A DNA stretch of 64,000 bases from Candidatus Iainarchaeum sp. GTDB lineage: Archaea > Iainarchaeota > Iainarchaeia > Iainarchaeales > DTGL01. Both the position numbers and the translations under genes were made by a program. Positions 1 to 64,000 of the stretch are shown in pieces; the first letter of the stretch is position 1, and each line of letters opens with the position of its first letter. Below the pieces are notes generated by a model that worked only from the letters and a program-made list of their open reading frames with translations, was not told the DNA's origin and searched no databases. The stretch covers positions 139,116-203,115 of the forward strand of contig JAOAJX010000001.1 in assembly GCA_026413945.1 (NCBI GenBank), written 5' to 3'.

Positions 1-487
1 GTGCTGTTTTTTCAGCCAAATTTAAATCATTTATTTTCAACTTAGTGACTTCACTAACTCGCAGACCGCTTGAATACAAAAGCATCATTATAAGCTTATC
101 TTTCTTTCTTGTAGTGGAATTTATAATTCTCAGTACCTCTTCGCGGGTCATCACAACAGGCAACTTGGTGCCTTTTTTTGGTCTTTTTATATCTTCCATA
201 ACCTCGCTTTTAAGATACTCTTTGAAGAAATGCCTCAACGCAGAATAAACCAAGCACATTGTTGAATCCGTTGCATTATTCTGTTTTTTGTATGCCATGT
301 AAGCAATGATATCTTCTCGATTTACATTTAAGGGATCTTTCTTAACAAACTCGAGAAACTCTTTTAAGTAAAGCAAATACATCTTCAGAGTTCTGGCTGA
401 AAAACCACCAACTATAAGTTCTCTTCTAAACGCTTCTACGTACTTCTCAATAAAATCATCTTTTTGTGACTTTGCAATGTCCATCAT
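1..487 (-). CDS. xerA: XerA/XerC-D family tyrosine recombinase, N-terminal part (runs off left edge)
   Basis: Manual translation (not in ORF track): MMDIAKSQK...GFSARTLKMY...PKKGTKLPVVMTREEV...LLYSSGLRVSEVTKLKINDL, i.e. SAM-like domain plus catalytic box I. Confidence 0.9.
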   Translation of the reverse strand, partial: MMDIAKSQKDDFIEKYVEAFRRELIVGGFSARTLKMYLLYLKEFLEFVKKDPLNVNREDIIAYMAYKKQNNATDSTMCLVYSALRHFFKEYLKSEVMEDIKRPKKGTKLPVVMTREEVLRIINSTTRKKDKLIMMLLYSSGLRVSEVTKLKINDLNLAEKTA

Positions 488-557
488 TAATATATTGCTT
501 AATCATTTAAAAAAAGCATTTGGTAAATAATCATAAAAAACCACTTTGATCAAAAAT

Positions 558-2438
558 TTAACTATGAATTGTTGTCCTTATTGAATCACCTTGCTTTTTC
601 ACCGCTATACTAACTTCTTTCCCGCTAAAATTGATTCGCCTTTTTAAGTAGTTCACATTATATGGCAATTTTGGATTTATGCTTATTTCTCCTTTTGGAG
701 CAAACGGCTTAATACCCAACATAAATTCATCTATGGCCCTTATTACAAGTGCAGCACCCCATAATTGTAATTTACAACCCATCGGCTCAAAATTGTTACT
801 ATTCCATGATTCGCCTATACAGCCAACAGCGTCATCTTCAGTTAACTGATCCATAATTTTTAAGATTTCATAGCCTTTCTCAGTTCTACCAAGCATGAAC
901 TCAGCGCAGGCCAGCCAACCGGTGCAAAGAGACCAAGCTTGGCCATTGTGATATGCTGCTGGATTATACTCCTTGCTATTTCTTGATAGACTCATAACCC
1001 CTTTTTCACAGAACATGTCCTCGGATTCGAAGCTCTCAATTTTTTTGCTAAAAAGACCCATTAATATTGCCACAAGTGCATTTGGTCTTTTAGAAAAATC
1101 CATTTGATCTCCAACAAGACGATCAGCGTATACACCATCAGAGTAAAAACTTTTTTGAATAATATGTCTTTGCCTTCTAGCCACGCTTTCAGACTCACAG
1201 GCCAAAGCCAAAGCTTTACTGCTCGGTCTTTTTGTGATAAAAACTAGTTTCGAGAAATCATCCAGAGCTTTAGAAAATAATGCTTGTATTTCTATGGCAT
1301 TGTCACGTCTGTTGATAGTATCCATCCATGTTTCATTTTCTTTTGAATCATGCGATATAAAACCACGACTATCACACCTAGATAGTAAGTACTCAATTAT
1401 TTGACACATCACTTCAAGATTTTTTTCCAAAAAACTTAAGTCTCCAGAGAATGCAATGTAATCATAAATAGCAGATATATACATAATGCTAGAGTCTATA
1501 GAAGAATAGTTTCTTTCATTTTCATAGATGTAATTTGGAACTTTTCCATCAACTACATTTTCAGAAAATAGTGTTAATATTTCTTTTGCACGACCCAAAA
1601 AACCAGAATATAATATTGCCGGTATGCTCCAAAAAAGATCTCTTCCCCAAAATTGCAAAAACCAAGGCAACCCAGCATAGTAGGCTCTACCACCAAAAAG
1701 CAACTCCATATTTATTGTAGCTTTCTTGTAAAGATTAGAAATCAATAGATCATCTGATTCAATGTTTTTTGCCAATAACTCATAAAAATTTCTTTTTACA
1801 AATAAATCATCACTGCTAATTTTCTTCTCAGAACCAATCGAGAAAACAATTCTTACTTCTTTCCCATCTAAATAGAATCTGCCGGGAACATAGAATCTTT
1901 GTCTTTCTCCACATGGGCTGTGTTCTTTATACTGCGGCTCTAATCTAAAAGACATTTTTCCAAGCAAGCAGGAAATGCAAATCTTTCCAAGCTCAGATTC
2001 TACCTCAACTATATTAGAATCTTCTAAAAACTTTGTTTGATATGTTCTTTCATGCCAATTTTCTTCACGTCTTCTGATATTTAATGCGACCTCTAATTCA
2101 GCATCAATATTTTTTTCATTTGCATTTTTCAGTTCAACAACTATACAGGCATCACTCAAAGGGGTCCAAACCGACTGCAAAAAAACACCATCTTTCAAAC
2201 TATGAGCATGAGTGGCTCTTGCAAAATCATATGTTGTTTTAATACAGTTATTTTCTGATAGGTATTCTCCACCAACTTTAAAATCAAAAAATTCCAGGAA
2301 CTTTTTATTTTGCGACCAAAAACCAGTCCATTTTGTTTTGAATCCAGTGTCGCAATACCTATGAAAAAAACAATTTTTGTTGCTTAAAAAATAAGAGTAT
2401 TTTCCTAAATTATAATTTTTACTTAAAGATGAAAACAT
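558..2438 (-). CDS. Amylo-alpha-1,6-glucosidase (glycogen debranching enzyme-like)
   Basis: AGLPWFLQFWGRD, TWMD, YHNGQAW, Q-x-W motifs of the GDE_C family. Confidence 0.85.
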   Translation of the reverse strand: MFSSLSKNYNLGKYSYFLSNKNCFFHRYCDTGFKTKWTGFWSQNKKFLEFFDFKVGGEYLSENNCIKTTYDFARATHAHSLKDGVFLQSVWTPLSDACIVVELKNANEKNIDAELEVALNIRRREENWHERTYQTKFLEDSNIVEVESELGKICISCLLGKMSFRLEPQYKEHSPCGERQRFYVPGRFYLDGKEVRIVFSIGSEKKISSDDLFVKRNFYELLAKNIESDDLLISNLYKKATINMELLFGGRAYYAGLPWFLQFWGRDLFWSIPAILYSGFLGRAKEILTLFSENVVDGKVPNYIYENERNYSSIDSSIMYISAIYDYIAFSGDLSFLEKNLEVMCQIIEYLLSRCDSRGFISHDSKENETWMDTINRRDNAIEIQALFSKALDDFSKLVFITKRPSSKALALACESESVARRQRHIIQKSFYSDGVYADRLVGDQMDFSKRPNALVAILMGLFSKKIESFESEDMFCEKGVMSLSRNSKEYNPAAYHNGQAWSLCTGWLACAEFMLGRTEKGYEILKIMDQLTEDDAVGCIGESWNSNNFEPMGCKLQLWGAALVIRAIDEFMLGIKPFAPKGEISINPKLPYNVNYLKRRINFSGKEVSIAVKKQGDSIRTTIHS

Positions 2439-2506
2439 TATTCCAAATATAAAAATGAAAGTTATTTAATCTTTATTATTTTTATTTACTATCGAAAGGC
2501 GGTTTA

Positions 2507-4318
2507 ATGCAAAAAGATTTCACGGTTTTTGAAGTTGGTTGGGAAGTTTCAAATAAAGTTGGTGGCATATACGCTGTTCTTTCAACAAAGGCAGCTGAAT
2601 CTAAAAACAGCCTTAAAAACTTTTTTACAATAGGGCCTTATTTTAGAAGAAATGCAGCCATTGAGTTTGAGGAAGAAACTCCTTCAAAAGAGTTCGCACA
2701 AGTATTTGATTACTTAAAAAAAACCCACGGCATTATCTGCCACTCAGGCCATTGGCTTGTTCCAGGCAGACCAAAGTGCTTACTAGTAGACCCTAATGAT
2801 TTAAAAGCAAAAACCAACGAAATAAAACGCGAATTTTGGGATCTATATAAGATCGATTCTCTGGGCTCAGGTGATGATTACAACGAACCAATTGTTTGGG
2901 GCAAAGCAGTCGGCCTCTTGCTGGAACAACTCATTAAAGAAGTCTTCTCAAAAGAACACGAGTTAAAAAAATGCATAGTTCATTGTCATGAATGGCTTTC
3001 TGGTGGAACACTGCTTCATTTAAAGCATTATTTGCCAGAAGCAAAAACAATTTTTACAACGCATGCAACCATGCTCGGAAGGTGTATAGCTGCCTCAGGA
3101 GAACCGTTACATGAGGAAATACTTTCAAAATTAAATACTGATGAAACAATGCCAATAGATCGCGCTTACCGATATGGCATACAGGCAAAGCACCTCACTG
3201 AAAAAGCCTGCGCAAAAAATGCGACAATATTTACAACAGTTTCCGATTCTTGTGCAAATGAAGCCAAATATATTCTTGGGCGAAAACCAGATATCCTGAC
3301 ACCAAACGGCCTTAATGTTGAAAAGTTTTATGTGATGGAAGAACTCGCAAACTTGCATGTTGTTTATAGGAATATCATTAGAAGATTTTTATTGGATTAC
3401 TTTGCGCCTTATTACTATATAAATGTCGAAGATAGTTTATTTTATTTTATATCCGGCAGATACGAAACAAGAAACAAGGGAATAGACCTTTTCATAGACG
3501 CGCTTGGCTTACTCAACAAAGAACTTAGCTCAGACCAAAAAAGCACCACCTTATTTGCTTTCATTTTTGTGCCCGCACCAAATAGAGGTAAAAATATAGA
3601 GCTTTTGAAACATATGGCATTATATGAGCGCTTAGAAGACGAAATTGAGGATGAAATAAGAAAAATAAAAAACCGCTTATATTACAGCATATCTAAAGGA
3701 GAGCCACCAACAGGCAACAATCTTCTTGATGACGAGTTTCTATACAAAGTCAAAAAGATGCTCTTTGAACTTAAGCATGAAAATAACGAGTTACCACCAA
3801 TAAGTGTTCTTGAGGTTGACGAAAATGATACAATACTAAATCTAATAAAAAAGAATGGCTTACTAAATAGAGAAACAGATAAAGTAAAGGTTTTATATTA
3901 CCCAACTTATCTTAGCACAGCCGATGGTTTGATAGGCCTTGAATATTATCAAGCAGTGATTGGTTGTCATTTAGGGGTTTTTCCGAGCTACTATGAGTCT
4001 TGGGGATATACTCCGTTGGAGACTATTGCACTAGGGCTGCCAACAGTAACAACTGACCTTAGTGGCTTTGGCCAATATATAATGAAGACCGTTAATAGTG
4101 ACATAGCTAAAAAAGCGGTAAAAGTTATTCAGAGAGCAAACGTGCCTTATGCACAATCCCTGTCTGAGCTTGTCAGCCATTTGCGCTACATCTATGATCT
4201 TCCCAAAAGAAATCGCGGCGATCTTAAAATAATTGCTAAGCAACTAAGTTATGACTTGTCTTGGCAAAATCTAATTGAAAATTATCTTAATGCGTATGAG
4301 CTTGCTGCTCAGCGCTAG
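2507..4318 (+). CDS. Glycogen synthase, GT3 family
   Basis: FEVGWEVSNKVGGIY, HCHEW, FTTHATMLGR, GRYE..NKG.D, GCHLGVFPSYYESWGYTPLE. Confidence 0.92.
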   Translation: MQKDFTVFEVGWEVSNKVGGIYAVLSTKAAESKNSLKNFFTIGPYFRRNAAIEFEEETPSKEFAQVFDYLKKTHGIICHSGHWLVPGRPKCLLVDPNDLKAKTNEIKREFWDLYKIDSLGSGDDYNEPIVWGKAVGLLLEQLIKEVFSKEHELKKCIVHCHEWLSGGTLLHLKHYLPEAKTIFTTHATMLGRCIAASGEPLHEEILSKLNTDETMPIDRAYRYGIQAKHLTEKACAKNATIFTTVSDSCANEAKYILGRKPDILTPNGLNVEKFYVMEELANLHVVYRNIIRRFLLDYFAPYYYINVEDSLFYFISGRYETRNKGIDLFIDALGLLNKELSSDQKSTTLFAFIFVPAPNRGKNIELLKHMALYERLEDEIEDEIRKIKNRLYYSISKGEPPTGNNLLDDEFLYKVKKMLFELKHENNELPPISVLEVDENDTILNLIKKNGLLNRETDKVKVLYYPTYLSTADGLIGLEYYQAVIGCHLGVFPSYYESWGYTPLETIALGLPTVTTDLSGFGQYIMKTVNSDIAKKAVKVIQRANVPYAQSLSELVSHLRYIYDLPKRNRGDLKIIAKQLSYDLSWQNLIENYLNAYELAAQR

Positions 4319-5486
4319 CTCCAAGGCGCATCTTGAGATCGCTTATTGCATTTAAATAATTTATGTAAGCGTCATAAGGAGTTTCATAAGGGTTGAAGTA
4401 CTTATGTACGTCGCCATCAGCAAACCACTTTGTGCACATATAGTAAAAATGATCGGATGTTTGCAGTAGTCGCCAATTGTGTAAAAGCTTAGGATCTTTA
4501 TTCCTTTTAATTTTACCTTCAAGTGCCCTAATCTCATTAAAAGCATGCAGTTGGATTTTATTTTCAATCCAAGCAGATAAATCCCTATCAATATCGGCCC
4601 AAGATAAGAAATGTGGAACATCGATTTCGTCTTTTGGTTCGAGTTTTTTTATTAAACTAGACGCACATGAAAACTCACAATCTTTGTACTTAAGTATCTC
4701 TAGAGGCAAGTACCTAAGAAATTCAAATATTCCTGTTTCAGGCCATTGATGTTCGCCAAATGTTTCATAATCCATAAATATATTCACACAATCCCCTTGT
4801 GTAGCAGCTATCCATGATGCATATTTATCTGCAGTTAACGGGTATTCTACCCAATTTCTCTCAGAAAACCTGAATGCAACATCATCACTAAGACGGTAAT
4901 TGCGAAGCAATAGCATAAGATTTTCACCTTTTGCCTTATAAAGATAATTTGGGCTTCTCCACCCCAGTATCCTTTCACTCCCTTCCGTTATTGCCCCTTT
5001 AAAACCAAGCTTAGCAACAATCTTTGCAATATCGTTATTATAAACTGCCTCTGTGTTTCTGAATATTTTTGGCTTAACCCCAAAAACCGATTTTATCTTT
5101 TTCCTGTGCAGCTTTACTTGCTCCCTAAATTCTCTTTCAGAAATCAAAAAAGAGAGTGAATGGTAATATGTTTCACTAAAAAGCTCAGCACATCCGCTTT
5201 CAACAAGTGCGGCAAAGCTTTCAATAGTTCTTGGAGAATAAAATTCAAGCTGTTCAATAAGTGTCCCAGTTATACTAAAATTAACCTTTAAAAGCCCATC
5301 TGTTTTGTTTATAAGCTCAAGAATTAGGTTATTAGTTGGCTCATAGCATTTCCTTACAACACGCTCAAGATATGCTTTGTTCTTATCCTCATCAAAATAA
5401 CTCTTTCCCGACCCAATATCAAAAAAAGAGTAGTTACCTATCCTCATCGGCTGATGAACTTGAAAATAGAGACAAATTTTTTTCAT
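4287..5486 (-). CDS. GH57 family alpha-amylase
   Basis: FQVHQP, ETYYHSL, FRNTE, MDYETFGEHQW, QTSDHFYYM; start moved to ATG 5486 behind GGTGA SD. Confidence 0.92.
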   Translation of the reverse strand: MKKICLYFQVHQPMRIGNYSFFDIGSGKSYFDEDKNKAYLERVVRKCYEPTNNLILELINKTDGLLKVNFSITGTLIEQLEFYSPRTIESFAALVESGCAELFSETYYHSLSFLISEREFREQVKLHRKKIKSVFGVKPKIFRNTEAVYNNDIAKIVAKLGFKGAITEGSERILGWRSPNYLYKAKGENLMLLLRNYRLSDDVAFRFSERNWVEYPLTADKYASWIAATQGDCVNIFMDYETFGEHQWPETGIFEFLRYLPLEILKYKDCEFSCASSLIKKLEPKDEIDVPHFLSWADIDRDLSAWIENKIQLHAFNEIRALEGKIKRNKDPKLLHNWRLLQTSDHFYYMCTKWFADGDVHKYFNPYETPYDAYINYLNAISDLKMRLGASAEQQAHTH

Positions 5487-5490
5487 AAAA

Positions 5491-6687
5491 TCACCTTGCG
5501 ACTGAGTAATAAACATTCAAACAATCTTTTGCTACATCATTCCAATTACGGTATCTCAAAATCTCAGCCTTTGCCCTTTCTTTGAGCTCTTCATTTAATG
5601 GTTTGTAACTGAGAAGGGCAAGTATCTTATTTGCTAGACCATTAACATCCCAAAAATCTATCTTTAGACAATTTCTAATTACTTCACTAACGCCACTTTG
5701 TTTGCTTATTATCACCGGAACTTCACAGGCAAGTGCCTCTAATGCTGTTAGACCAAAAGGTTCAGAGACGCTTGGCATAACAAACACATCCGCAATCGAG
5801 TAATACTTTGAAACATCGCTTTCAAAACCAACAAAATGAATCCTATCAGCTATCTCCAAATCTACGCTTTTTTGCATAAGATAAGGCATTTGGTCGCCAG
5901 TACCGACAATAACAAACCTAACATTTTTATTTTTCTCTAAAACTTTTTTTGCAGCATCAATGAAAAATTCAACACCTTTTTGTATCGTAAGACGTCCAAC
6001 GTATAGCACTATTTTGTCATTAAACATCTTTTCAATATTCATGCGCTTATATTTATCGAGGTCAATTGCGTTATAAATTACTGTTATCTTGTTTGGATTT
6101 ATTCCATACCTGTCAACAAGTTGCCTTTTCTCGTATTCACTAACTGTTATAATGGCATCTGCCTCAAGAAGACCTAACCTTTCTATGTGCATTATCTCAG
6201 TATTCGGAAAAAGGTTGCCTGTACGATCATATTCTGTGCTATGGATCGTAACAACCAAGGGTTTCTTTAAAACCCTCTTTAGGGCTATCCCTGCAGAATA
6301 AGTCATCCAGTCATGGCAGTGTATGATATCACAATCAATTTTTGAGCCGATTTCTATCGCCCTGTTGTTATAATATCTTACTTCATCAAAGAAGTGCCAA
6401 CCATAAATAACATCAATTGATCTTTTGTATTTACTTTCAACAGGTAAAGTAATGTATGGTGTTAATTTTGAGCTTACACCAAAAAATTCAACTCCGTTAG
6501 CTTGTATTATATCAATGAAATCATATTTGATACTTTTGCCAGTATATGGCATAATGAAAGTTATTTTAGTATTTAATGAACTCAACGCTTTCGTGAAACC
6601 TAAAAGGTATGTTCCTAATCCGCCAGATTTAAAAGGTGGAAATTCCCAACCCAACATTAAGACGTGAAACTTTTTCATCTTTATCAC
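5491..6687 (-). CDS. GT4 family glycosyltransferase (glycogen cluster)
   Basis: GWEFPP..SGGLG, HCHDWMT, HSTEYDR, PSVSEPFGLTALEA. Confidence 0.9.
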   Translation of the reverse strand: MIKMKKFHVLMLGWEFPPFKSGGLGTYLLGFTKALSSLNTKITFIMPYTGKSIKYDFIDIIQANGVEFFGVSSKLTPYITLPVESKYKRSIDVIYGWHFFDEVRYYNNRAIEIGSKIDCDIIHCHDWMTYSAGIALKRVLKKPLVVTIHSTEYDRTGNLFPNTEIMHIERLGLLEADAIITVSEYEKRQLVDRYGINPNKITVIYNAIDLDKYKRMNIEKMFNDKIVLYVGRLTIQKGVEFFIDAAKKVLEKNKNVRFVIVGTGDQMPYLMQKSVDLEIADRIHFVGFESDVSKYYSIADVFVMPSVSEPFGLTALEALACEVPVIISKQSGVSEVIRNCLKIDFWDVNGLANKILALLSYKPLNEELKERAKAEILRYRNWNDVAKDCLNVYYSVAR

Positions 6688-6794
6688 AAAGAAGATTATA
6701 TTAAATTATTGGCTTTTATATTTAAAATAGTTACCTTTCAGGAATTAGTGAAAGTTAACCAGATAAATTACTACTTCTTAGAAGAATAATTCTT

Positions 6795-8030
6795 CTAATT
6801 TCTTTTATTTGCTTTCGCCAATGCTTCTAGCCCAAACAACCGTTCGCCAGAAATAAGCTCGAGCAATGCTTTACCAGCTAGGCTTACATGACTAAACTCA
6901 CTTTCTTTAAATCCAAGTCTGCCTAAAGCCGTAACTGTGTCTCCGCCACCGATCAAGCTAAAGCCTTTAGAAGAAGCCATTGCTTCTAATACTTTTCTTG
7001 TTCCAAAAGCAAAAAGCTCTGATTCAAACTTTCCAACAGGGCCATTCGCAATTACACTCTTTGCTTTTTTTATTTCTCTTGAATATATTTCTGCGGTTCT
7101 TTCACCTATATCAAATGTCATTTCATTTACAGGTAAATCCTTGATAAGTAACTCTTCACGAAGCGTATGCCTTTCAATAGCCAAATCAACTGGCAATAAT
7201 AGTTTTTTTTCGTGTTTTTGCATTATTTCTTTTAGCTTTGGCAAAAAATCGAGTAGACCTTTTTCTTTCAACATTTGTTCCTTAGAACCAAGTTTTATTC
7301 CTTCAGCAATAAGAGCCATTTCTCCTAAGCCACCACCAAGAAGAATTTTATTTGCTTTCCCCATAACAAGGAGTTTTTCCATAATGGCTATTGAATCATC
7401 AGGTTTCATTCCCCCAAGCACAAGTGTATATTTTCCCTTTATTTTGGATAGCTTTGCAAGGGCCTTCAACTCTTCGTATAGCAGTGGTCCAGCATAGCTT
7501 TCCAGCAAAGGTATAAAACCAACAACACTAGCATGCCCTCTATGGGAGACACTAAGTGCATCTAATACAAAGAAGTTACTAACTGATGCTATCCTCTGTA
7601 TCAATGGGTTTTTTGAGTGCTCATCTTCGCTCAATTCATTTGTTTCAAAATCTAGGAAGCGAGTATTTTCAAGAATTAATGCTTGTCCAGGCGTAAGACT
7701 TTTTATCTTGCTCACATAGTCGTCATCCCATTTGCAAAATCCGATGCTTTGGCCTAGCATTTGCTCCAAAACTGCTTTGTGCTGCTCCAGAGATATGAAG
7801 TCATCCCTACCTTTTCTTCCTTGATGCGCTAAAACCACTACCTTTGCTTTATGGTCAATAAACTTTTTTATTGTGCGAAAATGCCCAACTATTCTCGGGC
7901 TTCTAATAAGTTTGCCATCTTTTACAGAGCTATTTAAATCAACTCTTAACAACACAACTTTATCTTCAACTCTTCCAAAATCAATTTCCTTTATATTCTT
8001 AACAATTTCCTTTATCTTCATCGCTGGCAT
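6795..8030 (-). CDS. pgk: Phosphoglycerate kinase
   Basis: LRVDLNS, LAHQGR, LENTRF, HRGHAS, NGPVGKFE, GGGDT. Confidence 0.95.
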   Translation of the reverse strand: MPAMKIKEIVKNIKEIDFGRVEDKVVLLRVDLNSSVKDGKLIRSPRIVGHFRTIKKFIDHKAKVVVLAHQGRKGRDDFISLEQHKAVLEQMLGQSIGFCKWDDDYVSKIKSLTPGQALILENTRFLDFETNELSEDEHSKNPLIQRIASVSNFFVLDALSVSHRGHASVVGFIPLLESYAGPLLYEELKALAKLSKIKGKYTLVLGGMKPDDSIAIMEKLLVMGKANKILLGGGLGEMALIAEGIKLGSKEQMLKEKGLLDFLPKLKEIMQKHEKKLLLPVDLAIERHTLREELLIKDLPVNEMTFDIGERTAEIYSREIKKAKSVIANGPVGKFESELFAFGTRKVLEAMASSKGFSLIGGGDTVTALGRLGFKESEFSHVSLAGKALLELISGERLFGLEALAKANKRN

Positions 8031-8034
8031 GTGA

Positions 8035-9036
<1,002 letters not shown>

Positions 9037-9060
9037 TTAAATATTTTGCTTTCAAAATAT

Positions 9061-10464
9061 TTAAATCTTACGTGTATTTTCCAATATTTTTTCAGCCTCT
9101 TTTTCGTCAACGCCAAAATAAATCAGCTTCTTATAAAGCATTTTAGTTATTTCGGCTAGCTTTTTTTCGCTTTTTGCTTCAGCTCTCACAATAAGTTTTG
9201 CACTTGTATTACTTGCCCTAACCAAAAACCAACCATCTTCCAAAATAACACGCGCACCGTCAATGCTTATTACCTCATACTCTTTGTCAAAATAATCTTT
9301 CATATCTTCAACAATTTTCCATTTTTTTAACTCTTCACAAGAAAGCCTTATCTCAGGTGTTATATAGTATCTTGGAAATTCTGAAATCATCTCACTAAGT
9401 GATTTGCTTGAGCTACAAACAATTTCACAAAGCTTCAGTGAAGCATAAATTGCGTCATCAAATCCAAAATAATTTTCCCGAAAAAACATATGCCCAGACA
9501 TTTCACCAGCAAGCAAAGCGTTTTCATCAACCATTTTCTTTTTTATAAGGGAATGCCCTGTTTTATACATTATCGGGATTCCGCCGTTTTTTCTTATTAT
9601 TTCAGGCAGAGCCTCTGAGCACTTAACCTCAAAAACAACTTTTGCCCCTTTCTTTCTGTCGAGCAAATCTTTTGCAAATAATGCTAGTAAGTAATCGCCT
9701 GCAATTATGTTACCTTTCTCATCAACAGAACCAATGCGGTCAGCATCACCATCAAAAGCGAGGCCAATATCTGCCTTAATCCTGCGAACCTCTTTAATCA
9801 AATGCCTGAGGTTTTCTGCTTCTACCGGATCAGGGTGATGATTTGGGAAACTCCCGTCAGATTTACAAAAGAGGAACTTTGCTTTACAACCAGCGCCTTC
9901 AAAAACTTCTTCTGCAACTAAAGAAGAGCAGCCATTGCCACAGTCAACTACAACATCAATCGGTTGGCTTATTTTGATCCTTTTAAGGATATTTTCAATA
10001 TAATTTTCTAATACATCTGCCTTTTCCAGATTTCCTTTCCCATGCTCAAAATCTTCTCCTATAACCATATCCTTTATCTGCCTAATCTGCTCACCATACA
10101 TAGTTAGCGCATCTTTTGATGCGCTTAGCTTAAGCCCATTAAAATTTTTTTCCAAATGAGAGCCAGTTATCATTGCTCCGCCATCCGCTTTTAGATGTAT
10201 TATGGAAAAATATAACGCGGGTATAGGCACTAAGCCAATTGATATAACATTGCAACCGCTCTCAAGAACTCCTTTGCAAAAAGCATTCATTATTCTATCA
10301 CTGCTTTCCCTATCATCTTTGCCAACCACAACTTCTTGCCCAGAATTTCTAAGCACAATGGTTCCAAAGGCTCTACCAATAGCATAAACAGTTCTATCAT
10401 TTAATTCATTTGCTTCACCACGAATATCATATTCGCGGAATATTTCTGCTCTAATTTTCAGCAT
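9061..10464 (-). CDS. Phosphomannomutase/phosphoglucomutase (AlgC-like)
   Basis: IFREYDIRG, ITGSH, FDGDADR, GEMSGH, RASNT. Confidence 0.93.
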   Translation of the reverse strand: MLKIRAEIFREYDIRGEANELNDRTVYAIGRAFGTIVLRNSGQEVVVGKDDRESSDRIMNAFCKGVLESGCNVISIGLVPIPALYFSIIHLKADGGAMITGSHLEKNFNGLKLSASKDALTMYGEQIRQIKDMVIGEDFEHGKGNLEKADVLENYIENILKRIKISQPIDVVVDCGNGCSSLVAEEVFEGAGCKAKFLFCKSDGSFPNHHPDPVEAENLRHLIKEVRRIKADIGLAFDGDADRIGSVDEKGNIIAGDYLLALFAKDLLDRKKGAKVVFEVKCSEALPEIIRKNGGIPIMYKTGHSLIKKKMVDENALLAGEMSGHMFFRENYFGFDDAIYASLKLCEIVCSSSKSLSEMISEFPRYYITPEIRLSCEELKKWKIVEDMKDYFDKEYEVISIDGARVILEDGWFLVRASNTSAKLIVRAEAKSEKKLAEITKMLYKKLIYFGVDEKEAEKILENTRKI

Positions 10465-11428
10465 TTTTGGCCCTTATGTTTTTTCTATACAAAGTAGCTG
10501 CCTCTTCAGGCGAAACTATATTTATTATGCACTCAGTTGCTTCTTCAAAGCCAGCTCTTTGGATGACTCTGGGTGATATGCAAAGATGCATATGGAAATC
10601 GCCTTTACATGGCATCTGAAAAAAATAATTAAAATCAGCATTAATGCTTTTCAATGCCAACAAGGCTTTCTTTAACACAGATGCGAACTCATCAATTGTT
10701 CCGTCACTCATTTTTCCTATATTTGGGACGTGCTCTCTTGGGAAGATCCAAAGCTCGTAAGCAGCTCTAGACGCAAAAGGAGTAAAGGCCACTACATTCT
10801 TTCCAGAATACACCATGCGTTTAGAGTTTAGCTCTTTTTCTATGGCCTTACAATATGGGCAAATTTTGTGCTTCCTTTTGTAACTTTCAAAAGCCCGTAT
10901 TTTTGAGTCAAGCCGCTCAGAAACTCTATTAGTTGCAATTATTTGTGAATGTGCATGTGATAGGCTCGCACCTGCACTCGCACCCTGGTTTTTGAATATA
11001 GTTACTTCTTTTATTCTATTGTCTTTAACTATCTTCACAAACCTTTCTCTATAAACTTTTATAAGATCAGAAATATCTCCCTCCGGAAGATCGCAAAGGT
11101 CTTTTCTATGGTCCGAGGTCTCAATTATAACCTCATGTACGCCAACAGCATCGCACCTTTCCAATAGCATTTCTTTTGTCCAACCTATCTTTCCCCTCTT
11201 TAAGACCGCCGGGAATTTGTTTGGCACAACCCTTATCCTCCAGCTCTTAGCATTTTCTGGATAACGTTTAATTTCGGCTGGTGTCCAATCCTCATGCTCA
11301 GGACAGAATGGACATTTGCTTTTTGGCGATCTTTTTGTAATTGCTTTTAAATGATGTGGTCGCTGGCTTCGTGAAGTTGCAATTATAACCCAACTACCTG
11401 TTATGTAATCTTTCCTATACTCGTGCAT
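10451..11428 (-). CDS. galT: GalT-family nucleotidyltransferase (HIT superfamily)
   Basis: CPFCP, RVVPNKFP, GVHEVIIET, KNQGASAGASLSHAHSQ. Confidence 0.85.
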   Translation of the reverse strand: MHEYRKDYITGSWVIIATSRSQRPHHLKAITKRSPKSKCPFCPEHEDWTPAEIKRYPENAKSWRIRVVPNKFPAVLKRGKIGWTKEMLLERCDAVGVHEVIIETSDHRKDLCDLPEGDISDLIKVYRERFVKIVKDNRIKEVTIFKNQGASAGASLSHAHSQIIATNRVSERLDSKIRAFESYKRKHKICPYCKAIEKELNSKRMVYSGKNVVAFTPFASRAAYELWIFPREHVPNIGKMSDGTIDEFASVLKKALLALKSINADFNYFFQMPCKGDFHMHLCISPRVIQRAGFEEATECIINIVSPEEAATLYRKNIRAKNAEN

Positions 11429-11451
11429 GATTTATAAAGTGTGTCGAACAA

Positions 11452-11892
11452 TTATAATTCTTTATGTTTTTTTATTTTTCCCAGTCTATCTAAAAAAATA
11501 TTTGCCTTTTTAAGTACTTCGGCCGAATTACTAAAAGTAATCTTTTCTAGGGCTTTTTTGCAAGATAACCATTCATATCCAATATGCTCATCCGAAAGAT
11601 AAACTTCCTTAGTTTTACTCTCAACAAGGAAAAAAATAACCTCTTTCTTTACAACCTGACCTTTCTCGATAAATGAGTAACTTATTCTTTTGCGGAATCC
11701 ACAAATAATCTCGAAATCAGAAATACCTGTTTCTTCCAAAAGCTCTCTTAGCATTGCCTCTTGTTCGCTTTCACCTTTCTCAACATGTCCTTTTGGAAAA
11801 TCCCAGTGGCCTTTAGCATAATGAAGAACCAAGAAAACCCTTGGCTTAGAGTCAAAGAAAACTATTGCGCCTGCACTTTTTTCTTTTTTCAT
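11452..11892 (-). CDS. Nudix hydrolase, Ap4A hydrolase-like
   Basis: EKSAG, HWDFPKGHVEKGE..REL.EETG Nudix box, LSDEH. Confidence 0.88.
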   Translation of the reverse strand: MKKEKSAGAIVFFDSKPRVFLVLHYAKGHWDFPKGHVEKGESEQEAMLRELLEETGISDFEIICGFRKRISYSFIEKGQVVKKEVIFFLVESKTKEVYLSDEHIGYEWLSCKKALEKITFSNSAEVLKKANIFLDRLGKIKKHKEL

Positions 11893-11902
11893 ATAAACAT
11901 CA

Positions 11903-12616
11903 CTATTCTATAAATTGCCTGTATTCAAAGCGATTGAACTTATAGAGCAGCCGCCTTATTTTAATACCATTAACTGAGAAGTCTTGAAAAAGATTGAAAA
12001 TATCACCCGAAAAATCTTCAAATTCATGGTTTTGCGTAGCATCTAAAAAATATGTCTTGTTTTTGTAGTCAAACATAACAAACGCATGCGTCCTAAGATC
12101 TTCTAATTCTGCTATCGTTACACTTGCATTTTCACAACCAAGAGCATAAAGTATTGAGCAAAGGAAAACAGCCATATCCTCATCATCAGCTATTTTATTT
12201 GACAGTATTTCAGTAGGCGTTAACCAAAAATTAATATCAACATCAGGACTAACAAAAGCAACCTCTCTCTTAACAAAGTCAAATGCCTTTTTTGCTGCAA
12301 AAAGAAAGTCTTTTTCATATTGGTAATTATCTTTTTTAAACTCTTCAGCTAGTGACTGAACTGTCAAATCATCTTTGTTTATAAGGCCTTTAATCTCACC
12401 AACTGTTTTGGTTTCCCTCTCGTTTATCATGGGGGCATATTTCTTTAGCAAAAGTCGATAAAGTTTTAGCTTTAATCCTTTATCTGAAAATTCGAATATG
12501 TTAGAAGAACCCACCTTGGCTTTAAGATCAGCAATATGTCTATCCTTTTCTTTTATTTCTTTTTGAAGCTTAGAGATCTTTGATCTGAGTTCAACACAAT
12601 CCTTACAGTTAGCCAT
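11903..12616 (-). CDS. Coiled-coil plus transglutaminase-like domain protein, catalytic Cys apparently absent
   Basis: N-terminal CxxC and coiled coil; FWLTP.E...ADDEDMA...HAFV...LDAT resembles GDCED/HAW/LDPT; start uncertain (12616 or 12676). Confidence 0.6.
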   Translation of the reverse strand: MANCKDCVELRSKISKLQKEIKEKDRHIADLKAKVGSSNIFEFSDKGLKLKLYRLLLKKYAPMINERETKTVGEIKGLINKDDLTVQSLAEEFKKDNYQYEKDFLFAAKKAFDFVKREVAFVSPDVDINFWLTPTEILSNKIADDEDMAVFLCSILYALGCENASVTIAELEDLRTHAFVMFDYKNKTYFLDATQNHEFEDFSGDIFNLFQDFSVNGIKIRRLLYKFNRFEYRQFIE

Positions 12617-12741
12617 ATATACATAATTAGATGCGAAAGCCCTTAAAACTATTTCCATTCTGCCTTCTGTGAGCATGGCTTATTTATTGTTCATTTACAT
12701 AAAAACATATTTTTTTAAATGAGAGAACCTAATTTAGATAC

Positions 12742-13542
12742 ATGGCAACTGTTGCTAAAATATTTGATAAAAACAAACTTAAAAAAGCACTCAGGCGCTT
12801 TAGGCACCAAAAACTTAAAGAAATAGATTCTGAAATAATGCAAAAGGTTCCATTTAAAGATTTTGAAAAAATAACTAAAAGCGAGATAAAAAAGATGAAA
12901 AATCTTTGCTTCAAAAACAGAAGCGAGCAGCTTGGCTATGAAATGCTCGCAAACATTTGCAATGAACTGCTAAAACAAAACAAATCACAAATAATATTTC
13001 TCGAATCCATTGAAATTACTCTTAAAAATGATTTTTTGAATAGGTCAATAACAATAAGAGAATACCGCGAGATGGTTTTTCCAATAAGAGAAAAGATTGA
13101 ATACTTGAAATGCAAAAACACAGAGCTCGAAAAAACACTTTCTGAGGCCCTGGATGGTCTAGCACTATTCAAAAGGCTACCTAGTTTTGTCAGTGCTATG
13201 CATGAAAGAAAAACCGCTGCAGCTAAAACAAGTTTGACACTGTGTGGAATATTTGAAAAGATAAAAATTGATCAGCTTTCAAACTTGGAAAAAGAAATAA
13301 TGCTAAAATATGGGCTTACAGAACAAGATATGAAAAAATTTACAAAAAAATCAAAAACACCAAATCTTAGCATTTATGAACTCGAGAAAAAAATTAAACG
13401 CGCTCTTTCACTAGCTGATAGAAATGAGTTGATTCTAAACAGAGAAAGAGAGCGAGTAGCCGAGCTCTTAGCTGAGCTTAGGAGACATAAAAAAGGCAAA
13501 ATCAACAAGAAATCCAGAAAAATTTCCGTTATCTTGCTTTGA
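12742..13542 (+). CDS. Hypothetical basic helical protein
   Basis: 266-aa ORF filling the gap; K/R/E-rich; no motif recognised. Confidence 0.65.
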   Translation: MATVAKIFDKNKLKKALRRFRHQKLKEIDSEIMQKVPFKDFEKITKSEIKKMKNLCFKNRSEQLGYEMLANICNELLKQNKSQIIFLESIEITLKNDFLNRSITIREYREMVFPIREKIEYLKCKNTELEKTLSEALDGLALFKRLPSFVSAMHERKTAAAKTSLTLCGIFEKIKIDQLSNLEKEIMLKYGLTEQDMKKFTKKSKTPNLSIYELEKKIKRALSLADRNELILNRERERVAELLAELRRHKKGKINKKSRKISVILL

Positions 13543-14023
13543 ACTTTTTATATAACGTCTCTTGAACATTTTCAGGTACAAGATCTTTTAAGCAAGCACC
13601 CATTGATGCAAGCTCCTTTACCGTGCTAGAATTCACATAAAAATACTTGGGGCTTGTCATGATAAAAACAGTGTCAATATCCTCACATAGCTTCCTATTT
13701 ATAATGGCTTGCTGAAACTCATAGCTAAAGTCGCTCATCTCACGAAGGCCTCTCACTATAGCTTTTGCACCTCTTTTTATCATATAATTCACTAAAAGAC
13801 CATCAAAAGAATCAACTTCTACATTTTTTATATAAGCCAATGCATCTCTTGCCATTCTTACTCGCTCTTCAACTGTAAAAACTGGTTGCTTTCTTGGATT
13901 GTTTGTTATGGCAACTATAACCTTATCAAAAATATTGCTAGCTCTTTTTATAACATCAATATGGCCTAAAGTTATTGGATCAAAAGTGCCAGGATAAACC
14001 GCAACCCTTACTCTTTCTCTCAA
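13529..14023 (-). CDS. coaD: Phosphopantetheine adenylyltransferase, bacterial type
   Basis: YPGTFDPITLGH, RGLR..SDFSYE, SSTVKE. Confidence 0.95.
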   Translation of the reverse strand: MRERVRVAVYPGTFDPITLGHIDVIKRASNIFDKVIVAITNNPRKQPVFTVEERVRMARDALAYIKNVEVDSFDGLLVNYMIKRGAKAIVRGLREMSDFSYEFQQAIINRKLCEDIDTVFIMTSPKYFYVNSSTVKELASMGACLKDLVPENVQETLYKKFKAR

Positions 14024-14580
14024 GATCTCACCTTTGCAATAATTTCTCTGGCAATTCTTTTTAATTGTTTTTTGCTTTTATCCCCATTAACTACAAAATT
14101 AGCTTTTTTTATTTTTTGATAAAGAGGCATTTGCGACCTTATCCTTAAAATTGCCTCTTCTTTAGAATACCCGCGCTTAATAAGGCGTTCCATTTGCTTT
14201 TTTCTTGAAGCACGAACTACAACAACATAATCAAAAAGATTTTCAATGGACCCCTCATACAGTAAAGGGGCTTCAACAAAGATTGTTTCATTTCTTTTCA
14301 AAGAAGCAAGCTCTTTCTTCAATTTTCTCAATATCCGTGGCTGCAAAATGCTTTCAAGAATCTTTCTTTTTTCATAGTCTTTAAATACAATCTTTGCAAT
14401 CTCCTTTTGCTCAGCAGTTCCAAAGCTGCGCTTAAGTTCTTTTTTCACAATAGGCATGTCATAAACGCTCTTTGCAATATCATCACAATCAATACATTTT
14501 TCGCCAAGCTCAATTAATTCAGCCATAAGCGCACTTTTCCCACATGCAATATTTCCAGTTATAGCAATTTTCATCATCAT
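14020..14580 (-). CDS. coaE: Dephospho-CoA kinase, bacterial type
   Basis: ITGNIACGKS, DCDDIA, EAPLLYE, RIRSQMP; overlaps coaD start. Confidence 0.9.
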   Translation of the reverse strand: MMMKIAITGNIACGKSALMAELIELGEKCIDCDDIAKSVYDMPIVKKELKRSFGTAEQKEIAKIVFKDYEKRKILESILQPRILRKLKKELASLKRNETIFVEAPLLYEGSIENLFDYVVVVRASRKKQMERLIKRGYSKEEAILRIRSQMPLYQKIKKANFVVNGDKSKKQLKRIAREIIAKVRS

Positions 14581-15866
14581 TACCTTAGAGTTATCTCGTA
14601 ACCAAAAATAGTAGAAAGCATTTTTGAAAGTTCTGCCTTTTTACTTTCAAATTCTTTGTTTGAGGTTAGAATATTATCTCTAGTTTTATCAATCTCAAGC
14701 AAAATATCTTTAAGGTCCCTTTCAGCCCTAGAAATCTCGCCTTTATGCTGCGATATTTGTAAACCTATTTTGTTATTCCTAAGCTCTTTTTCAATTTGTA
14801 ATATTCTTGCATCAATCTCATTAATAGGCCAAAAATACTCGCCAAAAAAGTCTTCCTTCAACAGCTTTTCGATAATGGGTAACTGTTGTTTCTTCTCTTT
14901 GTCATCAAGCTTTAATGTGCCTACCTCAACCGCATTTTTTAGCTCACCCAAAACTTCTTTTATAGTATTTCCTTTAGGATCCGACTTCAAAGCAGTATCA
15001 AGATCTTTAATAATCTTTTCAATGTTTTTCATCTTCTCATGGTTAATTTCATAGTTGCCCTTTTTACATATGCTATAAAACTTCTTCAGGAGTCGTCCAA
15101 CTGATAGAAAATCGCCGACCAGATGCTCTTTTATTTCAACCTTTCTTTTTTGCAATTTTTCCATCTCTTCCTGTAATGAAAGAGCTTTCTTTGCTTGTTC
15201 TGAATCAAGTAATGTGTTGAGCTGCGATCTTAATGAACCAATGTGCTCTTCAATAACCTTTCTTTTTTCTTCAAGTTCTTTCAATCTTGACTCAAGCACA
15301 ACTATTTTTTGTTGGCTATTCTCAACATCTAAAATCTTTGAGTCAATAGTATTAGAGAAAAGCAACCCATTTTCTTCAATGATTTTTCCTAAAGCGTTCA
15401 ATTTGCTCGAAATAGAATCTAAGCGCCTTCCAATTTCATACATGCTTTTTGGAACGCCTGCTGAAGCATAAGCTATGTTTCTTCTGCTTCTAAATACACT
15501 CTTTTGAATGGCAGCACTGGCTGCTTCATAGTACTCTTTGATCTTAATTACATCAGATTCTAATGGCGGTTCCAGTTTATCTAACAGAGGCCTTATGCTA
15601 TTAATAAATCCCTTCTTGCTTGTCTGAACAATTTTTTTAAAAGGCCCATCTTCAATGTCGGGAAGTTCTTTTTCTAATTCGACAAAAGTAGCACGTGCCT
15701 CAGCAACATCAATTTTTATATCAGAAATAATGCTTTGCAACTCTTTTCTTATGCTTTTTTTGAGCCTTTCTTCATTGAGCATCTTTTTTGCTTCATTAAT
15801 GCCTATCTTTGCAACCTTCTTTTTTTGCCTAAAAAAGAAGCCGATTATATTTTTCAAAAAGCCCAT
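14580..15866 (-). CDS. Hypothetical long coiled-coil protein
   Basis: 428 aa, E/K/L heptad pattern; stop overlaps coaE start. Confidence 0.75.
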   Translation of the reverse strand: MGFLKNIIGFFFRQKKKVAKIGINEAKKMLNEERLKKSIRKELQSIISDIKIDVAEARATFVELEKELPDIEDGPFKKIVQTSKKGFINSIRPLLDKLEPPLESDVIKIKEYYEAASAAIQKSVFRSRRNIAYASAGVPKSMYEIGRRLDSISSKLNALGKIIEENGLLFSNTIDSKILDVENSQQKIVVLESRLKELEEKRKVIEEHIGSLRSQLNTLLDSEQAKKALSLQEEMEKLQKRKVEIKEHLVGDFLSVGRLLKKFYSICKKGNYEINHEKMKNIEKIIKDLDTALKSDPKGNTIKEVLGELKNAVEVGTLKLDDKEKKQQLPIIEKLLKEDFFGEYFWPINEIDARILQIEKELRNNKIGLQISQHKGEISRAERDLKDILLEIDKTRDNILTSNKEFESKKAELSKMLSTIFGYEITLR

Positions 15867-15961
15867 ACAAAAGAATAATGCAAAGGAGTAAATATATTTA
15901 ACCTTTTTATTGGAAAATAGCCTGATAAATATTTTAAAGAACCAACATTTAAATTAGATAA

Positions 15962-17398
15962 ATGGAATGCAAAAATAACAAACAAATAGCAACTATTACT
16001 AAACACGCAGAGATACTTGCAAACAAGATATCTTCTCATAACAGAATAATAATTGTCCATCATTATGATGCTGATGGCATTGCTAGCGCAGCAATATTGG
16101 CAAAGGCGCTTCAGGATTCCGGAAAAACCTTTTCAGAAATATCAATAAAGCAACTCTACAAGGATAGTTTAAATGAAATACTCAAAAAAGGAGAGCCAAA
16201 AGAAGATTTTTTTATTTTTGCTGATTTTGGCTCTTCACACTTAAATGATATTGAAGATTTCTTTGGTAACAATTTTGCAATCATAGACCACCATCAGCCA
16301 AAGTGCCCAAGATCAGATAACTTTTTGAATTGTTGGCATTTCGGCCTTGACGGATCAACTGAAGCATGTGCTGCTTCACTATCCTATATTTTGGCAAAAT
16401 CATTAACTAAGCCCGAAGCTTTAGCAAATTTTGCTCCTTTGGCCATAGTTGGTGCACTTGGTGATATTCAAGATAGTGTGGGTGCATTAAAAGGTCTTAA
16501 CAAAGCAATCCTTGATGAAGCAAAGTACAAAGGCAGTATAAAGATTACAAAGGATTTAAGACTATATGGGCGCTACACACGACCTTTGATACAGTTTATA
16601 GTCTACTCTACTGATCCAATAATCCCAGGATTAACAGGCAATGAGGAAAACACAACCAAATTTTTGCTTGCGAACGGCTTTGAGCTAAAGCGTAATGGGG
16701 TTTGGCTTTGCTATGAAAACCTATCATTTGAAGAAAAGCAAAAGCTCGCAACTGCATTGATCATTTACATGCGTTCCATAGATATGCCGGAATGGAAAAT
16801 AAATCGCCTAGTAGGGGAAGTTTACACATTAACAGAAGAACCAGTCGGGCCTCTTAAGGATGCAAAGGAATTTGCAACATTGCTCAATGCTTGTGGCAGA
16901 AATAATTGCCCAGAAATTGGCTTCGAGATTTGTTTGGGTGATAGGGGCTATTTTTATGAGCAAGCTTTAAGCATATTGGCTGAACATAGAAAAAAACTTC
17001 GCGAAGGTCTTGAGCTCATGCTAGAAGAAGGGCTTCAGGAAGCACGGCACTTTTACTATTTTAATGCTGGTAGCCGCATAAAAGATTCATTGATAGGCAT
17101 AATAGCTGGAATGCTCTATTCCAGTAATTTAATCTCAAAAGAGAAACCAATAATTGCTTTTGCCAACCAAGATGATGGCTTTGTTAAGGTTAGCGCTAGA
17201 GCAACCCACGAGCTCACTGAAAAAGGATTAAATCTCGGGCTTTTGATGAGGTCTTGCAGTGAAGAGCTCGGATTTGACTCCGAAGGTGGTGGACACCAAA
17301 TCGCGGCAGGTGCAAAGATACCTAAAGATAAACTAAACGAATTTATAGAATTGCTAGACGAGAAATTGGATAAGAAAAACAAGTTTATTAAACATTAG
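15962..17398 (+). CDS. DHH/DHHA1 phosphoesterase, archaeal RecJ/Cdc45-like
   Basis: HHYDADG, ADFG, IIDHH, GALGD, LNACGR, KVSAR, GGGH..AAG. Confidence 0.9.
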   Translation: MECKNNKQIATITKHAEILANKISSHNRIIIVHHYDADGIASAAILAKALQDSGKTFSEISIKQLYKDSLNEILKKGEPKEDFFIFADFGSSHLNDIEDFFGNNFAIIDHHQPKCPRSDNFLNCWHFGLDGSTEACAASLSYILAKSLTKPEALANFAPLAIVGALGDIQDSVGALKGLNKAILDEAKYKGSIKITKDLRLYGRYTRPLIQFIVYSTDPIIPGLTGNEENTTKFLLANGFELKRNGVWLCYENLSFEEKQKLATALIIYMRSIDMPEWKINRLVGEVYTLTEEPVGPLKDAKEFATLLNACGRNNCPEIGFEICLGDRGYFYEQALSILAEHRKKLREGLELMLEEGLQEARHFYYFNAGSRIKDSLIGIIAGMLYSSNLISKEKPIIAFANQDDGFVKVSARATHELTEKGLNLGLLMRSCSEELGFDSEGGGHQIAAGAKIPKDKLNEFIELLDEKLDKKNKFIKH

Positions 17399-17414
17399 AC
17401 ACAATATTAAAATT

Positions 17415-18479
17415 ATGGCTTATGATGCTATGAAACTAATCAGCAAAAGGAAAGAAATTATTGATAAAGAGCTTGAAGCATTATTTCCAAGGTATGCTAA
17501 AGAGTGGATTGAGAGAGCATTGGGAAAGCCAAAATATTTTTATGATACTAGAACAGTGCAATACGGATTAACTGAGCAGATCTGGGAGTTTCTTAATAGG
17601 GGTGGAAAGCGTTGGAGACCAGCACTTATGATTTCAGCATGCAAGGCCCTAAATGGTCCGGAAAAATTAGCTGCAAAATTTTCTCCACTAATAGAGTTTG
17701 TCCATGAGGGTACGCTGCTGGTTGATGATGTTGAAGACAATGCTGATTTAAGGCGCGGAAAACCAGCAATGCATAAAATCTATGGCATTGACTGTGCAGT
17801 CAACACCGGCAATGCAATGTATTTCATACCACTTGAAATACTTTACAAAAATGAACTTAAACTTACTGAAAAAAAGATTGTGGAAATATACAACATATAC
17901 GCCCAAGAGATGCTAAGGCTAAGTGTTGGACAAGCAATGGATATTTGGTGGCATAAGGGAAAAAACAAAGCAATAAGCGAACCCGCTTACCTGCAGATGT
18001 GTGCTTATAAAACAGGTGTGCTTGCAAGATTTGCAGCTAAGCTTGGTGCCATACTTGCTGATGCTAAAAGGTCACAAGTGGAAGCATTAGGCAACTTTGG
18101 TGAAGCCTTAGGTGTCGCTTTTCAGATACAAGATGATATTCTAAACATTGCTCCAAAAAGCGAGCATTGGGGTAAAGAAATAGGTGAAGACATAAGCGAA
18201 GGTAAACGCACACTTTTAATTATAAGGGCAAAAAAGGTTTTGCCGAAGAGAGAAGCAAAGTTGCTAGAATCAATACTTAATTCACATACAAAAAACAAAA
18301 AAAAGATACTAAAGGCAATTGCATTAATAAAAAAATCTGATGCAGTAGTTTATTCAGCAAAAAAAGCCAGACTCATAGTTGAAAAAGCATGGGCTGATCT
18401 CGAGAAAAAGATTCCTGAGAATGAAGGCAAACAAGAGCTAAAGGCATTTGCCGATTTCGCAATAAATAGGAATATCTAA
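17415..18479 (+). CDS. Polyprenyl diphosphate synthase (probable GGPP synthase)
   Basis: GGKRWRP, DDVED..LRRG, GQAMD, KT, FQIQDD, GEDISEGK. Confidence 0.92.
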   Translation: MAYDAMKLISKRKEIIDKELEALFPRYAKEWIERALGKPKYFYDTRTVQYGLTEQIWEFLNRGGKRWRPALMISACKALNGPEKLAAKFSPLIEFVHEGTLLVDDVEDNADLRRGKPAMHKIYGIDCAVNTGNAMYFIPLEILYKNELKLTEKKIVEIYNIYAQEMLRLSVGQAMDIWWHKGKNKAISEPAYLQMCAYKTGVLARFAAKLGAILADAKRSQVEALGNFGEALGVAFQIQDDILNIAPKSEHWGKEIGEDISEGKRTLLIIRAKKVLPKREAKLLESILNSHTKNKKKILKAIALIKKSDAVVYSAKKARLIVEKAWADLEKKIPENEGKQELKAFADFAINRNI

Positions 18480-18485
18480 GCTTAA

Positions 18486-19499
18486 CTAATCTGATTCTTG
18501 CTCTATTATCTCAATAACATCTAATTCAACACACTCACACTTAGTCCCAATAATTTCTGAAATGCTCGGCTTTGTGCGCAAATTATCCCCTGAGATGAAT
18601 TCTTTTACATAAAGGCCAGAATCAGCAACAATTTCTATAATTAAAGAATTGCCTTCAATATGTGCAGATCTTACTTCAGCCTTCTTTTTTCTGACCAAAT
18701 CCGGGCGTCTCCTTAAAACACGCAATGGTGTTCTTTGCTTTATTTCGTATTTTCCAATTACAATATCGGTTTTTTCCAAAGGCCCCTCACAAACTACCTT
18801 TGCTCTATAAACTTTTCTGCTTTTTTTAGATTTAATATGCACAACATAATCTTTTTCACAGTACTCTAAGCCAAAAACTTCAATTTTTTCCTTTTCACAA
18901 TTGTTTATTTTTGCTTCTAACCATTTTAGGTCAACAGACCTTTTCTTCGGACTTATAATTTGCATAACAAACTCCCTGCCATTACCAAGCATCCTTACAT
19001 CCGCATCCTCCCTACCAGCACCATGCATTTTAGCACCCTCCGCATCAAAAGCAGGGATGAGGTGCTTTGAAATTAGTTCCTCTACCGATTCATTGCTTAA
19101 AGTGCCAACACCTTTGCACTCTTCACAGCCAGAGCCCTTGCATCTGAAGCAGTAATGCTTTGTTTGGTAAATTTTAGCGTATTTTTTGTATCTTCCTTTC
19201 ACATAAACAGAGTGAACAAGAAAGTATACTAAGTCTTGGTTAAAGTTTATCAAAATCTCAATATCAGGCCTTAAGTAATCTGCTTTCTTCCCAAGAGATT
19301 CTTCTAATCTCCTTACTATTAATGGCTGAAATTCTTTTCTCAAAATTTCTTTTCCTTCGTTGCTCAAATAATCTTCAAAGGTGCAACCAACAAGGAAACC
19401 GCTAAAATCATACTCTTCTAAAGCCTTTGATATTTTGGAGCAAAGTTTTTCTATTAATTCATGGTTAAAGCCATCAAACTCAAACCTTATTGGTTCCAT
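18486..19499 (-). CDS. pus10: tRNA pseudouridine(54/55) synthase Pus10
   Basis: HGAGREDADVRMLGNGR, QRTPLRV, GLYVKEFISGD..RTKPS. Confidence 0.93.
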   Translation of the reverse strand: MEPIRFEFDGFNHELIEKLCSKISKALEEYDFSGFLVGCTFEDYLSNEGKEILRKEFQPLIVRRLEESLGKKADYLRPDIEILINFNQDLVYFLVHSVYVKGRYKKYAKIYQTKHYCFRCKGSGCEECKGVGTLSNESVEELISKHLIPAFDAEGAKMHGAGREDADVRMLGNGREFVMQIISPKKRSVDLKWLEAKINNCEKEKIEVFGLEYCEKDYVVHIKSKKSRKVYRAKVVCEGPLEKTDIVIGKYEIKQRTPLRVLRRRPDLVRKKKAEVRSAHIEGNSLIIEIVADSGLYVKEFISGDNLRTKPSISEIIGTKCECVELDVIEIIEQESD

Positions 19500-19535
19500 C
19501 TTAAAAGTAATGAAAGTAATGTTTATATGCCTGCA

Positions 19536-22220
19536 CTATCTTTTCTTTCCCTTTTTTTTCTTGAGCAAACCTTGGCTTTTTATTGTAGCTTGAGCAGCAG
19601 CAATTCTCGCTACTGGGACTCTAAAAGGAGAACAGCTTACATAATCAAGGCCAATTTTGTGGCAAAACTCAATAGAAGGCGGATTTCCACCATGCTCGCC
19701 GCAAATACCAAGCTCTATTTTTTCATTTGTTTTTCTTGCTTTTTCGACAGCCATTCTCATTAGCTCACCGACGCCTTCTGTATCAAGCCTGGCAAATGGG
19801 TTTTCAAGCAGTATCCCCTTTGCAATATACTGTGGCAAGAACTTTGGCTCAGCATCATCTCTTGAAAAACCAAAGGTTGTCTGTGTTAAATCATTAGTGC
19901 CAAAAGAGAAAAACTCGACATGCTTGGCTATCTTATCTGCCACCACACAAGCGCGAGGCAACTCAATCATTGTCCCAACTTTATAGCTAATCCTTAGACC
20001 CTCCTTTTTCATGATGTCTTCTGCCTTTTTTCTCACAAGGTCAGCCATTATTTCAATCTCTTTCTCTATGCCAACAAGAGGTATCATTATCTGCAACTTT
20101 ACCTTATAACCTTCCCTTGTTGCTTTTGCAGCTGCCTCAAAAATTGCCTGTACCTGCATTTCATAAACTTCAGGCATTGTTATGCCAAGGCGTACCCCTC
20201 TATGACCAAGCATTGGATTTGCTTCAGATAATGCCCTTGCTTTTTCAAGAAGGATTGCCTTTTCCTTTATCTCTGAGAGCGAAATATTTTTTTTGCATTG
20301 TTCACATTCAAGAACTCTTATATCCTTCAACAAGGCGTCTTTGCTGGGCAAAAACTCATGCAAAGGCGGATCTAAAAGGCGTATAGTTACTGGCAAATTG
20401 TTCATTATTTTGAACATCTCATAAAAGTCTTGCCTTTGCATTGGCAAGAGCTTTTCCAAAGCTCTCTTTCTTTCTTCTGTTTTTGTTGCAATTATCATCT
20501 CTTGTACAACAGGAACTCTTTCCTTTGCCATAAACATATGCTCTGTTCTGCAAAGGCCTATGCCTTCTGCACCGAATTCCCTCGCTTTTGCAGAATCTGT
20601 GGGATTATCTGCATTTGTTTTAACTCCAAGAACTCTTATTGAGTCAGCCCAAGAAAGAAGTGTTTTTAGCTCACTGCTTATCTTTGGCTCAATAGTTGGC
20701 GCTTCACCAAGTATTACATCTCCAGTATTTCCATCTATTGTAAGAACATCAAACTCTTTTATTATTAAAGCCCCAATACGTGCTTGCTTATTTTCAAGAT
20801 CAATCTGCAATGCCTCGCAACCAGCAACACATGGCTTTCCCATACCACGAGCTACTACTGCTGCATGGCTCGTCATGCCCCCTCTAGAAGTTAAAACACC
20901 TTTTGCAGCAATAACACCATGAATATCTTCTGGTGTAGTTTCGGGTCTTAATAGAAGAACTTTTTCATTGTTTTTGCCCATAGCTTCAGCAATATCAGCA
21001 TCAAACACCACTTTTCCAGATGCTGCACCAGGGCTTGCCGGAAGGCCTTTCGCAATTATATTCAGCTTAGCCCCAGGATCAATTTGTTTGTGCAAAAGCT
21101 GGTCAATCTGCTCTGGCTTTATCCTCATTATAGCCTCCTCCTTGCTTATGAGGCCTTCTTTAACCATATCAACCGCAATTTTTACTGCAGCCATTGCAGT
21201 TCTTTTTCCATCTCTTGTTTGCAATATGTAGAGCTTCCCATCTTCAATGGTAAATTCAACGTCTTGCACATCTCGGTAATGTGCCTCTAACTTCCTAACA
21301 ATCTTTTCAATTTGTTTATAAGCTTTTGGCATCTCCTTAGCAAGTAATCTTATATCATTAGGTGTTCTAATTCCAGCGACAACATCTTCGCCTTGAGCAG
21401 CTATTAAATATTCACCATAAAGACCTTTAGCGCCACTAGACGGATTTCTAGTGAAGAGAACTCCTGTAGCAGAGTTATTATTCTTGTTGCCATATACCAT
21501 CATCTGTACATTAACTGCGGTGCCAATGTCATCAGGTATACCTTCAAGCTTTCTATACGTTATCGCCCTTTTGCTATTCCAAGAGTTAAAGACAGCATTT
21601 ATGGCCTCAAATAGCTGCAGATAAACATCTTGAGGAAAATCTTCATTTGTTTCTTGAGCATATATTTTCTTGAATTTTTCAACAATTTTTTTCATTTCTT
21701 TTGAGTCAAGCTCAGAATCATATCTTAAGCCAAGCTCTTTTTTAGCATGCTCAAGCACGGAATCAAATTTTTTAGGGTCGATTCCCTTCACTGTTTCGCC
21801 AAACATTTGTATGAGACGCCTATAAAGGTCATAAACAAAGCGCTCATTTTTGGTTTCTTTTATCATCTGCTCAGCAACTGCATCATTGATTCCCAAGTTA
21901 AGGATTGTGTCCATCATTCCTGGCATCGAAATAGGTGCACCACTCCTAACTGAAACGAGAAGCGCAGGTGAGCCACCAAACTTTCTCTTTGTTTTCTTTT
22001 CTAGTTTTTTTATTGAATCGAGGACCTGTTCTTTCATTCCTTTTGGATATTGGCAATTGTTTCTTAAGAAATGAATGCAAGCTTTTGTTGTTATTATAAA
22101 GCCTTGTGGCACCGGAAGACCCAACTTTGTCATTTCAGCCAAGTTTGCCCCTTTGCCACCAAGCAAAAATTTTTTTTCTTTGGAGCCCTCTGAAAAGGCA
22201 TACACATATTTCTCAACCAT
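19536..22220 (-). CDS. ppdK: Pyruvate, phosphate dikinase
   Basis: GGKGANLAEM, SMPGMMDT, GGMTSHAAVVAR, GLCRTEHM, SFGTNDLTQ. Confidence 0.97.
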   Translation of the reverse strand: MVEKYVYAFSEGSKEKKFLLGGKGANLAEMTKLGLPVPQGFIITTKACIHFLRNNCQYPKGMKEQVLDSIKKLEKKTKRKFGGSPALLVSVRSGAPISMPGMMDTILNLGINDAVAEQMIKETKNERFVYDLYRRLIQMFGETVKGIDPKKFDSVLEHAKKELGLRYDSELDSKEMKKIVEKFKKIYAQETNEDFPQDVYLQLFEAINAVFNSWNSKRAITYRKLEGIPDDIGTAVNVQMMVYGNKNNNSATGVLFTRNPSSGAKGLYGEYLIAAQGEDVVAGIRTPNDIRLLAKEMPKAYKQIEKIVRKLEAHYRDVQDVEFTIEDGKLYILQTRDGKRTAMAAVKIAVDMVKEGLISKEEAIMRIKPEQIDQLLHKQIDPGAKLNIIAKGLPASPGAASGKVVFDADIAEAMGKNNEKVLLLRPETTPEDIHGVIAAKGVLTSRGGMTSHAAVVARGMGKPCVAGCEALQIDLENKQARIGALIIKEFDVLTIDGNTGDVILGEAPTIEPKISSELKTLLSWADSIRVLGVKTNADNPTDSAKAREFGAEGIGLCRTEHMFMAKERVPVVQEMIIATKTEERKRALEKLLPMQRQDFYEMFKIMNNLPVTIRLLDPPLHEFLPSKDALLKDIRVLECEQCKKNISLSEIKEKAILLEKARALSEANPMLGHRGVRLGITMPEVYEMQVQAIFEAAAKATREGYKVKLQIMIPLVGIEKEIEIMADLVRKKAEDIMKKEGLRISYKVGTMIELPRACVVADKIAKHVEFFSFGTNDLTQTTFGFSRDDAEPKFLPQYIAKGILLENPFARLDTEGVGELMRMAVEKARKTNEKIELGICGEHGGNPPSIEFCHKIGLDYVSCSPFRVPVARIAAAQATIKSQGLLKKKKGKKR

Positions 22221-22252
22221 ATTAAATCACCTTCAAATTGTGTTTTTATCAA

Positions 22253-23038
22253 TTATGGTAAATATTTCAACCCTATTTTATGGAGCCAGAAAGAAAACCT
22301 ATCGAGTATCGCATTGCCCCTATATTTCTTATCTTCTCCTAAAATTTTTGAAGCTATATTCATAAAGTCAGCGCTTGCTTTTGCATTAGGTCTCATATGA
22401 ACTACTGGCTGATTATAAGCGAATGCTTCATGCACAGCGTCATCTTCAATTATACTACCAATTACGGGTGCTTCAGCAATATTGCCAACCTCCTCAACGG
22501 GAAGCTGGGGCAACCCATAGTTTACTTTGTTCACAATAACCCCAAGAACCTTCTTGTTGAAGGCCCTAGCCAACCTTACAGCTCGCAACGCATCTATTGT
22601 TGCTGGCAACTCAGGATTTGTAACCACTATTACAAAATCGCTTGCCTCAATTGCAAGCTGTGCTTCCTCATCGAGCCCAGCGCCAGCATCTAAAAAGATA
22701 ACATCATGCTTCTTCTTCAAGGTGTTTAAAAGCCCAAATGCCTTTCTATAATCGCTTTTAAGATCAGCAATACCCAAACTGCATGTTAGCAGTTTTACTC
22801 CCGAATCGTGAGTGAGAATTGCACCATCAAGCTCAATATCGCCTTTTAGAACATTGTTTATTGTCCTATCTGCTGGCAAATAGCCCAAATAAAGAGCCCC
22901 TGTTGGGCTGCTCACATTGCCGTCAAAAACAAGCGTATTATAGCCTTTTTTATTAAAAGCAGATGCAAGGTTTAGAGCAACAGTCGTCTTTCCTACACCA
23001 CCCTTGCCGGAAATTATAGATATAATTTCCCCCATCAC
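22253..23038 (-). CDS. minD: MinD/ParA family ATPase
   Basis: SGKGGVGKTT deviant Walker A, VVTNPE. Confidence 0.85.
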   Translation of the reverse strand: MMGEIISIISGKGGVGKTTVALNLASAFNKKGYNTLVFDGNVSSPTGALYLGYLPADRTINNVLKGDIELDGAILTHDSGVKLLTCSLGIADLKSDYRKAFGLLNTLKKKHDVIFLDAGAGLDEEAQLAIEASDFVIVVTNPELPATIDALRAVRLARAFNKKVLGVIVNKVNYGLPQLPVEEVGNIAEAPVIGSIIEDDAVHEAFAYNQPVVHMRPNAKASADFMNIASKILGEDKKYRGNAILDRFSFWLHKIGLKYLP

Positions 23039-23186
23039 ATCACCAGCTACTATAATTATGTGTTATTCGCTTTTTATTCCTTTTGATTTCAATTGCTAAT
23101 CAATTGCTAATTGCAAGTCAAAAGACAAGTAACGATAAGTTTTTATATTAGCCATTTATATTAATGTAAAAAACGACGGTGATCTT

Positions 23187-25457
23187 ATGAAGCTTGAATC
23201 AATTGCCTTAATTGCTTTAATAATTGTTTCTGTGGCATCTATCTCTGCCATCCTTTTGATTCCAGATTTGAGAGAGCTCATATTTCCAAAAAACGAGATT
23301 AGCGTTGAAGAAGAATATTATGCTCTCATAAAAAAAAGTTATGAGGCACCACCCTACAAAGCAGATTATCTGATGTCTATTTCAATGCCAAATATTTTCG
23401 GTTACACCTCACCCGGTTCTGGCCTCGGCATAAATTATAGCTTTGATGTTACAAACACATACTTTTCTAAGTCACTCAACAAAGTAAGCTTACTTATAAG
23501 TGTTTTTGGAGTAGAATCCGAAACCGAGATTTACAATGTCAATGGCAAATCGATCAAATGCCAAAAGACAAACTATTCATCAATATATAGCATATTAAGA
23601 TCATCAAAAGAGAGCGAATGGTTTTGTGAAATTAGCAAGGAAAGTTTTTACTCAATATATGATCCATCAAAAGCGGCTCAAAGCATCGATTTAACAAAAA
23701 AGATAGATTATAACATTACCTTCATTGGTGAGAAGAAAATAGTTGAGAGAGATGCAAAATGCTACAAATTGGATTATTCTGGCAAAGATATAAACATCTC
23801 ATGGCTTCAGAGTATTGCATACTTAGCGGCCACAGATAATGGCTACAGTTCAATAACAGGAGAGCCGCCAAAAATTCCAACAGCTTTTTCTTTGGTCTCA
23901 GAAGTAAACAATGAAAAAAAAGAAGACCTCTACGAGGAAATAGTTTTTAACGCTGAAGTTTGCCTTGATAAACAATACGGTGTTTTGGCATTGATGGATT
24001 CCAACTTTTCCATAAAAATGAAGAATCTCAAAAAGCCAATTGGCTTTTCACTTAAGTTTAACTTGAAAAAGATAGAATTTGGCAAAGTTAGCGAGCAACA
24101 CATAAAGCCACCGGTTCCATTTTCTATTGACGCAAACTGCAACAATAAAAATATTAAACTAATGCTAACTGCTTTTGAAGATCTTAAAGGGCAAGCAAGG
24201 CTGACCCTTTCAAAAGAATCTTACTGGATAGCAAAAGATTATGAAGAATCATCGATTAGAAAGGACTCTAACATTGAGTTTGAGAAAAACCTCGGTGAAA
24301 TAAGCATCAAGGCATTTGATTCTAGGTCATTCAAGATTGCGCTGGATAAAAACATATCTTACGGTTCAAAAGAAATACGGCTATGCATAGGCGAAAAATG
24401 CCAAAAAAGCAAAAGCTATGGTTGTTATATATCCTCTTTTTCTAAATACTTCTACATTCTTTCTGCAACTTGCAGTGATGCAAATATCTACTTCTCATTG
24501 TACTCATACGATGATGTGCAGGGAAACCTCAAAGCAAGGCTCAAAGACGGACTTTCATATGAGACTATTTTTGAGAAAGACTTTGGGTATGTTTCCTTAG
24601 AATCATACAAGAAAAAAAGCTTTGAATTTAAACCAGAAACTGAGCTTTCAGGTTCTGGATATCTAGAGGTCTGTGTCGATGACGATTGTTACGATTATTA
24701 TTGTAGCAAAAGTTCATACGGTGATTTTTATGCAAGCAACCTAACTTGTGACCAAAACAAAGTAAGTTTTACTTTATACAACACATATGCCACAAAAGAT
24801 TATTCGGGGGATCTTACGATAAAAGGTTACTCTGATTATTATAGAAAAAGCCCTATTTTCGATAAGAACATGGGCTTATTTGAGATTAAAGCAGGTAAAA
24901 CAAAAAAAGTTTCAGTCGATGTGGAAAAAGATATAAGCAGTTATAATACAATCTACCTTAATATTTGCATAGGAAAAAACTGCGATAAAACATCGTGCTA
25001 CCCCACATATTATGGAGATTATACTTTCCCACCACTTCCTACGGTAACGCCAGAGCCAGAAGATGTAAATATTGAGGCAAAAGTTCAAAACTGCATTACC
25101 GGAACAACTGATATAACCATTAAAGAATACTGCCTAAGCACTCTTATGAGCTATTATGGCTATTCTCAAAATCCAAAAACTGCCAAAAATATTCTCCCAT
25201 TATGCGATGCCATAAAGAAATTTACTGAAGATAATATTTCAAAATATAACACTATGGAAAACTATGGCTTTCTTTACAATGTCCCTAATTGCTATGCAAC
25301 TTATGGCTTTTACAGTGGCGTAGGATCCTCAATTTGCGACAAACTTCCGGACAAAGATATTAACATTGTTCAATACGGCAGTATTAACATAATCGTAAAA
25401 GTAAATTGGCGCAATGAATGCAAGCAAAAATATGCAAGCTTGCTTGCAACAAAATAA
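23187..25457 (+). CDS. Membrane-anchored Cys/Tyr/Ser-rich surface protein
   Basis: N-terminal TM; three ~95-aa beta-rich units each ending in a C-x4-C motif; Pro/Thr linker; Cys-rich C-terminus. Confidence 0.75.
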   Translation: MKLESIALIALIIVSVASISAILLIPDLRELIFPKNEISVEEEYYALIKKSYEAPPYKADYLMSISMPNIFGYTSPGSGLGINYSFDVTNTYFSKSLNKVSLLISVFGVESETEIYNVNGKSIKCQKTNYSSIYSILRSSKESEWFCEISKESFYSIYDPSKAAQSIDLTKKIDYNITFIGEKKIVERDAKCYKLDYSGKDINISWLQSIAYLAATDNGYSSITGEPPKIPTAFSLVSEVNNEKKEDLYEEIVFNAEVCLDKQYGVLALMDSNFSIKMKNLKKPIGFSLKFNLKKIEFGKVSEQHIKPPVPFSIDANCNNKNIKLMLTAFEDLKGQARLTLSKESYWIAKDYEESSIRKDSNIEFEKNLGEISIKAFDSRSFKIALDKNISYGSKEIRLCIGEKCQKSKSYGCYISSFSKYFYILSATCSDANIYFSLYSYDDVQGNLKARLKDGLSYETIFEKDFGYVSLESYKKKSFEFKPETELSGSGYLEVCVDDDCYDYYCSKSSYGDFYASNLTCDQNKVSFTLYNTYATKDYSGDLTIKGYSDYYRKSPIFDKNMGLFEIKAGKTKKVSVDVEKDISSYNTIYLNICIGKNCDKTSCYPTYYGDYTFPPLPTVTPEPEDVNIEAKVQNCITGTTDITIKEYCLSTLMSYYGYSQNPKTAKNILPLCDAIKKFTEDNISKYNTMENYGFLYNVPNCYATYGFYSGVGSSICDKLPDKDINIVQYGSINIIVKVNWRNECKQKYASLLATK

Positions 25458-25461
25458 ATGC

Positions 25462-26955
25462 CTAATCCAATTCAACTGCAAAATATTTTGCGAGTAGAGG
25501 CTGCACTTTTTGCAGCTCAAAATACATCTGCTGTGCAACTCTCCTGTAGCTCTTGTGACCAGCTTTGCTAGATCTCAACTTTATTATATGATAAAGTTCA
25601 CGGGAATTCATAGTGAATAAAGTGCGCTTTCTGAATGCAAGAGGCACACAATACTGCGCATCAATAGGACTATATTCGGCTATTTTATGGTATAACTCAC
25701 CAGCTTTTCTCATAAGCTCACAAAAATCTTTTTTAAGGCCAAAATTTGAAAGTTCTTCAGGAACACAGAAACCATGCCTTGTGCTCAATAGCTGAGTTGT
25801 CTGGGTGCATATGCGATGCCTTTGAATATCTCTGTAAGCGCCATAATCCATTAAAATTTCAAAAGTGTACGTTGAATGTTCAATTTCCCTCAACGGTTCA
25901 TCTTTGTTTTGAATCCTCTTGAAAAACTCTTCAAATATTCTTTCTTTCTTTGCTCTGCTTAGTTTTTTTACTTTATCAAGCACTTTTTGAAAAGGGATGT
26001 GAAGATTTTTATACATAATAGCTGCTACAAGCTTATCTTCAGCATCTTGCTCATAATATAGTAAATTTACCTCATTACCTGCTACTTCCTTCACCATTTC
26101 TTTTTTTTCTTCACTAAATTCTTCTTTTGCTATATTTGCAATACTCAAGTCAGTTTCTTCAATATACGGGTTTTTCTCTGCAAAGCTTCCCAAAATTGGC
26201 ATTATCTTTGATGCCTCTTCTTTTATCAGCAAGCCCAATGATTGGGCCTCCTCGAGTTTGTTTGAGAGTAATTTCTCAACAGCGTGTGCCAATGACCTTG
26301 CATTAAATGTTGCCGCAACATTTGTTAATGTAGCTGCTGGCAAAACATAACGCAAAACATCACATGTCTTTCCTTTGATATAAGATGCATAATAAGCATC
26401 ACTCATGCTTTCTTTTTTTGGAAATTTCTCTCTGAAATAGCTTTCAGCAGCGCTAAAATTCTGAGAATAAAAGTCAAATAGCTCATCGAGGGTTTTCTCA
26501 TATATTCTTCCATATCTTGAATTCATTATTCTTTTTGGTTTGTAGTAATGCCCTTTATCAAAAATCTGGTAGCGCGTGCTTTTTTCAGTGTAGCTTGCAA
26601 GCCGATTATCCTCAAAAATTTTCGTAAGCAAAATGCTAATATCCTCAATCGCAATATTTATCACAGCATGCTCAGCTATGCTAAAATGCCCAAAGCCGAC
26701 AACCCATTTTTTTTGAAATTCAGCTGCTTTCTTTTCAGCCGCCAAAGGCTTCTTCTGGCCGCTTGACTTATAAGGCAATCCTTCTTCTTTTATCATCTTT
26801 AGCAAGATTTCCCTAAAGCCAAGAGGTGATCTGCTGACGTAAGCAAAAATTGTGCTCACCAGCTCAGGTGGCAAATTCTTGAAAATATAAACCTTCTTGT
26901 CAAAATTGCTGACATAATCTGAAATTATTGCCATATCTTCTTTGCTATATTTCAT
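25462..26955 (-). CDS. thyX: Flavin-dependent thymidylate synthase, tandem-domain type
   Basis: GH.SIAEH, EKSTRY, LRYVLP in N-half; DIQRHR, AQYCVPLA, LRS...H in C-half. Confidence 0.88.
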   Translation of the reverse strand: MKYSKEDMAIISDYVSNFDKKVYIFKNLPPELVSTIFAYVSRSPLGFREILLKMIKEEGLPYKSSGQKKPLAAEKKAAEFQKKWVVGFGHFSIAEHAVINIAIEDISILLTKIFEDNRLASYTEKSTRYQIFDKGHYYKPKRIMNSRYGRIYEKTLDELFDFYSQNFSAAESYFREKFPKKESMSDAYYASYIKGKTCDVLRYVLPAATLTNVAATFNARSLAHAVEKLLSNKLEEAQSLGLLIKEEASKIMPILGSFAEKNPYIEETDLSIANIAKEEFSEEKKEMVKEVAGNEVNLLYYEQDAEDKLVAAIMYKNLHIPFQKVLDKVKKLSRAKKERIFEEFFKRIQNKDEPLREIEHSTYTFEILMDYGAYRDIQRHRICTQTTQLLSTRHGFCVPEELSNFGLKKDFCELMRKAGELYHKIAEYSPIDAQYCVPLAFRKRTLFTMNSRELYHIIKLRSSKAGHKSYRRVAQQMYFELQKVQPLLAKYFAVELD

Positions 26956-26963
26956 AAAGACAC

Positions 26964-27572
26964 CTAAAAAATTATTCCATAATGCTTTAGGCCTTTTTTT
27001 AAAGAAACCAAATCCTTGAAAACTATTGCTTTCATTCCAATCTTTTTTGCAGCAATCACATTTTCTTTAAGGTCATCAACCAAAATTATTTCCTTTGTTT
27101 TTACACCTAAAACTCGAAGCATTTTAACAAATATCTTTTTTTCTGGCTTTGCACATCTAAGCTCGCATGAAAAAAAGGCGTAGTCAAATAGTTTCATAAA
27201 TTTCTTTTCTTTAAGATATTCAACATCCGGCGAGCTTGCATTTGATAGTATTGCAAGTTTGTATCCAGCTTTTTTAATAGCCTTCACAACTTCGATGACT
27301 TCTTTTTTCTCTTTGTAAGCTTTTTTTAAATAATCTTTCCAAACCTTTCTCGACTTTGCTTTAGCACCGACCTTTTTTAAAAGCTCTGAAATAAGATCTT
27401 TTTCCTTGATTAGGCCCTTCATCCATTTAAGTTCCATTTTTTTGTATGCCTCAACTACTTTTTCTTTTTGTCTCGTGTTTAACCCAAAATCCTTCGCAAA
27501 AAATTTTAGCCTTTTTTTGCTCGGACGCTCTATAAGCACACCACCAATATCAAATACAACAACTTTAATCAA
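26964..27572 (-). CDS. HAD-superfamily phosphatase
   Basis: FDIGGV, LSN, KP, VDD...N. Confidence 0.9.
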   Translation of the reverse strand: MIKVVVFDIGGVLIERPSKKRLKFFAKDFGLNTRQKEKVVEAYKKMELKWMKGLIKEKDLISELLKKVGAKAKSRKVWKDYLKKAYKEKKEVIEVVKAIKKAGYKLAILSNASSPDVEYLKEKKFMKLFDYAFFSCELRCAKPEKKIFVKMLRVLGVKTKEIILVDDLKENVIAAKKIGMKAIVFKDLVSLKKGLKHYGIIF

Positions 27573-27904
27573 AAAATCACGCTCTTTAAATCAAGATTCC
27601 AAAAAATCCGGCTCCGCCTCAATTTTCTTAGAGAAAAAAGCCACATAAAGAAGATAAGAAGCTATTTTTAGCATTTCTTCAATAGAAAAGCCTACTTTCA
27701 AAATAAACCACAAATTATGGCCAAAAGCATTCAGTCTTTTGAGCAAAAAGAATGATTCAGGCATTTAAATATTTGAACGAATAATAATTAAAAAAGCACA
27801 TTCCAAAGCTACCTAAAATAAATATTCGCTTTTTGACGAAATAAACATAGCCAAAAAGCGTAACCTTTTTAATTTTGTTTGGGCAATATGTGTTATGTGG
27901 TTTA

Positions 27905-29173
27905 ATGGCTTCAAACATAAGCGGCTTTTACAAGATGAGCCAAGAAGAGCGCCTTGAAGTTTTAAAGCAAAATTGTAAAATCTCAGATGAAGAACTCCAT
28001 TTGCTTAAAGAGCTTAAACCAATGGATTTCAAAACAGCCGACATAATGATCGAGAACGTTGTTGGTGTCTTTGGGCTTCCTTTGGGGATAGCAACCAACT
28101 TTGTGGTAAATGGAAAGGACTACTTGATTCCTATGGCAATTGAAGAAAGCAGTGTGGTTGCGGCCGCAAGCAAAGCTGCGAAAATTGCAAGGCTTAGCGG
28201 TGGTTTTAAAGCTGATGCCAACAAACAGCATATGATCGGCCAGATACAAATTATGGTCAAAGGCAAAAAAACAAACTCAGTCATTAAAAAAATTAGAGCC
28301 AACAAAAAAGCTCTTCTTGAAAAAGCAAACGCTTGTGACAAGGTTCTTGTTTCGTTTGGTGGTGGTGCCAAAGATTTAATTATCAGGCATTTTGAGGGCT
28401 TTATTGTATTACATTTGATTGTTGATGTTCGGGATGCAATGGGTGCAAATGCCATCAACACAATGTGCGAAACCATTGCACCAGAAATTGAAAAAATTGC
28501 AAACTGTAGGACAGGAATCAAAATAATTTCAAACCTTGCTGTTTACCGGTTAGCGAAGGCTAAAGCAGTATTTACAAAGCATTTACTTGAAGAAGAGTCT
28601 GGCAAAGGCATAGTTGACGAGATTATTAAAGCTTGGAAGTTTGCATTGGCTGATCCTTACAGAGCAGTAACTCACAATAAAGGAATAATGAATGGTATAG
28701 ATGCTATAGCAATAGCTACAGGCAATGATTTCAGGGCATTAGAAGCTGGCGCTCACGGGTATGCTTGTATTAAAGGTAATTATAAACCACTTACGAAATA
28801 TTATAAAGATAAAAATGGAAACCTTATCGGAGAAATAACCATGCCTCTACAGTTTGGAATTGTTGGTGGTTCTACTAGGGTAAATCCAATGGCTAAATTG
28901 TGCCTTAATATACTTGGAGTTAAAAGTGCACAAGAATTAGCAGAGGTTGCAGCATCGGTTGGGCTCGCACAAAACTTTGCTGCACTTTACGCATTATCCA
29001 CTAAAGGAATTCAATATGGTCACATGAAACTTCATGCAAAAAATATAGCTGTGCAAGCCGGAGCCAAAAACTACGAGATTGATGCTGTTGCTGAAGCCAT
29101 GATTTCTTCAAAATCTATTAATGAAGCATCTGCAAAAGAAATACTCAAAAAAATCAGGAGAGATACTTTATGA
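27905..29173 (+). CDS. HMG-CoA reductase, class II
   Basis: ENVVG, EESSVVAA, DAMGAN, THNKGIMNG, GHMKLH. Confidence 0.95.
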   Translation: MASNISGFYKMSQEERLEVLKQNCKISDEELHLLKELKPMDFKTADIMIENVVGVFGLPLGIATNFVVNGKDYLIPMAIEESSVVAAASKAAKIARLSGGFKADANKQHMIGQIQIMVKGKKTNSVIKKIRANKKALLEKANACDKVLVSFGGGAKDLIIRHFEGFIVLHLIVDVRDAMGANAINTMCETIAPEIEKIANCRTGIKIISNLAVYRLAKAKAVFTKHLLEEESGKGIVDEIIKAWKFALADPYRAVTHNKGIMNGIDAIAIATGNDFRALEAGAHGYACIKGNYKPLTKYYKDKNGNLIGEITMPLQFGIVGGSTRVNPMAKLCLNILGVKSAQELAEVAASVGLAQNFAALYALSTKGIQYGHMKLHAKNIAVQAGAKNYEIDAVAEAMISSKSINEASAKEILKKIRRDTL

Positions 29174-30201
29174 CTGCAGGCATAGTTGGCTATGGCATCT
29201 ATGTACCAAAGTTAAGGATAAAAGTAAGCGAAATAGAGCGAGTATGGCAAAAAAGCTCAGGTGGAATCGGTGTGAATGAAAAAGCAGTGGCTTCTATAGA
29301 TGAAGATGCTTGCACACTTGCAGTAGAAGCGGCAAGACGAGGCATAGAAGACTTTTCCATAGACCCAAAAAGAATAAATGCTATCTATGTTGGCTCCGAA
29401 AGCCATCCTTATGCAGTAAATCCTACATCAAGCATTGTTGGTGATGCTCTCGGAACAACAAATAAATATTATGCTGTTGATATGGAATTTGCCTGTAAAG
29501 CTGGAACTGCTGGAATGCAAGTTTGCTATGCACTAAAAAAGGCAAGAATGATCGATATCGGCCTAGCTATAGGCTCTGATACTGCACAAAGCAAACCAAA
29601 CGATGCACTTGAATTTACAGCAGCAAGCGGGGCTGCTGCATTTTTCATAGGAGATAAGAAAGATGAAGTTATAGCAGAAATTGAGAGCACATGTAGTTAT
29701 ACAAGTGATATGCCAGATTTTTGGCGTAGACCTAAAGCGGAATTTCCAGAGCACACCGGAAGGTTTACAGCAGAAGCCTATTTTAAGCACGTCATAGGTG
29801 CCGCCAAAATGATCCTTGAAGAAACAGGTTATAGGGCGGACGAATTTGACTATGCTGTTTTTCATCAACCAAACGGAAAGTTTCCCTTAAAAGCCGCGAG
29901 TATCCTTGGTATAGAAACAAAAAAGGTGGAGCAAGGCCTTATAACACCACTAATAGGAAACACTTATAGTGGATCTACCATGATAGGGTTAGCCAGCATA
30001 CTTGATATCGCAAAACCAAAGCAAAAAATACTTGCTGTAAGCTATGGCAGTGGTGCGGGAAGTGATGCCTTTATAATAAATACAACTGATAACATCTCAG
30101 ATAGGAGAGCAAAGGTGCCTGTGCTAGAAATGATTAAGGAAAAAGAGTATATTGATTATGCACTTTATTTAAGACATAGACGCAAAATAAAAAGCTTGTA
30201 A
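29170..30201 (+). CDS. HMG-CoA synthase, archaeal type
   Basis: GSESHPYAV, EFACKAGT, FHQPNGKFP, SYGSGAGSD. Confidence 0.95.
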   Translation: MTAGIVGYGIYVPKLRIKVSEIERVWQKSSGGIGVNEKAVASIDEDACTLAVEAARRGIEDFSIDPKRINAIYVGSESHPYAVNPTSSIVGDALGTTNKYYAVDMEFACKAGTAGMQVCYALKKARMIDIGLAIGSDTAQSKPNDALEFTAASGAAAFFIGDKKDEVIAEIESTCSYTSDMPDFWRRPKAEFPEHTGRFTAEAYFKHVIGAAKMILEETGYRADEFDYAVFHQPNGKFPLKAASILGIETKKVEQGLITPLIGNTYSGSTMIGLASILDIAKPKQKILAVSYGSGAGSDAFIINTTDNISDRRAKVPVLEMIKEKEYIDYALYLRHRRKIKSL

Positions 30202-31371
30202 GTGATTTTTATGGTTGTAATTATTGGTGCAGGTGTTACAAAATTTGACGAGCACTGGGAACTTTCTTTCAGGGAGCTTATACTTGAAGCAGCCCTAAAA
30301 GCTATAGAAAGTTCAGGCCTACATGGTGAGAAGATTGAAGCAATTTATGGTGGCTGTATGGCATCAGGTAGATTTATAGGCCAAGAACACATAGGTGCGC
30401 TTATTGCAGACCAACTTGGCTTAAATCCAATTCCAAGCACCAGAGTTGAAGCAGCCTGCGCATCTGGTGGTGTTGCTTTGAGGACTGCATACCTTTCAAT
30501 TAAAAGCGGCGCTCATGATATCGTTGCTGTCGGCGGAGTCGAAAAGATGACTGAGCTTAGCACAGAAGGTGTTAGTTTTGCTTTAGGTGGTGCGGGTGAC
30601 CAGGAAATAGAATTATTCCATGGTGCAACCTTTCCTAGCCTCTATGCTTTGCTCGCCAGGGCTCATATGCAAGATTTTGGTACTACCGAGGAACAAATGG
30701 CTGCAGTCGCAGTAAAAAACCACGCCAACGCGATTTTTAATCCAAATGCACAATTTCACCGCCAAATAGCAATAGAGGATGTTATGGGATCTGGATATGT
30801 TGCAGAACCAATAAAAGTTTTGGACTGCTCACCGATTACTGATGGTGCGGCCGCTTTAATACTTTGTTCAAATGAAAAAGCTGAAGAACTGGGTCTCAAA
30901 GGCGTAGAAATAATTGCCTCTGAGCAAGCTTCAGACTCATTGGCAATAACAGGTAGAAAAAGTTTAACTGAGCTAAAAGCCACAAGGATGGCCGCTCAAA
31001 GAGCTTACCAAAAAACAGGGCTTAGTCCAAAAGATATTGATTTTGCCGAGGTTCATGATTGTTTCACAATTGCAGAGATTCTTGCAATTGAAGACCTTGG
31101 TTTTTTTGAGAAAGGGAAAGGTGGCATTGCCACAGAAAAAGGTGAGACCTCACTTAAAGGAAAAATACCTATTAATCCAAGCGGAGGTCTTAAGGGTAAA
31201 GGCCACCCCGTTGGCGCCACTGGAGTTGCACAGGCAGCTGAGGCATATTATCAGCTAATGGAGTTAGCAGGAGAGCGGCAAGTTAAAAAGGCCAAAACAT
31301 GTTTAACGCATAATGTTGGCGGCTCAGGTGCAACAGCCATTGTTACTATTTATAGGAGATTTAAGGGGTGA
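30202..31371 (+). CDS. Acetoacetyl-CoA thiolase
   Basis: EAACASGG, VKNH, EVHDCF, GHPVGATG, HNVGG. Confidence 0.95.
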   Translation: MIFMVVIIGAGVTKFDEHWELSFRELILEAALKAIESSGLHGEKIEAIYGGCMASGRFIGQEHIGALIADQLGLNPIPSTRVEAACASGGVALRTAYLSIKSGAHDIVAVGGVEKMTELSTEGVSFALGGAGDQEIELFHGATFPSLYALLARAHMQDFGTTEEQMAAVAVKNHANAIFNPNAQFHRQIAIEDVMGSGYVAEPIKVLDCSPITDGAAALILCSNEKAEELGLKGVEIIASEQASDSLAITGRKSLTELKATRMAAQRAYQKTGLSPKDIDFAEVHDCFTIAEILAIEDLGFFEKGKGGIATEKGETSLKGKIPINPSGGLKGKGHPVGATGVAQAAEAYYQLMELAGERQVKKAKTCLTHNVGGSGATAIVTIYRRFKG

Positions 31372-31375
31372 CTCC

Positions 31376-31777
31376 ATGCACAACATTGCGCCTTTAAACT
31401 GGAGAAAATTTCCAGAGAGATATCTCCTAAAGGGAAATTACTGTGAAGTATGTAAACAAGCCTTTTTTCCGCCAAGACCAATATGTCCAAACTGCAGGCG
31501 AAAAGGAAAATTGATACAAATGGAGATGCCAAGACAAGGAAAGATCTTGAGCTATACAAAGGTTCATGTGCCTCCAGAGGGATTCAAAAATGAGGCACCT
31601 TACTATTTGGCAGTTATCGAGCTTGAAAATAAAGCCAAGGTGTTAAGCCAAATTGTTGATTCAGAACAAGAAAAAATAAAGATTGGCGCCAAAGTAAAAA
31701 AAGTTTTCAGACAGATTGGCGAACCAGATAAATACGGTACTATAACTTACGGTTATAAATTTAAAGTAATTCAATAA
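31376..31777 (+). CDS. DUF35 Zn-ribbon/OB-fold scaffold of the thiolase-HMGS complex
   Basis: CxxC...PPR..CxxC, OB fold, YGYKF end; start at ATG 31376 after GGGGTGA. Confidence 0.92.
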   Translation: MHNIAPLNWRKFPERYLLKGNYCEVCKQAFFPPRPICPNCRRKGKLIQMEMPRQGKILSYTKVHVPPEGFKNEAPYYLAVIELENKAKVLSQIVDSEQEKIKIGAKVKKVFRQIGEPDKYGTITYGYKFKVIQ

Positions 31778-31795
31778 TATGGTGTTGGTGATTAG

Positions 31796-32791
31796 TTGGA
31801 TAGTGCTAAAGCTAGCGCTCCAGGCAATCTTTTTCTGACTGGCGAGCACGCAGTAGTTTATGGGAAACCAGCAATAATTGCTGCTGTTAATAAAAGAGCT
31901 TATTGCACTTCATTCAAATCAAAAGGCAATACCATTTCTGTTATAAGCAGAGAATTTGGTATTGCAAAAGCTAAAATTAAGGAAAATAATATTGTTAACC
32001 ATGAAGGAAAAAATGAGCTCTTTGTTTTCTTTGATTTGGTTGAAATGCTTATGCATAAGCATGATATTAGAGACGGCCTTGAGATAAGAATTGAATCAGA
32101 TGTGCCAGTAGAGTCCGGCCTTAGCTCAAGCACAGCAACTTTAAGCGCAGCATTGTATTCACTTAATCTTCTTTTTGATCTTAGAATAAAAAAAGAAAAC
32201 TTTTTTGATTATCTATACCCTCTACAAGTCAAGATACATGGTGGCAAAGCATCTGGTAGTGAAATTTTCTCAAGTTCAATTGGTGGTTATAACAAAATTC
32301 AAAAGATAGATTGTGAAGGAAAAACAAAAATAAACTCCAAAGAGCTAGGAAAACACAGTTTTAGCATAGTGATAGGTAATACAAAAGTAAGAGCCCCCAC
32401 AGCGCTTACTGTTGGCATGCACGTACCATCACTTATGAGAAGGTTTCCTAATATGGTTGAAAAGGAATTCGAAAAGATAGAATCTATATGTGAAAAGATT
32501 GAAAAAGCACTTGAGGCTGAAGATATTTACAGAATTGGCAAACTCATAAACAAAAATCAAAAAATACTATCAAAACTCGGTCTTAGTCATCCAAAGATTG
32601 ATGACTGTATTAACGAAGCACTCCATGCTGGTGCTTTGGGTGCAAAACTTAGTGGCGGTGGCTGGGGCGGAGTGATGTTTGCACTTGCAAAAAGAGGGGA
32701 AGAAGAAAAAATAGCTAAAGCCATAGAGTCCACAGGAGCTGAAGCAATAATCACCACAATAGGCGGTGAAGGAGTAAAAGCATGCGATTAA
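31796..32791 (+). CDS. mvk: Mevalonate kinase
   Basis: GEHAVVYG, SGLSSS, AKLSGGG.GG GHMP motifs; operon context. Confidence 0.9.
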   Translation: MDSAKASAPGNLFLTGEHAVVYGKPAIIAAVNKRAYCTSFKSKGNTISVISREFGIAKAKIKENNIVNHEGKNELFVFFDLVEMLMHKHDIRDGLEIRIESDVPVESGLSSSTATLSAALYSLNLLFDLRIKKENFFDYLYPLQVKIHGGKASGSEIFSSSIGGYNKIQKIDCEGKTKINSKELGKHSFSIVIGNTKVRAPTALTVGMHVPSLMRRFPNMVEKEFEKIESICEKIEKALEAEDIYRIGKLINKNQKILSKLGLSHPKIDDCINEALHAGALGAKLSGGGWGGVMFALAKRGEEEKIAKAIESTGAEAIITTIGGEGVKACD

Positions 32792-33330
32792 TAGTTGCAT
32801 CGTGTGGTGCAAGCGGTATTAATTACGTATCATTACTAATTAAAGAACTTAAAAAGAGAAAAGTAGAGATGCATCTTATATTTTCTGAATGGGCAAAGAA
32901 AGTAGCAAATTTTGAAGAGCAACAATTAACTTATAAAGGAATAAAAATTTACAATAACGACGAATTAGATGCGAGCATCTCTAGCACAAGCTTTCCAGTT
33001 GATGCAATGGTTATATTGCCAGCAAGCATAAAAACTGCAAGCGATATTGCCAATGCACACACTGATAACCTTATTGCAAGATGCGCAGATAATATGCTTA
33101 GACAAAGAAAAAAGCTCATCCTTTGCATAAGAGAAACTCCTTTGAGCACACCTGCACTTAAAAATCTTTACAAAATTTCTCTTTATGGCGGCATCGTTTT
33201 TCCTCTTTCCCCAGCTTTTTATTCCAAGCCAAAAAGCATTTCTGATATCGAGGCTTTTATAGTTGGAAAGATCTTAGACCTTCTTTCAATCGAGAATGAA
33301 CTCTACAAGAGGTGGAACTATGGACTTTAG
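32782..33330 (+). CDS. ubiX: UbiX flavin prenyltransferase
   Basis: GASG, NLIARCAD, RETPL, PAFY..P. Confidence 0.9.
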   Translation: MRLIVASCGASGINYVSLLIKELKKRKVEMHLIFSEWAKKVANFEEQQLTYKGIKIYNNDELDASISSTSFPVDAMVILPASIKTASDIANAHTDNLIARCADNMLRQRKKLILCIRETPLSTPALKNLYKISLYGGIVFPLSPAFYSKPKSISDIEAFIVGKILDLLSIENELYKRWNYGL

Positions 33331-34681
33331 AAGTTTTATTCAGAAGCTCGATAAAAGCAAGGAACTGATAAAAGTAAGTAAACCCGTATCTAAGAGATTT
33401 GAAGCAGCAGCAATACTTAAAGCTCTTGATGGCAAACCAGTACTGTTTGAAAACATAAAAGAATCTCAATTCAAGGTTGCTGGGAATGTGTTTTCCTCGA
33501 AACATTACATCGCAGATTACTTTGGTTGCGATGAAAGAGATTTAATAAAAATAATGGTTAATGCGTTGAACAAACCAAAAGAATTGAATATTATAAAGAA
33601 AAGCCCATGTCAAGATATAATTGTTGAAGAAAAAGATGTTGATTTGGACAAATTGCCAATACTAAGGCATACGAAAATTGACGGTGGTAACTACATAACT
33701 TCTGGTGTCTTCATTGCAAAAGACAAAGAATTAGGCATGAACGCTTCTTTTCATCGATGTATGCAATTAGATAAAAAAACATTCTCCGTTAGGGTTTGTG
33801 AACGTAATCTCTATGAGTTTTTACAAAGAGCATCCGGTGAACTTAATGTTGCAGTATGTATTGGCAATCCTGCTAGCGTCTTGTTAGCTGGAGCTACAAG
33901 CCCCCCAATTGGACAGTTCGAGTTTGAGATTGCAAGTGCACTCGAGAGTTTTGGGGTTGTTAAGGCACAATTTGCAGATGTATATGTTCCTTCAAGTTCT
34001 GAATTTATAATAGAAGGCACACTTACAATGAATGAGCTTGCTAACGAAGGCATGTTTTTAGATCTTACTGGTACAAGGGACTTTGTTAGAAAACAACCAA
34101 TTCTAAAGGTTAAGAGAATAACCCATAGAAAAAATGCGATATGGCATGCGTTATTACCGGGTGGTAACGAGCATGGGCTGCTTATGGGAATGCCGAGAGA
34201 ACCAACAATATTTTCAGAAGTTAGCAAAGTTGCAAAATGTTTAAATGTAAACATAACTCAAGGAGGCTGTTCATGGCTTCATGCTGTAGTTCAAGTGCAG
34301 AAAGAAAGCGATGAACAAATAAAAAGAGTGATTGAAGCTGCATTTAAAGGCCATAGCTCCTTAAAGCATGTTTTTGTTGTTGATGCTGACATCGATGCTA
34401 ATAATATGCAAGAAGTTGAATGGGCCTTTGCAACAAGATTGCAAGGCGACAAGCAAATACACATATTCCCAAAACAAAAAGGTTCTAGCTTGGATCCAAG
34501 TGCTGAGCACCCAAGCAGAATAACATGTAAAGTTGGCTTTGACTTAACTATCCCTATGGGCAGAGATAAAGCAGATTTTACAAAGGTAAACTATGAAAGA
34601 ATTGAGTTGGATAAATATTTGGTGAAAAAAGATGAAGCTAAGCAAAGAAGAAAAAGAGTATCTGGAAGGAAAACACGGTAA
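33320..34681 (+). CDS. UbiD-family decarboxylase, probable anhydromevalonate phosphate decarboxylase
   Basis: NASFHR, EG.F.DLTG, GGCSWLHAVV, VEWAFATR, GSSLDPS; MVA operon context. Confidence 0.88.
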   Translation: MDFRSFIQKLDKSKELIKVSKPVSKRFEAAAILKALDGKPVLFENIKESQFKVAGNVFSSKHYIADYFGCDERDLIKIMVNALNKPKELNIIKKSPCQDIIVEEKDVDLDKLPILRHTKIDGGNYITSGVFIAKDKELGMNASFHRCMQLDKKTFSVRVCERNLYEFLQRASGELNVAVCIGNPASVLLAGATSPPIGQFEFEIASALESFGVVKAQFADVYVPSSSEFIIEGTLTMNELANEGMFLDLTGTRDFVRKQPILKVKRITHRKNAIWHALLPGGNEHGLLMGMPREPTIFSEVSKVAKCLNVNITQGGCSWLHAVVQVQKESDEQIKRVIEAAFKGHSSLKHVFVVDADIDANNMQEVEWAFATRLQGDKQIHIFPKQKGSSLDPSAEHPSRITCKVGFDLTIPMGRDKADFTKVNYERIELDKYLVKKDEAKQRRKRVSGRKTR

Positions 34682-35807
34682 TGCAGCAAAAAAAGCAATG
34701 GAAATTCTTGTAGCACTCGGAAAAATTTACTCAGCAAAGAGATTAATTACTGTAGACAGTGTCCAGATTTCTGGTGTAAGTTATCACACTATTGGTGATG
34801 CAGGCTTAGAATTGTTGGAAGACCTTGCTAAAGATGGCAAAATAAAAGTTCCTCTAACAACTTTAAATCCAGCTGGCATAGATATTGAAAATTGGCAATG
34901 CTTGGGCATAGATAAAAATTTTGCTGAAAAGCAACAACGCATTTTAAGCGCTTTCAAGAAGATTGGGGTTATTGTGAGTTGCACTTGTACACCTTACTTA
35001 ATAGGCAATATTCCAAAGTACGGCTCACATATTGCATGGAGTGAAAGCAGTGCCGTATGTTTTGCAAACTCGATTATTGGTGCAAGAACAAATCGCGAAA
35101 GCGGTTTATCGAGCCTAGCAAGTGCTATTACTGGAAAAACACCTGATTATGGCCTTCATATAGAAAAGAACCGCAAACCAAAATATCTTGTAGAAGTCAA
35201 AGCAAACCTTACTGATATAACTGATTTTGGCGCACTTGGTAAAATTATCGGTGAAAAAATCGGAGGTGAAATACCTCTGATAAGAGGAATTTCTGATGCT
35301 GATCTTGATGAATTGAAAAGTCTTTGTGCCTCAATTGCGACTTTTGGTGGTACTGCACTTTTTCATATAAAAGATTTGACCCCCGAAAAAGTAAAAGCAC
35401 CTAAGAAAAAATTATACATAACATCAGCCGATATTGAAAAAGCGAAGAACTCATTTTTTGATACTAATGAATATGACTTCATTGCAATAGGTTGTCCACA
35501 TGCTTCCATAACAGAAATCCAGCAGATTGCCTCAGCACTTGATGGCAAAATGGTAAAAAAAGAATTTTGGGTGTTCTGTGCAAGACCAGTAAAGAAAATT
35601 TCCGATCTTATGGGTTACACCGAGGTTATTGAAAAGGCTGGTGCCAGATTTGCTTGCGACACTTGTATGGCTGTTGCCCCGCTTAAAGGTAGATTTAATG
35701 GCATGATTACAAATTCAGCAAAAGCATGCTTCTATGGGCGCGGTTCAAACAATTTTAAAGTAAGACTTGCTACACTTGAAGAATGCATAAAGGTGGCTTT
35801 AAATTGA
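34632..35807 (+). CDS. Aconitase X large subunit, probable phosphomevalonate dehydratase
   Basis: SGVSY, CTCTPY, AWSESSA, GARTNRE, GCPH, DTC, TNSAK. Confidence 0.92.
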   Translation: MKLSKEEKEYLEGKHGNAAKKAMEILVALGKIYSAKRLITVDSVQISGVSYHTIGDAGLELLEDLAKDGKIKVPLTTLNPAGIDIENWQCLGIDKNFAEKQQRILSAFKKIGVIVSCTCTPYLIGNIPKYGSHIAWSESSAVCFANSIIGARTNRESGLSSLASAITGKTPDYGLHIEKNRKPKYLVEVKANLTDITDFGALGKIIGEKIGGEIPLIRGISDADLDELKSLCASIATFGGTALFHIKDLTPEKVKAPKKKLYITSADIEKAKNSFFDTNEYDFIAIGCPHASITEIQQIASALDGKMVKKEFWVFCARPVKKISDLMGYTEVIEKAGARFACDTCMAVAPLKGRFNGMITNSAKACFYGRGSNNFKVRLATLEECIKVALN

Positions 35808-36190
35808 TTCTTAAAGGTAGAAAAATTTCTTCAGGAAAGGCTGAAGGCGAATGCCTTTTCAGCGAACAACCAATATCATTTTTTGGGGGAATTGATCCTG
35901 ATACTGGAATTATAATTGAAAAGGGACACCCGCTTGAAGGAGTGAACATAGCAGGAAAAATACTTATTTTCCCTCATGGCAAGGGTTCTACTGTTGGCAG
36001 TTATACAATATACCGCTTAAAAAAGAACAAAAAAGCACCTGCAGCAATGATTCTTAAAGAATGCGAAACAATAGTTGCAATAGGTGCAATAATTTCAGAA
36101 ATCCCTTGTATTGATAAAATAAAAATAGAAAAACTAAATAAAATTACTATGCTGAAAGTTGATGCAGATAAAGCAGTGGTGATTTTTTGA
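35804..36190 (+). CDS. Aconitase X swiveling (small) subunit, DUF126
   Basis: SFFGGIDP.TG, GKGSTVGSY; TTG start overlapping upstream stop. Confidence 0.92.
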   Translation: MILKGRKISSGKAEGECLFSEQPISFFGGIDPDTGIIIEKGHPLEGVNIAGKILIFPHGKGSTVGSYTIYRLKKNKKAPAAMILKECETIVAIGAIISEIPCIDKIKIEKLNKITMLKVDADKAVVIF

Positions 36191-36975
36191 AAGAACTCGT
36201 TTTAATTAAACTCGGCGGCTCTCTAATAACTGACAAACGTAAAAAGGAGAAAGCTAGGCTAAATTTGATTGCCTCATTAGCACATGAAATAAAACCATTC
36301 ATTGGGAAAAAAAGACTCATTGTTGCCCACGGTGGTGGAAGCTTTCCTCATTATCCCGCAAAAGAGTACAGGGTCAATGAAGGCATTTTAAATAAAAACA
36401 GCCTGAAGGGCTTTTGCCTCACCCATGATGCCGCAGCAAGACTAAATCGCATTGTTGTAGGCGAGTTTCTAAAAGCAGGCATAAATGCAATAAGCATGCA
36501 GCCAAGCTCTTTCATGTTCTGCAAAAATGGAAAAATAATTCAAAGCAATCTTTGCGCAATAGAAGAAGCTTTGCAGCATAACATATTGCCAGTGCCGTAT
36601 GGCGATGCTGTGTTTGACACTGAAAAGGGCATAACAATAATATCAACAGAACAGATACTTTCACACTTAGCTTTAAAACTCAAAGCTAAAAGGATAATCG
36701 TTGCAGGCATAGTTAATGGAGTTTATACATCAGATCCATTGCTAAGTCCTTGTGCAAAGTTAATACCTAAAATCACTGCAAAGAATTTTCCAAATATAAG
36801 AAATATGCTTTCTGGCTCTCACGGCGTAGATGTTACTGGCGGAATGCTTTCAAAAGTTGAAGACCTCGTTGCTCTCTCAAACAAGGGAATTAGGGCCCAA
36901 ATAATTGGCGCAGAGCAAAAAGGCAATTTGAAAAAGGCAATTTTAGGAAAAAGAATCGGCACTATAATTGGCTAA
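36187..36975 (+). CDS. ipk: Isopentenyl phosphate kinase
   Basis: KLGGSLITDK, HGGGSF.H, GDAV, DVTGGM..K. Confidence 0.93.
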   Translation: MKELVLIKLGGSLITDKRKKEKARLNLIASLAHEIKPFIGKKRLIVAHGGGSFPHYPAKEYRVNEGILNKNSLKGFCLTHDAAARLNRIVVGEFLKAGINAISMQPSSFMFCKNGKIIQSNLCAIEEALQHNILPVPYGDAVFDTEKGITIISTEQILSHLALKLKAKRIIVAGIVNGVYTSDPLLSPCAKLIPKITAKNFPNIRNMLSGSHGVDVTGGMLSKVEDLVALSNKGIRAQIIGAEQKGNLKKAILGKRIGTIIG

Positions 36976-37026
36976 GAGTTAAACACCATTAAAAACCATT
37001 TTTAACTTTTTGGTGAATAATAGTTT

Positions 37027-37601
37027 ATGCCTTTACCGAAAAACAGGTTAAGACAACCGAAAACTTCAAGAGCAGTGGTAATAAAGAGAGAATTAAAACA
37101 AATGACTAGTGAGCAAATCGCAAGTCTGATTTCCGCTGCCGCAAAACAACCACTACCGGTAAGAGTTTTGTTGGCAAAAGGCCTAAATACACGAAGACTC
37201 AAGGCAAGAGGATTTACCGCAAAAAATTGGCAGAATTAGGGTATAAGGCCAGCGAATTAAGACTACTCGGATATTCTGCAATTGACTTAAAACGTGCTGG
37301 ATTTAGTGTATATGACATAATACATGCCGGATTTACTTTAGATGAATTAAGGCGGCTAGGCAGCAAATTTGCCCCAGGTGGGCCAAAAAAAGTAGGATAT
37401 ACTGCAGGTGAATTATTTGCTGCTGGACATAGCTTAGAAGAATTAAGAAGATTCGGATATACTGCAATCGACTTAAGAGCTGCTGGATTTGATGTGGATG
37501 AATTAGTACATGCTGGATATACTGCGCCCGAATTAATACTTGCCGGTTTTTCCCAAGTACAAGTAAATGCTGCTTTTAGCAGAAAAGCCAAAGCCAAATA
37601 A
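37027..37601 (+). CDS. Decapeptide-repeat protein (G-[FY]-[ST]-x-x-[ED]-L-x-x-x) split by a -1 frameshift at 37221-37227
   Basis: ORFs 37027-37239 and 37227-37601 join into an unbroken repeat register (..GFTAKK/LAELGYKASEL..) with one extra A; GGTGA SD before 37027. Confidence 0.7.
37255..37560 (+). repeat. Coding 30/60-bp periodic repeats with a 186-bp internal duplication
   Basis: GGATATACTGC at 37395, 37455, 37515; ELRLLGYSAIDLKRAGF vs ELRRFGYTAIDLRAAGF. Confidence 0.85.
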
Positions 37602-37681
37602 GACTGTTAAATAGTACTAGTTCACGAAACCCAGCAAAACAATTATATACTACAAACTGCTTTCTTTATACTGATGTTTTA

Positions 37682-37810
37682 ATGTGTGCAGATTCCAGTT
37701 TAACGAATAAAGAAAAGCAAGAATGTGAAGAAAGCGCAAAAAGTTTTGGGGCATCTTTAGGGAAACTATTTCTTGCAATGGGTTTGGAAGAGTTGAAGAA
37801 AGAACCTTAA
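37682..37810 (+). CDS. Possible small protein (42 aa)
   Basis: MCADSSLTNKEKQECEESAKSFGASLGKLFLAMGLEELKKEP fills the gap before fni; purine-rich like real genes. Confidence 0.35.
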   Translation: MCADSSLTNKEKQECEESAKSFGASLGKLFLAMGLEELKKEP

Positions 37811-37888
37811 AGATTAATTGAAAGCCTCTAAGTGAATAAAGAAAATAAAGAATAACCTTTTAAATAAAGTTGCAATCGTATCTTTTTT

Positions 37889-38893
37889 ATGTCAATCAGA
37901 GATAGAAAGCGCGAGCACATTGAGATTTCACTCACACAAAATGTAAACTTCCGCTCAACTACAACATGGCTTGAGAAAGTGCTTTTGGAATATTCTGCTT
38001 TGCCAGAAATAGACCTTGATGACGTTTGTCTTGAGACTGATTTTTTGGGTAAAAAACTAAAAGCACCACTTATGGTTAGCGGCATGGTTGGAGGTATAGA
38101 AGAAGCGAAGCAGATAAATAGAGATATTGCGAAAGCATGTGAATCTCTTGGTATTGCGTTTGGTGTTGGTTCTCAAAGAGCAATGCTTGAAAATCCACAG
38201 CTCAAGCATACTTATTTTGTGAGAGATGTCGCACCAAATATTTTTGTTGCTGGTAATTTAGGAGTAACACAACTAAAGGATTATTCATTGGAACAAATCG
38301 AATATGCCTTAGAATCGATTGGTGCTGATGCCTTGGCAATACACATAAATGCTGCACAGGAATCAATACAACCAGAGGGTACGCCAAGATTTAAAGGGTG
38401 TCTTAAAAAGATTGATGAGGTTTCTAAAAAGCTAAGTAAGCCAGTCTATGTAAAAGAAGTTGGTCATGGGGTCTCTTTTCGAGTAGCGCAAGAACTAGCA
38501 AAAACAAACATAAAAGCAATCGATGTACAAGGTGCCGGTGGCACTTCATGGACTGCAATAGAATTTATTAGAAATAAGTCAGCTTTCGGTGAAACATTTT
38601 GGGATTTTGGCATACCAACTGCAAGCAGCGTGGCAGAGTGCAGAAAAGCCTTCAAAGGAATCATAATTGCTAGTGGTGGCATACGCTCAGGCCTCGATGC
38701 TGTAAAATCGTTTGTGCTTGGAGCAAACATGGTTGCTATCGCAAAACCAGTCCTTGAAGCCCAAGCCAAAGGTGGTCACAAAGAGGTTGAAAATTACCTT
38801 AGCAAAATAATTCACGAAATAAAAGTTGCCCTTTTCCTGATTGGGGCAAAAAGCCCTAAAGAAGCAGTTGGGCGTGGCAGATTACAACCCTAG
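37889..38893 (+). CDS. fni: Type 2 isopentenyl-diphosphate delta-isomerase
   Basis: RKREHI, GVGSQR, QESIQPEG, KEVG.G, GAGGTSW, ASGGIR. Confidence 0.95.
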   Translation: MSIRDRKREHIEISLTQNVNFRSTTTWLEKVLLEYSALPEIDLDDVCLETDFLGKKLKAPLMVSGMVGGIEEAKQINRDIAKACESLGIAFGVGSQRAMLENPQLKHTYFVRDVAPNIFVAGNLGVTQLKDYSLEQIEYALESIGADALAIHINAAQESIQPEGTPRFKGCLKKIDEVSKKLSKPVYVKEVGHGVSFRVAQELAKTNIKAIDVQGAGGTSWTAIEFIRNKSAFGETFWDFGIPTASSVAECRKAFKGIIIASGGIRSGLDAVKSFVLGANMVAIAKPVLEAQAKGGHKEVENYLSKIIHEIKVALFLIGAKSPKEAVGRGRLQP

Positions 38894-38918
38894 ATGCTCA
38901 AACATCTTCAATAACATT

Positions 38919-39716
38919 TTATGTTTTAATAATTTCAAGCCCAAAATCTTCTAGCATAGATATTACTCTTGCCTTCTCTGTTGAAAGGCCTTTTTTTTCA
39001 ATTACAAAGGCCTTGACAGTTTCCACTGTAGACTTTATTGCCTTTTCAATAGATTCTTTAGTCAGTTTTGCTAAATAATGCTTAGGGCACATGTGCGAGA
39101 AAGCAAGTTCCGTTTCTAATGCCATTTTCGTGAAGTGCTGGTTGTAATGTAAGCCCCCGAACCCAAGCACTGCCTTGGACTTAATATTATAATCAGCATC
39201 AACAATTGTTTTTGCAACAACATTTGCTGCTTTTGTATCAGTCCATTGTGCAATGCTTGAGCCAATCTCAATATAAAGTGCAGGTTTTGTTAAATACGGG
39301 CCATGGTGTGTTGCCTCATAAACAACATCATAATCTATACATAACTTCTTCTTTAACTCATTAAGATAACATATGTATGCTTTCATAACCGCAGAGCTTG
39401 TTGGCACTAACTCAAAATCTTTGCCACCAAAATGCGCTTTTGCCCAATTTCCTATTGGATGCACAGTAAGCGTTGGTCTTTTAGATTCCGAAGAATGCTT
39501 CGAAGCAAAGACAAACAATTTACAATTAATTTTATCTACATAATCAGCAAATATCTGATCAGAATTTATAAAATATAGTTTCATGTTTTTTTCATTGCTT
39601 TGGTAAACCCCATTTCCATCAAAGTTCTCTTCACATTCTTCAAAACCATTGCTAAAAAGCTCTTTTGCAATATTCATTCCAGCAGGATCTAGTTTAGATA
39701 CTATTATGGCAATCAT
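38919..39716 (-). CDS. dtdA: D-aminoacyl-tRNA deacylase (archaeal DTD2/DtdA)
   Basis: S..DPAG.NI, SKH.S, TVH..GN, EATHHGP, EIGS, GGLHY; start moved to MIAIIVS. Confidence 0.9.
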   Translation of the reverse strand: MIAIIVSKLDPAGMNIAKELFSNGFEECEENFDGNGVYQSNEKNMKLYFINSDQIFADYVDKINCKLFVFASKHSSESKRPTLTVHPIGNWAKAHFGGKDFELVPTSSAVMKAYICYLNELKKKLCIDYDVVYEATHHGPYLTKPALYIEIGSSIAQWTDTKAANVVAKTIVDADYNIKSKAVLGFGGLHYNQHFTKMALETELAFSHMCPKHYLAKLTKESIEKAIKSTVETVKAFVIEKKGLSTEKARVISMLEDFGLEIIKT

Positions 39717-39771
39717 AAAAAGCGATTGTGCATTTATGGTTAAAAGCTTAACATCTGATACTTTGTTAAGT

Positions 39772-40539
39772 ATGGATACTTTCAGGCTTTTTGTTGTTGC
39801 ATTTTTGGCAATTGTAATGATTGCTTTGTTATTACAGATTTTTGGCTTGTTTGAACCAACTTTGGATCTTGAGAAAGAAATCAAAGAACTGATTCGAATT
39901 GCAGAATCTCAACCAGGTAAATACTTCTCAAAGATGCTCCCTCTGCAAGGCACATTGATTGCAGATATTTTTGAGAATGAACAAAGATCACTGATTTTTC
40001 TTTGTAACAGTCCTTCTTTGTGCTGTGAAATGGCGCAAAAGTGTGGGAAAAATCTTGAATGGAATAATATAAAAACCTCAAGGTTCATAACCTCAAAACA
40101 AAAGAAGCAGGCATATGTATCAGTAAGATGTAGATTCCAGTCATTAACTATTTGCAAAGTTTACTTTGGGCAAGAGCCCGCGCAAATTACAATCGAAAGC
40201 TTTGGCATTGATGTTAACCAGAACACTGCTTTCGCTGGTGAAAATATATATATTAACTACTCAATAAAAAACACAGGCAAAACATCGCTTATTGCAACTT
40301 CCGTGGCTAAACTTTATGCCTCTCATACAGAGCTTTCAGGCGAAGTTTGGCTATTTATAAAGGACTTCAAAGGAAAAGATTTTGCGCTTCTCAGCAATGA
40401 GTCTGCCAATGATTCCATCAATTTCTCAATAACAGCTCCAGGAAAATATAAAATAGAGCTATTTGTCTATGAAAGTAATGATGAGACAAATTTCGACTCA
40501 AAGAGCTTTGAATTAATGGTTTTTGAGAAAAAGCACTAA
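39772..40539 (+). CDS. Membrane-anchored protein with pilin-like N-terminal helix and C-terminal Ig/CARDB-like domain
   Basis: MDTFRLFVVAFLAIVMIALL; Cys cluster; GENIYINYSIKNTG...PGKYKIEL. Confidence 0.6.
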   Translation: MDTFRLFVVAFLAIVMIALLLQIFGLFEPTLDLEKEIKELIRIAESQPGKYFSKMLPLQGTLIADIFENEQRSLIFLCNSPSLCCEMAQKCGKNLEWNNIKTSRFITSKQKKQAYVSVRCRFQSLTICKVYFGQEPAQITIESFGIDVNQNTAFAGENIYINYSIKNTGKTSLIATSVAKLYASHTELSGEVWLFIKDFKGKDFALLSNESANDSINFSITAPGKYKIELFVYESNDETNFDSKSFELMVFEKKH

Positions 40540-40553
40540 ATCAATTAAGCAAT

Positions 40554-41099
40554 TCAAATCCTATATTTTTCAACAAGCTTATCAACACCTAAAATTATCT
40601 GCTTTATGCTTTGTTCGAATTCATTTCTCAGATGATACTCAACTGCTGAAACGAAATCTTCGCGCTCCGCATTTGGTGCTGAGTTTATACAATAACAGCC
40701 ATTTTTCCTTTCAATAAGATTAATGTCCAACATTTTTTGTAGGTGGTACCGCACTAATCTTTCTGATGTCTTTATACCTTTCTTCTCTTCAAGATATTTT
40801 CTTATCTGATCTGCTGTTGGCTTTTTCTTTTCCGAGAACAAAAAATAAAAAAGTGCATCGATTACTTCTATACCTATGCGCCTGCTTTCTTTTTCACTGA
40901 CCAAACCAATACTCAAACATACCCAACGCAAAAGAGAGCGTTTTGTCATCGTTACACTCTGCGGTAGATCAAGTTTCCTTAAATTCAACTCACCTCTCAG
41001 CAATTCAGCTTCAGGAAATTCTGATGGCCCATTTCTTATCAGAGGTTTCTTTTCATTCGGTTTTTCATTACGTTTGTGACTTCTCAAAACACGCGGCAT
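40554..41099 (-). CDS. Winged helix-turn-helix DNA-binding protein
   Basis: TADQIRKYL...SERLVRYHLQKMLDINLIERKNGCY. Confidence 0.7.
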   Translation of the reverse strand: MPRVLRSHKRNEKPNEKKPLIRNGPSEFPEAELLRGELNLRKLDLPQSVTMTKRSLLRWVCLSIGLVSEKESRRIGIEVIDALFYFLFSEKKKPTADQIRKYLEEKKGIKTSERLVRYHLQKMLDINLIERKNGCYCINSAPNAEREDFVSAVEYHLRNEFEQSIKQIILGVDKLVEKYRI

Positions 41100-41257
41100 G
41101 AAAAATTTTTTTTCCGAAAGAAATAAAATGTTTTCTCTAAGGCAACCTACCTTCAAATTAAATTTTTAATACCAAACGATATATTATACTTTAATAATAA
41201 TATTTACTGATAATATTTACTCCAAACTTATAGCGTTTGATTGTAAGGTGATTATGC

Positions 41258-41614
41258 ATGGCTGTAGCTATTAACTACAGATTTAGTCCATTGAGAATGT
41301 CCCTTAAAAAAAGGGACAAGGTAGCCCTTGATCTTTTTGTTAAGAATATTGATGATTCCATTAAGAAGCTGACTGTCCGTGTCATGCTTCCCAATGAACT
41401 CGCTTTCTCAAAAGGTGGCTTTAAAACAGCAGAAATAATTAATATTGACAAAATAATGCCTGCTGAAGAAAGAATACTTTACCTTGAGATATGGCCTAAG
41501 CATAACTTATCTGCCGGCGAAAAAGCAATTCAAGTAATTGTTCAGGAGTTTGAAGGAAATTATCAATACACTAAAAATCAGACAGAAAAAACAATTTCAT
41601 TAATCGTTGACTAG
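41258..41614 (+). CDS. Small beta-sandwich hypothetical protein
   Basis: GGTGA SD; all-beta pattern, no signal peptide. Confidence 0.65.
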   Translation: MAVAINYRFSPLRMSLKKRDKVALDLFVKNIDDSIKKLTVRVMLPNELAFSKGGFKTAEIINIDKIMPAEERILYLEIWPKHNLSAGEKAIQVIVQEFEGNYQYTKNQTEKTISLIVD

Positions 41615-42254
41615 TAAATTTTGCCCGAAACCCCACAATTTTAGCTTTTTATAATGAAAAAATTGCGAATAGTATAGTTATGTATATAGTTAAAATTTCT
41701 TATTTTTAGGCCTCTCTGCAGCTTTTAAGGCGGCCTTTTTGGGCTTTTTGTCAATAATGCTATTCTTAGTTCATAAAAGCATTTATAAAAGCAAGCCCAA
41801 TATTTAGGCCCAATAGGCCCAATATCTGTTAAATATGAATTATCGTAAAATTTCCTTTTTTTGCAGATAAAGGCCCAAAAATTGTTTTTTTCGGCAAAAA
41901 AGATAAATTTGGCTTTCTAACTTTTTCAGAAATTTTTTCTTATATCTCTAAAAAGTTACAGTGCTTATCACAGCAAACAGCAAATATCTTAACTAATATT
42001 TACACCAAAATTATTGCTCTGCAAAGCTCTAGAAAAATTCCACAGAATTTTTCTTACACAAAACTCTTACACAAAAATCTGATAGTAAGAAAGCAAATAA
42101 GACATTTAAAATAAGACAAGACATTACAAGACATTTATACATAATTAAATTATCAAATTAGAAACCCATATATTGCAGTATAATATACATTATACTGCAC
42201 TATATGTGCATAATCCCACAATTATTATGTATAATAAGCTATTCTGTGGGCAAA
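41615..42254. repeat. Non-coding locus with clustered short direct and inverted repeats
   Basis: GCCCAATA x3, TCTTACACAAAA x2, AAGACATT x3, 10-bp perfect IR at 42031-42054. Confidence 0.8.
42173..42200. other. Putative dif (Xer recombination) site
   Basis: TTGCAGTATAA-TATACA-TTATACTGCAC: 11-6-11 inverted-repeat layout. Confidence 0.75.
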
Positions 42255-42746
42255 TTAGTTATGTAGCAGATGCATTAGCCTTTCTCTTATGTTCACAATA
42301 TACTCAACTGCCTGAGCATAACTTAATCCTTTGCTTCCATTAGGAAAAAGTTCACAAGAAAACAAATCAATTTTTGAGTTTTCCATCTCTACTTCTGACC
42401 TAATTTCAGGATGGTCTATTTTTTCAGTATACTTTTTGACAATTTTGCTCCAACGCTCCAACTCTGCATTTTGAAGCTCTGCATTTCTAAGTGCAGTATC
42501 TATGAAACTGATCATTTTTCTTGCCTCTGCTTTAGAAATTGCACCTTTTCTTATTTTTAAAGTTATAGTCCTTACTTTAAGCAAAGCTTCAAGTATGCTT
42601 TTATCCCTAAGCGACTTACTTCTTTCAGCGGTAACTCTAAAGCCTTTAATTTCTGAAATCAACCCAACATAGCGTTCTCTGGCCATCTCAAGCTTTTTTA
42701 AATTTCTTTCTGGCTTTATTCTTCTAAAAAATCCTTTAATTGCCAT
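42255..42746 (-). CDS. Hypothetical basic helical protein
   Basis: 163-aa ORF, no motif recognised. Confidence 0.6.
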   Translation of the reverse strand: MAIKGFFRRIKPERNLKKLEMARERYVGLISEIKGFRVTAERSKSLRDKSILEALLKVRTITLKIRKGAISKAEARKMISFIDTALRNAELQNAELERWSKIVKKYTEKIDHPEIRSEVEMENSKIDLFSCELFPNGSKGLSYAQAVEYIVNIRERLMHLLHN

Positions 42747-42792
42747 GAAATATTAAGAAGTATTATAGTCTCGCCTTATTTAATTTTTTCGT

Positions 42793-44037
42793 TTAGAGTT
42801 TAGGCCCAAGATAAACATAGCACAGATTCTTAGTGTCTATTAATTCGCGCGCAACCCTTTTAACTTCTGACAACCTAAGCATTTTTATCTTCTCAAAGTA
42901 TTCTTGCCAATTCCAACCAGAACAATAAGCAAAAGAATTATCTCTTGCTTTCTCGAGTGAATCTTCCCAAGAGATGGCATAAGAGCCAAATATATGCTTT
43001 TTAGCCTTTTTAAGTTCACTCTCACTTATTTTGCCGTGGGCTATACGTGCTAACTCTTTTTTTATTATATCAGTAACTTTTTTTGCTTTATCAGGCCTTG
43101 TCGCAGCATAGATACAGAAAATACCATGCTTTGGCTCGGCCTCCAAAAACGCATGAGCCATGTAGCTTAACCCATGCTTTTCCCTTATCTTATAAACTAT
43201 TCTTGAGCTAAGGCCACCACCCAAAATTGCTTCTAACAAGCTCAATACTGCATAATTTTCATCGAAGGAGCTCACAGTGGGAAAACCAATGCAAAGATGT
43301 GTCTGCTCAATCTTTTTCTCTATAAATACTTCTTTATGCTTAGAGCCAACATCGCACTTTTTAAGTTTCAATGGCTTTTTTCTACATTTTGGTTCAATAA
43401 TGCCAATAGAATTTAAATATTTGGATGGTTCGTCAGGTGCAACTATCGAGAATAAACAATTCTTAATGTGATGGCTCTTCCTAAAATTAAAGAGGAGATC
43501 CTTTCTCTTGAATTTAAGAACATTTTTTTCATTGCCAGCAATCGGTTTGCCAAAAGCTTTATCCAAACACTCTCTATAGAATTCAATGATTGTGTGCCTT
43601 GTTGGGTTGTCATAAGCATCTCTTATCTCATTCGCTATTATTTTTCTTTCAATCTCAACTTGATCTTTGTAGAATTGGCAGTCTCTAAAGCAATCTAACA
43701 GCACGTTTATTGCCATAATGCCGTGCTTGACATCAGTTTTGATCAAATATCCAATATTTTCCCTCGATGTAAAAGCGTTTAAATAGCCACCGACAGAATC
43801 AATCTTCTTTGAGATTTGCAGTCTACTGTGTTTTCTAGTTCCAGAAAAGAACATATGCTCTATAAAATGCGCAATACCAGAGCTCCTTTTTTTCTCGAAA
43901 GCAGAACCAAAATTAACTAATAGCTCAGCAGCAAAGACATTGCTTTTGCTTTTGCCGAATAAAACCTTTGCCCCATTTTTTAATGTGAATATTTCTGTTT
44001 CCTCACCACTGATGCATAGTGATTTATGCCCAATCAT
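42793..44037 (-). CDS. M16 family zinc peptidase
   Basis: GIAHFIEHM (HxxEH), NAFTS.E, LGGGLSSR...REKHGLSY; start uncertain, and the ORF-track N-extension overlaps another small ORF. Confidence 0.9.
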   Translation of the reverse strand: MIGHKSLCISGEETEIFTLKNGAKVLFGKSKSNVFAAELLVNFGSAFEKKRSSGIAHFIEHMFFSGTRKHSRLQISKKIDSVGGYLNAFTSRENIGYLIKTDVKHGIMAINVLLDCFRDCQFYKDQVEIERKIIANEIRDAYDNPTRHTIIEFYRECLDKAFGKPIAGNEKNVLKFKRKDLLFNFRKSHHIKNCLFSIVAPDEPSKYLNSIGIIEPKCRKKPLKLKKCDVGSKHKEVFIEKKIEQTHLCIGFPTVSSFDENYAVLSLLEAILGGGLSSRIVYKIREKHGLSYMAHAFLEAEPKHGIFCIYAATRPDKAKKVTDIIKKELARIAHGKISESELKKAKKHIFGSYAISWEDSLEKARDNSFAYCSGWNWQEYFEKIKMLRLSEVKRVARELIDTKNLCYVYLGPKL

Positions 44038-44095
44038 AGATGACATAGAATGAAAAGTTAATGCAAAGCTTAAAATAGTTTGTGGCTGGCTAAAA

Positions 44096-44263
44096 CTATA
44101 TCTTAATCTTCCCAAAATTTGCATAACGCCTAAATTTTGTCTTTGTCCAGGGTTCTGGCTGTTTGGCTCTAAGCTTGCGCTCTTCATTCAGCAATTTCTG
44201 CCTAAGCTCTTCGCTAACTTCAAAACGTATTACCCCATCACCAACAACCATATTTCCAGCCAT
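44096..44263 (-). CDS. Small hypothetical protein (55 aa)
   Basis: Strong SD GGAGGGGG before ATG; MAGNMVVGDGVIRFEVSEELRQKLLNEERKLRAKQPEPWTKTKFRRYANFGKIKI. Confidence 0.55.
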   Translation of the reverse strand: MAGNMVVGDGVIRFEVSEELRQKLLNEERKLRAKQPEPWTKTKFRRYANFGKIKI

Positions 44264-44484
44264 AAAGCCCCCTCCAAAAATTTAGTTAAAGCAAGCCAAA
44301 AATAGCCTCTATAATATTTTTGCATTGTACTCTTTAAAAATATGACGTATAAATTATGTAGAAATTATCTGTAATCTAATAGCTGAAATATTGCTTCAAA
44401 AATGTTTTTAATCTAATATTCTCTTATTTTATATTTTGCTCTAAATAATTATCTAAATAATTAAAATCACTAAGATGTGGTTTT

Positions 44485-45675
44485 ATGGATAAATATGATG
44501 TCATTGTAATAGGTGGAAGCGTTGCAGGTCTAAGAGCCGCAGAACAGCTCGCGAATAGAGGCTTAAATGTACTCTGTTTGGATAAAAAACAAGAAATTGG
44601 AGTTCCAAAGCAATGTGGCGAAGGTATAAGCTTAGGGCATCTTCAAAAGCTCGGAATCAAGCCAGATAGGCGTTGGGCATCACAAAAAATAAATGGTGCA
44701 ATTCTTTATGCACCAAACGGTAGTGCAGTTGAGATTGATTTTGGCAAAACCATGGGCTTTGTACTAGAGCGCAAAGCATTTGAAAAGCATCTAGCCAAAA
44801 AAGCAGCAAAAGCAGGTGCAACTGTAAAGGTAAAAAGCAACGTAACTGAAGTAAAGAGAACTGAAGGCGGAGTCATTGTTAGTGTATGTGACCTTTTCGC
44901 AAACACATACTTTGCTAAAGCAATTTTCGCATGTGACGGGCCACAAAGCGTTATAGCAAACAAGATGGGGTTGCCAATAAGCATAAAGCCAGAGGACTTA
45001 GACTCCGGCATTCAATATGAGATGGCTGGCATTGAATTCGAAAAAGAAAAATTTATTCATCTATGGTTTGGGAACGATATTGCGCCTAGAGGATATGTTT
45101 GGCTATTTCCAAAGGGTAAGCAGCATGCTAACGTAGGCATTGGCATAGGTGCACACATCAGAGGTTCAGCAAAAGAATACTTGGACAAATGGATTGAGGT
45201 CAGACCGGAGATAAAGAAAGGCTCTATAATTGAAGTCAATTCTGGTGTGATACCTGTTGGTGGGCTCCTTAAGAAAATGACTGCAGACAATCTTATAGTT
45301 ATAGGTGATGCCGCTCATCAAGTTAACCCAATACATGGCGGCGGCATGGGCATAGCAATGGAGGCAGCAGATATTGCCACTAGCGTTTTCGAAAAAGCAT
45401 TCCAAAAAAATGATTTTTCAGATGCAACTTTTGACGAATACAACAGAATATGGTGGGAACGCTGTGGGAATAAGTTAATGCGACTGGTTCAAATAAGGAA
45501 AATGATGGAATCTCTTAATGATAATGACTTTAATACAATTGCTGAAGCTTTTACTGGTGAGGAGATACTGACAATACAGAGTGGAGACTTCGCGAAGATT
45601 AGAGCAATAATACTCAAGAAACTTATTAGCAAGCCAGCACTTTTAAAAGTGATGCTGAAATATCTCTCAGCATAG
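44485..45675 (+). CDS. Geranylgeranyl reductase (DGGGPL reductase family)
   Basis: Rossmann N-terminus, P.QCGEG, GYVWLFPKG, GDAAHQVNP..GGG. Confidence 0.9.
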   Translation: MDKYDVIVIGGSVAGLRAAEQLANRGLNVLCLDKKQEIGVPKQCGEGISLGHLQKLGIKPDRRWASQKINGAILYAPNGSAVEIDFGKTMGFVLERKAFEKHLAKKAAKAGATVKVKSNVTEVKRTEGGVIVSVCDLFANTYFAKAIFACDGPQSVIANKMGLPISIKPEDLDSGIQYEMAGIEFEKEKFIHLWFGNDIAPRGYVWLFPKGKQHANVGIGIGAHIRGSAKEYLDKWIEVRPEIKKGSIIEVNSGVIPVGGLLKKMTADNLIVIGDAAHQVNPIHGGGMGIAMEAADIATSVFEKAFQKNDFSDATFDEYNRIWWERCGNKLMRLVQIRKMMESLNDNDFNTIAEAFTGEEILTIQSGDFAKIRAIILKKLISKPALLKVMLKYLSA

Positions 45676-45714
45676 GCGCCGGCATTTATTAAGGTTTCCA
45701 ATTAAAAAATCTTT

Positions 45715-46908
45715 ATGGCTGCAGATTTATTCATTTCCAATGATAAGCTGAACATACCCAGTCAATCGTTTGCCACTCTGATTAAAGAGATAAAATATGA
45801 AAGCATAGAGAACTCTATAGTAAAAAAAGTGCAAGAGCTCCCGCAAGATGCAATAAAGATCAAGCTTTATACAAAAGCCGGTGAAAAAGATCTTGTGATC
45901 TGCAACAAATATTTTTTTATCTCCAAATATCAGCTTCCGGCAAAACAGCAAACTTCCGGTTTTGGTGCTTTTTTGAACAAACATCTCAGATCAAAGAGGC
46001 TCAACTCAATAGATCAACTCGATTCGGAACGAGTTTTTATGCTAAACTTTGGAGATCATTTTCTAGTGCTTGAGCTTTTTTCAAAAGGAAATGTCATCTT
46101 GACCGACCAATCAAAGAAAGTGCTTGGCTGTCTGCGCACTGAAGAATGGAGCGCAAGAAAAATAAAAAAAGGATTTCAATATGTCGAACCACCAAGTTCT
46201 ACCTTGCTAGATAAAATAACTGCCGAAGATTTTGTTATAATCGCAAAGAAAGATCCAGAAGCAAAAATAATTCCTTGGCTTGTAAAATCTTTTGGTTTGT
46301 CACCTTTGATTGCCGAAGCGTCTTGTCTCGAAGTGTGTATAGAAAAAGATATCAGTATCGCTGCTATCCCAGAATCAGAGCTAAAGAAACTATATGAAAA
46401 AACAAAGCTGATGCTTTCAATGTCTGATGCGAGTGGCAGAGCATATGTTGTAGAACACCGCAACTCCTTATACCTCCTCAATTTTCTACCAAAAATTTTT
46501 GCATCTTCTTGCATTCATGAATTCAAAGGGCTGAATGATGCGCTTAATGAGATTTTTGTTATGCAAAATAATTCCAAGATAAAAATAATGCCAGTAAATA
46601 AAAAGGCAGAAGAGCTTCAAAAAGCTTTGGAAAAACAGATTGCAAAAATAAAGAGTTGTGAGAGATCCGCATTGGAATTAAAAGATAAAGCCCGTACAAT
46701 ATATGAAAATTTCAATGATATTTGCTCTGCTTTTGAGTTTGCTAAAGCAGAAACAAATAGTAAAAAGGGAAAAGGGCAAATTATGTATAATTTAACCTTT
46801 GGCAACGTCTTGCTAAAGAGCATCGATTTCAGCAAACGCTCTTTAAAGATAGAGATTCACACCACAGAAAATAAAGACAATAAAAAAGAGAGGTCGCAAT
46901 CAAGTTGA
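45715..46908 (+). CDS. NFACT/Rqc2 (RqcH)-family protein, short form
   Basis: F...L.KHL, ERV, LELFSKGNVILTD, HhH-like region, coiled coil; no NFACT-R recognised. Confidence 0.75.
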   Translation: MAADLFISNDKLNIPSQSFATLIKEIKYESIENSIVKKVQELPQDAIKIKLYTKAGEKDLVICNKYFFISKYQLPAKQQTSGFGAFLNKHLRSKRLNSIDQLDSERVFMLNFGDHFLVLELFSKGNVILTDQSKKVLGCLRTEEWSARKIKKGFQYVEPPSSTLLDKITAEDFVIIAKKDPEAKIIPWLVKSFGLSPLIAEASCLEVCIEKDISIAAIPESELKKLYEKTKLMLSMSDASGRAYVVEHRNSLYLLNFLPKIFASSCIHEFKGLNDALNEIFVMQNNSKIKIMPVNKKAEELQKALEKQIAKIKSCERSALELKDKARTIYENFNDICSAFEFAKAETNSKKGKGQIMYNLTFGNVLLKSIDFSKRSLKIEIHTTENKDNKKERSQSS

Positions 46909-47160
46909 AACAACTTCGCGTTCATCAACTATGAAAACATCGCTTACAGCAGTAACTGCAGCATAAGGAACTTCTATTATTGGCTCGGTGCTTCTCAACC
47001 TTTTCACTATCTTGCTATTCTTGTCTATTTCTATAACTAATTTCTCTATTTCACCAGTACGCTCATTTATTAGAAGATCTGAGAGCTTGCCGAGTTCTTC
47101 GCCCCTATTAGTAATTACCCTTTTTGCAGCAATTTCTCTCGCAATAGTGTACTTATACAT
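46900..47160 (-). CDS. PRC-barrel domain protein (CdpB-like)
   Basis: KRVITNRGEELGKLSDLLINERTG.I...VPY.AV.AV.D.FIV. Confidence 0.85.
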   Translation of the reverse strand: MYKYTIAREIAAKRVITNRGEELGKLSDLLINERTGEIEKLVIEIDKNSKIVKRLRSTEPIIEVPYAAVTAVSDVFIVDEREVVST

Positions 47161-47324
47161 GGTTTCACCCTATAAAGTAAAAATATTAAATTTTATAAAC
47201 CCTTACCTCACAACCCTATACATAATAAACTTTTTTTAGCACCTCATTAAACTTCGTATAGTTATACGCTTTTCTAATATTTAAACATATCGTTTCTAAA
47301 TCTGAATATTCAAAAGGTGATCTT

Positions 47325-47543
47325 TTGCAAGAAAAAAATGGGTCGACTAAAAAATTTTGGACTGCGAGAAAACTTGTGCTGATTTTTTTTCTTATTTTTG
47401 GAATTGCGATAGGCGCTATTGTACAGCATTACGTCTTAGAGCCTTTGCTTGATGTTAGCTTAGCAGAGCAGCTAAAAAAATGTAAAACAGAAAATTTGGA
47501 AATACACGACTCACTCAAAAAATGTATCGATGTTTCAAAATAA
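47325..47543 (+). CDS. Small single-TM protein
   Basis: GGTGA SD, TTG start, hydrophobic helix followed by a short coiled coil. Confidence 0.65.
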   Translation: MQEKNGSTKKFWTARKLVLIFFLIFGIAIGAIVQHYVLEPLLDVSLAEQLKKCKTENLEIHDSLKKCIDVSK

Positions 47544-47566
47544 AACTAAGCGAAAATAATATTAAA

Positions 47567-48184
47567 TCAACCATTCAATTTTTGCACTAGGACTTTACCG
47601 CAAGGCTTTTCTTCCTTAAAGACAAACGCTTCAAAAATAAATATCTCTGTGTCAGGCATGCGCCAAAAATTTTTTTGCAAACCTGCTTTGAGACACGCTT
47701 GTTCCAAGAACGTTTCACTGTTCCATCCATATTCAATAGCAACTTGAGGCAAAAGAAGGCCACTATGATACGACCTTCTTATAATTACTCCATGTTTTCC
47801 AACAACAACTATCTTTGGTGCCATTTTGTTATCTATTTTCTCTGGTTTGCTTAGCACTGATATTTCAACAATACATTTTTTTAGCTCCTCATCGTACACA
47901 GGTAAAAATCTTGGATCACGCGAAGAGCCGACAGCTGCCTCAATAACTGCTTTAATAAGCGGCATTTCAGGATATGGTATTCCAATGCAACCACGAAGCT
48001 CATTTTCAGGATAAGTATGCAGTGTAACAAAAACACCTTTTTTCTGCATTAAGCCTTTTTCCTTGATATTTGCTGAGTAAATTCTACCAGTTAGATTATA
48101 ATATTCTATAGCTTTCCTAGCCATGATAATGAGTTCTTCGCATTCTTTTTCAGACAGTTCCATAATTATGCTTTTGTATGACAA
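47567..48184 (-). CDS. AMMECR1 domain protein
   Basis: GVFVTL...LRGCIG, DPRF, EISVLS, GLLLPQV, C.KAG. Confidence 0.92.
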   Translation of the reverse strand: MSYKSIIMELSEKECEELIIMARKAIEYYNLTGRIYSANIKEKGLMQKKGVFVTLHTYPENELRGCIGIPYPEMPLIKAVIEAAVGSSRDPRFLPVYDEELKKCIVEISVLSKPEKIDNKMAPKIVVVGKHGVIIRRSYHSGLLLPQVAIEYGWNSETFLEQACLKAGLQKNFWRMPDTEIFIFEAFVFKEEKPCGKVLVQKLNG

Positions 48185-48216
48185 CTTAATATTATTTTCT
48201 GTTATTTAGTTTTTTC

Positions 48217-48654
48217 ATGGCATCTGCTTTAGATCCCTTGGTAAAAGAGATCATCGATTTCGAACAGTTGCAGACTTTTATAAACCAAAGGGAAGGCAAC
48301 TTAATTGATCTCACAAAGACTTATTACTGCTGCCTGGGTTCAGATCTTGGCTTTGATGTAAGTGCACCATACACACTAGATATCAGCAATACTAAAATAG
48401 AATATGATATCTGCTGGATTACCGCTAACAATATTGAAGTTGCCTTCGAGTTTGAGCTTGGTGATCTTGAGGGTTTTTTTGCAGCACTATGTAAGCTCTC
48501 AGTATGTGAGCCAGAATTAGGAGTAATACTGGTATCACACAAAAGCAGAATCTTGAATCTCGATTTAGCAACAAAATTAGCACAGAAAACTCAAGCTTTA
48601 AGAAAAAAACTTCTCTTAGTGGATATAAGCAGCGAGAATTTCGAGCTTGTTTAA
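48217..48654 (+). CDS. Hypothetical protein, possible PD-(D/E)XK-like fold
   Basis: YDICW...VAFEFE pattern. Confidence 0.45.
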   Translation: MASALDPLVKEIIDFEQLQTFINQREGNLIDLTKTYYCCLGSDLGFDVSAPYTLDISNTKIEYDICWITANNIEVAFEFELGDLEGFFAALCKLSVCEPELGVILVSHKSRILNLDLATKLAQKTQALRKKLLLVDISSENFELV

Positions 48655-48720
48655 ATCAATTTGCAAAACAACTAAAAAAGCAATTTGTTTTTTAAATTTT
48701 TCCAGAGAAAGAATTGATCA

Positions 48721-51700
48721 ATGCTAAGAGAGTCAAAGATACACTTATTTTTCATTATGTTGTTTTTGGCTGGCACGCTATTCCTTTCGGCATGCATTGA
48801 TTACGAAAATGAAGCACTTCTTGAGGAATATAAGCAGAGATGCCTTAACCTAACCGCATATGACGCAGGTTATGTGCCACAGTGCTTAAGCCTCGAAGAA
48901 TGCTTCTCTATGATAGAAAAAGAACTTTTTGATTTTTCTGATAGTTCACTTACCCTAGAATCTAGACAAATTCTTTATTATTACAAAACACACCTTTCTA
49001 AGTCGTGGTATTACTATAATGAATCAATGCATTACTTAAAAAAGATAAGAGATGCATGCTCGGAAAAAAACTTTGAACTCGCTTTAGATAGTGCAAATGA
49101 CTTTCGCTATTACATTGAAAAATCTTTCGAGGAGTCAGACCTTGCACTTGAAGCTTCTTTTGGATTCATATTGTATGAAAAAAGGAAGCTTGAGGAACAG
49201 GATATAAACATGATAAAAGAAGAGCCAATTTATGCATTTTACATAAGGCTTAATGACAATGAGCGTCAAATACTTTCAAAAGAAAACTTGGGTTTTAACA
49301 ACTACGCTTCAGATGCAAGGCGCTTAGCAGAAGAAACCGCAAATAAAAGAGCTTTTGCAGGTGCAAAACCCGAGGTTATAAAAAAGAAAACATTTAGAGA
49401 GCTTTTCATAAGCACTTTGGGGCTGCCATTCGAATATTATATATATGAAAACCAAGAAAAGAGCGCATATTTGCCAATCTTCGCTGGTCTGCCAAATAAG
49501 TATGCTGAATTCGTCTCCAATATAGAGACAACTGAAAGGATGCTTAGTTTTCTCTCAAATGAAAGACCAGATGAGTTTCTAAAACTTCTTTCAAAACTCG
49601 TTGGAAAAAAGAGTTCTTTGGCTGGCGATTTCGTTAAATTAGCAAAAGAAGACTCATTAAAAAAGGCATCCCTTTTAGAGAATTTGTCAATGCTTGAAAA
49701 AAGCATCGAGGAAAAAATAAGCTCTGCAAAATCGAAAGCAAACTTTTTTACATCGAACTCTTTTCATTATGCTGATGAAAATTTCTTAATGAACATGCAG
49801 AAGCTGCTCAACGAGCCGCTAACAGTTTCTTTCGATAACCAGATTTTTAGTTCGCCAGCTGATGCAGCGCTTAACTCAACAGCAAAAATAAATGCAATTG
49901 AAAGGGGTTTAATTGATAATCGTTCTGCATGGCTGTCTGGGCGCATAACCATTGGCTTAAGAACCTCAAATCTTAAGCTTCTCAATACTGATATCGACAA
50001 CATAATTTACTCTCTCGATTCTATGGAAAAGAGCATCAACATTCTTGTTGCAAGATGTGATTACGAACTTTCTTTACAAGCAGAGACAACAGAGCTTGCT
50101 TCTTTGAAGGAGAAATACTTGCTTGCAAACAAAGATGAAAAGCTAATGTACTGCAGCTCCTTTATTGAGCTCAGAGCTAGGCTCAAAGAAAATGCTGAAA
50201 AAAGAAAAGGCAATGAAAAAGCTCTTTACCAATCGGATTGCGATGAGAAGCTTTCTGTTTTGATTCAATTCACAAAAAACGACTATCTAAAGAGCAGATA
50301 TAAAATAATGCTCGACTCAAACAACGTTTTAAGTGATTGTAATTTGCTGCTAATAGATGTTGAAGAGGACATACGCACAAACTACCGCATTGACGACCTT
50401 GAAAAAAAATTTGAAGAAGCATCAGCCTATAATGAATTCCTAGAGAAATTTTTGTTTGAGAGAAACAAGCTCTTCTATGAAATAAAGGATTATTTTGGCC
50501 CAAAAGGTCTTATACTTGAGAAGTCGATGCCTATAATAGATTCTGTTAAAGCTGATCTTGAGAGACTTATCTCAGGTTTACTTGAAAAGACCAAGATATT
50601 CCTTCAAGAGCAAATTTCAAAGAATTGCAGAATAAAAGCATTGCCATTGCGCGAAGTCTTACTTAAAAGTTTTGAGCCAACTACAACCGAATCAAGTTTC
50701 TTCTTTTACTTTGAAAACACACTGATTCATTTTGAAAAACCTCTAAATGTATCAATAAAGTTCGATGGCCAAAATTGTGAGCTACTTTATAAGACACCAA
50801 ATATCTATAATGTAAATTTTTCAGGGATTTCAGGAAAAAGCATTGTTATAGATTTTCATAACTTACCGTTAGGCATCACTAGCTTTGAGTATCAATGCAC
50901 TAAAGAATTTGGTTTGAAGATGGTTTCAAGGAACATTGCACTCAATCCAGATTTTGGCTTAATTTCAGAAAAATATATCTTCTTTGGCGATGTAAATCTT
51001 CCAAGAGCCAGGGTTTCTATAGTACAGATAAGCGGCGCAACAGCAAAAGCCATCTTTAGAGAAAAAGAGCATGCATTCTTTTCTCAAGGATACGAACTCC
51101 AGACAGTTCTTTTTGATTTAGAGCCAAACGATTTATTAACAATAAACTACAGCATAGATAAACCAATTGAAAGCACACTTTCGCTTATATCAGAATCTAG
51201 GATAGATGCAAATACAATTATCCTTACCTATCTTTGTACCGCAAAAAACAAAACAGCATTTGATGGAACCGAAACCTTTTTTTATTGTCCAATTCCTAAA
51301 GGCTATGCCGGCATTGATTTAATGGATGAAAAGGGCAAAGGGGTGAGTTTTTCTAAAGAACCCCAAGCAATAAAAATAATTCTTGATAAGATTCCTGCAT
51401 ATTCAGAGCGCAGGTTTTACATTAAACTTACAATTATAGACCTTACCCACTTCAAGAATGAGCTCACAAACGAAGCAAAAAAAATACTTTCAGAAATAAC
51501 TGATAGCAAGCTAAAGCAAGAAGCCCAAGACCTATTGGATTCACTCCAAGATGCAAATAGATTAAGCATTGAGAAACTAAGTGAAATATACAAGTCAGCT
51601 TTTGAGCTCAAAAGTAAAGAAGAAATTTTAAAGCAAAAATACCAGAGGTATCTCTTCTACAAATCAGCAGTAGAGACTGCCCTATCCAAAATAAAAGAGG

Positions 51701-52767
51701 AGCTTAAAATTGCAAGGGAGCTTCTGCTTAATGATCTGTGCGATGAACTTTCGTACAAAATATCTGATGCTGAGAACGCAATTTTAGTTGCAGAGGAACT
51801 ATCAAAGATTGATATCAACAATGCCATATTTCTCCTAGAAAAAACCTTATCTAACTTGCAGATAAAAACCATTTCTCCAGAGTCTGAGATGAGACTTAAA
51901 GCAAAAGAATGCGTAGATTCTTCCAATAAAACCTATGCATTGCTTAAGTATATCGGGATTGCGGATAGCAAAAGCTACGATTTTGTAAAAAAATCTAATG
52001 AAATCTACGAAAAGATAGTTACTGAGATTGCAAAGGGTAATTCAGCTCAGGCCGCGAAAGAATTGCGAGAGCTTAGTATTTTAACAAAAGACCTTAATGA
52101 TCATGCTTTATCAATGATAGATTCCGCCTTTGATTCACTAAAGGGACAACTTAATTCAATTCTTGAGATTTCGAAGAATTATGAGGTAAAAACAAAATTT
52201 CTTTTGCTGCAATTAGAATCTGTGCCGCAGGAGCTTCTTATCGAAGCCAGGTATATGCCGGAATTCAATCAGCTCAAAATCGCTAATCTTGAAAAGATCT
52301 TATCGCAATCAAAGGATTTCATCTTTCAAGAATTGAAAGCATTAGTTGAAGCCGAGCAGAAAATTGACGCACTTAAACTTGCTAATTCCAAAAAAATATA
52401 CCAAAAAATAGCGACAATTCAACAAGCCTACTCTGAATTGATCGCTATAGAAGAAAACCTCAAAGAAAGCGCAGAAAAATACCTACAAGAATTGAGGAAT
52501 AAGGCCAGTAATGATAGTGCCAAAAATATTCTTTACGCTGCAGAATCAAACTTTAAGGATGGCAATTATCTTCAAGCCGTAGTATACTCCAAATTAGCTC
52601 TTGCAACATTGAGCAAAGAACAGACTCAACCATTAACATATCTTTCAATTTTTTTTGTATTTGCAATAGCGTCTTTTTACATTGTAAAAAACCTAAAAAA
52701 GAAAAAGGATAAGTGTAGACCAAAGCGGGTTTTGCGGAGCATATCTCTCGAAAACAAAGAATTTTAG
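48721..52767 (+). CDS. Large envelope protein (1348 aa): lipobox-like signal, coiled coils, central beta region, C-terminal TM
   Basis: LFLSAC after hydrophobic stretch; C-terminal TM followed by KKKK. Confidence 0.8.
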   Translation: MLRESKIHLFFIMLFLAGTLFLSACIDYENEALLEEYKQRCLNLTAYDAGYVPQCLSLEECFSMIEKELFDFSDSSLTLESRQILYYYKTHLSKSWYYYNESMHYLKKIRDACSEKNFELALDSANDFRYYIEKSFEESDLALEASFGFILYEKRKLEEQDINMIKEEPIYAFYIRLNDNERQILSKENLGFNNYASDARRLAEETANKRAFAGAKPEVIKKKTFRELFISTLGLPFEYYIYENQEKSAYLPIFAGLPNKYAEFVSNIETTERMLSFLSNERPDEFLKLLSKLVGKKSSLAGDFVKLAKEDSLKKASLLENLSMLEKSIEEKISSAKSKANFFTSNSFHYADENFLMNMQKLLNEPLTVSFDNQIFSSPADAALNSTAKINAIERGLIDNRSAWLSGRITIGLRTSNLKLLNTDIDNIIYSLDSMEKSINILVARCDYELSLQAETTELASLKEKYLLANKDEKLMYCSSFIELRARLKENAEKRKGNEKALYQSDCDEKLSVLIQFTKNDYLKSRYKIMLDSNNVLSDCNLLLIDVEEDIRTNYRIDDLEKKFEEASAYNEFLEKFLFERNKLFYEIKDYFGPKGLILEKSMPIIDSVKADLERLISGLLEKTKIFLQEQISKNCRIKALPLREVLLKSFEPTTTESSFFFYFENTLIHFEKPLNVSIKFDGQNCELLYKTPNIYNVNFSGISGKSIVIDFHNLPLGITSFEYQCTKEFGLKMVSRNIALNPDFGLISEKYIFFGDVNLPRARVSIVQISGATAKAIFREKEHAFFSQGYELQTVLFDLEPNDLLTINYSIDKPIESTLSLISESRIDANTIILTYLCTAKNKTAFDGTETFFYCPIPKGYAGIDLMDEKGKGVSFSKEPQAIKIILDKIPAYSERRFYIKLTIIDLTHFKNELTNEAKKILSEITDSKLKQEAQDLLDSLQDANRLSIEKLSEIYKSAFELKSKEEILKQKYQRYLFYKSAVETALSKIKEELKIARELLLNDLCDELSYKISDAENAILVAEELSKIDINNAIFLLEKTLSNLQIKTISPESEMRLKAKECVDSSNKTYALLKYIGIADSKSYDFVKKSNEIYEKIVTEIAKGNSAQAAKELRELSILTKDLNDHALSMIDSAFDSLKGQLNSILEISKNYEVKTKFLLLQLESVPQELLIEARYMPEFNQLKIANLEKILSQSKDFIFQELKALVEAEQKIDALKLANSKKIYQKIATIQQAYSELIAIEENLKESAEKYLQELRNKASNDSAKNILYAAESNFKDGNYLQAVVYSKLALATLSKEQTQPLTYLSIFFVFAIASFYIVKNLKKKKDKCRPKRVLRSISLENKEF

Positions 52768-52797
52768 CTCATTTATTTTTTTTATTTTGTTTTTAAG

Positions 52798-53997
52798 TTA
52801 TTCTGGCAGAGAGTTTAAATATAAGTAAACTCCAATTGCAACTGCAACTAAAATAAGGCCCACTATGGCAATGAGAACAATGTTGATTTCCTTTTTTGAA
52901 ATATCCAGAACATTGCAACTTAAAATCATATTATAGTCTTCTATCTTCACAGAGCAACCTATTTCATTGCTTGAAATATATTTTAGCTGAAAGTCCACAG
53001 CCTTTGTATTTCTTGGTTCTATGCTAAATATCTGCTTTTCAGGCTCATAAATAAGGCCAGTTCCAGACAAAGAGACTTCAACGCCATTTAATTCAACACC
53101 TGACCTATTTGATATTATGACCTGCGCGATTTTTTTATTACCTTCCTCTCTATAAAGAATTTTTGCATCAACATCTGGCTTTTCTTTTGGCACTATGGTA
53201 ACTGGGTTTGAAAAAACTATTGTTTCCCTCCCGAAGCAGTCGTAATAATATGTTGCTGCTGGTGGAAGGTTGAAGAAATCTTCTGACTTGGCTCTCACAG
53301 TGTAATAGAATTCCTTTATTTCGCCAGGTTTGAATTTTTCTATGAATGTAAGCTCACTAAGCTCCTTTCTGATGTTTTTGTCTGGGACTATCGGTCTGAC
53401 CGCATAAATCAATGCTCTAGCCTCATAATTCCCTGAATTTTTTAAAATTATTTTTACATTGAGATCTTCACCTATAACTGCCTCGTAACGCTCAACGCAA
53501 AGATCTCCAGAAACAACACACTTCTTAAATTCATCCTGCCTAAAAATACCCATTAGGTAAGAGCCAATTTTTGAATTGTTACTTAAAACTATTTTTGTAA
53601 TGCTTTGGCTTGGATTGAGGCAGAATTTAAGCTTTGAGTCAGCAGAAAGAATATTGTTACTCAAAGGCAAATAATATACACAAGGGCTAACACTGCAATC
53701 AAAATCTTTTGCATTAACGCTTCCTAAAAACTTATCGTTTATGTAGCAATCTATTGTTGCGGTTCCTTTGTTGCTTGGGAGAAAATTTGCAGCAATTGTT
53801 AAGAACAAATAGCCATTTTCATCAGGTATGTTTATAGCATATTCTTTGCATTTCTCTTCTGAATTAGTAACTACCTCAAAACCACTGTAACCAAAACCAC
53901 CTAAGCTTTGCTCAAATATTTTTTCAGCAAAACAAGCAGACAAGAAAAGCAGAAACGCCAAGAAGAATAATTCTGATTTAAGCTTCATAAATACCAC
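52798..53997 (-). CDS. Secreted, C-terminally anchored Ig-like domain protein
   Basis: Signal peptide; GEDLNVKIILKNSG, LPPAATYY, SNPV; C-terminal TM. Confidence 0.75.
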   Translation of the reverse strand: MVFMKLKSELFFLAFLLFLSACFAEKIFEQSLGGFGYSGFEVVTNSEEKCKEYAINIPDENGYLFLTIAANFLPSNKGTATIDCYINDKFLGSVNAKDFDCSVSPCVYYLPLSNNILSADSKLKFCLNPSQSITKIVLSNNSKIGSYLMGIFRQDEFKKCVVSGDLCVERYEAVIGEDLNVKIILKNSGNYEARALIYAVRPIVPDKNIRKELSELTFIEKFKPGEIKEFYYTVRAKSEDFFNLPPAATYYYDCFGRETIVFSNPVTIVPKEKPDVDAKILYREEGNKKIAQVIISNRSGVELNGVEVSLSGTGLIYEPEKQIFSIEPRNTKAVDFQLKYISSNEIGCSVKIEDYNMILSCNVLDISKKEINIVLIAIVGLILVAVAIGVYLYLNSLPE

Positions 53998-54475
53998 GCC
54001 TCTTTAACTCCTTCAGAACCTCATCTAACGTATTTTTTATATTAGATTCATTTTTTATCTCTATAATTCTCTCTTTTTGGTATTTTCTCATTAGTTGCTT
54101 CTTGCAATAATCTATTCCTTCACAAAAAACATTATCAGCAATCTTTGTCATAGAATATTTTTTCCTTTCCAACCGCTCATTTAAAATCTCAGGATCAACC
54201 CTTAGGAGAATTATAGCATCTACGGGAAGTTTAATTTCACAAAGAAGATGCCCTTCTAAAATTACGTCATTCACCCCCTTGATTTCTTTGATAAGAGCGT
54301 TCTTAAGTTTTGTAAGCGGCACCACAAGCTCATTTTCCTTTGCATCCCAACGCCCTAGCTTATTAGCTAAAGAAAACTCAAGCTCATTTATGCATCTGTG
54401 TTTTGTTACTCTTGAAAGCTTCTCTGCCAAAGTAGTTTTGCCTGTGCCTGGAGACCCAGTAATTAAAAGACGCAT
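53978..54475 (-). CDS. Adenylate kinase, AK6/Fap7 type
   Basis: ITGSPGTGKTT, LEGH, RL..KKY...KIADNV. Confidence 0.85.
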   Translation of the reverse strand: MRLLITGSPGTGKTTLAEKLSRVTKHRCINELEFSLANKLGRWDAKENELVVPLTKLKNALIKEIKGVNDVILEGHLLCEIKLPVDAIILLRVDPEILNERLERKKYSMTKIADNVFCEGIDYCKKQLMRKYQKERIIEIKNESNIKNTLDEVLKELKRRGIYEA

Positions 54476-54541
54476 AATTAAGAACTTACCTGAACCAATT
54501 AAAAAAATGTACTTTTTACGATTGAGTCAATATCAATTAAA

Positions 54542-54700
54542 TCAACTACACTTGTTAAGGGAGGGTTTGGGTTGGTGAGGTGCATTAAGAATTAGTTTGG
54601 CCTTATTTTTAGCTAACTGATTATCAGGAATCACTATGCTGCTTCCAATATTATTGTAAAGCTTCTTGGCACGCCCGCACTTCACATTTTCACAGGCCAT
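54542..54700 (-). CDS. Possible small protein (52 aa)
   Basis: G7-A SD-like run before ATG; MACENVKCGRAKKLYNNIGSSIVIPDNQLAKNKAKLILNAPHQPKPSLNKCS. Confidence 0.4.
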   Translation of the reverse strand: MACENVKCGRAKKLYNNIGSSIVIPDNQLAKNKAKLILNAPHQPKPSLNKCS

Positions 54701-54996
54701 TTTAAGTCCCCCCCAAACCCTATACTAAAAACAGCAAACTTATATAAAAACTTTTCGCTAAATAAGTAAAAAAATTGGTTTTTTTTATGTATAGTGTTTC
54801 AAAAAAACTTTTTTTAAAAAAATAAGCTTCTAAAGGTCTTATTTACTTATGTATAAGTGCCTATTCTAAAAAAATTTTCAAAAAAAATTAATTCTATTTA
54901 GTTTTTTAGTTAAAACATATTATGTATAAATAAAAGTTCTTTGAAAATAGTATTTCCAAAAGAAAAAAAGTTTTTCTTAAAATTCCAAATAAGTGA

Positions 54997-56886
54997 TCAT
55001 GAAAGGCGCTTCGCATCCAAGTTTTGCAACGCAGTCGCCCTTATACCTAACCTGGTTGAGATAAAGTTAGCGAAGTTTACTGCCTTCTGCTTTTCCCCAT
55101 GGTTTACTATTATTTGCTTAGCCGGTGGCTTTAAACTTTTTATGTATGCTATTAATTGATTTCTGTCACAATGCCCTGAAAAGCCCTCTATTGTTTCAAC
55201 CCTCATATTTATTTTCAATGCTTTTGTCTTGTCATTTTTGCCAGAGACTGGTATGATGTTAGTGCCATTTTGTATCTTCCGCCCAAGAGTGCCCTCTGCT
55301 TGGTAGCCAACAAATATTAAAGTGTTTTTTTGTTCCTCCGCCAATGCTTTCAGATACTCAAAAGATGGGCCGCCAGTTAGCATTCCACTGCTTGCAATTA
55401 TGACTGAGCCCCCATTATTTATTATGTCATTGCGCTCATTGTCCTTTACAGTTTCAAATATTTCTGATGTGAATGGCGAGTCATTTTGCAAAATACGCCT
55501 ACGCAAACTTTCGCGCATATACTCAGGGTATGCCGTAAATATGGCGTTTGCCTCTGCAGTCATTCCATCTATATAGCACTTTCCTTTAAATTCCCCCCTC
55601 TTATAGTAATTTTCAATTACAAGCATGATCTCTTGCCCACGCCCAACAGCGAATACAGGTATAAGAACATTTCCACCTTTTTCAATTGTTTCATTTATTA
55701 TTTTTATTAGTGTGCTTTCAGATACTTCTCTGCTTGGTTGTATATCAAGCTTGTCACCATAAGTACTCTCAATTATGATGGTTTCAAGTCTTGGATATTT
55801 CGTGTCCATAACATCAAACAACCTAGTAAAACCATATTTTATGTCACCAGTGTAAAGCAAGTTATGCTCCCCCATACCAACATGCAAATGGACAGATGCA
55901 GAACCAAGTATATGTGCCGCGTTATGTAGCGTCAACCTTATTTCTGGTGCAATATCTGTAACTTCATTGTATTCACGCACAATGCAGTGCTTTAACATTG
56001 TTTTTACATCTTGTTCAATGTATACCGGATCTGAACCTTCCTTAACAACAACATCTATGTAATCAAAATGCAATAATGTCATTAAGTCTCTTGTCGGTTC
56101 CGTGCAATAGACTGGCCCATCATATCCGTTTCTATATAGATAAGGCACAAAACCTGCATGATCCATGTGAGCGTGCGTAACCACAACAGCATCTATCTCA
56201 TCAAGAGGGAAATTTAAAGCATCCAAATACGGAAATTGCTCTTTATTTGAACCGACGTTTATGCCGCAATCAAGGATTATTTTCGTTTCGTTCTTTTCAA
56301 ATAGAATACAGCTTCTCCCAACTTCCCTGAAACCGCCAAGGCAAACTATTCTGCTCCATGTATTGTTGCTTCTCGGTTCACTGTATATTTTTTCAGCAAT
56401 TTTCGACAGTATTGCCTTTCTTTCCTTCTGATACCGATACAAATGATGTCTTATGCCTTTAAGAGTTTCTGATTTCGATGTTGGTGCCCTATATATGTGA
56501 GGTGTCCAACCAGTCTTCATTATTATTTCTTTTGAAGTTGCTCCCCCCTTACCTATAACAAGACCTGGCTTTATCGCTTCTATTAGCACTTCTCCAAAGT
56601 AGTCGCTGAATTTTATATCTTTTACATCCGCTTCTTTGGGTATTATGTTTAATATGATCTCCCTTGCTTCTAAGGGGTCTTTGAGCATCGTTTTGTCAAC
56701 CCTTATATTTACTCTTTTTTTAAGCTCAGAAGCAATTTTAGCGACAAGGGCCTCATTCTCAAAAAAGGCCTCTGGTTTCTTCGTGTATATTGTTATTTCA
56801 GGCCCTTCAAGCTCAATTTTCGATAGCCCTGCTTCTGCAGGTAAAATTTTTTTTATACTATCCTTTAATTCGTCTATCTTTCCCAT
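54997..56886 (-). CDS. fttA: aCPSF1/FttA beta-CASP ribonuclease with KH domains
   Basis: EGP, KPGLVIGK, GGFREVGRSC, HAHMDH, ESTYG, FSGH.D, HGE. Confidence 0.96.
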   Translation of the reverse strand: MGKIDELKDSIKKILPAEAGLSKIELEGPEITIYTKKPEAFFENEALVAKIASELKKRVNIRVDKTMLKDPLEAREIILNIIPKEADVKDIKFSDYFGEVLIEAIKPGLVIGKGGATSKEIIMKTGWTPHIYRAPTSKSETLKGIRHHLYRYQKERKAILSKIAEKIYSEPRSNNTWSRIVCLGGFREVGRSCILFEKNETKIILDCGINVGSNKEQFPYLDALNFPLDEIDAVVVTHAHMDHAGFVPYLYRNGYDGPVYCTEPTRDLMTLLHFDYIDVVVKEGSDPVYIEQDVKTMLKHCIVREYNEVTDIAPEIRLTLHNAAHILGSASVHLHVGMGEHNLLYTGDIKYGFTRLFDVMDTKYPRLETIIIESTYGDKLDIQPSREVSESTLIKIINETIEKGGNVLIPVFAVGRGQEIMLVIENYYKRGEFKGKCYIDGMTAEANAIFTAYPEYMRESLRRRILQNDSPFTSEIFETVKDNERNDIINNGGSVIIASSGMLTGGPSFEYLKALAEEQKNTLIFVGYQAEGTLGRKIQNGTNIIPVSGKNDKTKALKINMRVETIEGFSGHCDRNQLIAYIKSLKPPAKQIIVNHGEKQKAVNFANFISTRLGIRATALQNLDAKRLS

Positions 56887-56953
56887 ATATTTCACAATTA
56901 AATTAAGCACATAAAAGGATGGAAAGCTGATGAATTAAAAAACATTAAAAAAA

Positions 56954-57610
56954 TTATCTGCTGTTTTCCTGTTTCTTTTTTAAGTACTTCTCTACTTCTT
57001 TCTCAGGCAATTCTTCTATCCCCTTGCTTGTTATAACCATTACAGCTATTGACCTTCCGCCAGTGTATATGTCTCTTTTTCTAGATGCGTCAATAGCGTG
57101 CACAGCTACTTCTATTGCCTGTTCCTTTGTCATTCCAGCCTTATACTCACTATCAAGTATTGCCATAGCCAAGGGTGTTCCAGAGCCGCTGGTTGCAAAC
57201 TTATCCCTGTTTATCATATCCCCATAAGGAGTTACTTCAAAAATAGTTGGCTTTGGCTCTATGCCGCCAATTATGAATTGCGCTATATATGGAAAATACC
57301 TGTTTGCATTAAGTATGTTTGAAAGCAGCGTTGCAACAGCTTTTGCAGTGATTGGTTTGCCATTTTCTGTCTCATATACTTTTGCTTTTGCACGAAGGAA
57401 CCTTATTATTACAAGAGAATCACCAACACTGCCAGCGTTTGTAACAGCAATCTTGTCTGTTATGCGATATATCTTTTGGGCTTCAAGCTCATAACCAATG
57501 TTGCCAAGTGTTGCTTTCATATCGGCTGCAAGAACAACAGCATCTTTTGCTATTATGCCTACTGTTGTTGTCCCGGTTTTAATATCCGATTGCTCTGCCA
57601 AATACATCAC
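56954..57610 (-). CDS. psmB: Proteasome subunit beta
   Basis: KTG|TTTVG, AGSVGD, TSGSG, RD.YTG. Confidence 0.95.
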   Translation of the reverse strand: MMYLAEQSDIKTGTTTVGIIAKDAVVLAADMKATLGNIGYELEAQKIYRITDKIAVTNAGSVGDSLVIIRFLRAKAKVYETENGKPITAKAVATLLSNILNANRYFPYIAQFIIGGIEPKPTIFEVTPYGDMINRDKFATSGSGTPLAMAILDSEYKAGMTKEQAIEVAVHAIDASRKRDIYTGGRSIAVMVITSKGIEELPEKEVEKYLKKKQENSR

Positions 57611-57695
57611 CGAAAGAAAAAGATTGGGTAGTAATAGAACTTAATTCTACACAATATTTAAAAAGATATTCTTAGCATTCAGAGTCTTCTTTACA

Positions 57696-58376
57696 TTATG
57701 TTTTGCTTTCCGCAACTCTTCTAAATTTTTCTATGATGTTTATCTCATCAACACTTAGACAATTTAATGCAGCCTTAACGAAATCATTCTTTCTCATAGC
57801 AATGTTTTTGGCCTTATCAAAGTTTAGTATCAAATCCAACTTTTTTCCAGAAATTTTTACCTCAACATCTTTTTCTTTTCCAAAATACCTTTCAACAAGC
57901 GCTTCTGCCTTCTTTTCATCACTTTCAACCTTTTCCAAAACCTCTGCTTCAAAAAAAATCTCTTTGCCAGCAAGCTGATGGTTAAAATCAACTCTTACTC
58001 TGCCACCACTTACACTTTGCACTTTACCTTGCATTCCATTTACGTCAACCACTAACCCAGGAAATGGCAACACTTTTCTCCTTTTAAATTCGCTAAGAGG
58101 CACAACCCTTACAAGCTCTGGATTCCTTTCGCCAAAGGCATCCCTGGGCTCTAAAGCAATAGTTCTTTTTTCTCCAATGGACATTCCTTCTATTTCACCA
58201 TCAACCTTTTCAAAGAAATTTGGCATTCCAACAATAAATATGGCTGGCTCATACTTTCTCTCCTTTTGAAATATGCCTTCTTTGATAGCCACACTTTCTA
58301 AAGTAGTGTCAAAAACTTCACTGGAATCTCTTATTGTGTAGTTTAACCTCAATATATCTCCTTTTTTGGAAGCCAT
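57696..58376 (-). CDS. FKBP-type peptidyl-prolyl isomerase (long archaeal SlyD-like)
   Basis: VFDTT, AFGERNP, GRVRVDFNHQLAGK. Confidence 0.92.
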   Translation of the reverse strand: MASKKGDILRLNYTIRDSSEVFDTTLESVAIKEGIFQKERKYEPAIFIVGMPNFFEKVDGEIEGMSIGEKRTIALEPRDAFGERNPELVRVVPLSEFKRRKVLPFPGLVVDVNGMQGKVQSVSGGRVRVDFNHQLAGKEIFFEAEVLEKVESDEKKAEALVERYFGKEKDVEVKISGKKLDLILNFDKAKNIAMRKNDFVKAALNCLSVDEINIIEKFRRVAESKT

Positions 58377-58505
58377 AACATCACCATCTAACCAACCAAA
58401 ACAAAAAGTAATAAGCTAACAATAAAATCTCTATGTTAGCATTGCTTTTTATATCTTTTTAAGAAGGTTTTATTTGCCTTTTTATCATAAAAAATCATAC
58501 ATGGT

Positions 58506-59906
58506 GTGGTTTTGATGGATGCAGAAAAACGCAAAACAATGCTTAGTATTATCTTAGGCTTAATTATTGTATTTTCAGTACTTAGCATGGTTTTTCGTAA
58601 CGGTCCTAAACAAGAAAATGATCAAAACAATCAAACACCAACGCCAGTGCCAAAAGCAAAAGGCTTCCATGCTGAAGATATAAATGGTTTAGTTACTGAG
58701 CTGACATCAACTTATGTAGTCTTCGGATACACCGATAACTATAACATGCAAGAACTTGTGAGACAGATAAGGTCTGCTGGCTTTGATAATGTAAGCAACC
58801 CAAACTACAGAACTGATTTAGGAAAGGAGAAAGCAGCATTCGTGTTTCATACTGCTTTGAAGAAAGATGCAAATCTCGAGGTACTTATTGAAAAGCTTAA
58901 AAGCGACAAAATTCTCAGCGATATAAGCTACTATAGGCAAGCAATTGTTAAGATTCCTGCTAAAATAACACTCAAGGAAATTGATTCAAACAATTCAAAA
59001 GACATCAATTTAGAAGAGCCATTCATACCGGCAATAGTGAGTAATGAGACAATGAGTGGTGATTCAATTAAGGTAAATTTTTATGCTCAAGTTCAGGGCA
59101 GCGCAATTGTGAAAGGAACAATACAAGCATTTGAACAACTTAACATATCTTCTCAACCATATATTTTTGTTGCTGACACAAATGCAATTATTGAAAAGAT
59201 TGAGGCCTCATTTTTAGCAGTGCATACCTTAAGCTATATGGCTCTGAACTCAAAAGAAATTGAGAATGAAATTAAGGCAATAAGTGATGTAAATGATGCT
59301 CTCTTGCAAACATCAGTTGTAGACCCGCTTAAGTTTAAGATAGATCTTTCAAGCATGGAGAGCAAGGATATAGATAAAACCTTAAGTGATATTAACTCTG
59401 ATTCTAATAGCCTTATTTCAGAGCACATTAAGAAGGCCTCAATGTCCTATGACCAGAATAAAAAAATTTTAACATTAAGCATAGAATTTAAGGATTCAGA
59501 AGAAAGTTACAAGGAAGCAAAGAGCAAATTTTCTGAGCTCTTGAAATCAAAGTCTTTGAATTATGCTTTAGAAGATGCAAATCTTTCAATCGAACTTCAA
59601 GTAATACTGAAAGATTATTTAGCCTCAGATAAAAGAGTTAATATAAAAGATAAGATTAAGGAAATCTTTTTGAAAAGAGGCATAGATATTCCTGATGCTA
59701 AATTTACTGAAGAAGGAATTCTTCTTATGAGCTCAATTAAAAAGCCAGGCACTGATGAAAATATTGCTATAAACGAGCCAGTACGCGTTATGCTTGCATT
59801 TGGGCGGAATGTTGGCGATTATGTAGATGTTAAGCTAACAGTATATGCCCAAAGAGGTAAAGCTCTTGGCGTTTTTGCAACAGAGAAAAGCATTTCAATG
59901 AATTAG
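58506..59906 (+). CDS. Hypothetical membrane-anchored extracellular protein
   Basis: Single N-terminal TM, Q/N/P/T linker, 466 aa. Confidence 0.75.
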   Translation: MVLMDAEKRKTMLSIILGLIIVFSVLSMVFRNGPKQENDQNNQTPTPVPKAKGFHAEDINGLVTELTSTYVVFGYTDNYNMQELVRQIRSAGFDNVSNPNYRTDLGKEKAAFVFHTALKKDANLEVLIEKLKSDKILSDISYYRQAIVKIPAKITLKEIDSNNSKDINLEEPFIPAIVSNETMSGDSIKVNFYAQVQGSAIVKGTIQAFEQLNISSQPYIFVADTNAIIEKIEASFLAVHTLSYMALNSKEIENEIKAISDVNDALLQTSVVDPLKFKIDLSSMESKDIDKTLSDINSDSNSLISEHIKKASMSYDQNKKILTLSIEFKDSEESYKEAKSKFSELLKSKSLNYALEDANLSIELQVILKDYLASDKRVNIKDKIKEIFLKRGIDIPDAKFTEEGILLMSSIKKPGTDENIAINEPVRVMLAFGRNVGDYVDVKLTVYAQRGKALGVFATEKSISMN

Positions 59907-59917
59907 ATTTTTTTAAA

Positions 59918-60268
59918 CTACTTTTCCGTAAGCTTTTTTATTGCCAATGCAAGGTCATTGTTGGCTTCTTTCAATGCTCTTATTGCCTCATCTCTGCTTT
60001 TGCCTGTCTTTTGCTGCACAAGGCTTATGTCTTCTTCAGCAATTTCTGTGCTCATCCCTGTCTCTTCTTCAACTCGCTCTTTGCCTAAAACAGTGTATGT
60101 TTTTTGCCCTTGTATTTGCATTGAAGTAATCTTTGGATTTTCAATCACTATTTTTTTCCCATCCATTTCTATAATTACCCTCTTAGCGTTTAACTCTTGC
60201 ATTGAGATGTCTTTCATCAAGCGCCTCATTTGAGAAGGACTCATACCAAGCATGCTAAAATTAAGCAT
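59918..60268 (-). CDS. nac: Nascent polypeptide-associated complex protein
   Basis: P.QMRRLMK, VIIE...IENP, UBA-like EDISLV..AI.AL...DLALAI. Confidence 0.92.
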   Translation of the reverse strand: MLNFSMLGMSPSQMRRLMKDISMQELNAKRVIIEMDGKKIVIENPKITSMQIQGQKTYTVLGKERVEEETGMSTEIAEEDISLVQQKTGKSRDEAIRALKEANNDLALAIKKLTEK

Positions 60269-60326
60269 TGAATGTTTTATATAGCTTACTCCAATAATTT
60301 AAATTTGTATCTAAACCACACCCCCT

Positions 60327-61052
60327 TTATCGCCAATAACATGGGGCTGGCGTTTTGTTAGGATCCAAATTGCATTCTTTGGTTTTGCTATCCCAGACAC
60401 AGTCTCCAACCCCGTCTGCATCAAGGTCGGCTATAATACATAGCCTTTCAGAAGTTTTGGCCTCACACATTTCCTTGTAAATCGAAGACTGGTCGCAACC
60501 CCCGCGCGGAGGGGTAGTTGATTGGGCCATCATTATAATAAAAAAATAAAAAAACAATAGTGGGCCAAAAACGAAAACGCTGGCCACTGTTCCTATTGCT
60601 AGAGAAGTACCTTTCTTTTCCTTGACTGCGAGATAAAGGCCATATATGCTAAAAATTAAATAAGTAAAAAATATTATAATAGGAATTAAAAGAAACTTTA
60701 AGGGCATTTTCCCAGCGTGCAACTCTAAGCCCCTTAATATTATAATTGCAATGTTTGCCGGAATCAAAGTAAGCAATATGAGTGTTTTTTTAATAAGAGG
60801 CCTTGGTTTCTTTAAGAGCAATTTGAGAGCACCCAACGAAATGATGCTAATAACAAGGAGAGTTTCATTTAGTGTTAACCACTCCCCTGAGATAAGCGGT
60901 TTAACAAAAATACCTAATATTAACAAATTAAGAAAAAAACAAAATTGTAAAAAAACATATAACATAATTATTAGTGCGGCGCCTATGTACTGATTGATAT
61001 CCAAAAATTTGATTTCGCTATAATCGCTAGAATTAGAAGAAGCAGCCTCCAT
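60327..61052 (-). CDS. Multi-pass membrane protein with Cys-rich C-terminal tail
   Basis: About five TM helices; tail with six Cys and DLDADG. Confidence 0.65.
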   Translation of the reverse strand: MEAASSNSSDYSEIKFLDINQYIGAALIIMLYVFLQFCFFLNLLILGIFVKPLISGEWLTLNETLLVISIISLGALKLLLKKPRPLIKKTLILLTLIPANIAIIILRGLELHAGKMPLKFLLIPIIIFFTYLIFSIYGLYLAVKEKKGTSLAIGTVASVFVFGPLLFFYFFIIMMAQSTTPPRGGCDQSSIYKEMCEAKTSERLCIIADLDADGVGDCVWDSKTKECNLDPNKTPAPCYWR

Positions 61053-61130
61053 TCGAAGACCCCCTAATTACAGTGTTTAATAGAAGATTTTAAAAAACAT
61101 TTATTAAGCCCTTTGAATATTATTTCAAGG

Positions 61131-61769
61131 ATGCGCGAGGGGACTTTTTATAACATTAAGGCCTTTAAGCAGAAAGTCAAGGCAAAGAATGAAGCTCTTG
61201 AAGAAGCGCTTAAGACTTACTTTGAAAGTGGCGGCATTATAAGAGTAAAAGTAAGCAATAGCAAAGAATGGCCAGAGCTTGTTTATCCCTCAAAGAAACG
61301 CATTAATTATCTTATAAAAGAGCATGAGAAGAATTTAAAAGAGCTTGAAGAACAAAAAAATTTTTGGGAGAAAAAGCACAAGGATGCAGAAAGGTATTAT
61401 CTTATCCATTTTTTTAAGAAATATACGAAGAAAACCTATTGGAAGCATCTTATGAAACTTCTAAGTGATAAGCAGTATAGAGAAGATGCGAAAAAAGTGA
61501 ATATTCCAGCGCATTTAGTTGCCGACAAGCGCTGGGAGCCAATGATTAAGACATTTGTGGAAAATGAAGAGTATCGGAAGCAGCTTAAGATAACCTTCGA
61601 GGAATCGCCAATTTACAAGAAAAACAAAAAACTAGCAAAATACAGCGACCAATTGCTTAACTTCAGAAAACAGGAAACCGAGAGGAAAATAAAAGAGATA
61701 AATGAGAAGTTAAACTCCATAAAAAAGGAGCTTTCAGCTCTAAAAAAGATTGCGCAATGGGCGCATTAG
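61131..61769 (+). CDS. Hypothetical K/E-rich coiled-coil protein
   Basis: ORF-track entry 61113-61769; ATG at 61131 preferred. Confidence 0.7.
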   Translation: MREGTFYNIKAFKQKVKAKNEALEEALKTYFESGGIIRVKVSNSKEWPELVYPSKKRINYLIKEHEKNLKELEEQKNFWEKKHKDAERYYLIHFFKKYTKKTYWKHLMKLLSDKQYREDAKKVNIPAHLVADKRWEPMIKTFVENEEYRKQLKITFEESPIYKKNKKLAKYSDQLLNFRKQETERKIKEINEKLNSIKKELSALKKIAQWAH

Positions 61770-62036
61770 CACTTAATCTTGAATTTGCTAATTTTTATTT
61801 CTGCTTTGCCACATTATTATTGTTTTATAAACTTTTTAGTTAATATATTTAGTTAAGAAGTGAGGGGGGTTGAAGCAAAGAGGCAATGCCATTCCAATGG
61901 TTTGAAATTTTGATTTTTTTGGCATTTTTTAGTTAGAAAGTAAAAAAACAGGGTTTAAAAGCTTGTCTAATAAATATAATATATTAACTTGACTAAGTTA
62001 TCTTATGATTTGTGTATGCTTATTGGGGGTAATCTC

Positions 62037-64000
62037 ATGAGACAAAAAAGATTTTTTGGTAAAGTCTGTAAGCCATTTTTGAATACACTAATTTTTGCTT
62101 TAATTTTTTCTTTGTTTTTTTCAGGCGCTAGCGCATATATGGTAAACGCTACATACGAAACTATAATAAATGGCACGAGCTATTCTGGAACAATTGCCGA
62201 CACTTACACGAAAAACAATGTTTATAGGGTTATACAAGAGGCCAAAGTTTCCGGTAAAACAATACTCGACGCCAATTATCTTTTCAGTGGTCTCGACGCA
62301 AGCTTGGCCAATAATCTCACTGTTTGTGGGCATTCTTCTAAGGAAAGGTTTGTTGTCACGGCAGATGGTCTAAATGTTGGTGAACTGCAAGAGCTTATTG
62401 AGAAAAGCGCTTTTTATGATGATTTTGAGAATAACCTTAGCCAATGGCAGTCGCCAACAACATGGTATATTACATCTGCGGAAAGAAAATTTGGCCTTAG
62501 AAGTGTTTCTGCCGGAAGAGAAGCACTTAGCGAACTTATTTCTGATCCAATTGACTTAACAGAAGCGGAATCTGCAACCTTGGAATTCTGGATATTGCAT
62601 AGGCCGGAATCGATAAAGAAAGGCGACTTGAAGCTTTACTTTTGGAATGGTTCAAGCTGGGTTTTAATAGATGAGCTTGGGGACTATGGCCCAAACAATT
62701 CATGGAACAAATATGTAAAAGAAATCAAACTCAATACATACAAGCTAAGTAACTTTAAATTAAAATTCTCTGCGAACTTGAAAAGTACTGAAAACATTTT
62801 CATAGATGGTCTTATTGTAAAATACAACGCTGATGACTGCTTAACTTTAAATGTTACTTCCAAAGCAAGCGATGGCCAAGTCATTGTGTCTTTCCAAGAT
62901 AAAGACCGCGGGGAAAGCGGACCCTCAGCAGTTCAAGATAGGCTTTACATTGATTGGATGGTTATAACTGATGATGTTGATCCGCCCGTTACAACTGCCA
63001 GTGCAAAGAAAAGTGACAATAGCCCTTATACTTTTGGAACTTGGAGTAATTTGGATGTGGAGGTAACACTCACATGCAATGACGGCGTAAGCGGAAGCGG
63101 ATGCTACAAGACATATTACTGCATTGATAACAACAACTCGTGTATGCCAAATATAATTTATAATGAGCCATTGGCTATTAATCAAGATGGCATATACTAT
63201 GTAAGATTTTATTCAATTGACAATGTTTGGAACAAGGAAACAACAAAATCAGCGCAAGTGAAAATAAGCAAAGGCAAGCCAGTGATAGATGACTTTAACA
63301 TAAATAATAACGCAACTTACACAAACTCGCTAAACGTTTTGCTGTATTTGAGTGGCACAGATAACATTTATCAATGTAGCTTCAGCAATGATGGAAGTAG
63401 TTGGAGCACATGGGTTGGTTACCCACAACCGAGCGGCTATTCTTGGGTTTTACAAAGTGGCAGTGATGGCATCAGAACTGTTTACGCTAAGTGCAAAACC
63501 AGCACTGATAACGAAAGCAGTGTTGTGCAGGATTCAATTATATTAGACACAACAAAGCCAGCAACAACAGCCAATGCTGGAAGCTATGTCTTTGGAACTT
63601 GGACTAATAACAATGTTACTGTGACTTTGCAATGCATAGATACGACCTCTGGCTGTAAGGCAACATACTACTGCACAGATTCAACAAATACCTGCGATCC
63701 AACAACAACTTATGCTGATCCAATAACAATATCCTCAGAAGGAACCACATACCTAAGGTTCTACTCTGATGATAACGCGGGAAACAAGGAATCAACACAA
63801 GAAAAAATCATAAAGATTGACAAGACAGGTCCAACAACAACAGCAACCGCGAAGAAAAGTGATGGTAGCGATTACACATTCGGAGACTGGAGCGCTCTGG
63901 ATGTCAATGTAACTTTATCTTGTGATGATGGAACTGGATCAGGCTGCAAGGCAACATACTACTGCCTTAGCTCTGGCTGTACTCCAACAACAGTTTATAC
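62037..64000 (+). CDS. Large secreted adhesin/S-layer-like protein with repeated Ig-like modules (runs off right edge)
   Basis: Manual translation (not in ORF track): signal peptide ending ASA; FYDDFEN...SDPIDL...LEFW jelly-roll-like domain; repeats D..PxTTA...FGxW...VTLxC.D..SGC..TYYC. Confidence 0.85.
   Translation, partial: MRQKRFFGKVCKPFLNTLIFALIFSLFFSGASAYMVNATYETIINGTSYSGTIADTYTKNNVYRVIQEAKVSGKTILDANYLFSGLDASLANNLTVCGHSSKERFVVTADGLNVGELQELIEKSAFYDDFENNLSQWQSPTTWYITSAERKFGLRSVSAGREALSELISDPIDLTEAESATLEFWILHRPESIKKGDLKLYFWNGSSWVLIDELGDYGPNNSWNKYVKEIKLNTYKLSNFKLKFSANLKSTENIFIDGLIVKYNADDCLTLNVTSKASDGQVIVSFQDKDRGESGPSAVQDRLYIDWMVITDDVDPPVTTASAKKSDNSPYTFGTWSNLDVEVTLTCNDGVSGSGCYKTYYCIDNNNSCMPNIIYNEPLAINQDGIYYVRFYSIDNVWNKETTKSAQVKISKGKPVIDDFNINNNATYTNSLNVLLYLSGTDNIYQCSFSNDGSSWSTWVGYPQPSGYSWVLQSGSDGIRTVYAKCKTSTDNESSVVQDSIILDTTKPATTANAGSYVFGTWTNNNVTVTLQCIDTTSGCKATYYCTDSTNTCDPTTTYADPITISSEGTTYLRFYSDDNAGNKESTQEKIIKIDKTGPTTTATAKKSDGSDYTFGDWSALDVNVTLSCDDGTGSGCKATYYCLSSGCTPTTVY

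Follow-up and report, generated by a model that had tools for sequence, protein, structure and literature searches.

Gene content of the locus

The locus described here raises the question of whether a small DPANN archaeon can make its own isoprenoid chains, and whether the operon that would serve it is unusual. It lies in a window of 64,000 nucleotides (the whole stretch of DNA analysed) from an Iainarchaeota (Diapherotrites, DPANN) assembly of 0.95 Mb (948,649 bases). The source organism is described as a small archaeon from a hot spring. Gene identities were assigned through the list of open reading frames (ORFs) and Pfam and NCBIfam profiles; scores are given in bits against the curated cut-off.

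25462-26955, minus strand: ThyX (Pfam, NCBIfam), divergent upstream neighbour
26964-27572, minus strand: HAD hydrolase (Pfam, NCBIfam), divergent upstream neighbour
27862..27876, plus strand: BRE/TATA-like promoter element AACCTTTTTAATTTT, upstream of the operon, read from the sequence
27905..29173 (ORF from 27875), plus strand: class II (NAD(P)H) HMG-CoA reductase, HMGR; TIGR00532, 440.8 against 259.95
29170..30201, plus strand: archaeal HMG-CoA synthase, HMGS; NF003274, 498.6 against 244; 4-nt overlap with the HMGR stop
30202..31371, plus strand: acetoacetyl-CoA thiolase; NF004720, 546.5 against 420
31313..31777, plus strand: DUF35 protein (zinc-ribbon and OB-fold), predicted scaffold subunit of the thiolase/HMGS complex; PF01796, PF12172
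31796..32791, plus strand: mevalonate kinase, MVK, of a xenologous DPANN/CPR-type lineage; TIGR00549, 182.4 against 163
32782..33330, plus strand: UbiX flavin prenyltransferase, putative prFMN supplier for the decarboxylase; NF004685, 192.1 against 188; PF02441
33296..34681, plus strand: UbiD-family decarboxylase, putative anhydromevalonate phosphate decarboxylase (AMPD); TIGR00148, 361 against 244.85
34632..35807, plus strand: aconitase X (AcnX) large subunit (phosphomevalonate dehydratase, type II AcnX); PF04412, 492.7 bits
35783..36190, plus strand: AcnX small (swivel) subunit; PF01989, 118.6; NF003046, 172.7 against 163
36187..36975, plus strand: isopentenyl phosphate kinase, IPK; NF040647, 218.1 against 120
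37027..37601, plus strand: decapeptide-repeat ORF(s), outside the pathway; PF25296, 104.7 bits for 37227-37601
37854..37868, plus strand: BRE/TATA-like element read from the sequence, lying 21-35 nt before the start of IDI-2
37889..38893, plus strand: type 2 (FMN) isopentenyl-diphosphate isomerase, IDI-2; TIGR02151, 378.7 against 281.3
38919..39884, minus strand: DTD2, archaeal D-aminoacyl-tRNA deacylase; PF04414, 211.4; convergent downstream neighbour

The ten genes between 27905 and 36975 are all on the plus strand and tightly coupled: at their junctions, overlaps reach 59 nt and gaps at most 18 nt. Their order, 5' to 3', is class II HMGR, HMGS, thiolase, DUF35, MVK, UbiX, UbiD, AcnX large, AcnX small and IPK; IDI-2 follows downstream. 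The eleven genes named in the original prediction are thus present, with the strand and order it gave. Its assignment to the archaeal AcnX/UbiD/UbiX/IPK pathway was upheld by profile matches for the whole enzyme set. Every mevalonate (MVA) gene identity exceeded its curated cut-off apart from DUF35, which has no equivalog. The MVA genes are all single-copy, with no paralogues found by tblastn in the genome, and the GC content stays even throughout the locus. We regard the locus as very probably a housekeeping operon that encodes the complete archaeal-type mevalonate pathway of this archaeon.

Upper module and proposed route

The best solved relatives of the HMGR are the class II structures 6dio (E 2e-118) and 1qax (E 1e-116), and its alignment keeps the ENV.G, EE.SVVAA, DAMGAN, NKGIMNGID, GND.RA and GHM.LHA.N blocks. 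Class II HMGR exceeded its cut-off in 30 of the 41 genomes of the order, and 17 of the 18 HMGR neighbours with an organism name are archaeal. Class I HMGR was also considered as a candidate and rejected (TIGR00533, 59.5 against a cut-off of 441.8). The chains of the thiolase/HMGS/DUF35 channelling complex (PDB 6esq/6et9) are the best solved relatives of three adjacent window genes: 6esq chain I for HMGS (E 2e-120), chain A for the thiolase (E 4e-109) and chain E ('Pfam DUF35') for DUF35 (E 1e-32). The window differs in that the order HMGS-thiolase-DUF35 stands behind HMGR, and the complex here is a predicted one. Since the DUF35 alignment begins at residue 29, its true start may lie past the thiolase stop.

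According to these assignments, three acetyl-CoA would be converted to HMG-CoA by the thiolase/HMGS/DUF35 complex, HMG-CoA to mevalonate by the class II HMGR, and mevalonate to mevalonate 5-phosphate by MVK. Two-subunit AcnX would dehydrate this product to trans-anhydromevalonate 5-phosphate, which the UbiD-family decarboxylase, using prFMN from the co-encoded UbiX, would turn into isopentenyl phosphate. IPK would then form IPP, and IDI-2 would balance IPP and DMAPP. These would feed the prenyl diphosphate synthase, GGGPS, DGGGPS-like UbiA, CarS and GGR of the same genome. The archaeal trans-anhydromevalonate 5-phosphate pathway, reportedly first described in Aeropyrum pernix and rebuilt from Methanosarcina mazei, likewise has MVK, two-subunit AcnX, UbiD with UbiX, IPK and IDI-2, and lacks PMK, DMD and PMD. 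The window differs from it in that all steps from acetyl-CoA to IPP lie in one ten-gene operon, the upper pathway and a class II HMGR included. The archaeal-type pathway is called the most universal in archaea, most DPANN included, in a section of PMC11052028.

Lower module

The UbiD protein on record starts at 33320, eight codons downstream, and has 453 aa; the host genome holds one copy. It shares 45-54% identity with the UbiD genes that immediately adjoin AcnX in 71 of 80 loci (Iainarchaeota, Micrarchaeota, Bathyarchaeia). One source gives the name 'anhydromevalonate phosphate decarboxylase' to a relative with 51% identity, and we infer that the window's UbiD is the AMPD. The AcnX large subunit, whose closest solved form is the separate-subunit 7cnr, retains the cysteines of three aligned blocks (CTPY, GCPHAS and D(T/S)C). 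The best solved relatives of IPK are the IPKs 3ll9 and 8u0k (E 1e-45).

Promoter-like boxes and the insert before IDI-2

In relatives of the family, a similar purine-rich stretch and then a T/A box stand at the same position upstream of HMGR. Given the usual form of archaeal promoters, the box at 27862..27876 probably acts as a promoter, from which the operon would be read as a single transcript. The HMGR ORF opens with a TTG at 27875, which falls within this box, so the ATG at 27905 is the likelier start. The 12-mer AACCTTTTWAAW has two sites in the whole window, upstream of IDI-2 and upstream of HMGR. The box pattern was derived from these same two sites, and its near-matches showed no enrichment; therefore, the element reads as a general promoter-like box, and a regulon signal is not supported.

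The spacing of about 0.9 kb between IPK and IDI-2 is not empty, as it holds the decapeptide-repeat ORF. The C-terminal part of ORF 37027-37239 carries the same repeat in another frame, beside a run of A, and the ORF looks split by a frameshift. No homologue was found in the loci of relatives (n = 20). There, IDI-2 comes directly after IPK or after an intervening HAD gene.

Conservation of the operon and replaced genes

The ten-gene order is identical in 15 of the 20 loci from 19 relatives of the order, and the remaining five are cut by contig ends. A GHMP kinase occupies the gap between DUF35 and UbiX in all 17 of 17 loci. Several relatives also have ThyX next to the operon; the particular HAD of the window was seen in the closest relative only. 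In most of the relatives' loci DTD2 stands at the end of the operon, which makes the locus syntenic and not an island. The novelty first claimed for the operon is therefore lost, as the same order is common in the host lineage. The view that these genes are usually dispersed is not supported either: UbiD, AcnXL and AcnXS are adjacent in the 71 of 80 loci mentioned above, and according to PMC11052028 MVA genes 'usually form gene clusters'. For Diapherotrites/DPANN, both MVA genes and class II HMGR have been published before, and PMC6107057 describes HMGR-II as numerous in DPANN.

UbiD-AcnXL-AcnXS is adjacent in 53 of 60 labelled loci of Bathyarchaeia, followed by IPK-IDI-2 in 41 of the 60, and in 9 of 9 labelled loci of Micrarchaeota. 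A class II-like HMGR adjoins some of these clusters. They differ from the window in that the bathyarchaeial ones have a prenyl synthase added and the upper genes outside, whereas in Micrarchaeota HMGS-thiolase-DUF35 is divergent from HMGR. Within this three-way comparison, only Iainarchaeota loci (5/7) have all ten genes co-directional.

Protein identities drop smoothly with kinship for the operon genes, with the exceptions of MVK and IPK. The MVK is about 30% identical to MVKs elsewhere in the order and 46-57% identical to those labelled Nanoarchaeota, Aenigmarchaeota, Nanohaloarchaeota and Patescibacteria. The MVK of the window's genus is a xenolog, kin to other DPANN/CPR kinases, that has replaced the original gene in place. 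In the window's family, IPK was perhaps also replaced in place; the deep node of its tree is weak (support 24). The original description of the operon as a mosaic thus holds for MVK and possibly IPK, but not for the class II HMGR, given its archaeal neighbours, its spread through the order and the published DPANN record.

Exchange of the lower module within the order

Among the 41 genomes examined from the order, 22 give a strong AcnX match, nine have DMD above its cut-off (PMK/DMD type), and none has both. UbiD was present in none of the five DMD-type genomes tested. Together, these distributions are what one would expect if the two types were different ways of carrying out a single step. In the DMD-type genomes, MVK, DMD and, in most, PMK stand behind the same HMGR-HMGS-thiolase-DUF35 module. 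In this, these genomes resemble the eukaryote/bacterial-type MVK-PMK-DMD of some DPANN, whereas the window itself is of the archaeal type.

On the HMGR+HMGS+thiolase tree, which is a locus tree and not a species tree, built by a quick method under a simple model with six AcnX-type genomes unplaced, six changes of module type are needed, at least five of them forced by well-supported branches. A DMD-type pair (G003/G006) is nested within the window's genus on this tree; the alternation reaches genus level. Compared with shuffles, the module label was neither clustered nor scattered significantly (for the two labels, 55 and 40 of 500 shuffles gave a value as low). The upper four genes form a constant platform in the order, behind which the lower half appears to have been repeatedly exchanged with a PMK/DMD cassette at the same spot. 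An ancestor with both cassettes, followed by differential loss, may account for the distribution instead of exchange. Parts of PMC6107057 and PMC11052028 report the MVK-PMK-DMD type in Micrarchaeota and 'several DPANN MAGs', and an excerpt of PMC12892359 describes mvaD versus ipk as differing at order level in Micrarchaeota. In the papers searched, we found no account of the two types alternating at a single conserved locus, even within one genus.

Alternative explanations and lipid assembly

The UbiX/UbiD/AcnX trio might serve another substrate (an aromatic acid or hydroxy-acid), with the lower MVA steps missing or carried out by other enzymes. The UbiD family is diverse in function, the closest solved relative (6h6x, 213 bits) is a different enzyme and not an AMPD, and in several sources close relatives go under the name '2,5-furandicarboxylate decarboxylase' or 'octaprenyl-hydroxybenzoate carboxy-lyase'. 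We consider this reading very improbable, because the trio is flanked by MVK and IPK with overlapping reading frames, UbiD-AcnXL-AcnXS keeps its adjacency in three phyla, usually with IPK, IDI-2 and a prenyl synthase after it, and AcnX and UbiD alternate with DMD as described above. Moreover, the host genome showed no other lower or decarboxylase route: MVK is its sole GHMP kinase, and there was no DMD match and no MVA paralogue. It is likewise very improbable that the cluster is an island of recent origin, or a product of faulty binning or assembly, and not a native trait. The mosaic label, the xenologous MVK, and the LAGLIDADG-type ORFs and other insertions in relatives' operons would suit such an origin. 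However, the cluster is internal to a 203-kb contig of even GC content, has ThyX and DTD2 on either side, as in relatives of many families, and shows the smooth fall of identities with kinship in all genes but MVK and IPK.

The window holds two further genes relevant to the use of the products:

17415..18479, plus strand: short-chain trans-prenyl diphosphate synthase (GGPP synthase-like); IdsA, 213.4 against 468; GGPP_syn, 191.4 against 500
44485..45675, plus strand: geranylgeranyl reductase family protein, GGR; TIGR02032, 229.7 against 158.8

GGR passed its profile as predicted. The gene predicted as a GGPP synthase is a short-chain trans-prenyl diphosphate synthase, but falls below every equivalog cut-off. 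Elsewhere in the genome, GGGPS and CarS exceeded their cut-offs, and a DGGGPS-like UbiA scored 252 bits, under the equivalog cut-off of 296. The pathway might work mainly for non-membrane isoprenoids (e.g., polyprenyl phosphate sugar carriers for glycosylation), the membrane lipids, or at least their glycerol phosphate backbone, coming from a host or the environment; this we hold to be unlikely, though less so than the two readings above. In its favour, glycerol 1-phosphate (G1P) dehydrogenase was found in 0 of the 41 genomes of the order (the best match, 45.7 bits, is AroB), the host genome has no Fe-ADH family match and no GpsA above cut-off, and the genome is small. Part of PMC12892359 places the loss of this enzyme in a common ancestor of Iainarchaeota, B1Sed10-29 and Micrarchaeota. 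Against it stand the lipid genes listed above and the retention of GGGPS in 38 of the 41 genomes, which would be hard to explain if G1P and GGPP were not supplied. We infer that the products are used in membrane lipids. The missing G1P dehydrogenase leaves the ether-lipid glycerol backbone without an identified source. The predicted capacity for the organism's own isoprenoid chains is consistent with the MVA operon and these genes, but full lipid autonomy is not supported.

In principle, the cell could make isoprenoid units and attach them itself. Its operon is an ordinary representative of an already known route, with a layout normal for the lineage; the swapping of the lower module adds modest interest beyond the known operon type.

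Gene content of the operon

ORF listing, Pfam and NCBIfam confirmed the ten-gene mevalonate cluster, together with the type 2 IPP isomerase (IDI-2) gene, that the original prediction had listed at 27.9–38.9 kb.

Mevalonate genes of the window (scores in bits versus the model cut-off, where one is given)
27905–29173, + strand: class II HMG-CoA reductase (HMGR); TIGR00532 440.8 vs 259.95; class I model TIGR00533 59.5 vs 441.8
29170–30201, + strand: archaeal HMG-CoA synthase (HMGS); NF003274 498.6 vs 244
30202–31371, + strand: thiolase; NF004720 546.5 vs 420
31313–31777, + strand: DUF35 protein; PF01796 and PF12172
31796–32791, + strand: mevalonate kinase (MVK); TIGR00549 182.4 vs 163
32782–33330, + strand: UbiX; NF004685 192.1 vs 188
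33296–34681, + strand: UbiD-family decarboxylase; TIGR00148 361 vs 244.85
34632–35807, + strand: aconitase X large subunit (AcnXL); PF04412 492.7
35783–36190, + strand: aconitase X small subunit (AcnXS); PF01989 118.6
36187–36975, + strand: isopentenyl phosphate kinase (IPK); NF040647 218.1 vs 120
37889–38893, + strand: IDI-2; TIGR02151 378.7 vs 281.3

The mevalonate genes occur in one copy each in the window's own genome (948,649 bases in 21 contigs, 92% complete), and within the ten-gene block neighbouring genes overlap by up to 59 nt or are spaced by up to 18 nt. The HMGR ORF opens with TTG 27875, which lies within a T/A-rich box; ATG 27905 is the likelier start. An Rfam scan of the window returned no match. 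The sole sequencing run containing the window DNA is labelled as a hot-springs metagenome, which is possibly the source sample.

The gene identities bore out the predicted pathway type, i.e., the archaeal-type (anhydromevalonate phosphate) mevalonate pathway. HMGR exceeded the cut-off of the class II model and fell far under that of class I. It aligned over its full length with the class II structures 6dio and 1qax, and the EE.SVVAA, NKG, GND and GHM.LH blocks, presumably the catalytic ones, were kept. The thiolase, HMGS and DUF35 genes adjoin, and the best solved relative of each is a chain of one entry (6esq/6et9), the archaeal thiolase/HMGS/DUF35 complex; the likeness seen here is one of sequences and gene adjacency. 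The aconitase X subunits (AcnX) are encoded by adjoining separate genes, as in the two-subunit (type II) form. The large subunit matched 7cnr, in which the subunits are separate, at E = 3e-105 and the more distant fused proline-dehydratase form at 7e-58, and its cysteine-containing blocks were kept in the alignment with solved relatives. The UbiX gene is located directly 5' of UbiD and scored over its cut-off. UbiD likewise exceeded its cut-off, and one source labels a 51%-identical relative anhydromevalonate phosphate decarboxylase (AMPD). The closest solved UbiD, 6h6x (213 bits), is another enzyme, so the assignment of the window UbiD as the putative AMPD rests on context. MVK and IPK scored over their cut-offs, the nearest solved relatives of IPK being IPKs, and IDI-2 exceeded its equivalog cut-off. 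PMK and a GHMP-type decarboxylase are absent, as this route predicts: the genome contains a single GHMP kinase, and TIGR01240, the GHMP-type decarboxylase model, had no match in it. At 92% completeness, this absence is not absolute. For all operon proteins, we infer the functions from homology and context.

The prediction had also placed a GGPP synthase and a geranylgeranyl reductase (GGR) in the window. Both genes are there (prenyl synthase 17415–18479; GGR 44485–45675), but the GGPP synthase-like protein scored under all equivalog cut-offs.

We weighed and rejected a role as a pathway-specific regulatory site for a 12-mer that occurs upstream of both HMGR and IDI-2. The pattern had been derived from those two sites, two matches were also obtained in 9 of 100 shuffles, and near-matches were not enriched (94 vs 118 expected). 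We treat it as a putative general BRE/TATA-like box.

IPK and IDI-2 are separated by a decapeptide-repeat ORF (37027–37601, + strand; PF25296), with a repeat also found in DotG/IcmE. The protein is split in two ORFs (37027–37239 and 37227–37601), and the repeat runs on across the frame change beside an A run. A sequencing error, a pseudogene and a genuine shift could each account for the frame change. None of 20 loci of relatives had a homologue between IPK and IDI-2.

Conservation of the layout in the order and beyond

AcnX gave a strong match in 22 of the 41 genomes of the order. From 19 of these 22, we obtained 20 AcnX loci (G017 and G022 were left out; G038 gave two loci). In tblastn searches with the window proteins, 15 loci showed all ten genes with the order and direction of the window. 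The remaining five end at contig ends, and the order is kept as far as the sequence reaches. Where tblastn with the window MVK left a gap of about 1 kb, a GHMP kinase filled it in each of 17 loci. ThyX 5' and DTD2 3' of the operon recur in the relatives' loci. A recent island or contamination was rejected because of this synteny and the even composition, the GC content being uniform across the mevalonate locus.

Beyond the order, we inspected 80 loci from a collection of species-representative genomes. UbiD, AcnXL and AcnXS were adjacent in 71 of them (by label, 7/7 Iainarchaeum, 9/9 Micrarchaeota and 53/60 Bathyarchaeia). The Bathyarchaeia showed AcnXL–AcnXS–IPK–IDI-2 in 41 of 60 loci, followed by a prenyl synthase in 38 of 60. 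The premise that these genes are usually dispersed fails for these lineages, and the ten-gene order shared within Iainarchaeales leaves the layout without the novelty ascribed to it. As a representative of a known kind of pathway, the operon is ordinary and typical of its lineage.

The conserved operon accommodates insertions. HAD-family phosphatase genes recur inside the operons of relatives, at three positions among the fetched loci:

Positions of HAD-family genes in relatives' operons
between IPK and IDI-2: L004, L005, L007, L009, L012, L014, L017
between AcnXS and IPK: L002, L006
between UbiD and AcnXL: L011

Neither the window nor its closest relative has the HAD form of about 250 residues that is conserved across the window's family. 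The HAD gene of the window (26964–27572) is unrelated to that form and runs divergently from HMGR. We rejected this gene as a conserved operon member, as it recurs only in the closest relative. It is conceivable that the operon HAD phosphatase would act on pathway phosphates. Another locus carries a 109-residue PAC_bac ORF (proteasome-assembly-chaperone-like/LpdD-like; L013:3536–3865, + strand) between UbiD and AcnXL, which the window does not have. LAGLIDADG-domain ORFs were observed in two relatives (L006:2363–3451 and L003:14363–15688), between HMGS and thiolase or between thiolase and DUF35, and L006 also has a malic enzyme gene between thiolase and DUF35.

Possible exchange of the lower pathway

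The 41 genomes of the order were classified by their lower pathway. The archaeal UbiX–UbiD–AcnX–IPK route (AcnX type) was found in 22 genomes and a DMD over the cut-off, marking the eukaryote-type PMK–DMD route (DMD type), in nine. No genome had both, and ten had neither, a class that includes some incomplete genomes. UbiD was sought in five DMD-type genomes, two of them assemblies of one or two contigs, and found in none. Around HMGR, the DMD-type loci showed the same HMGR–HMGS–thiolase–DUF35 module as the AcnX type. This upper module was followed by MVK–DMD–(Nudix or IDI-1)–PMK, by MVK–DMD or by MVK–DMD–IPK.

The window's genus includes two DMD-type genomes, G003 and G006. Their MVK and that of the window share 63% identity. 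Both genomes carry a reversed PMK–DMD pair, and they have a 79%-identical ORF 3' of DUF35 in common with one AcnX-type congener. This ORF of about 315 residues, located between DUF35 and MVK (L004:5170–6123; L119:5282–6220; 79% between two congeners), has no family match; it occurs in part of the genus and is absent from the window. A 186-residue ORF after MVK in G003 had no family and no homologue in the other loci.

A locus tree was calculated from concatenated HMGR, HMGS and thiolase with a quick method (LG+G4). Its 28 rows comprised 16 AcnX-type genomes, all nine DMD-type genomes, an additional Iainarchaeum locus and, as outgroup, two Micrarchaeota; the other six AcnX-type genomes fell outside the tree, their fetched loci missing HMGR, HMGS or thiolase. 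The tree requires six changes of the lower module, at least five of which are forced by well-supported branches. G003 and G006 were nested within the window's genus with full support.

One further genome, G016, combines a class II HMGR with an IPK at full score; it lacks AcnX as well as a DMD at full score. It contains a 402-residue GHMP-type decarboxylase-like match (125 bits), and G016 may represent a third variant of the lower pathway within the order.

Proposed replacement of single genes

The operon had been described as a mosaic headed by its class II HMGR. This description did not hold for HMGR itself. Of the 41 genomes of the order, 30 had a class II HMGR over the curated cut-off. An organism name was attached to 18 of the best 120 database relatives, and 17 of these were archaeal (Thermoplasmatota/Thermoplasmata 9, Archaeoglobaceae 3, Diapherotrites 2, 'ainarchaeum' 1, Aenigmarchaeota 1 and 'archaeon' 1), the other being a WOR-3 bacterium. 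Those outside the genus were 56–61% identical to the window HMGR. By these relationships, the window HMGR belongs to an archaeal class II clade and is not a fresh bacterial import.

The mosaic did find support at MVK and perhaps at IPK. The window MVK shares 62–76% identity within the genus versus about 30% with MVKs elsewhere in the order, which are 39–82% identical to one another irrespective of the module type. Its next database relatives (46–57%) are labelled Nanoarchaeota, Aenigmarchaeota, Nanohaloarchaeota and Patescibacteria. In a 52-row MVK tree, for which the program warned of long branches, the genus and these relatives formed a fully supported clade; the other Iainarchaeales MVKs clustered with Bathyarchaeia. 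In the IPK tree, the window's family was separated from the other Iainarchaeales and joined Bathyarchaeia and two IPKs of Micrarchaeota. A weak deep node in this tree makes a replacement of IPK in the family only suggestive.

The rest of the lipid pathway

The prediction held that the cell makes its own isoprenoid chains and proposed a genome-wide search for the ether lipid enzymes. GGGPS was found (TIGR01769, 212 vs 161.6), as in 38 of the 41 genomes of the order. One of three UbiA-family genes is DGGGPS-like and scored under the cut-off (NF009521, 252 vs 296). CarS (NF003114, 162 vs 148) and GGR (TIGR02032, 229.7 vs 158.8) were over theirs. The CarS locus (contig 17 of the window's own genome, 24334–27828; L106) is accompanied by a gene for a DUF92 integral membrane protein on the 5' side and an exosortase/archaeosortase-like gene on the 3' side.

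The glycerol-1-phosphate (G1P) dehydrogenase (EgsA/AraM, NF002022) was over the cut-off in none of the 41 genomes, the best hit (45.7 bits) being AroB. PF13685 matches in relatives were dismissed as candidates, since they are 3-dehydroquinate synthases. In the window's own genome, the Fe-ADH family models PF13685 and PF00465 had no match, GpsA reached 21 bits only, and no substitute G1P-forming enzyme was evident beside GGGPS, the DGGGPS-like gene or CarS. On paper, the cell would thus be able to make and attach isoprenoid chains, as predicted, but a G1P dehydrogenase for the backbone is missing from this gene set.

Discussion

Much of this picture agrees with the available portions of the literature. 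PMC6107057 reports mevalonate enzymes in Micrarchaeota, Aenigmarchaeota and Diapherotrites as well as HMGR-II in large numbers in DPANN, Asgard and TACK, and has a figure of gene synteny by phylum. PMC11052028 describes clusters as the usual form of the mevalonate genes and the archaeal type as the most universal, most DPANN included, with the eukaryote type in several DPANN MAGs. The pathway was found in 39.7% of Diapherotrites genomes (PMC8407392), and the anhydromevalonate route has been traced to the archaeal ancestor (PMC13473441). Iainarchaeota are possibly host-independent (PMC6349945, PMC12892359). PMC12892359 also infers that the common ancestor shared by Iainarchaeota, B1Sed10-29 and Micrarchaeota lost G1P dehydrogenase, and it assigns mvaD and ipk routes to different Micrarchaeota orders. 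The operon itself adds little, since a full isoprenoid precursor pathway in some small-genome DPANN archaea, which have no recognisable source of the G1P backbone, was already reported. Its practical value lies in its compactness: ten genes of the energy-saving archaeal pathway in a natural arrangement form a cassette that metabolic engineers could try out.

The proposed exchange of the lower module, which is the more interesting, comparative point, and the in-place replacement of MVK merit a follow-up. The accessible parts of the literature on Diapherotrites, Iainarchaeota and DPANN mevalonate contained no description of same-locus lower-module exchange in Iainarchaeota; the figures and supplements of PMC6107057, PMC11052028 and PMC12892359 may show the distribution. 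We regard the following reading as evenly balanced between right and wrong. Iainarchaeales would have a fixed platform, i.e., class II HMGR–HMGS–thiolase–DUF35 with ThyX and DTD2 flanks, behind which the lower half was exchanged at least five times between UbiX–UbiD–AcnX–IPK and PMK–DMD, even between species of the window's genus. MVK would have been replaced in place by a xenolog from a DPANN/CPR clade, and possibly IPK as well.

Near relatives with two lower pathways behind one upper module bear on the evolution of the mevalonate pathway variants, and they advise caution in reading phylogeny or host dependence from the pathway type. If the exchange is real, it would show from a natural case that the two lower routes can be plugged in interchangeably as modules, and the pathway type would be no stable lineage marker in DPANN.
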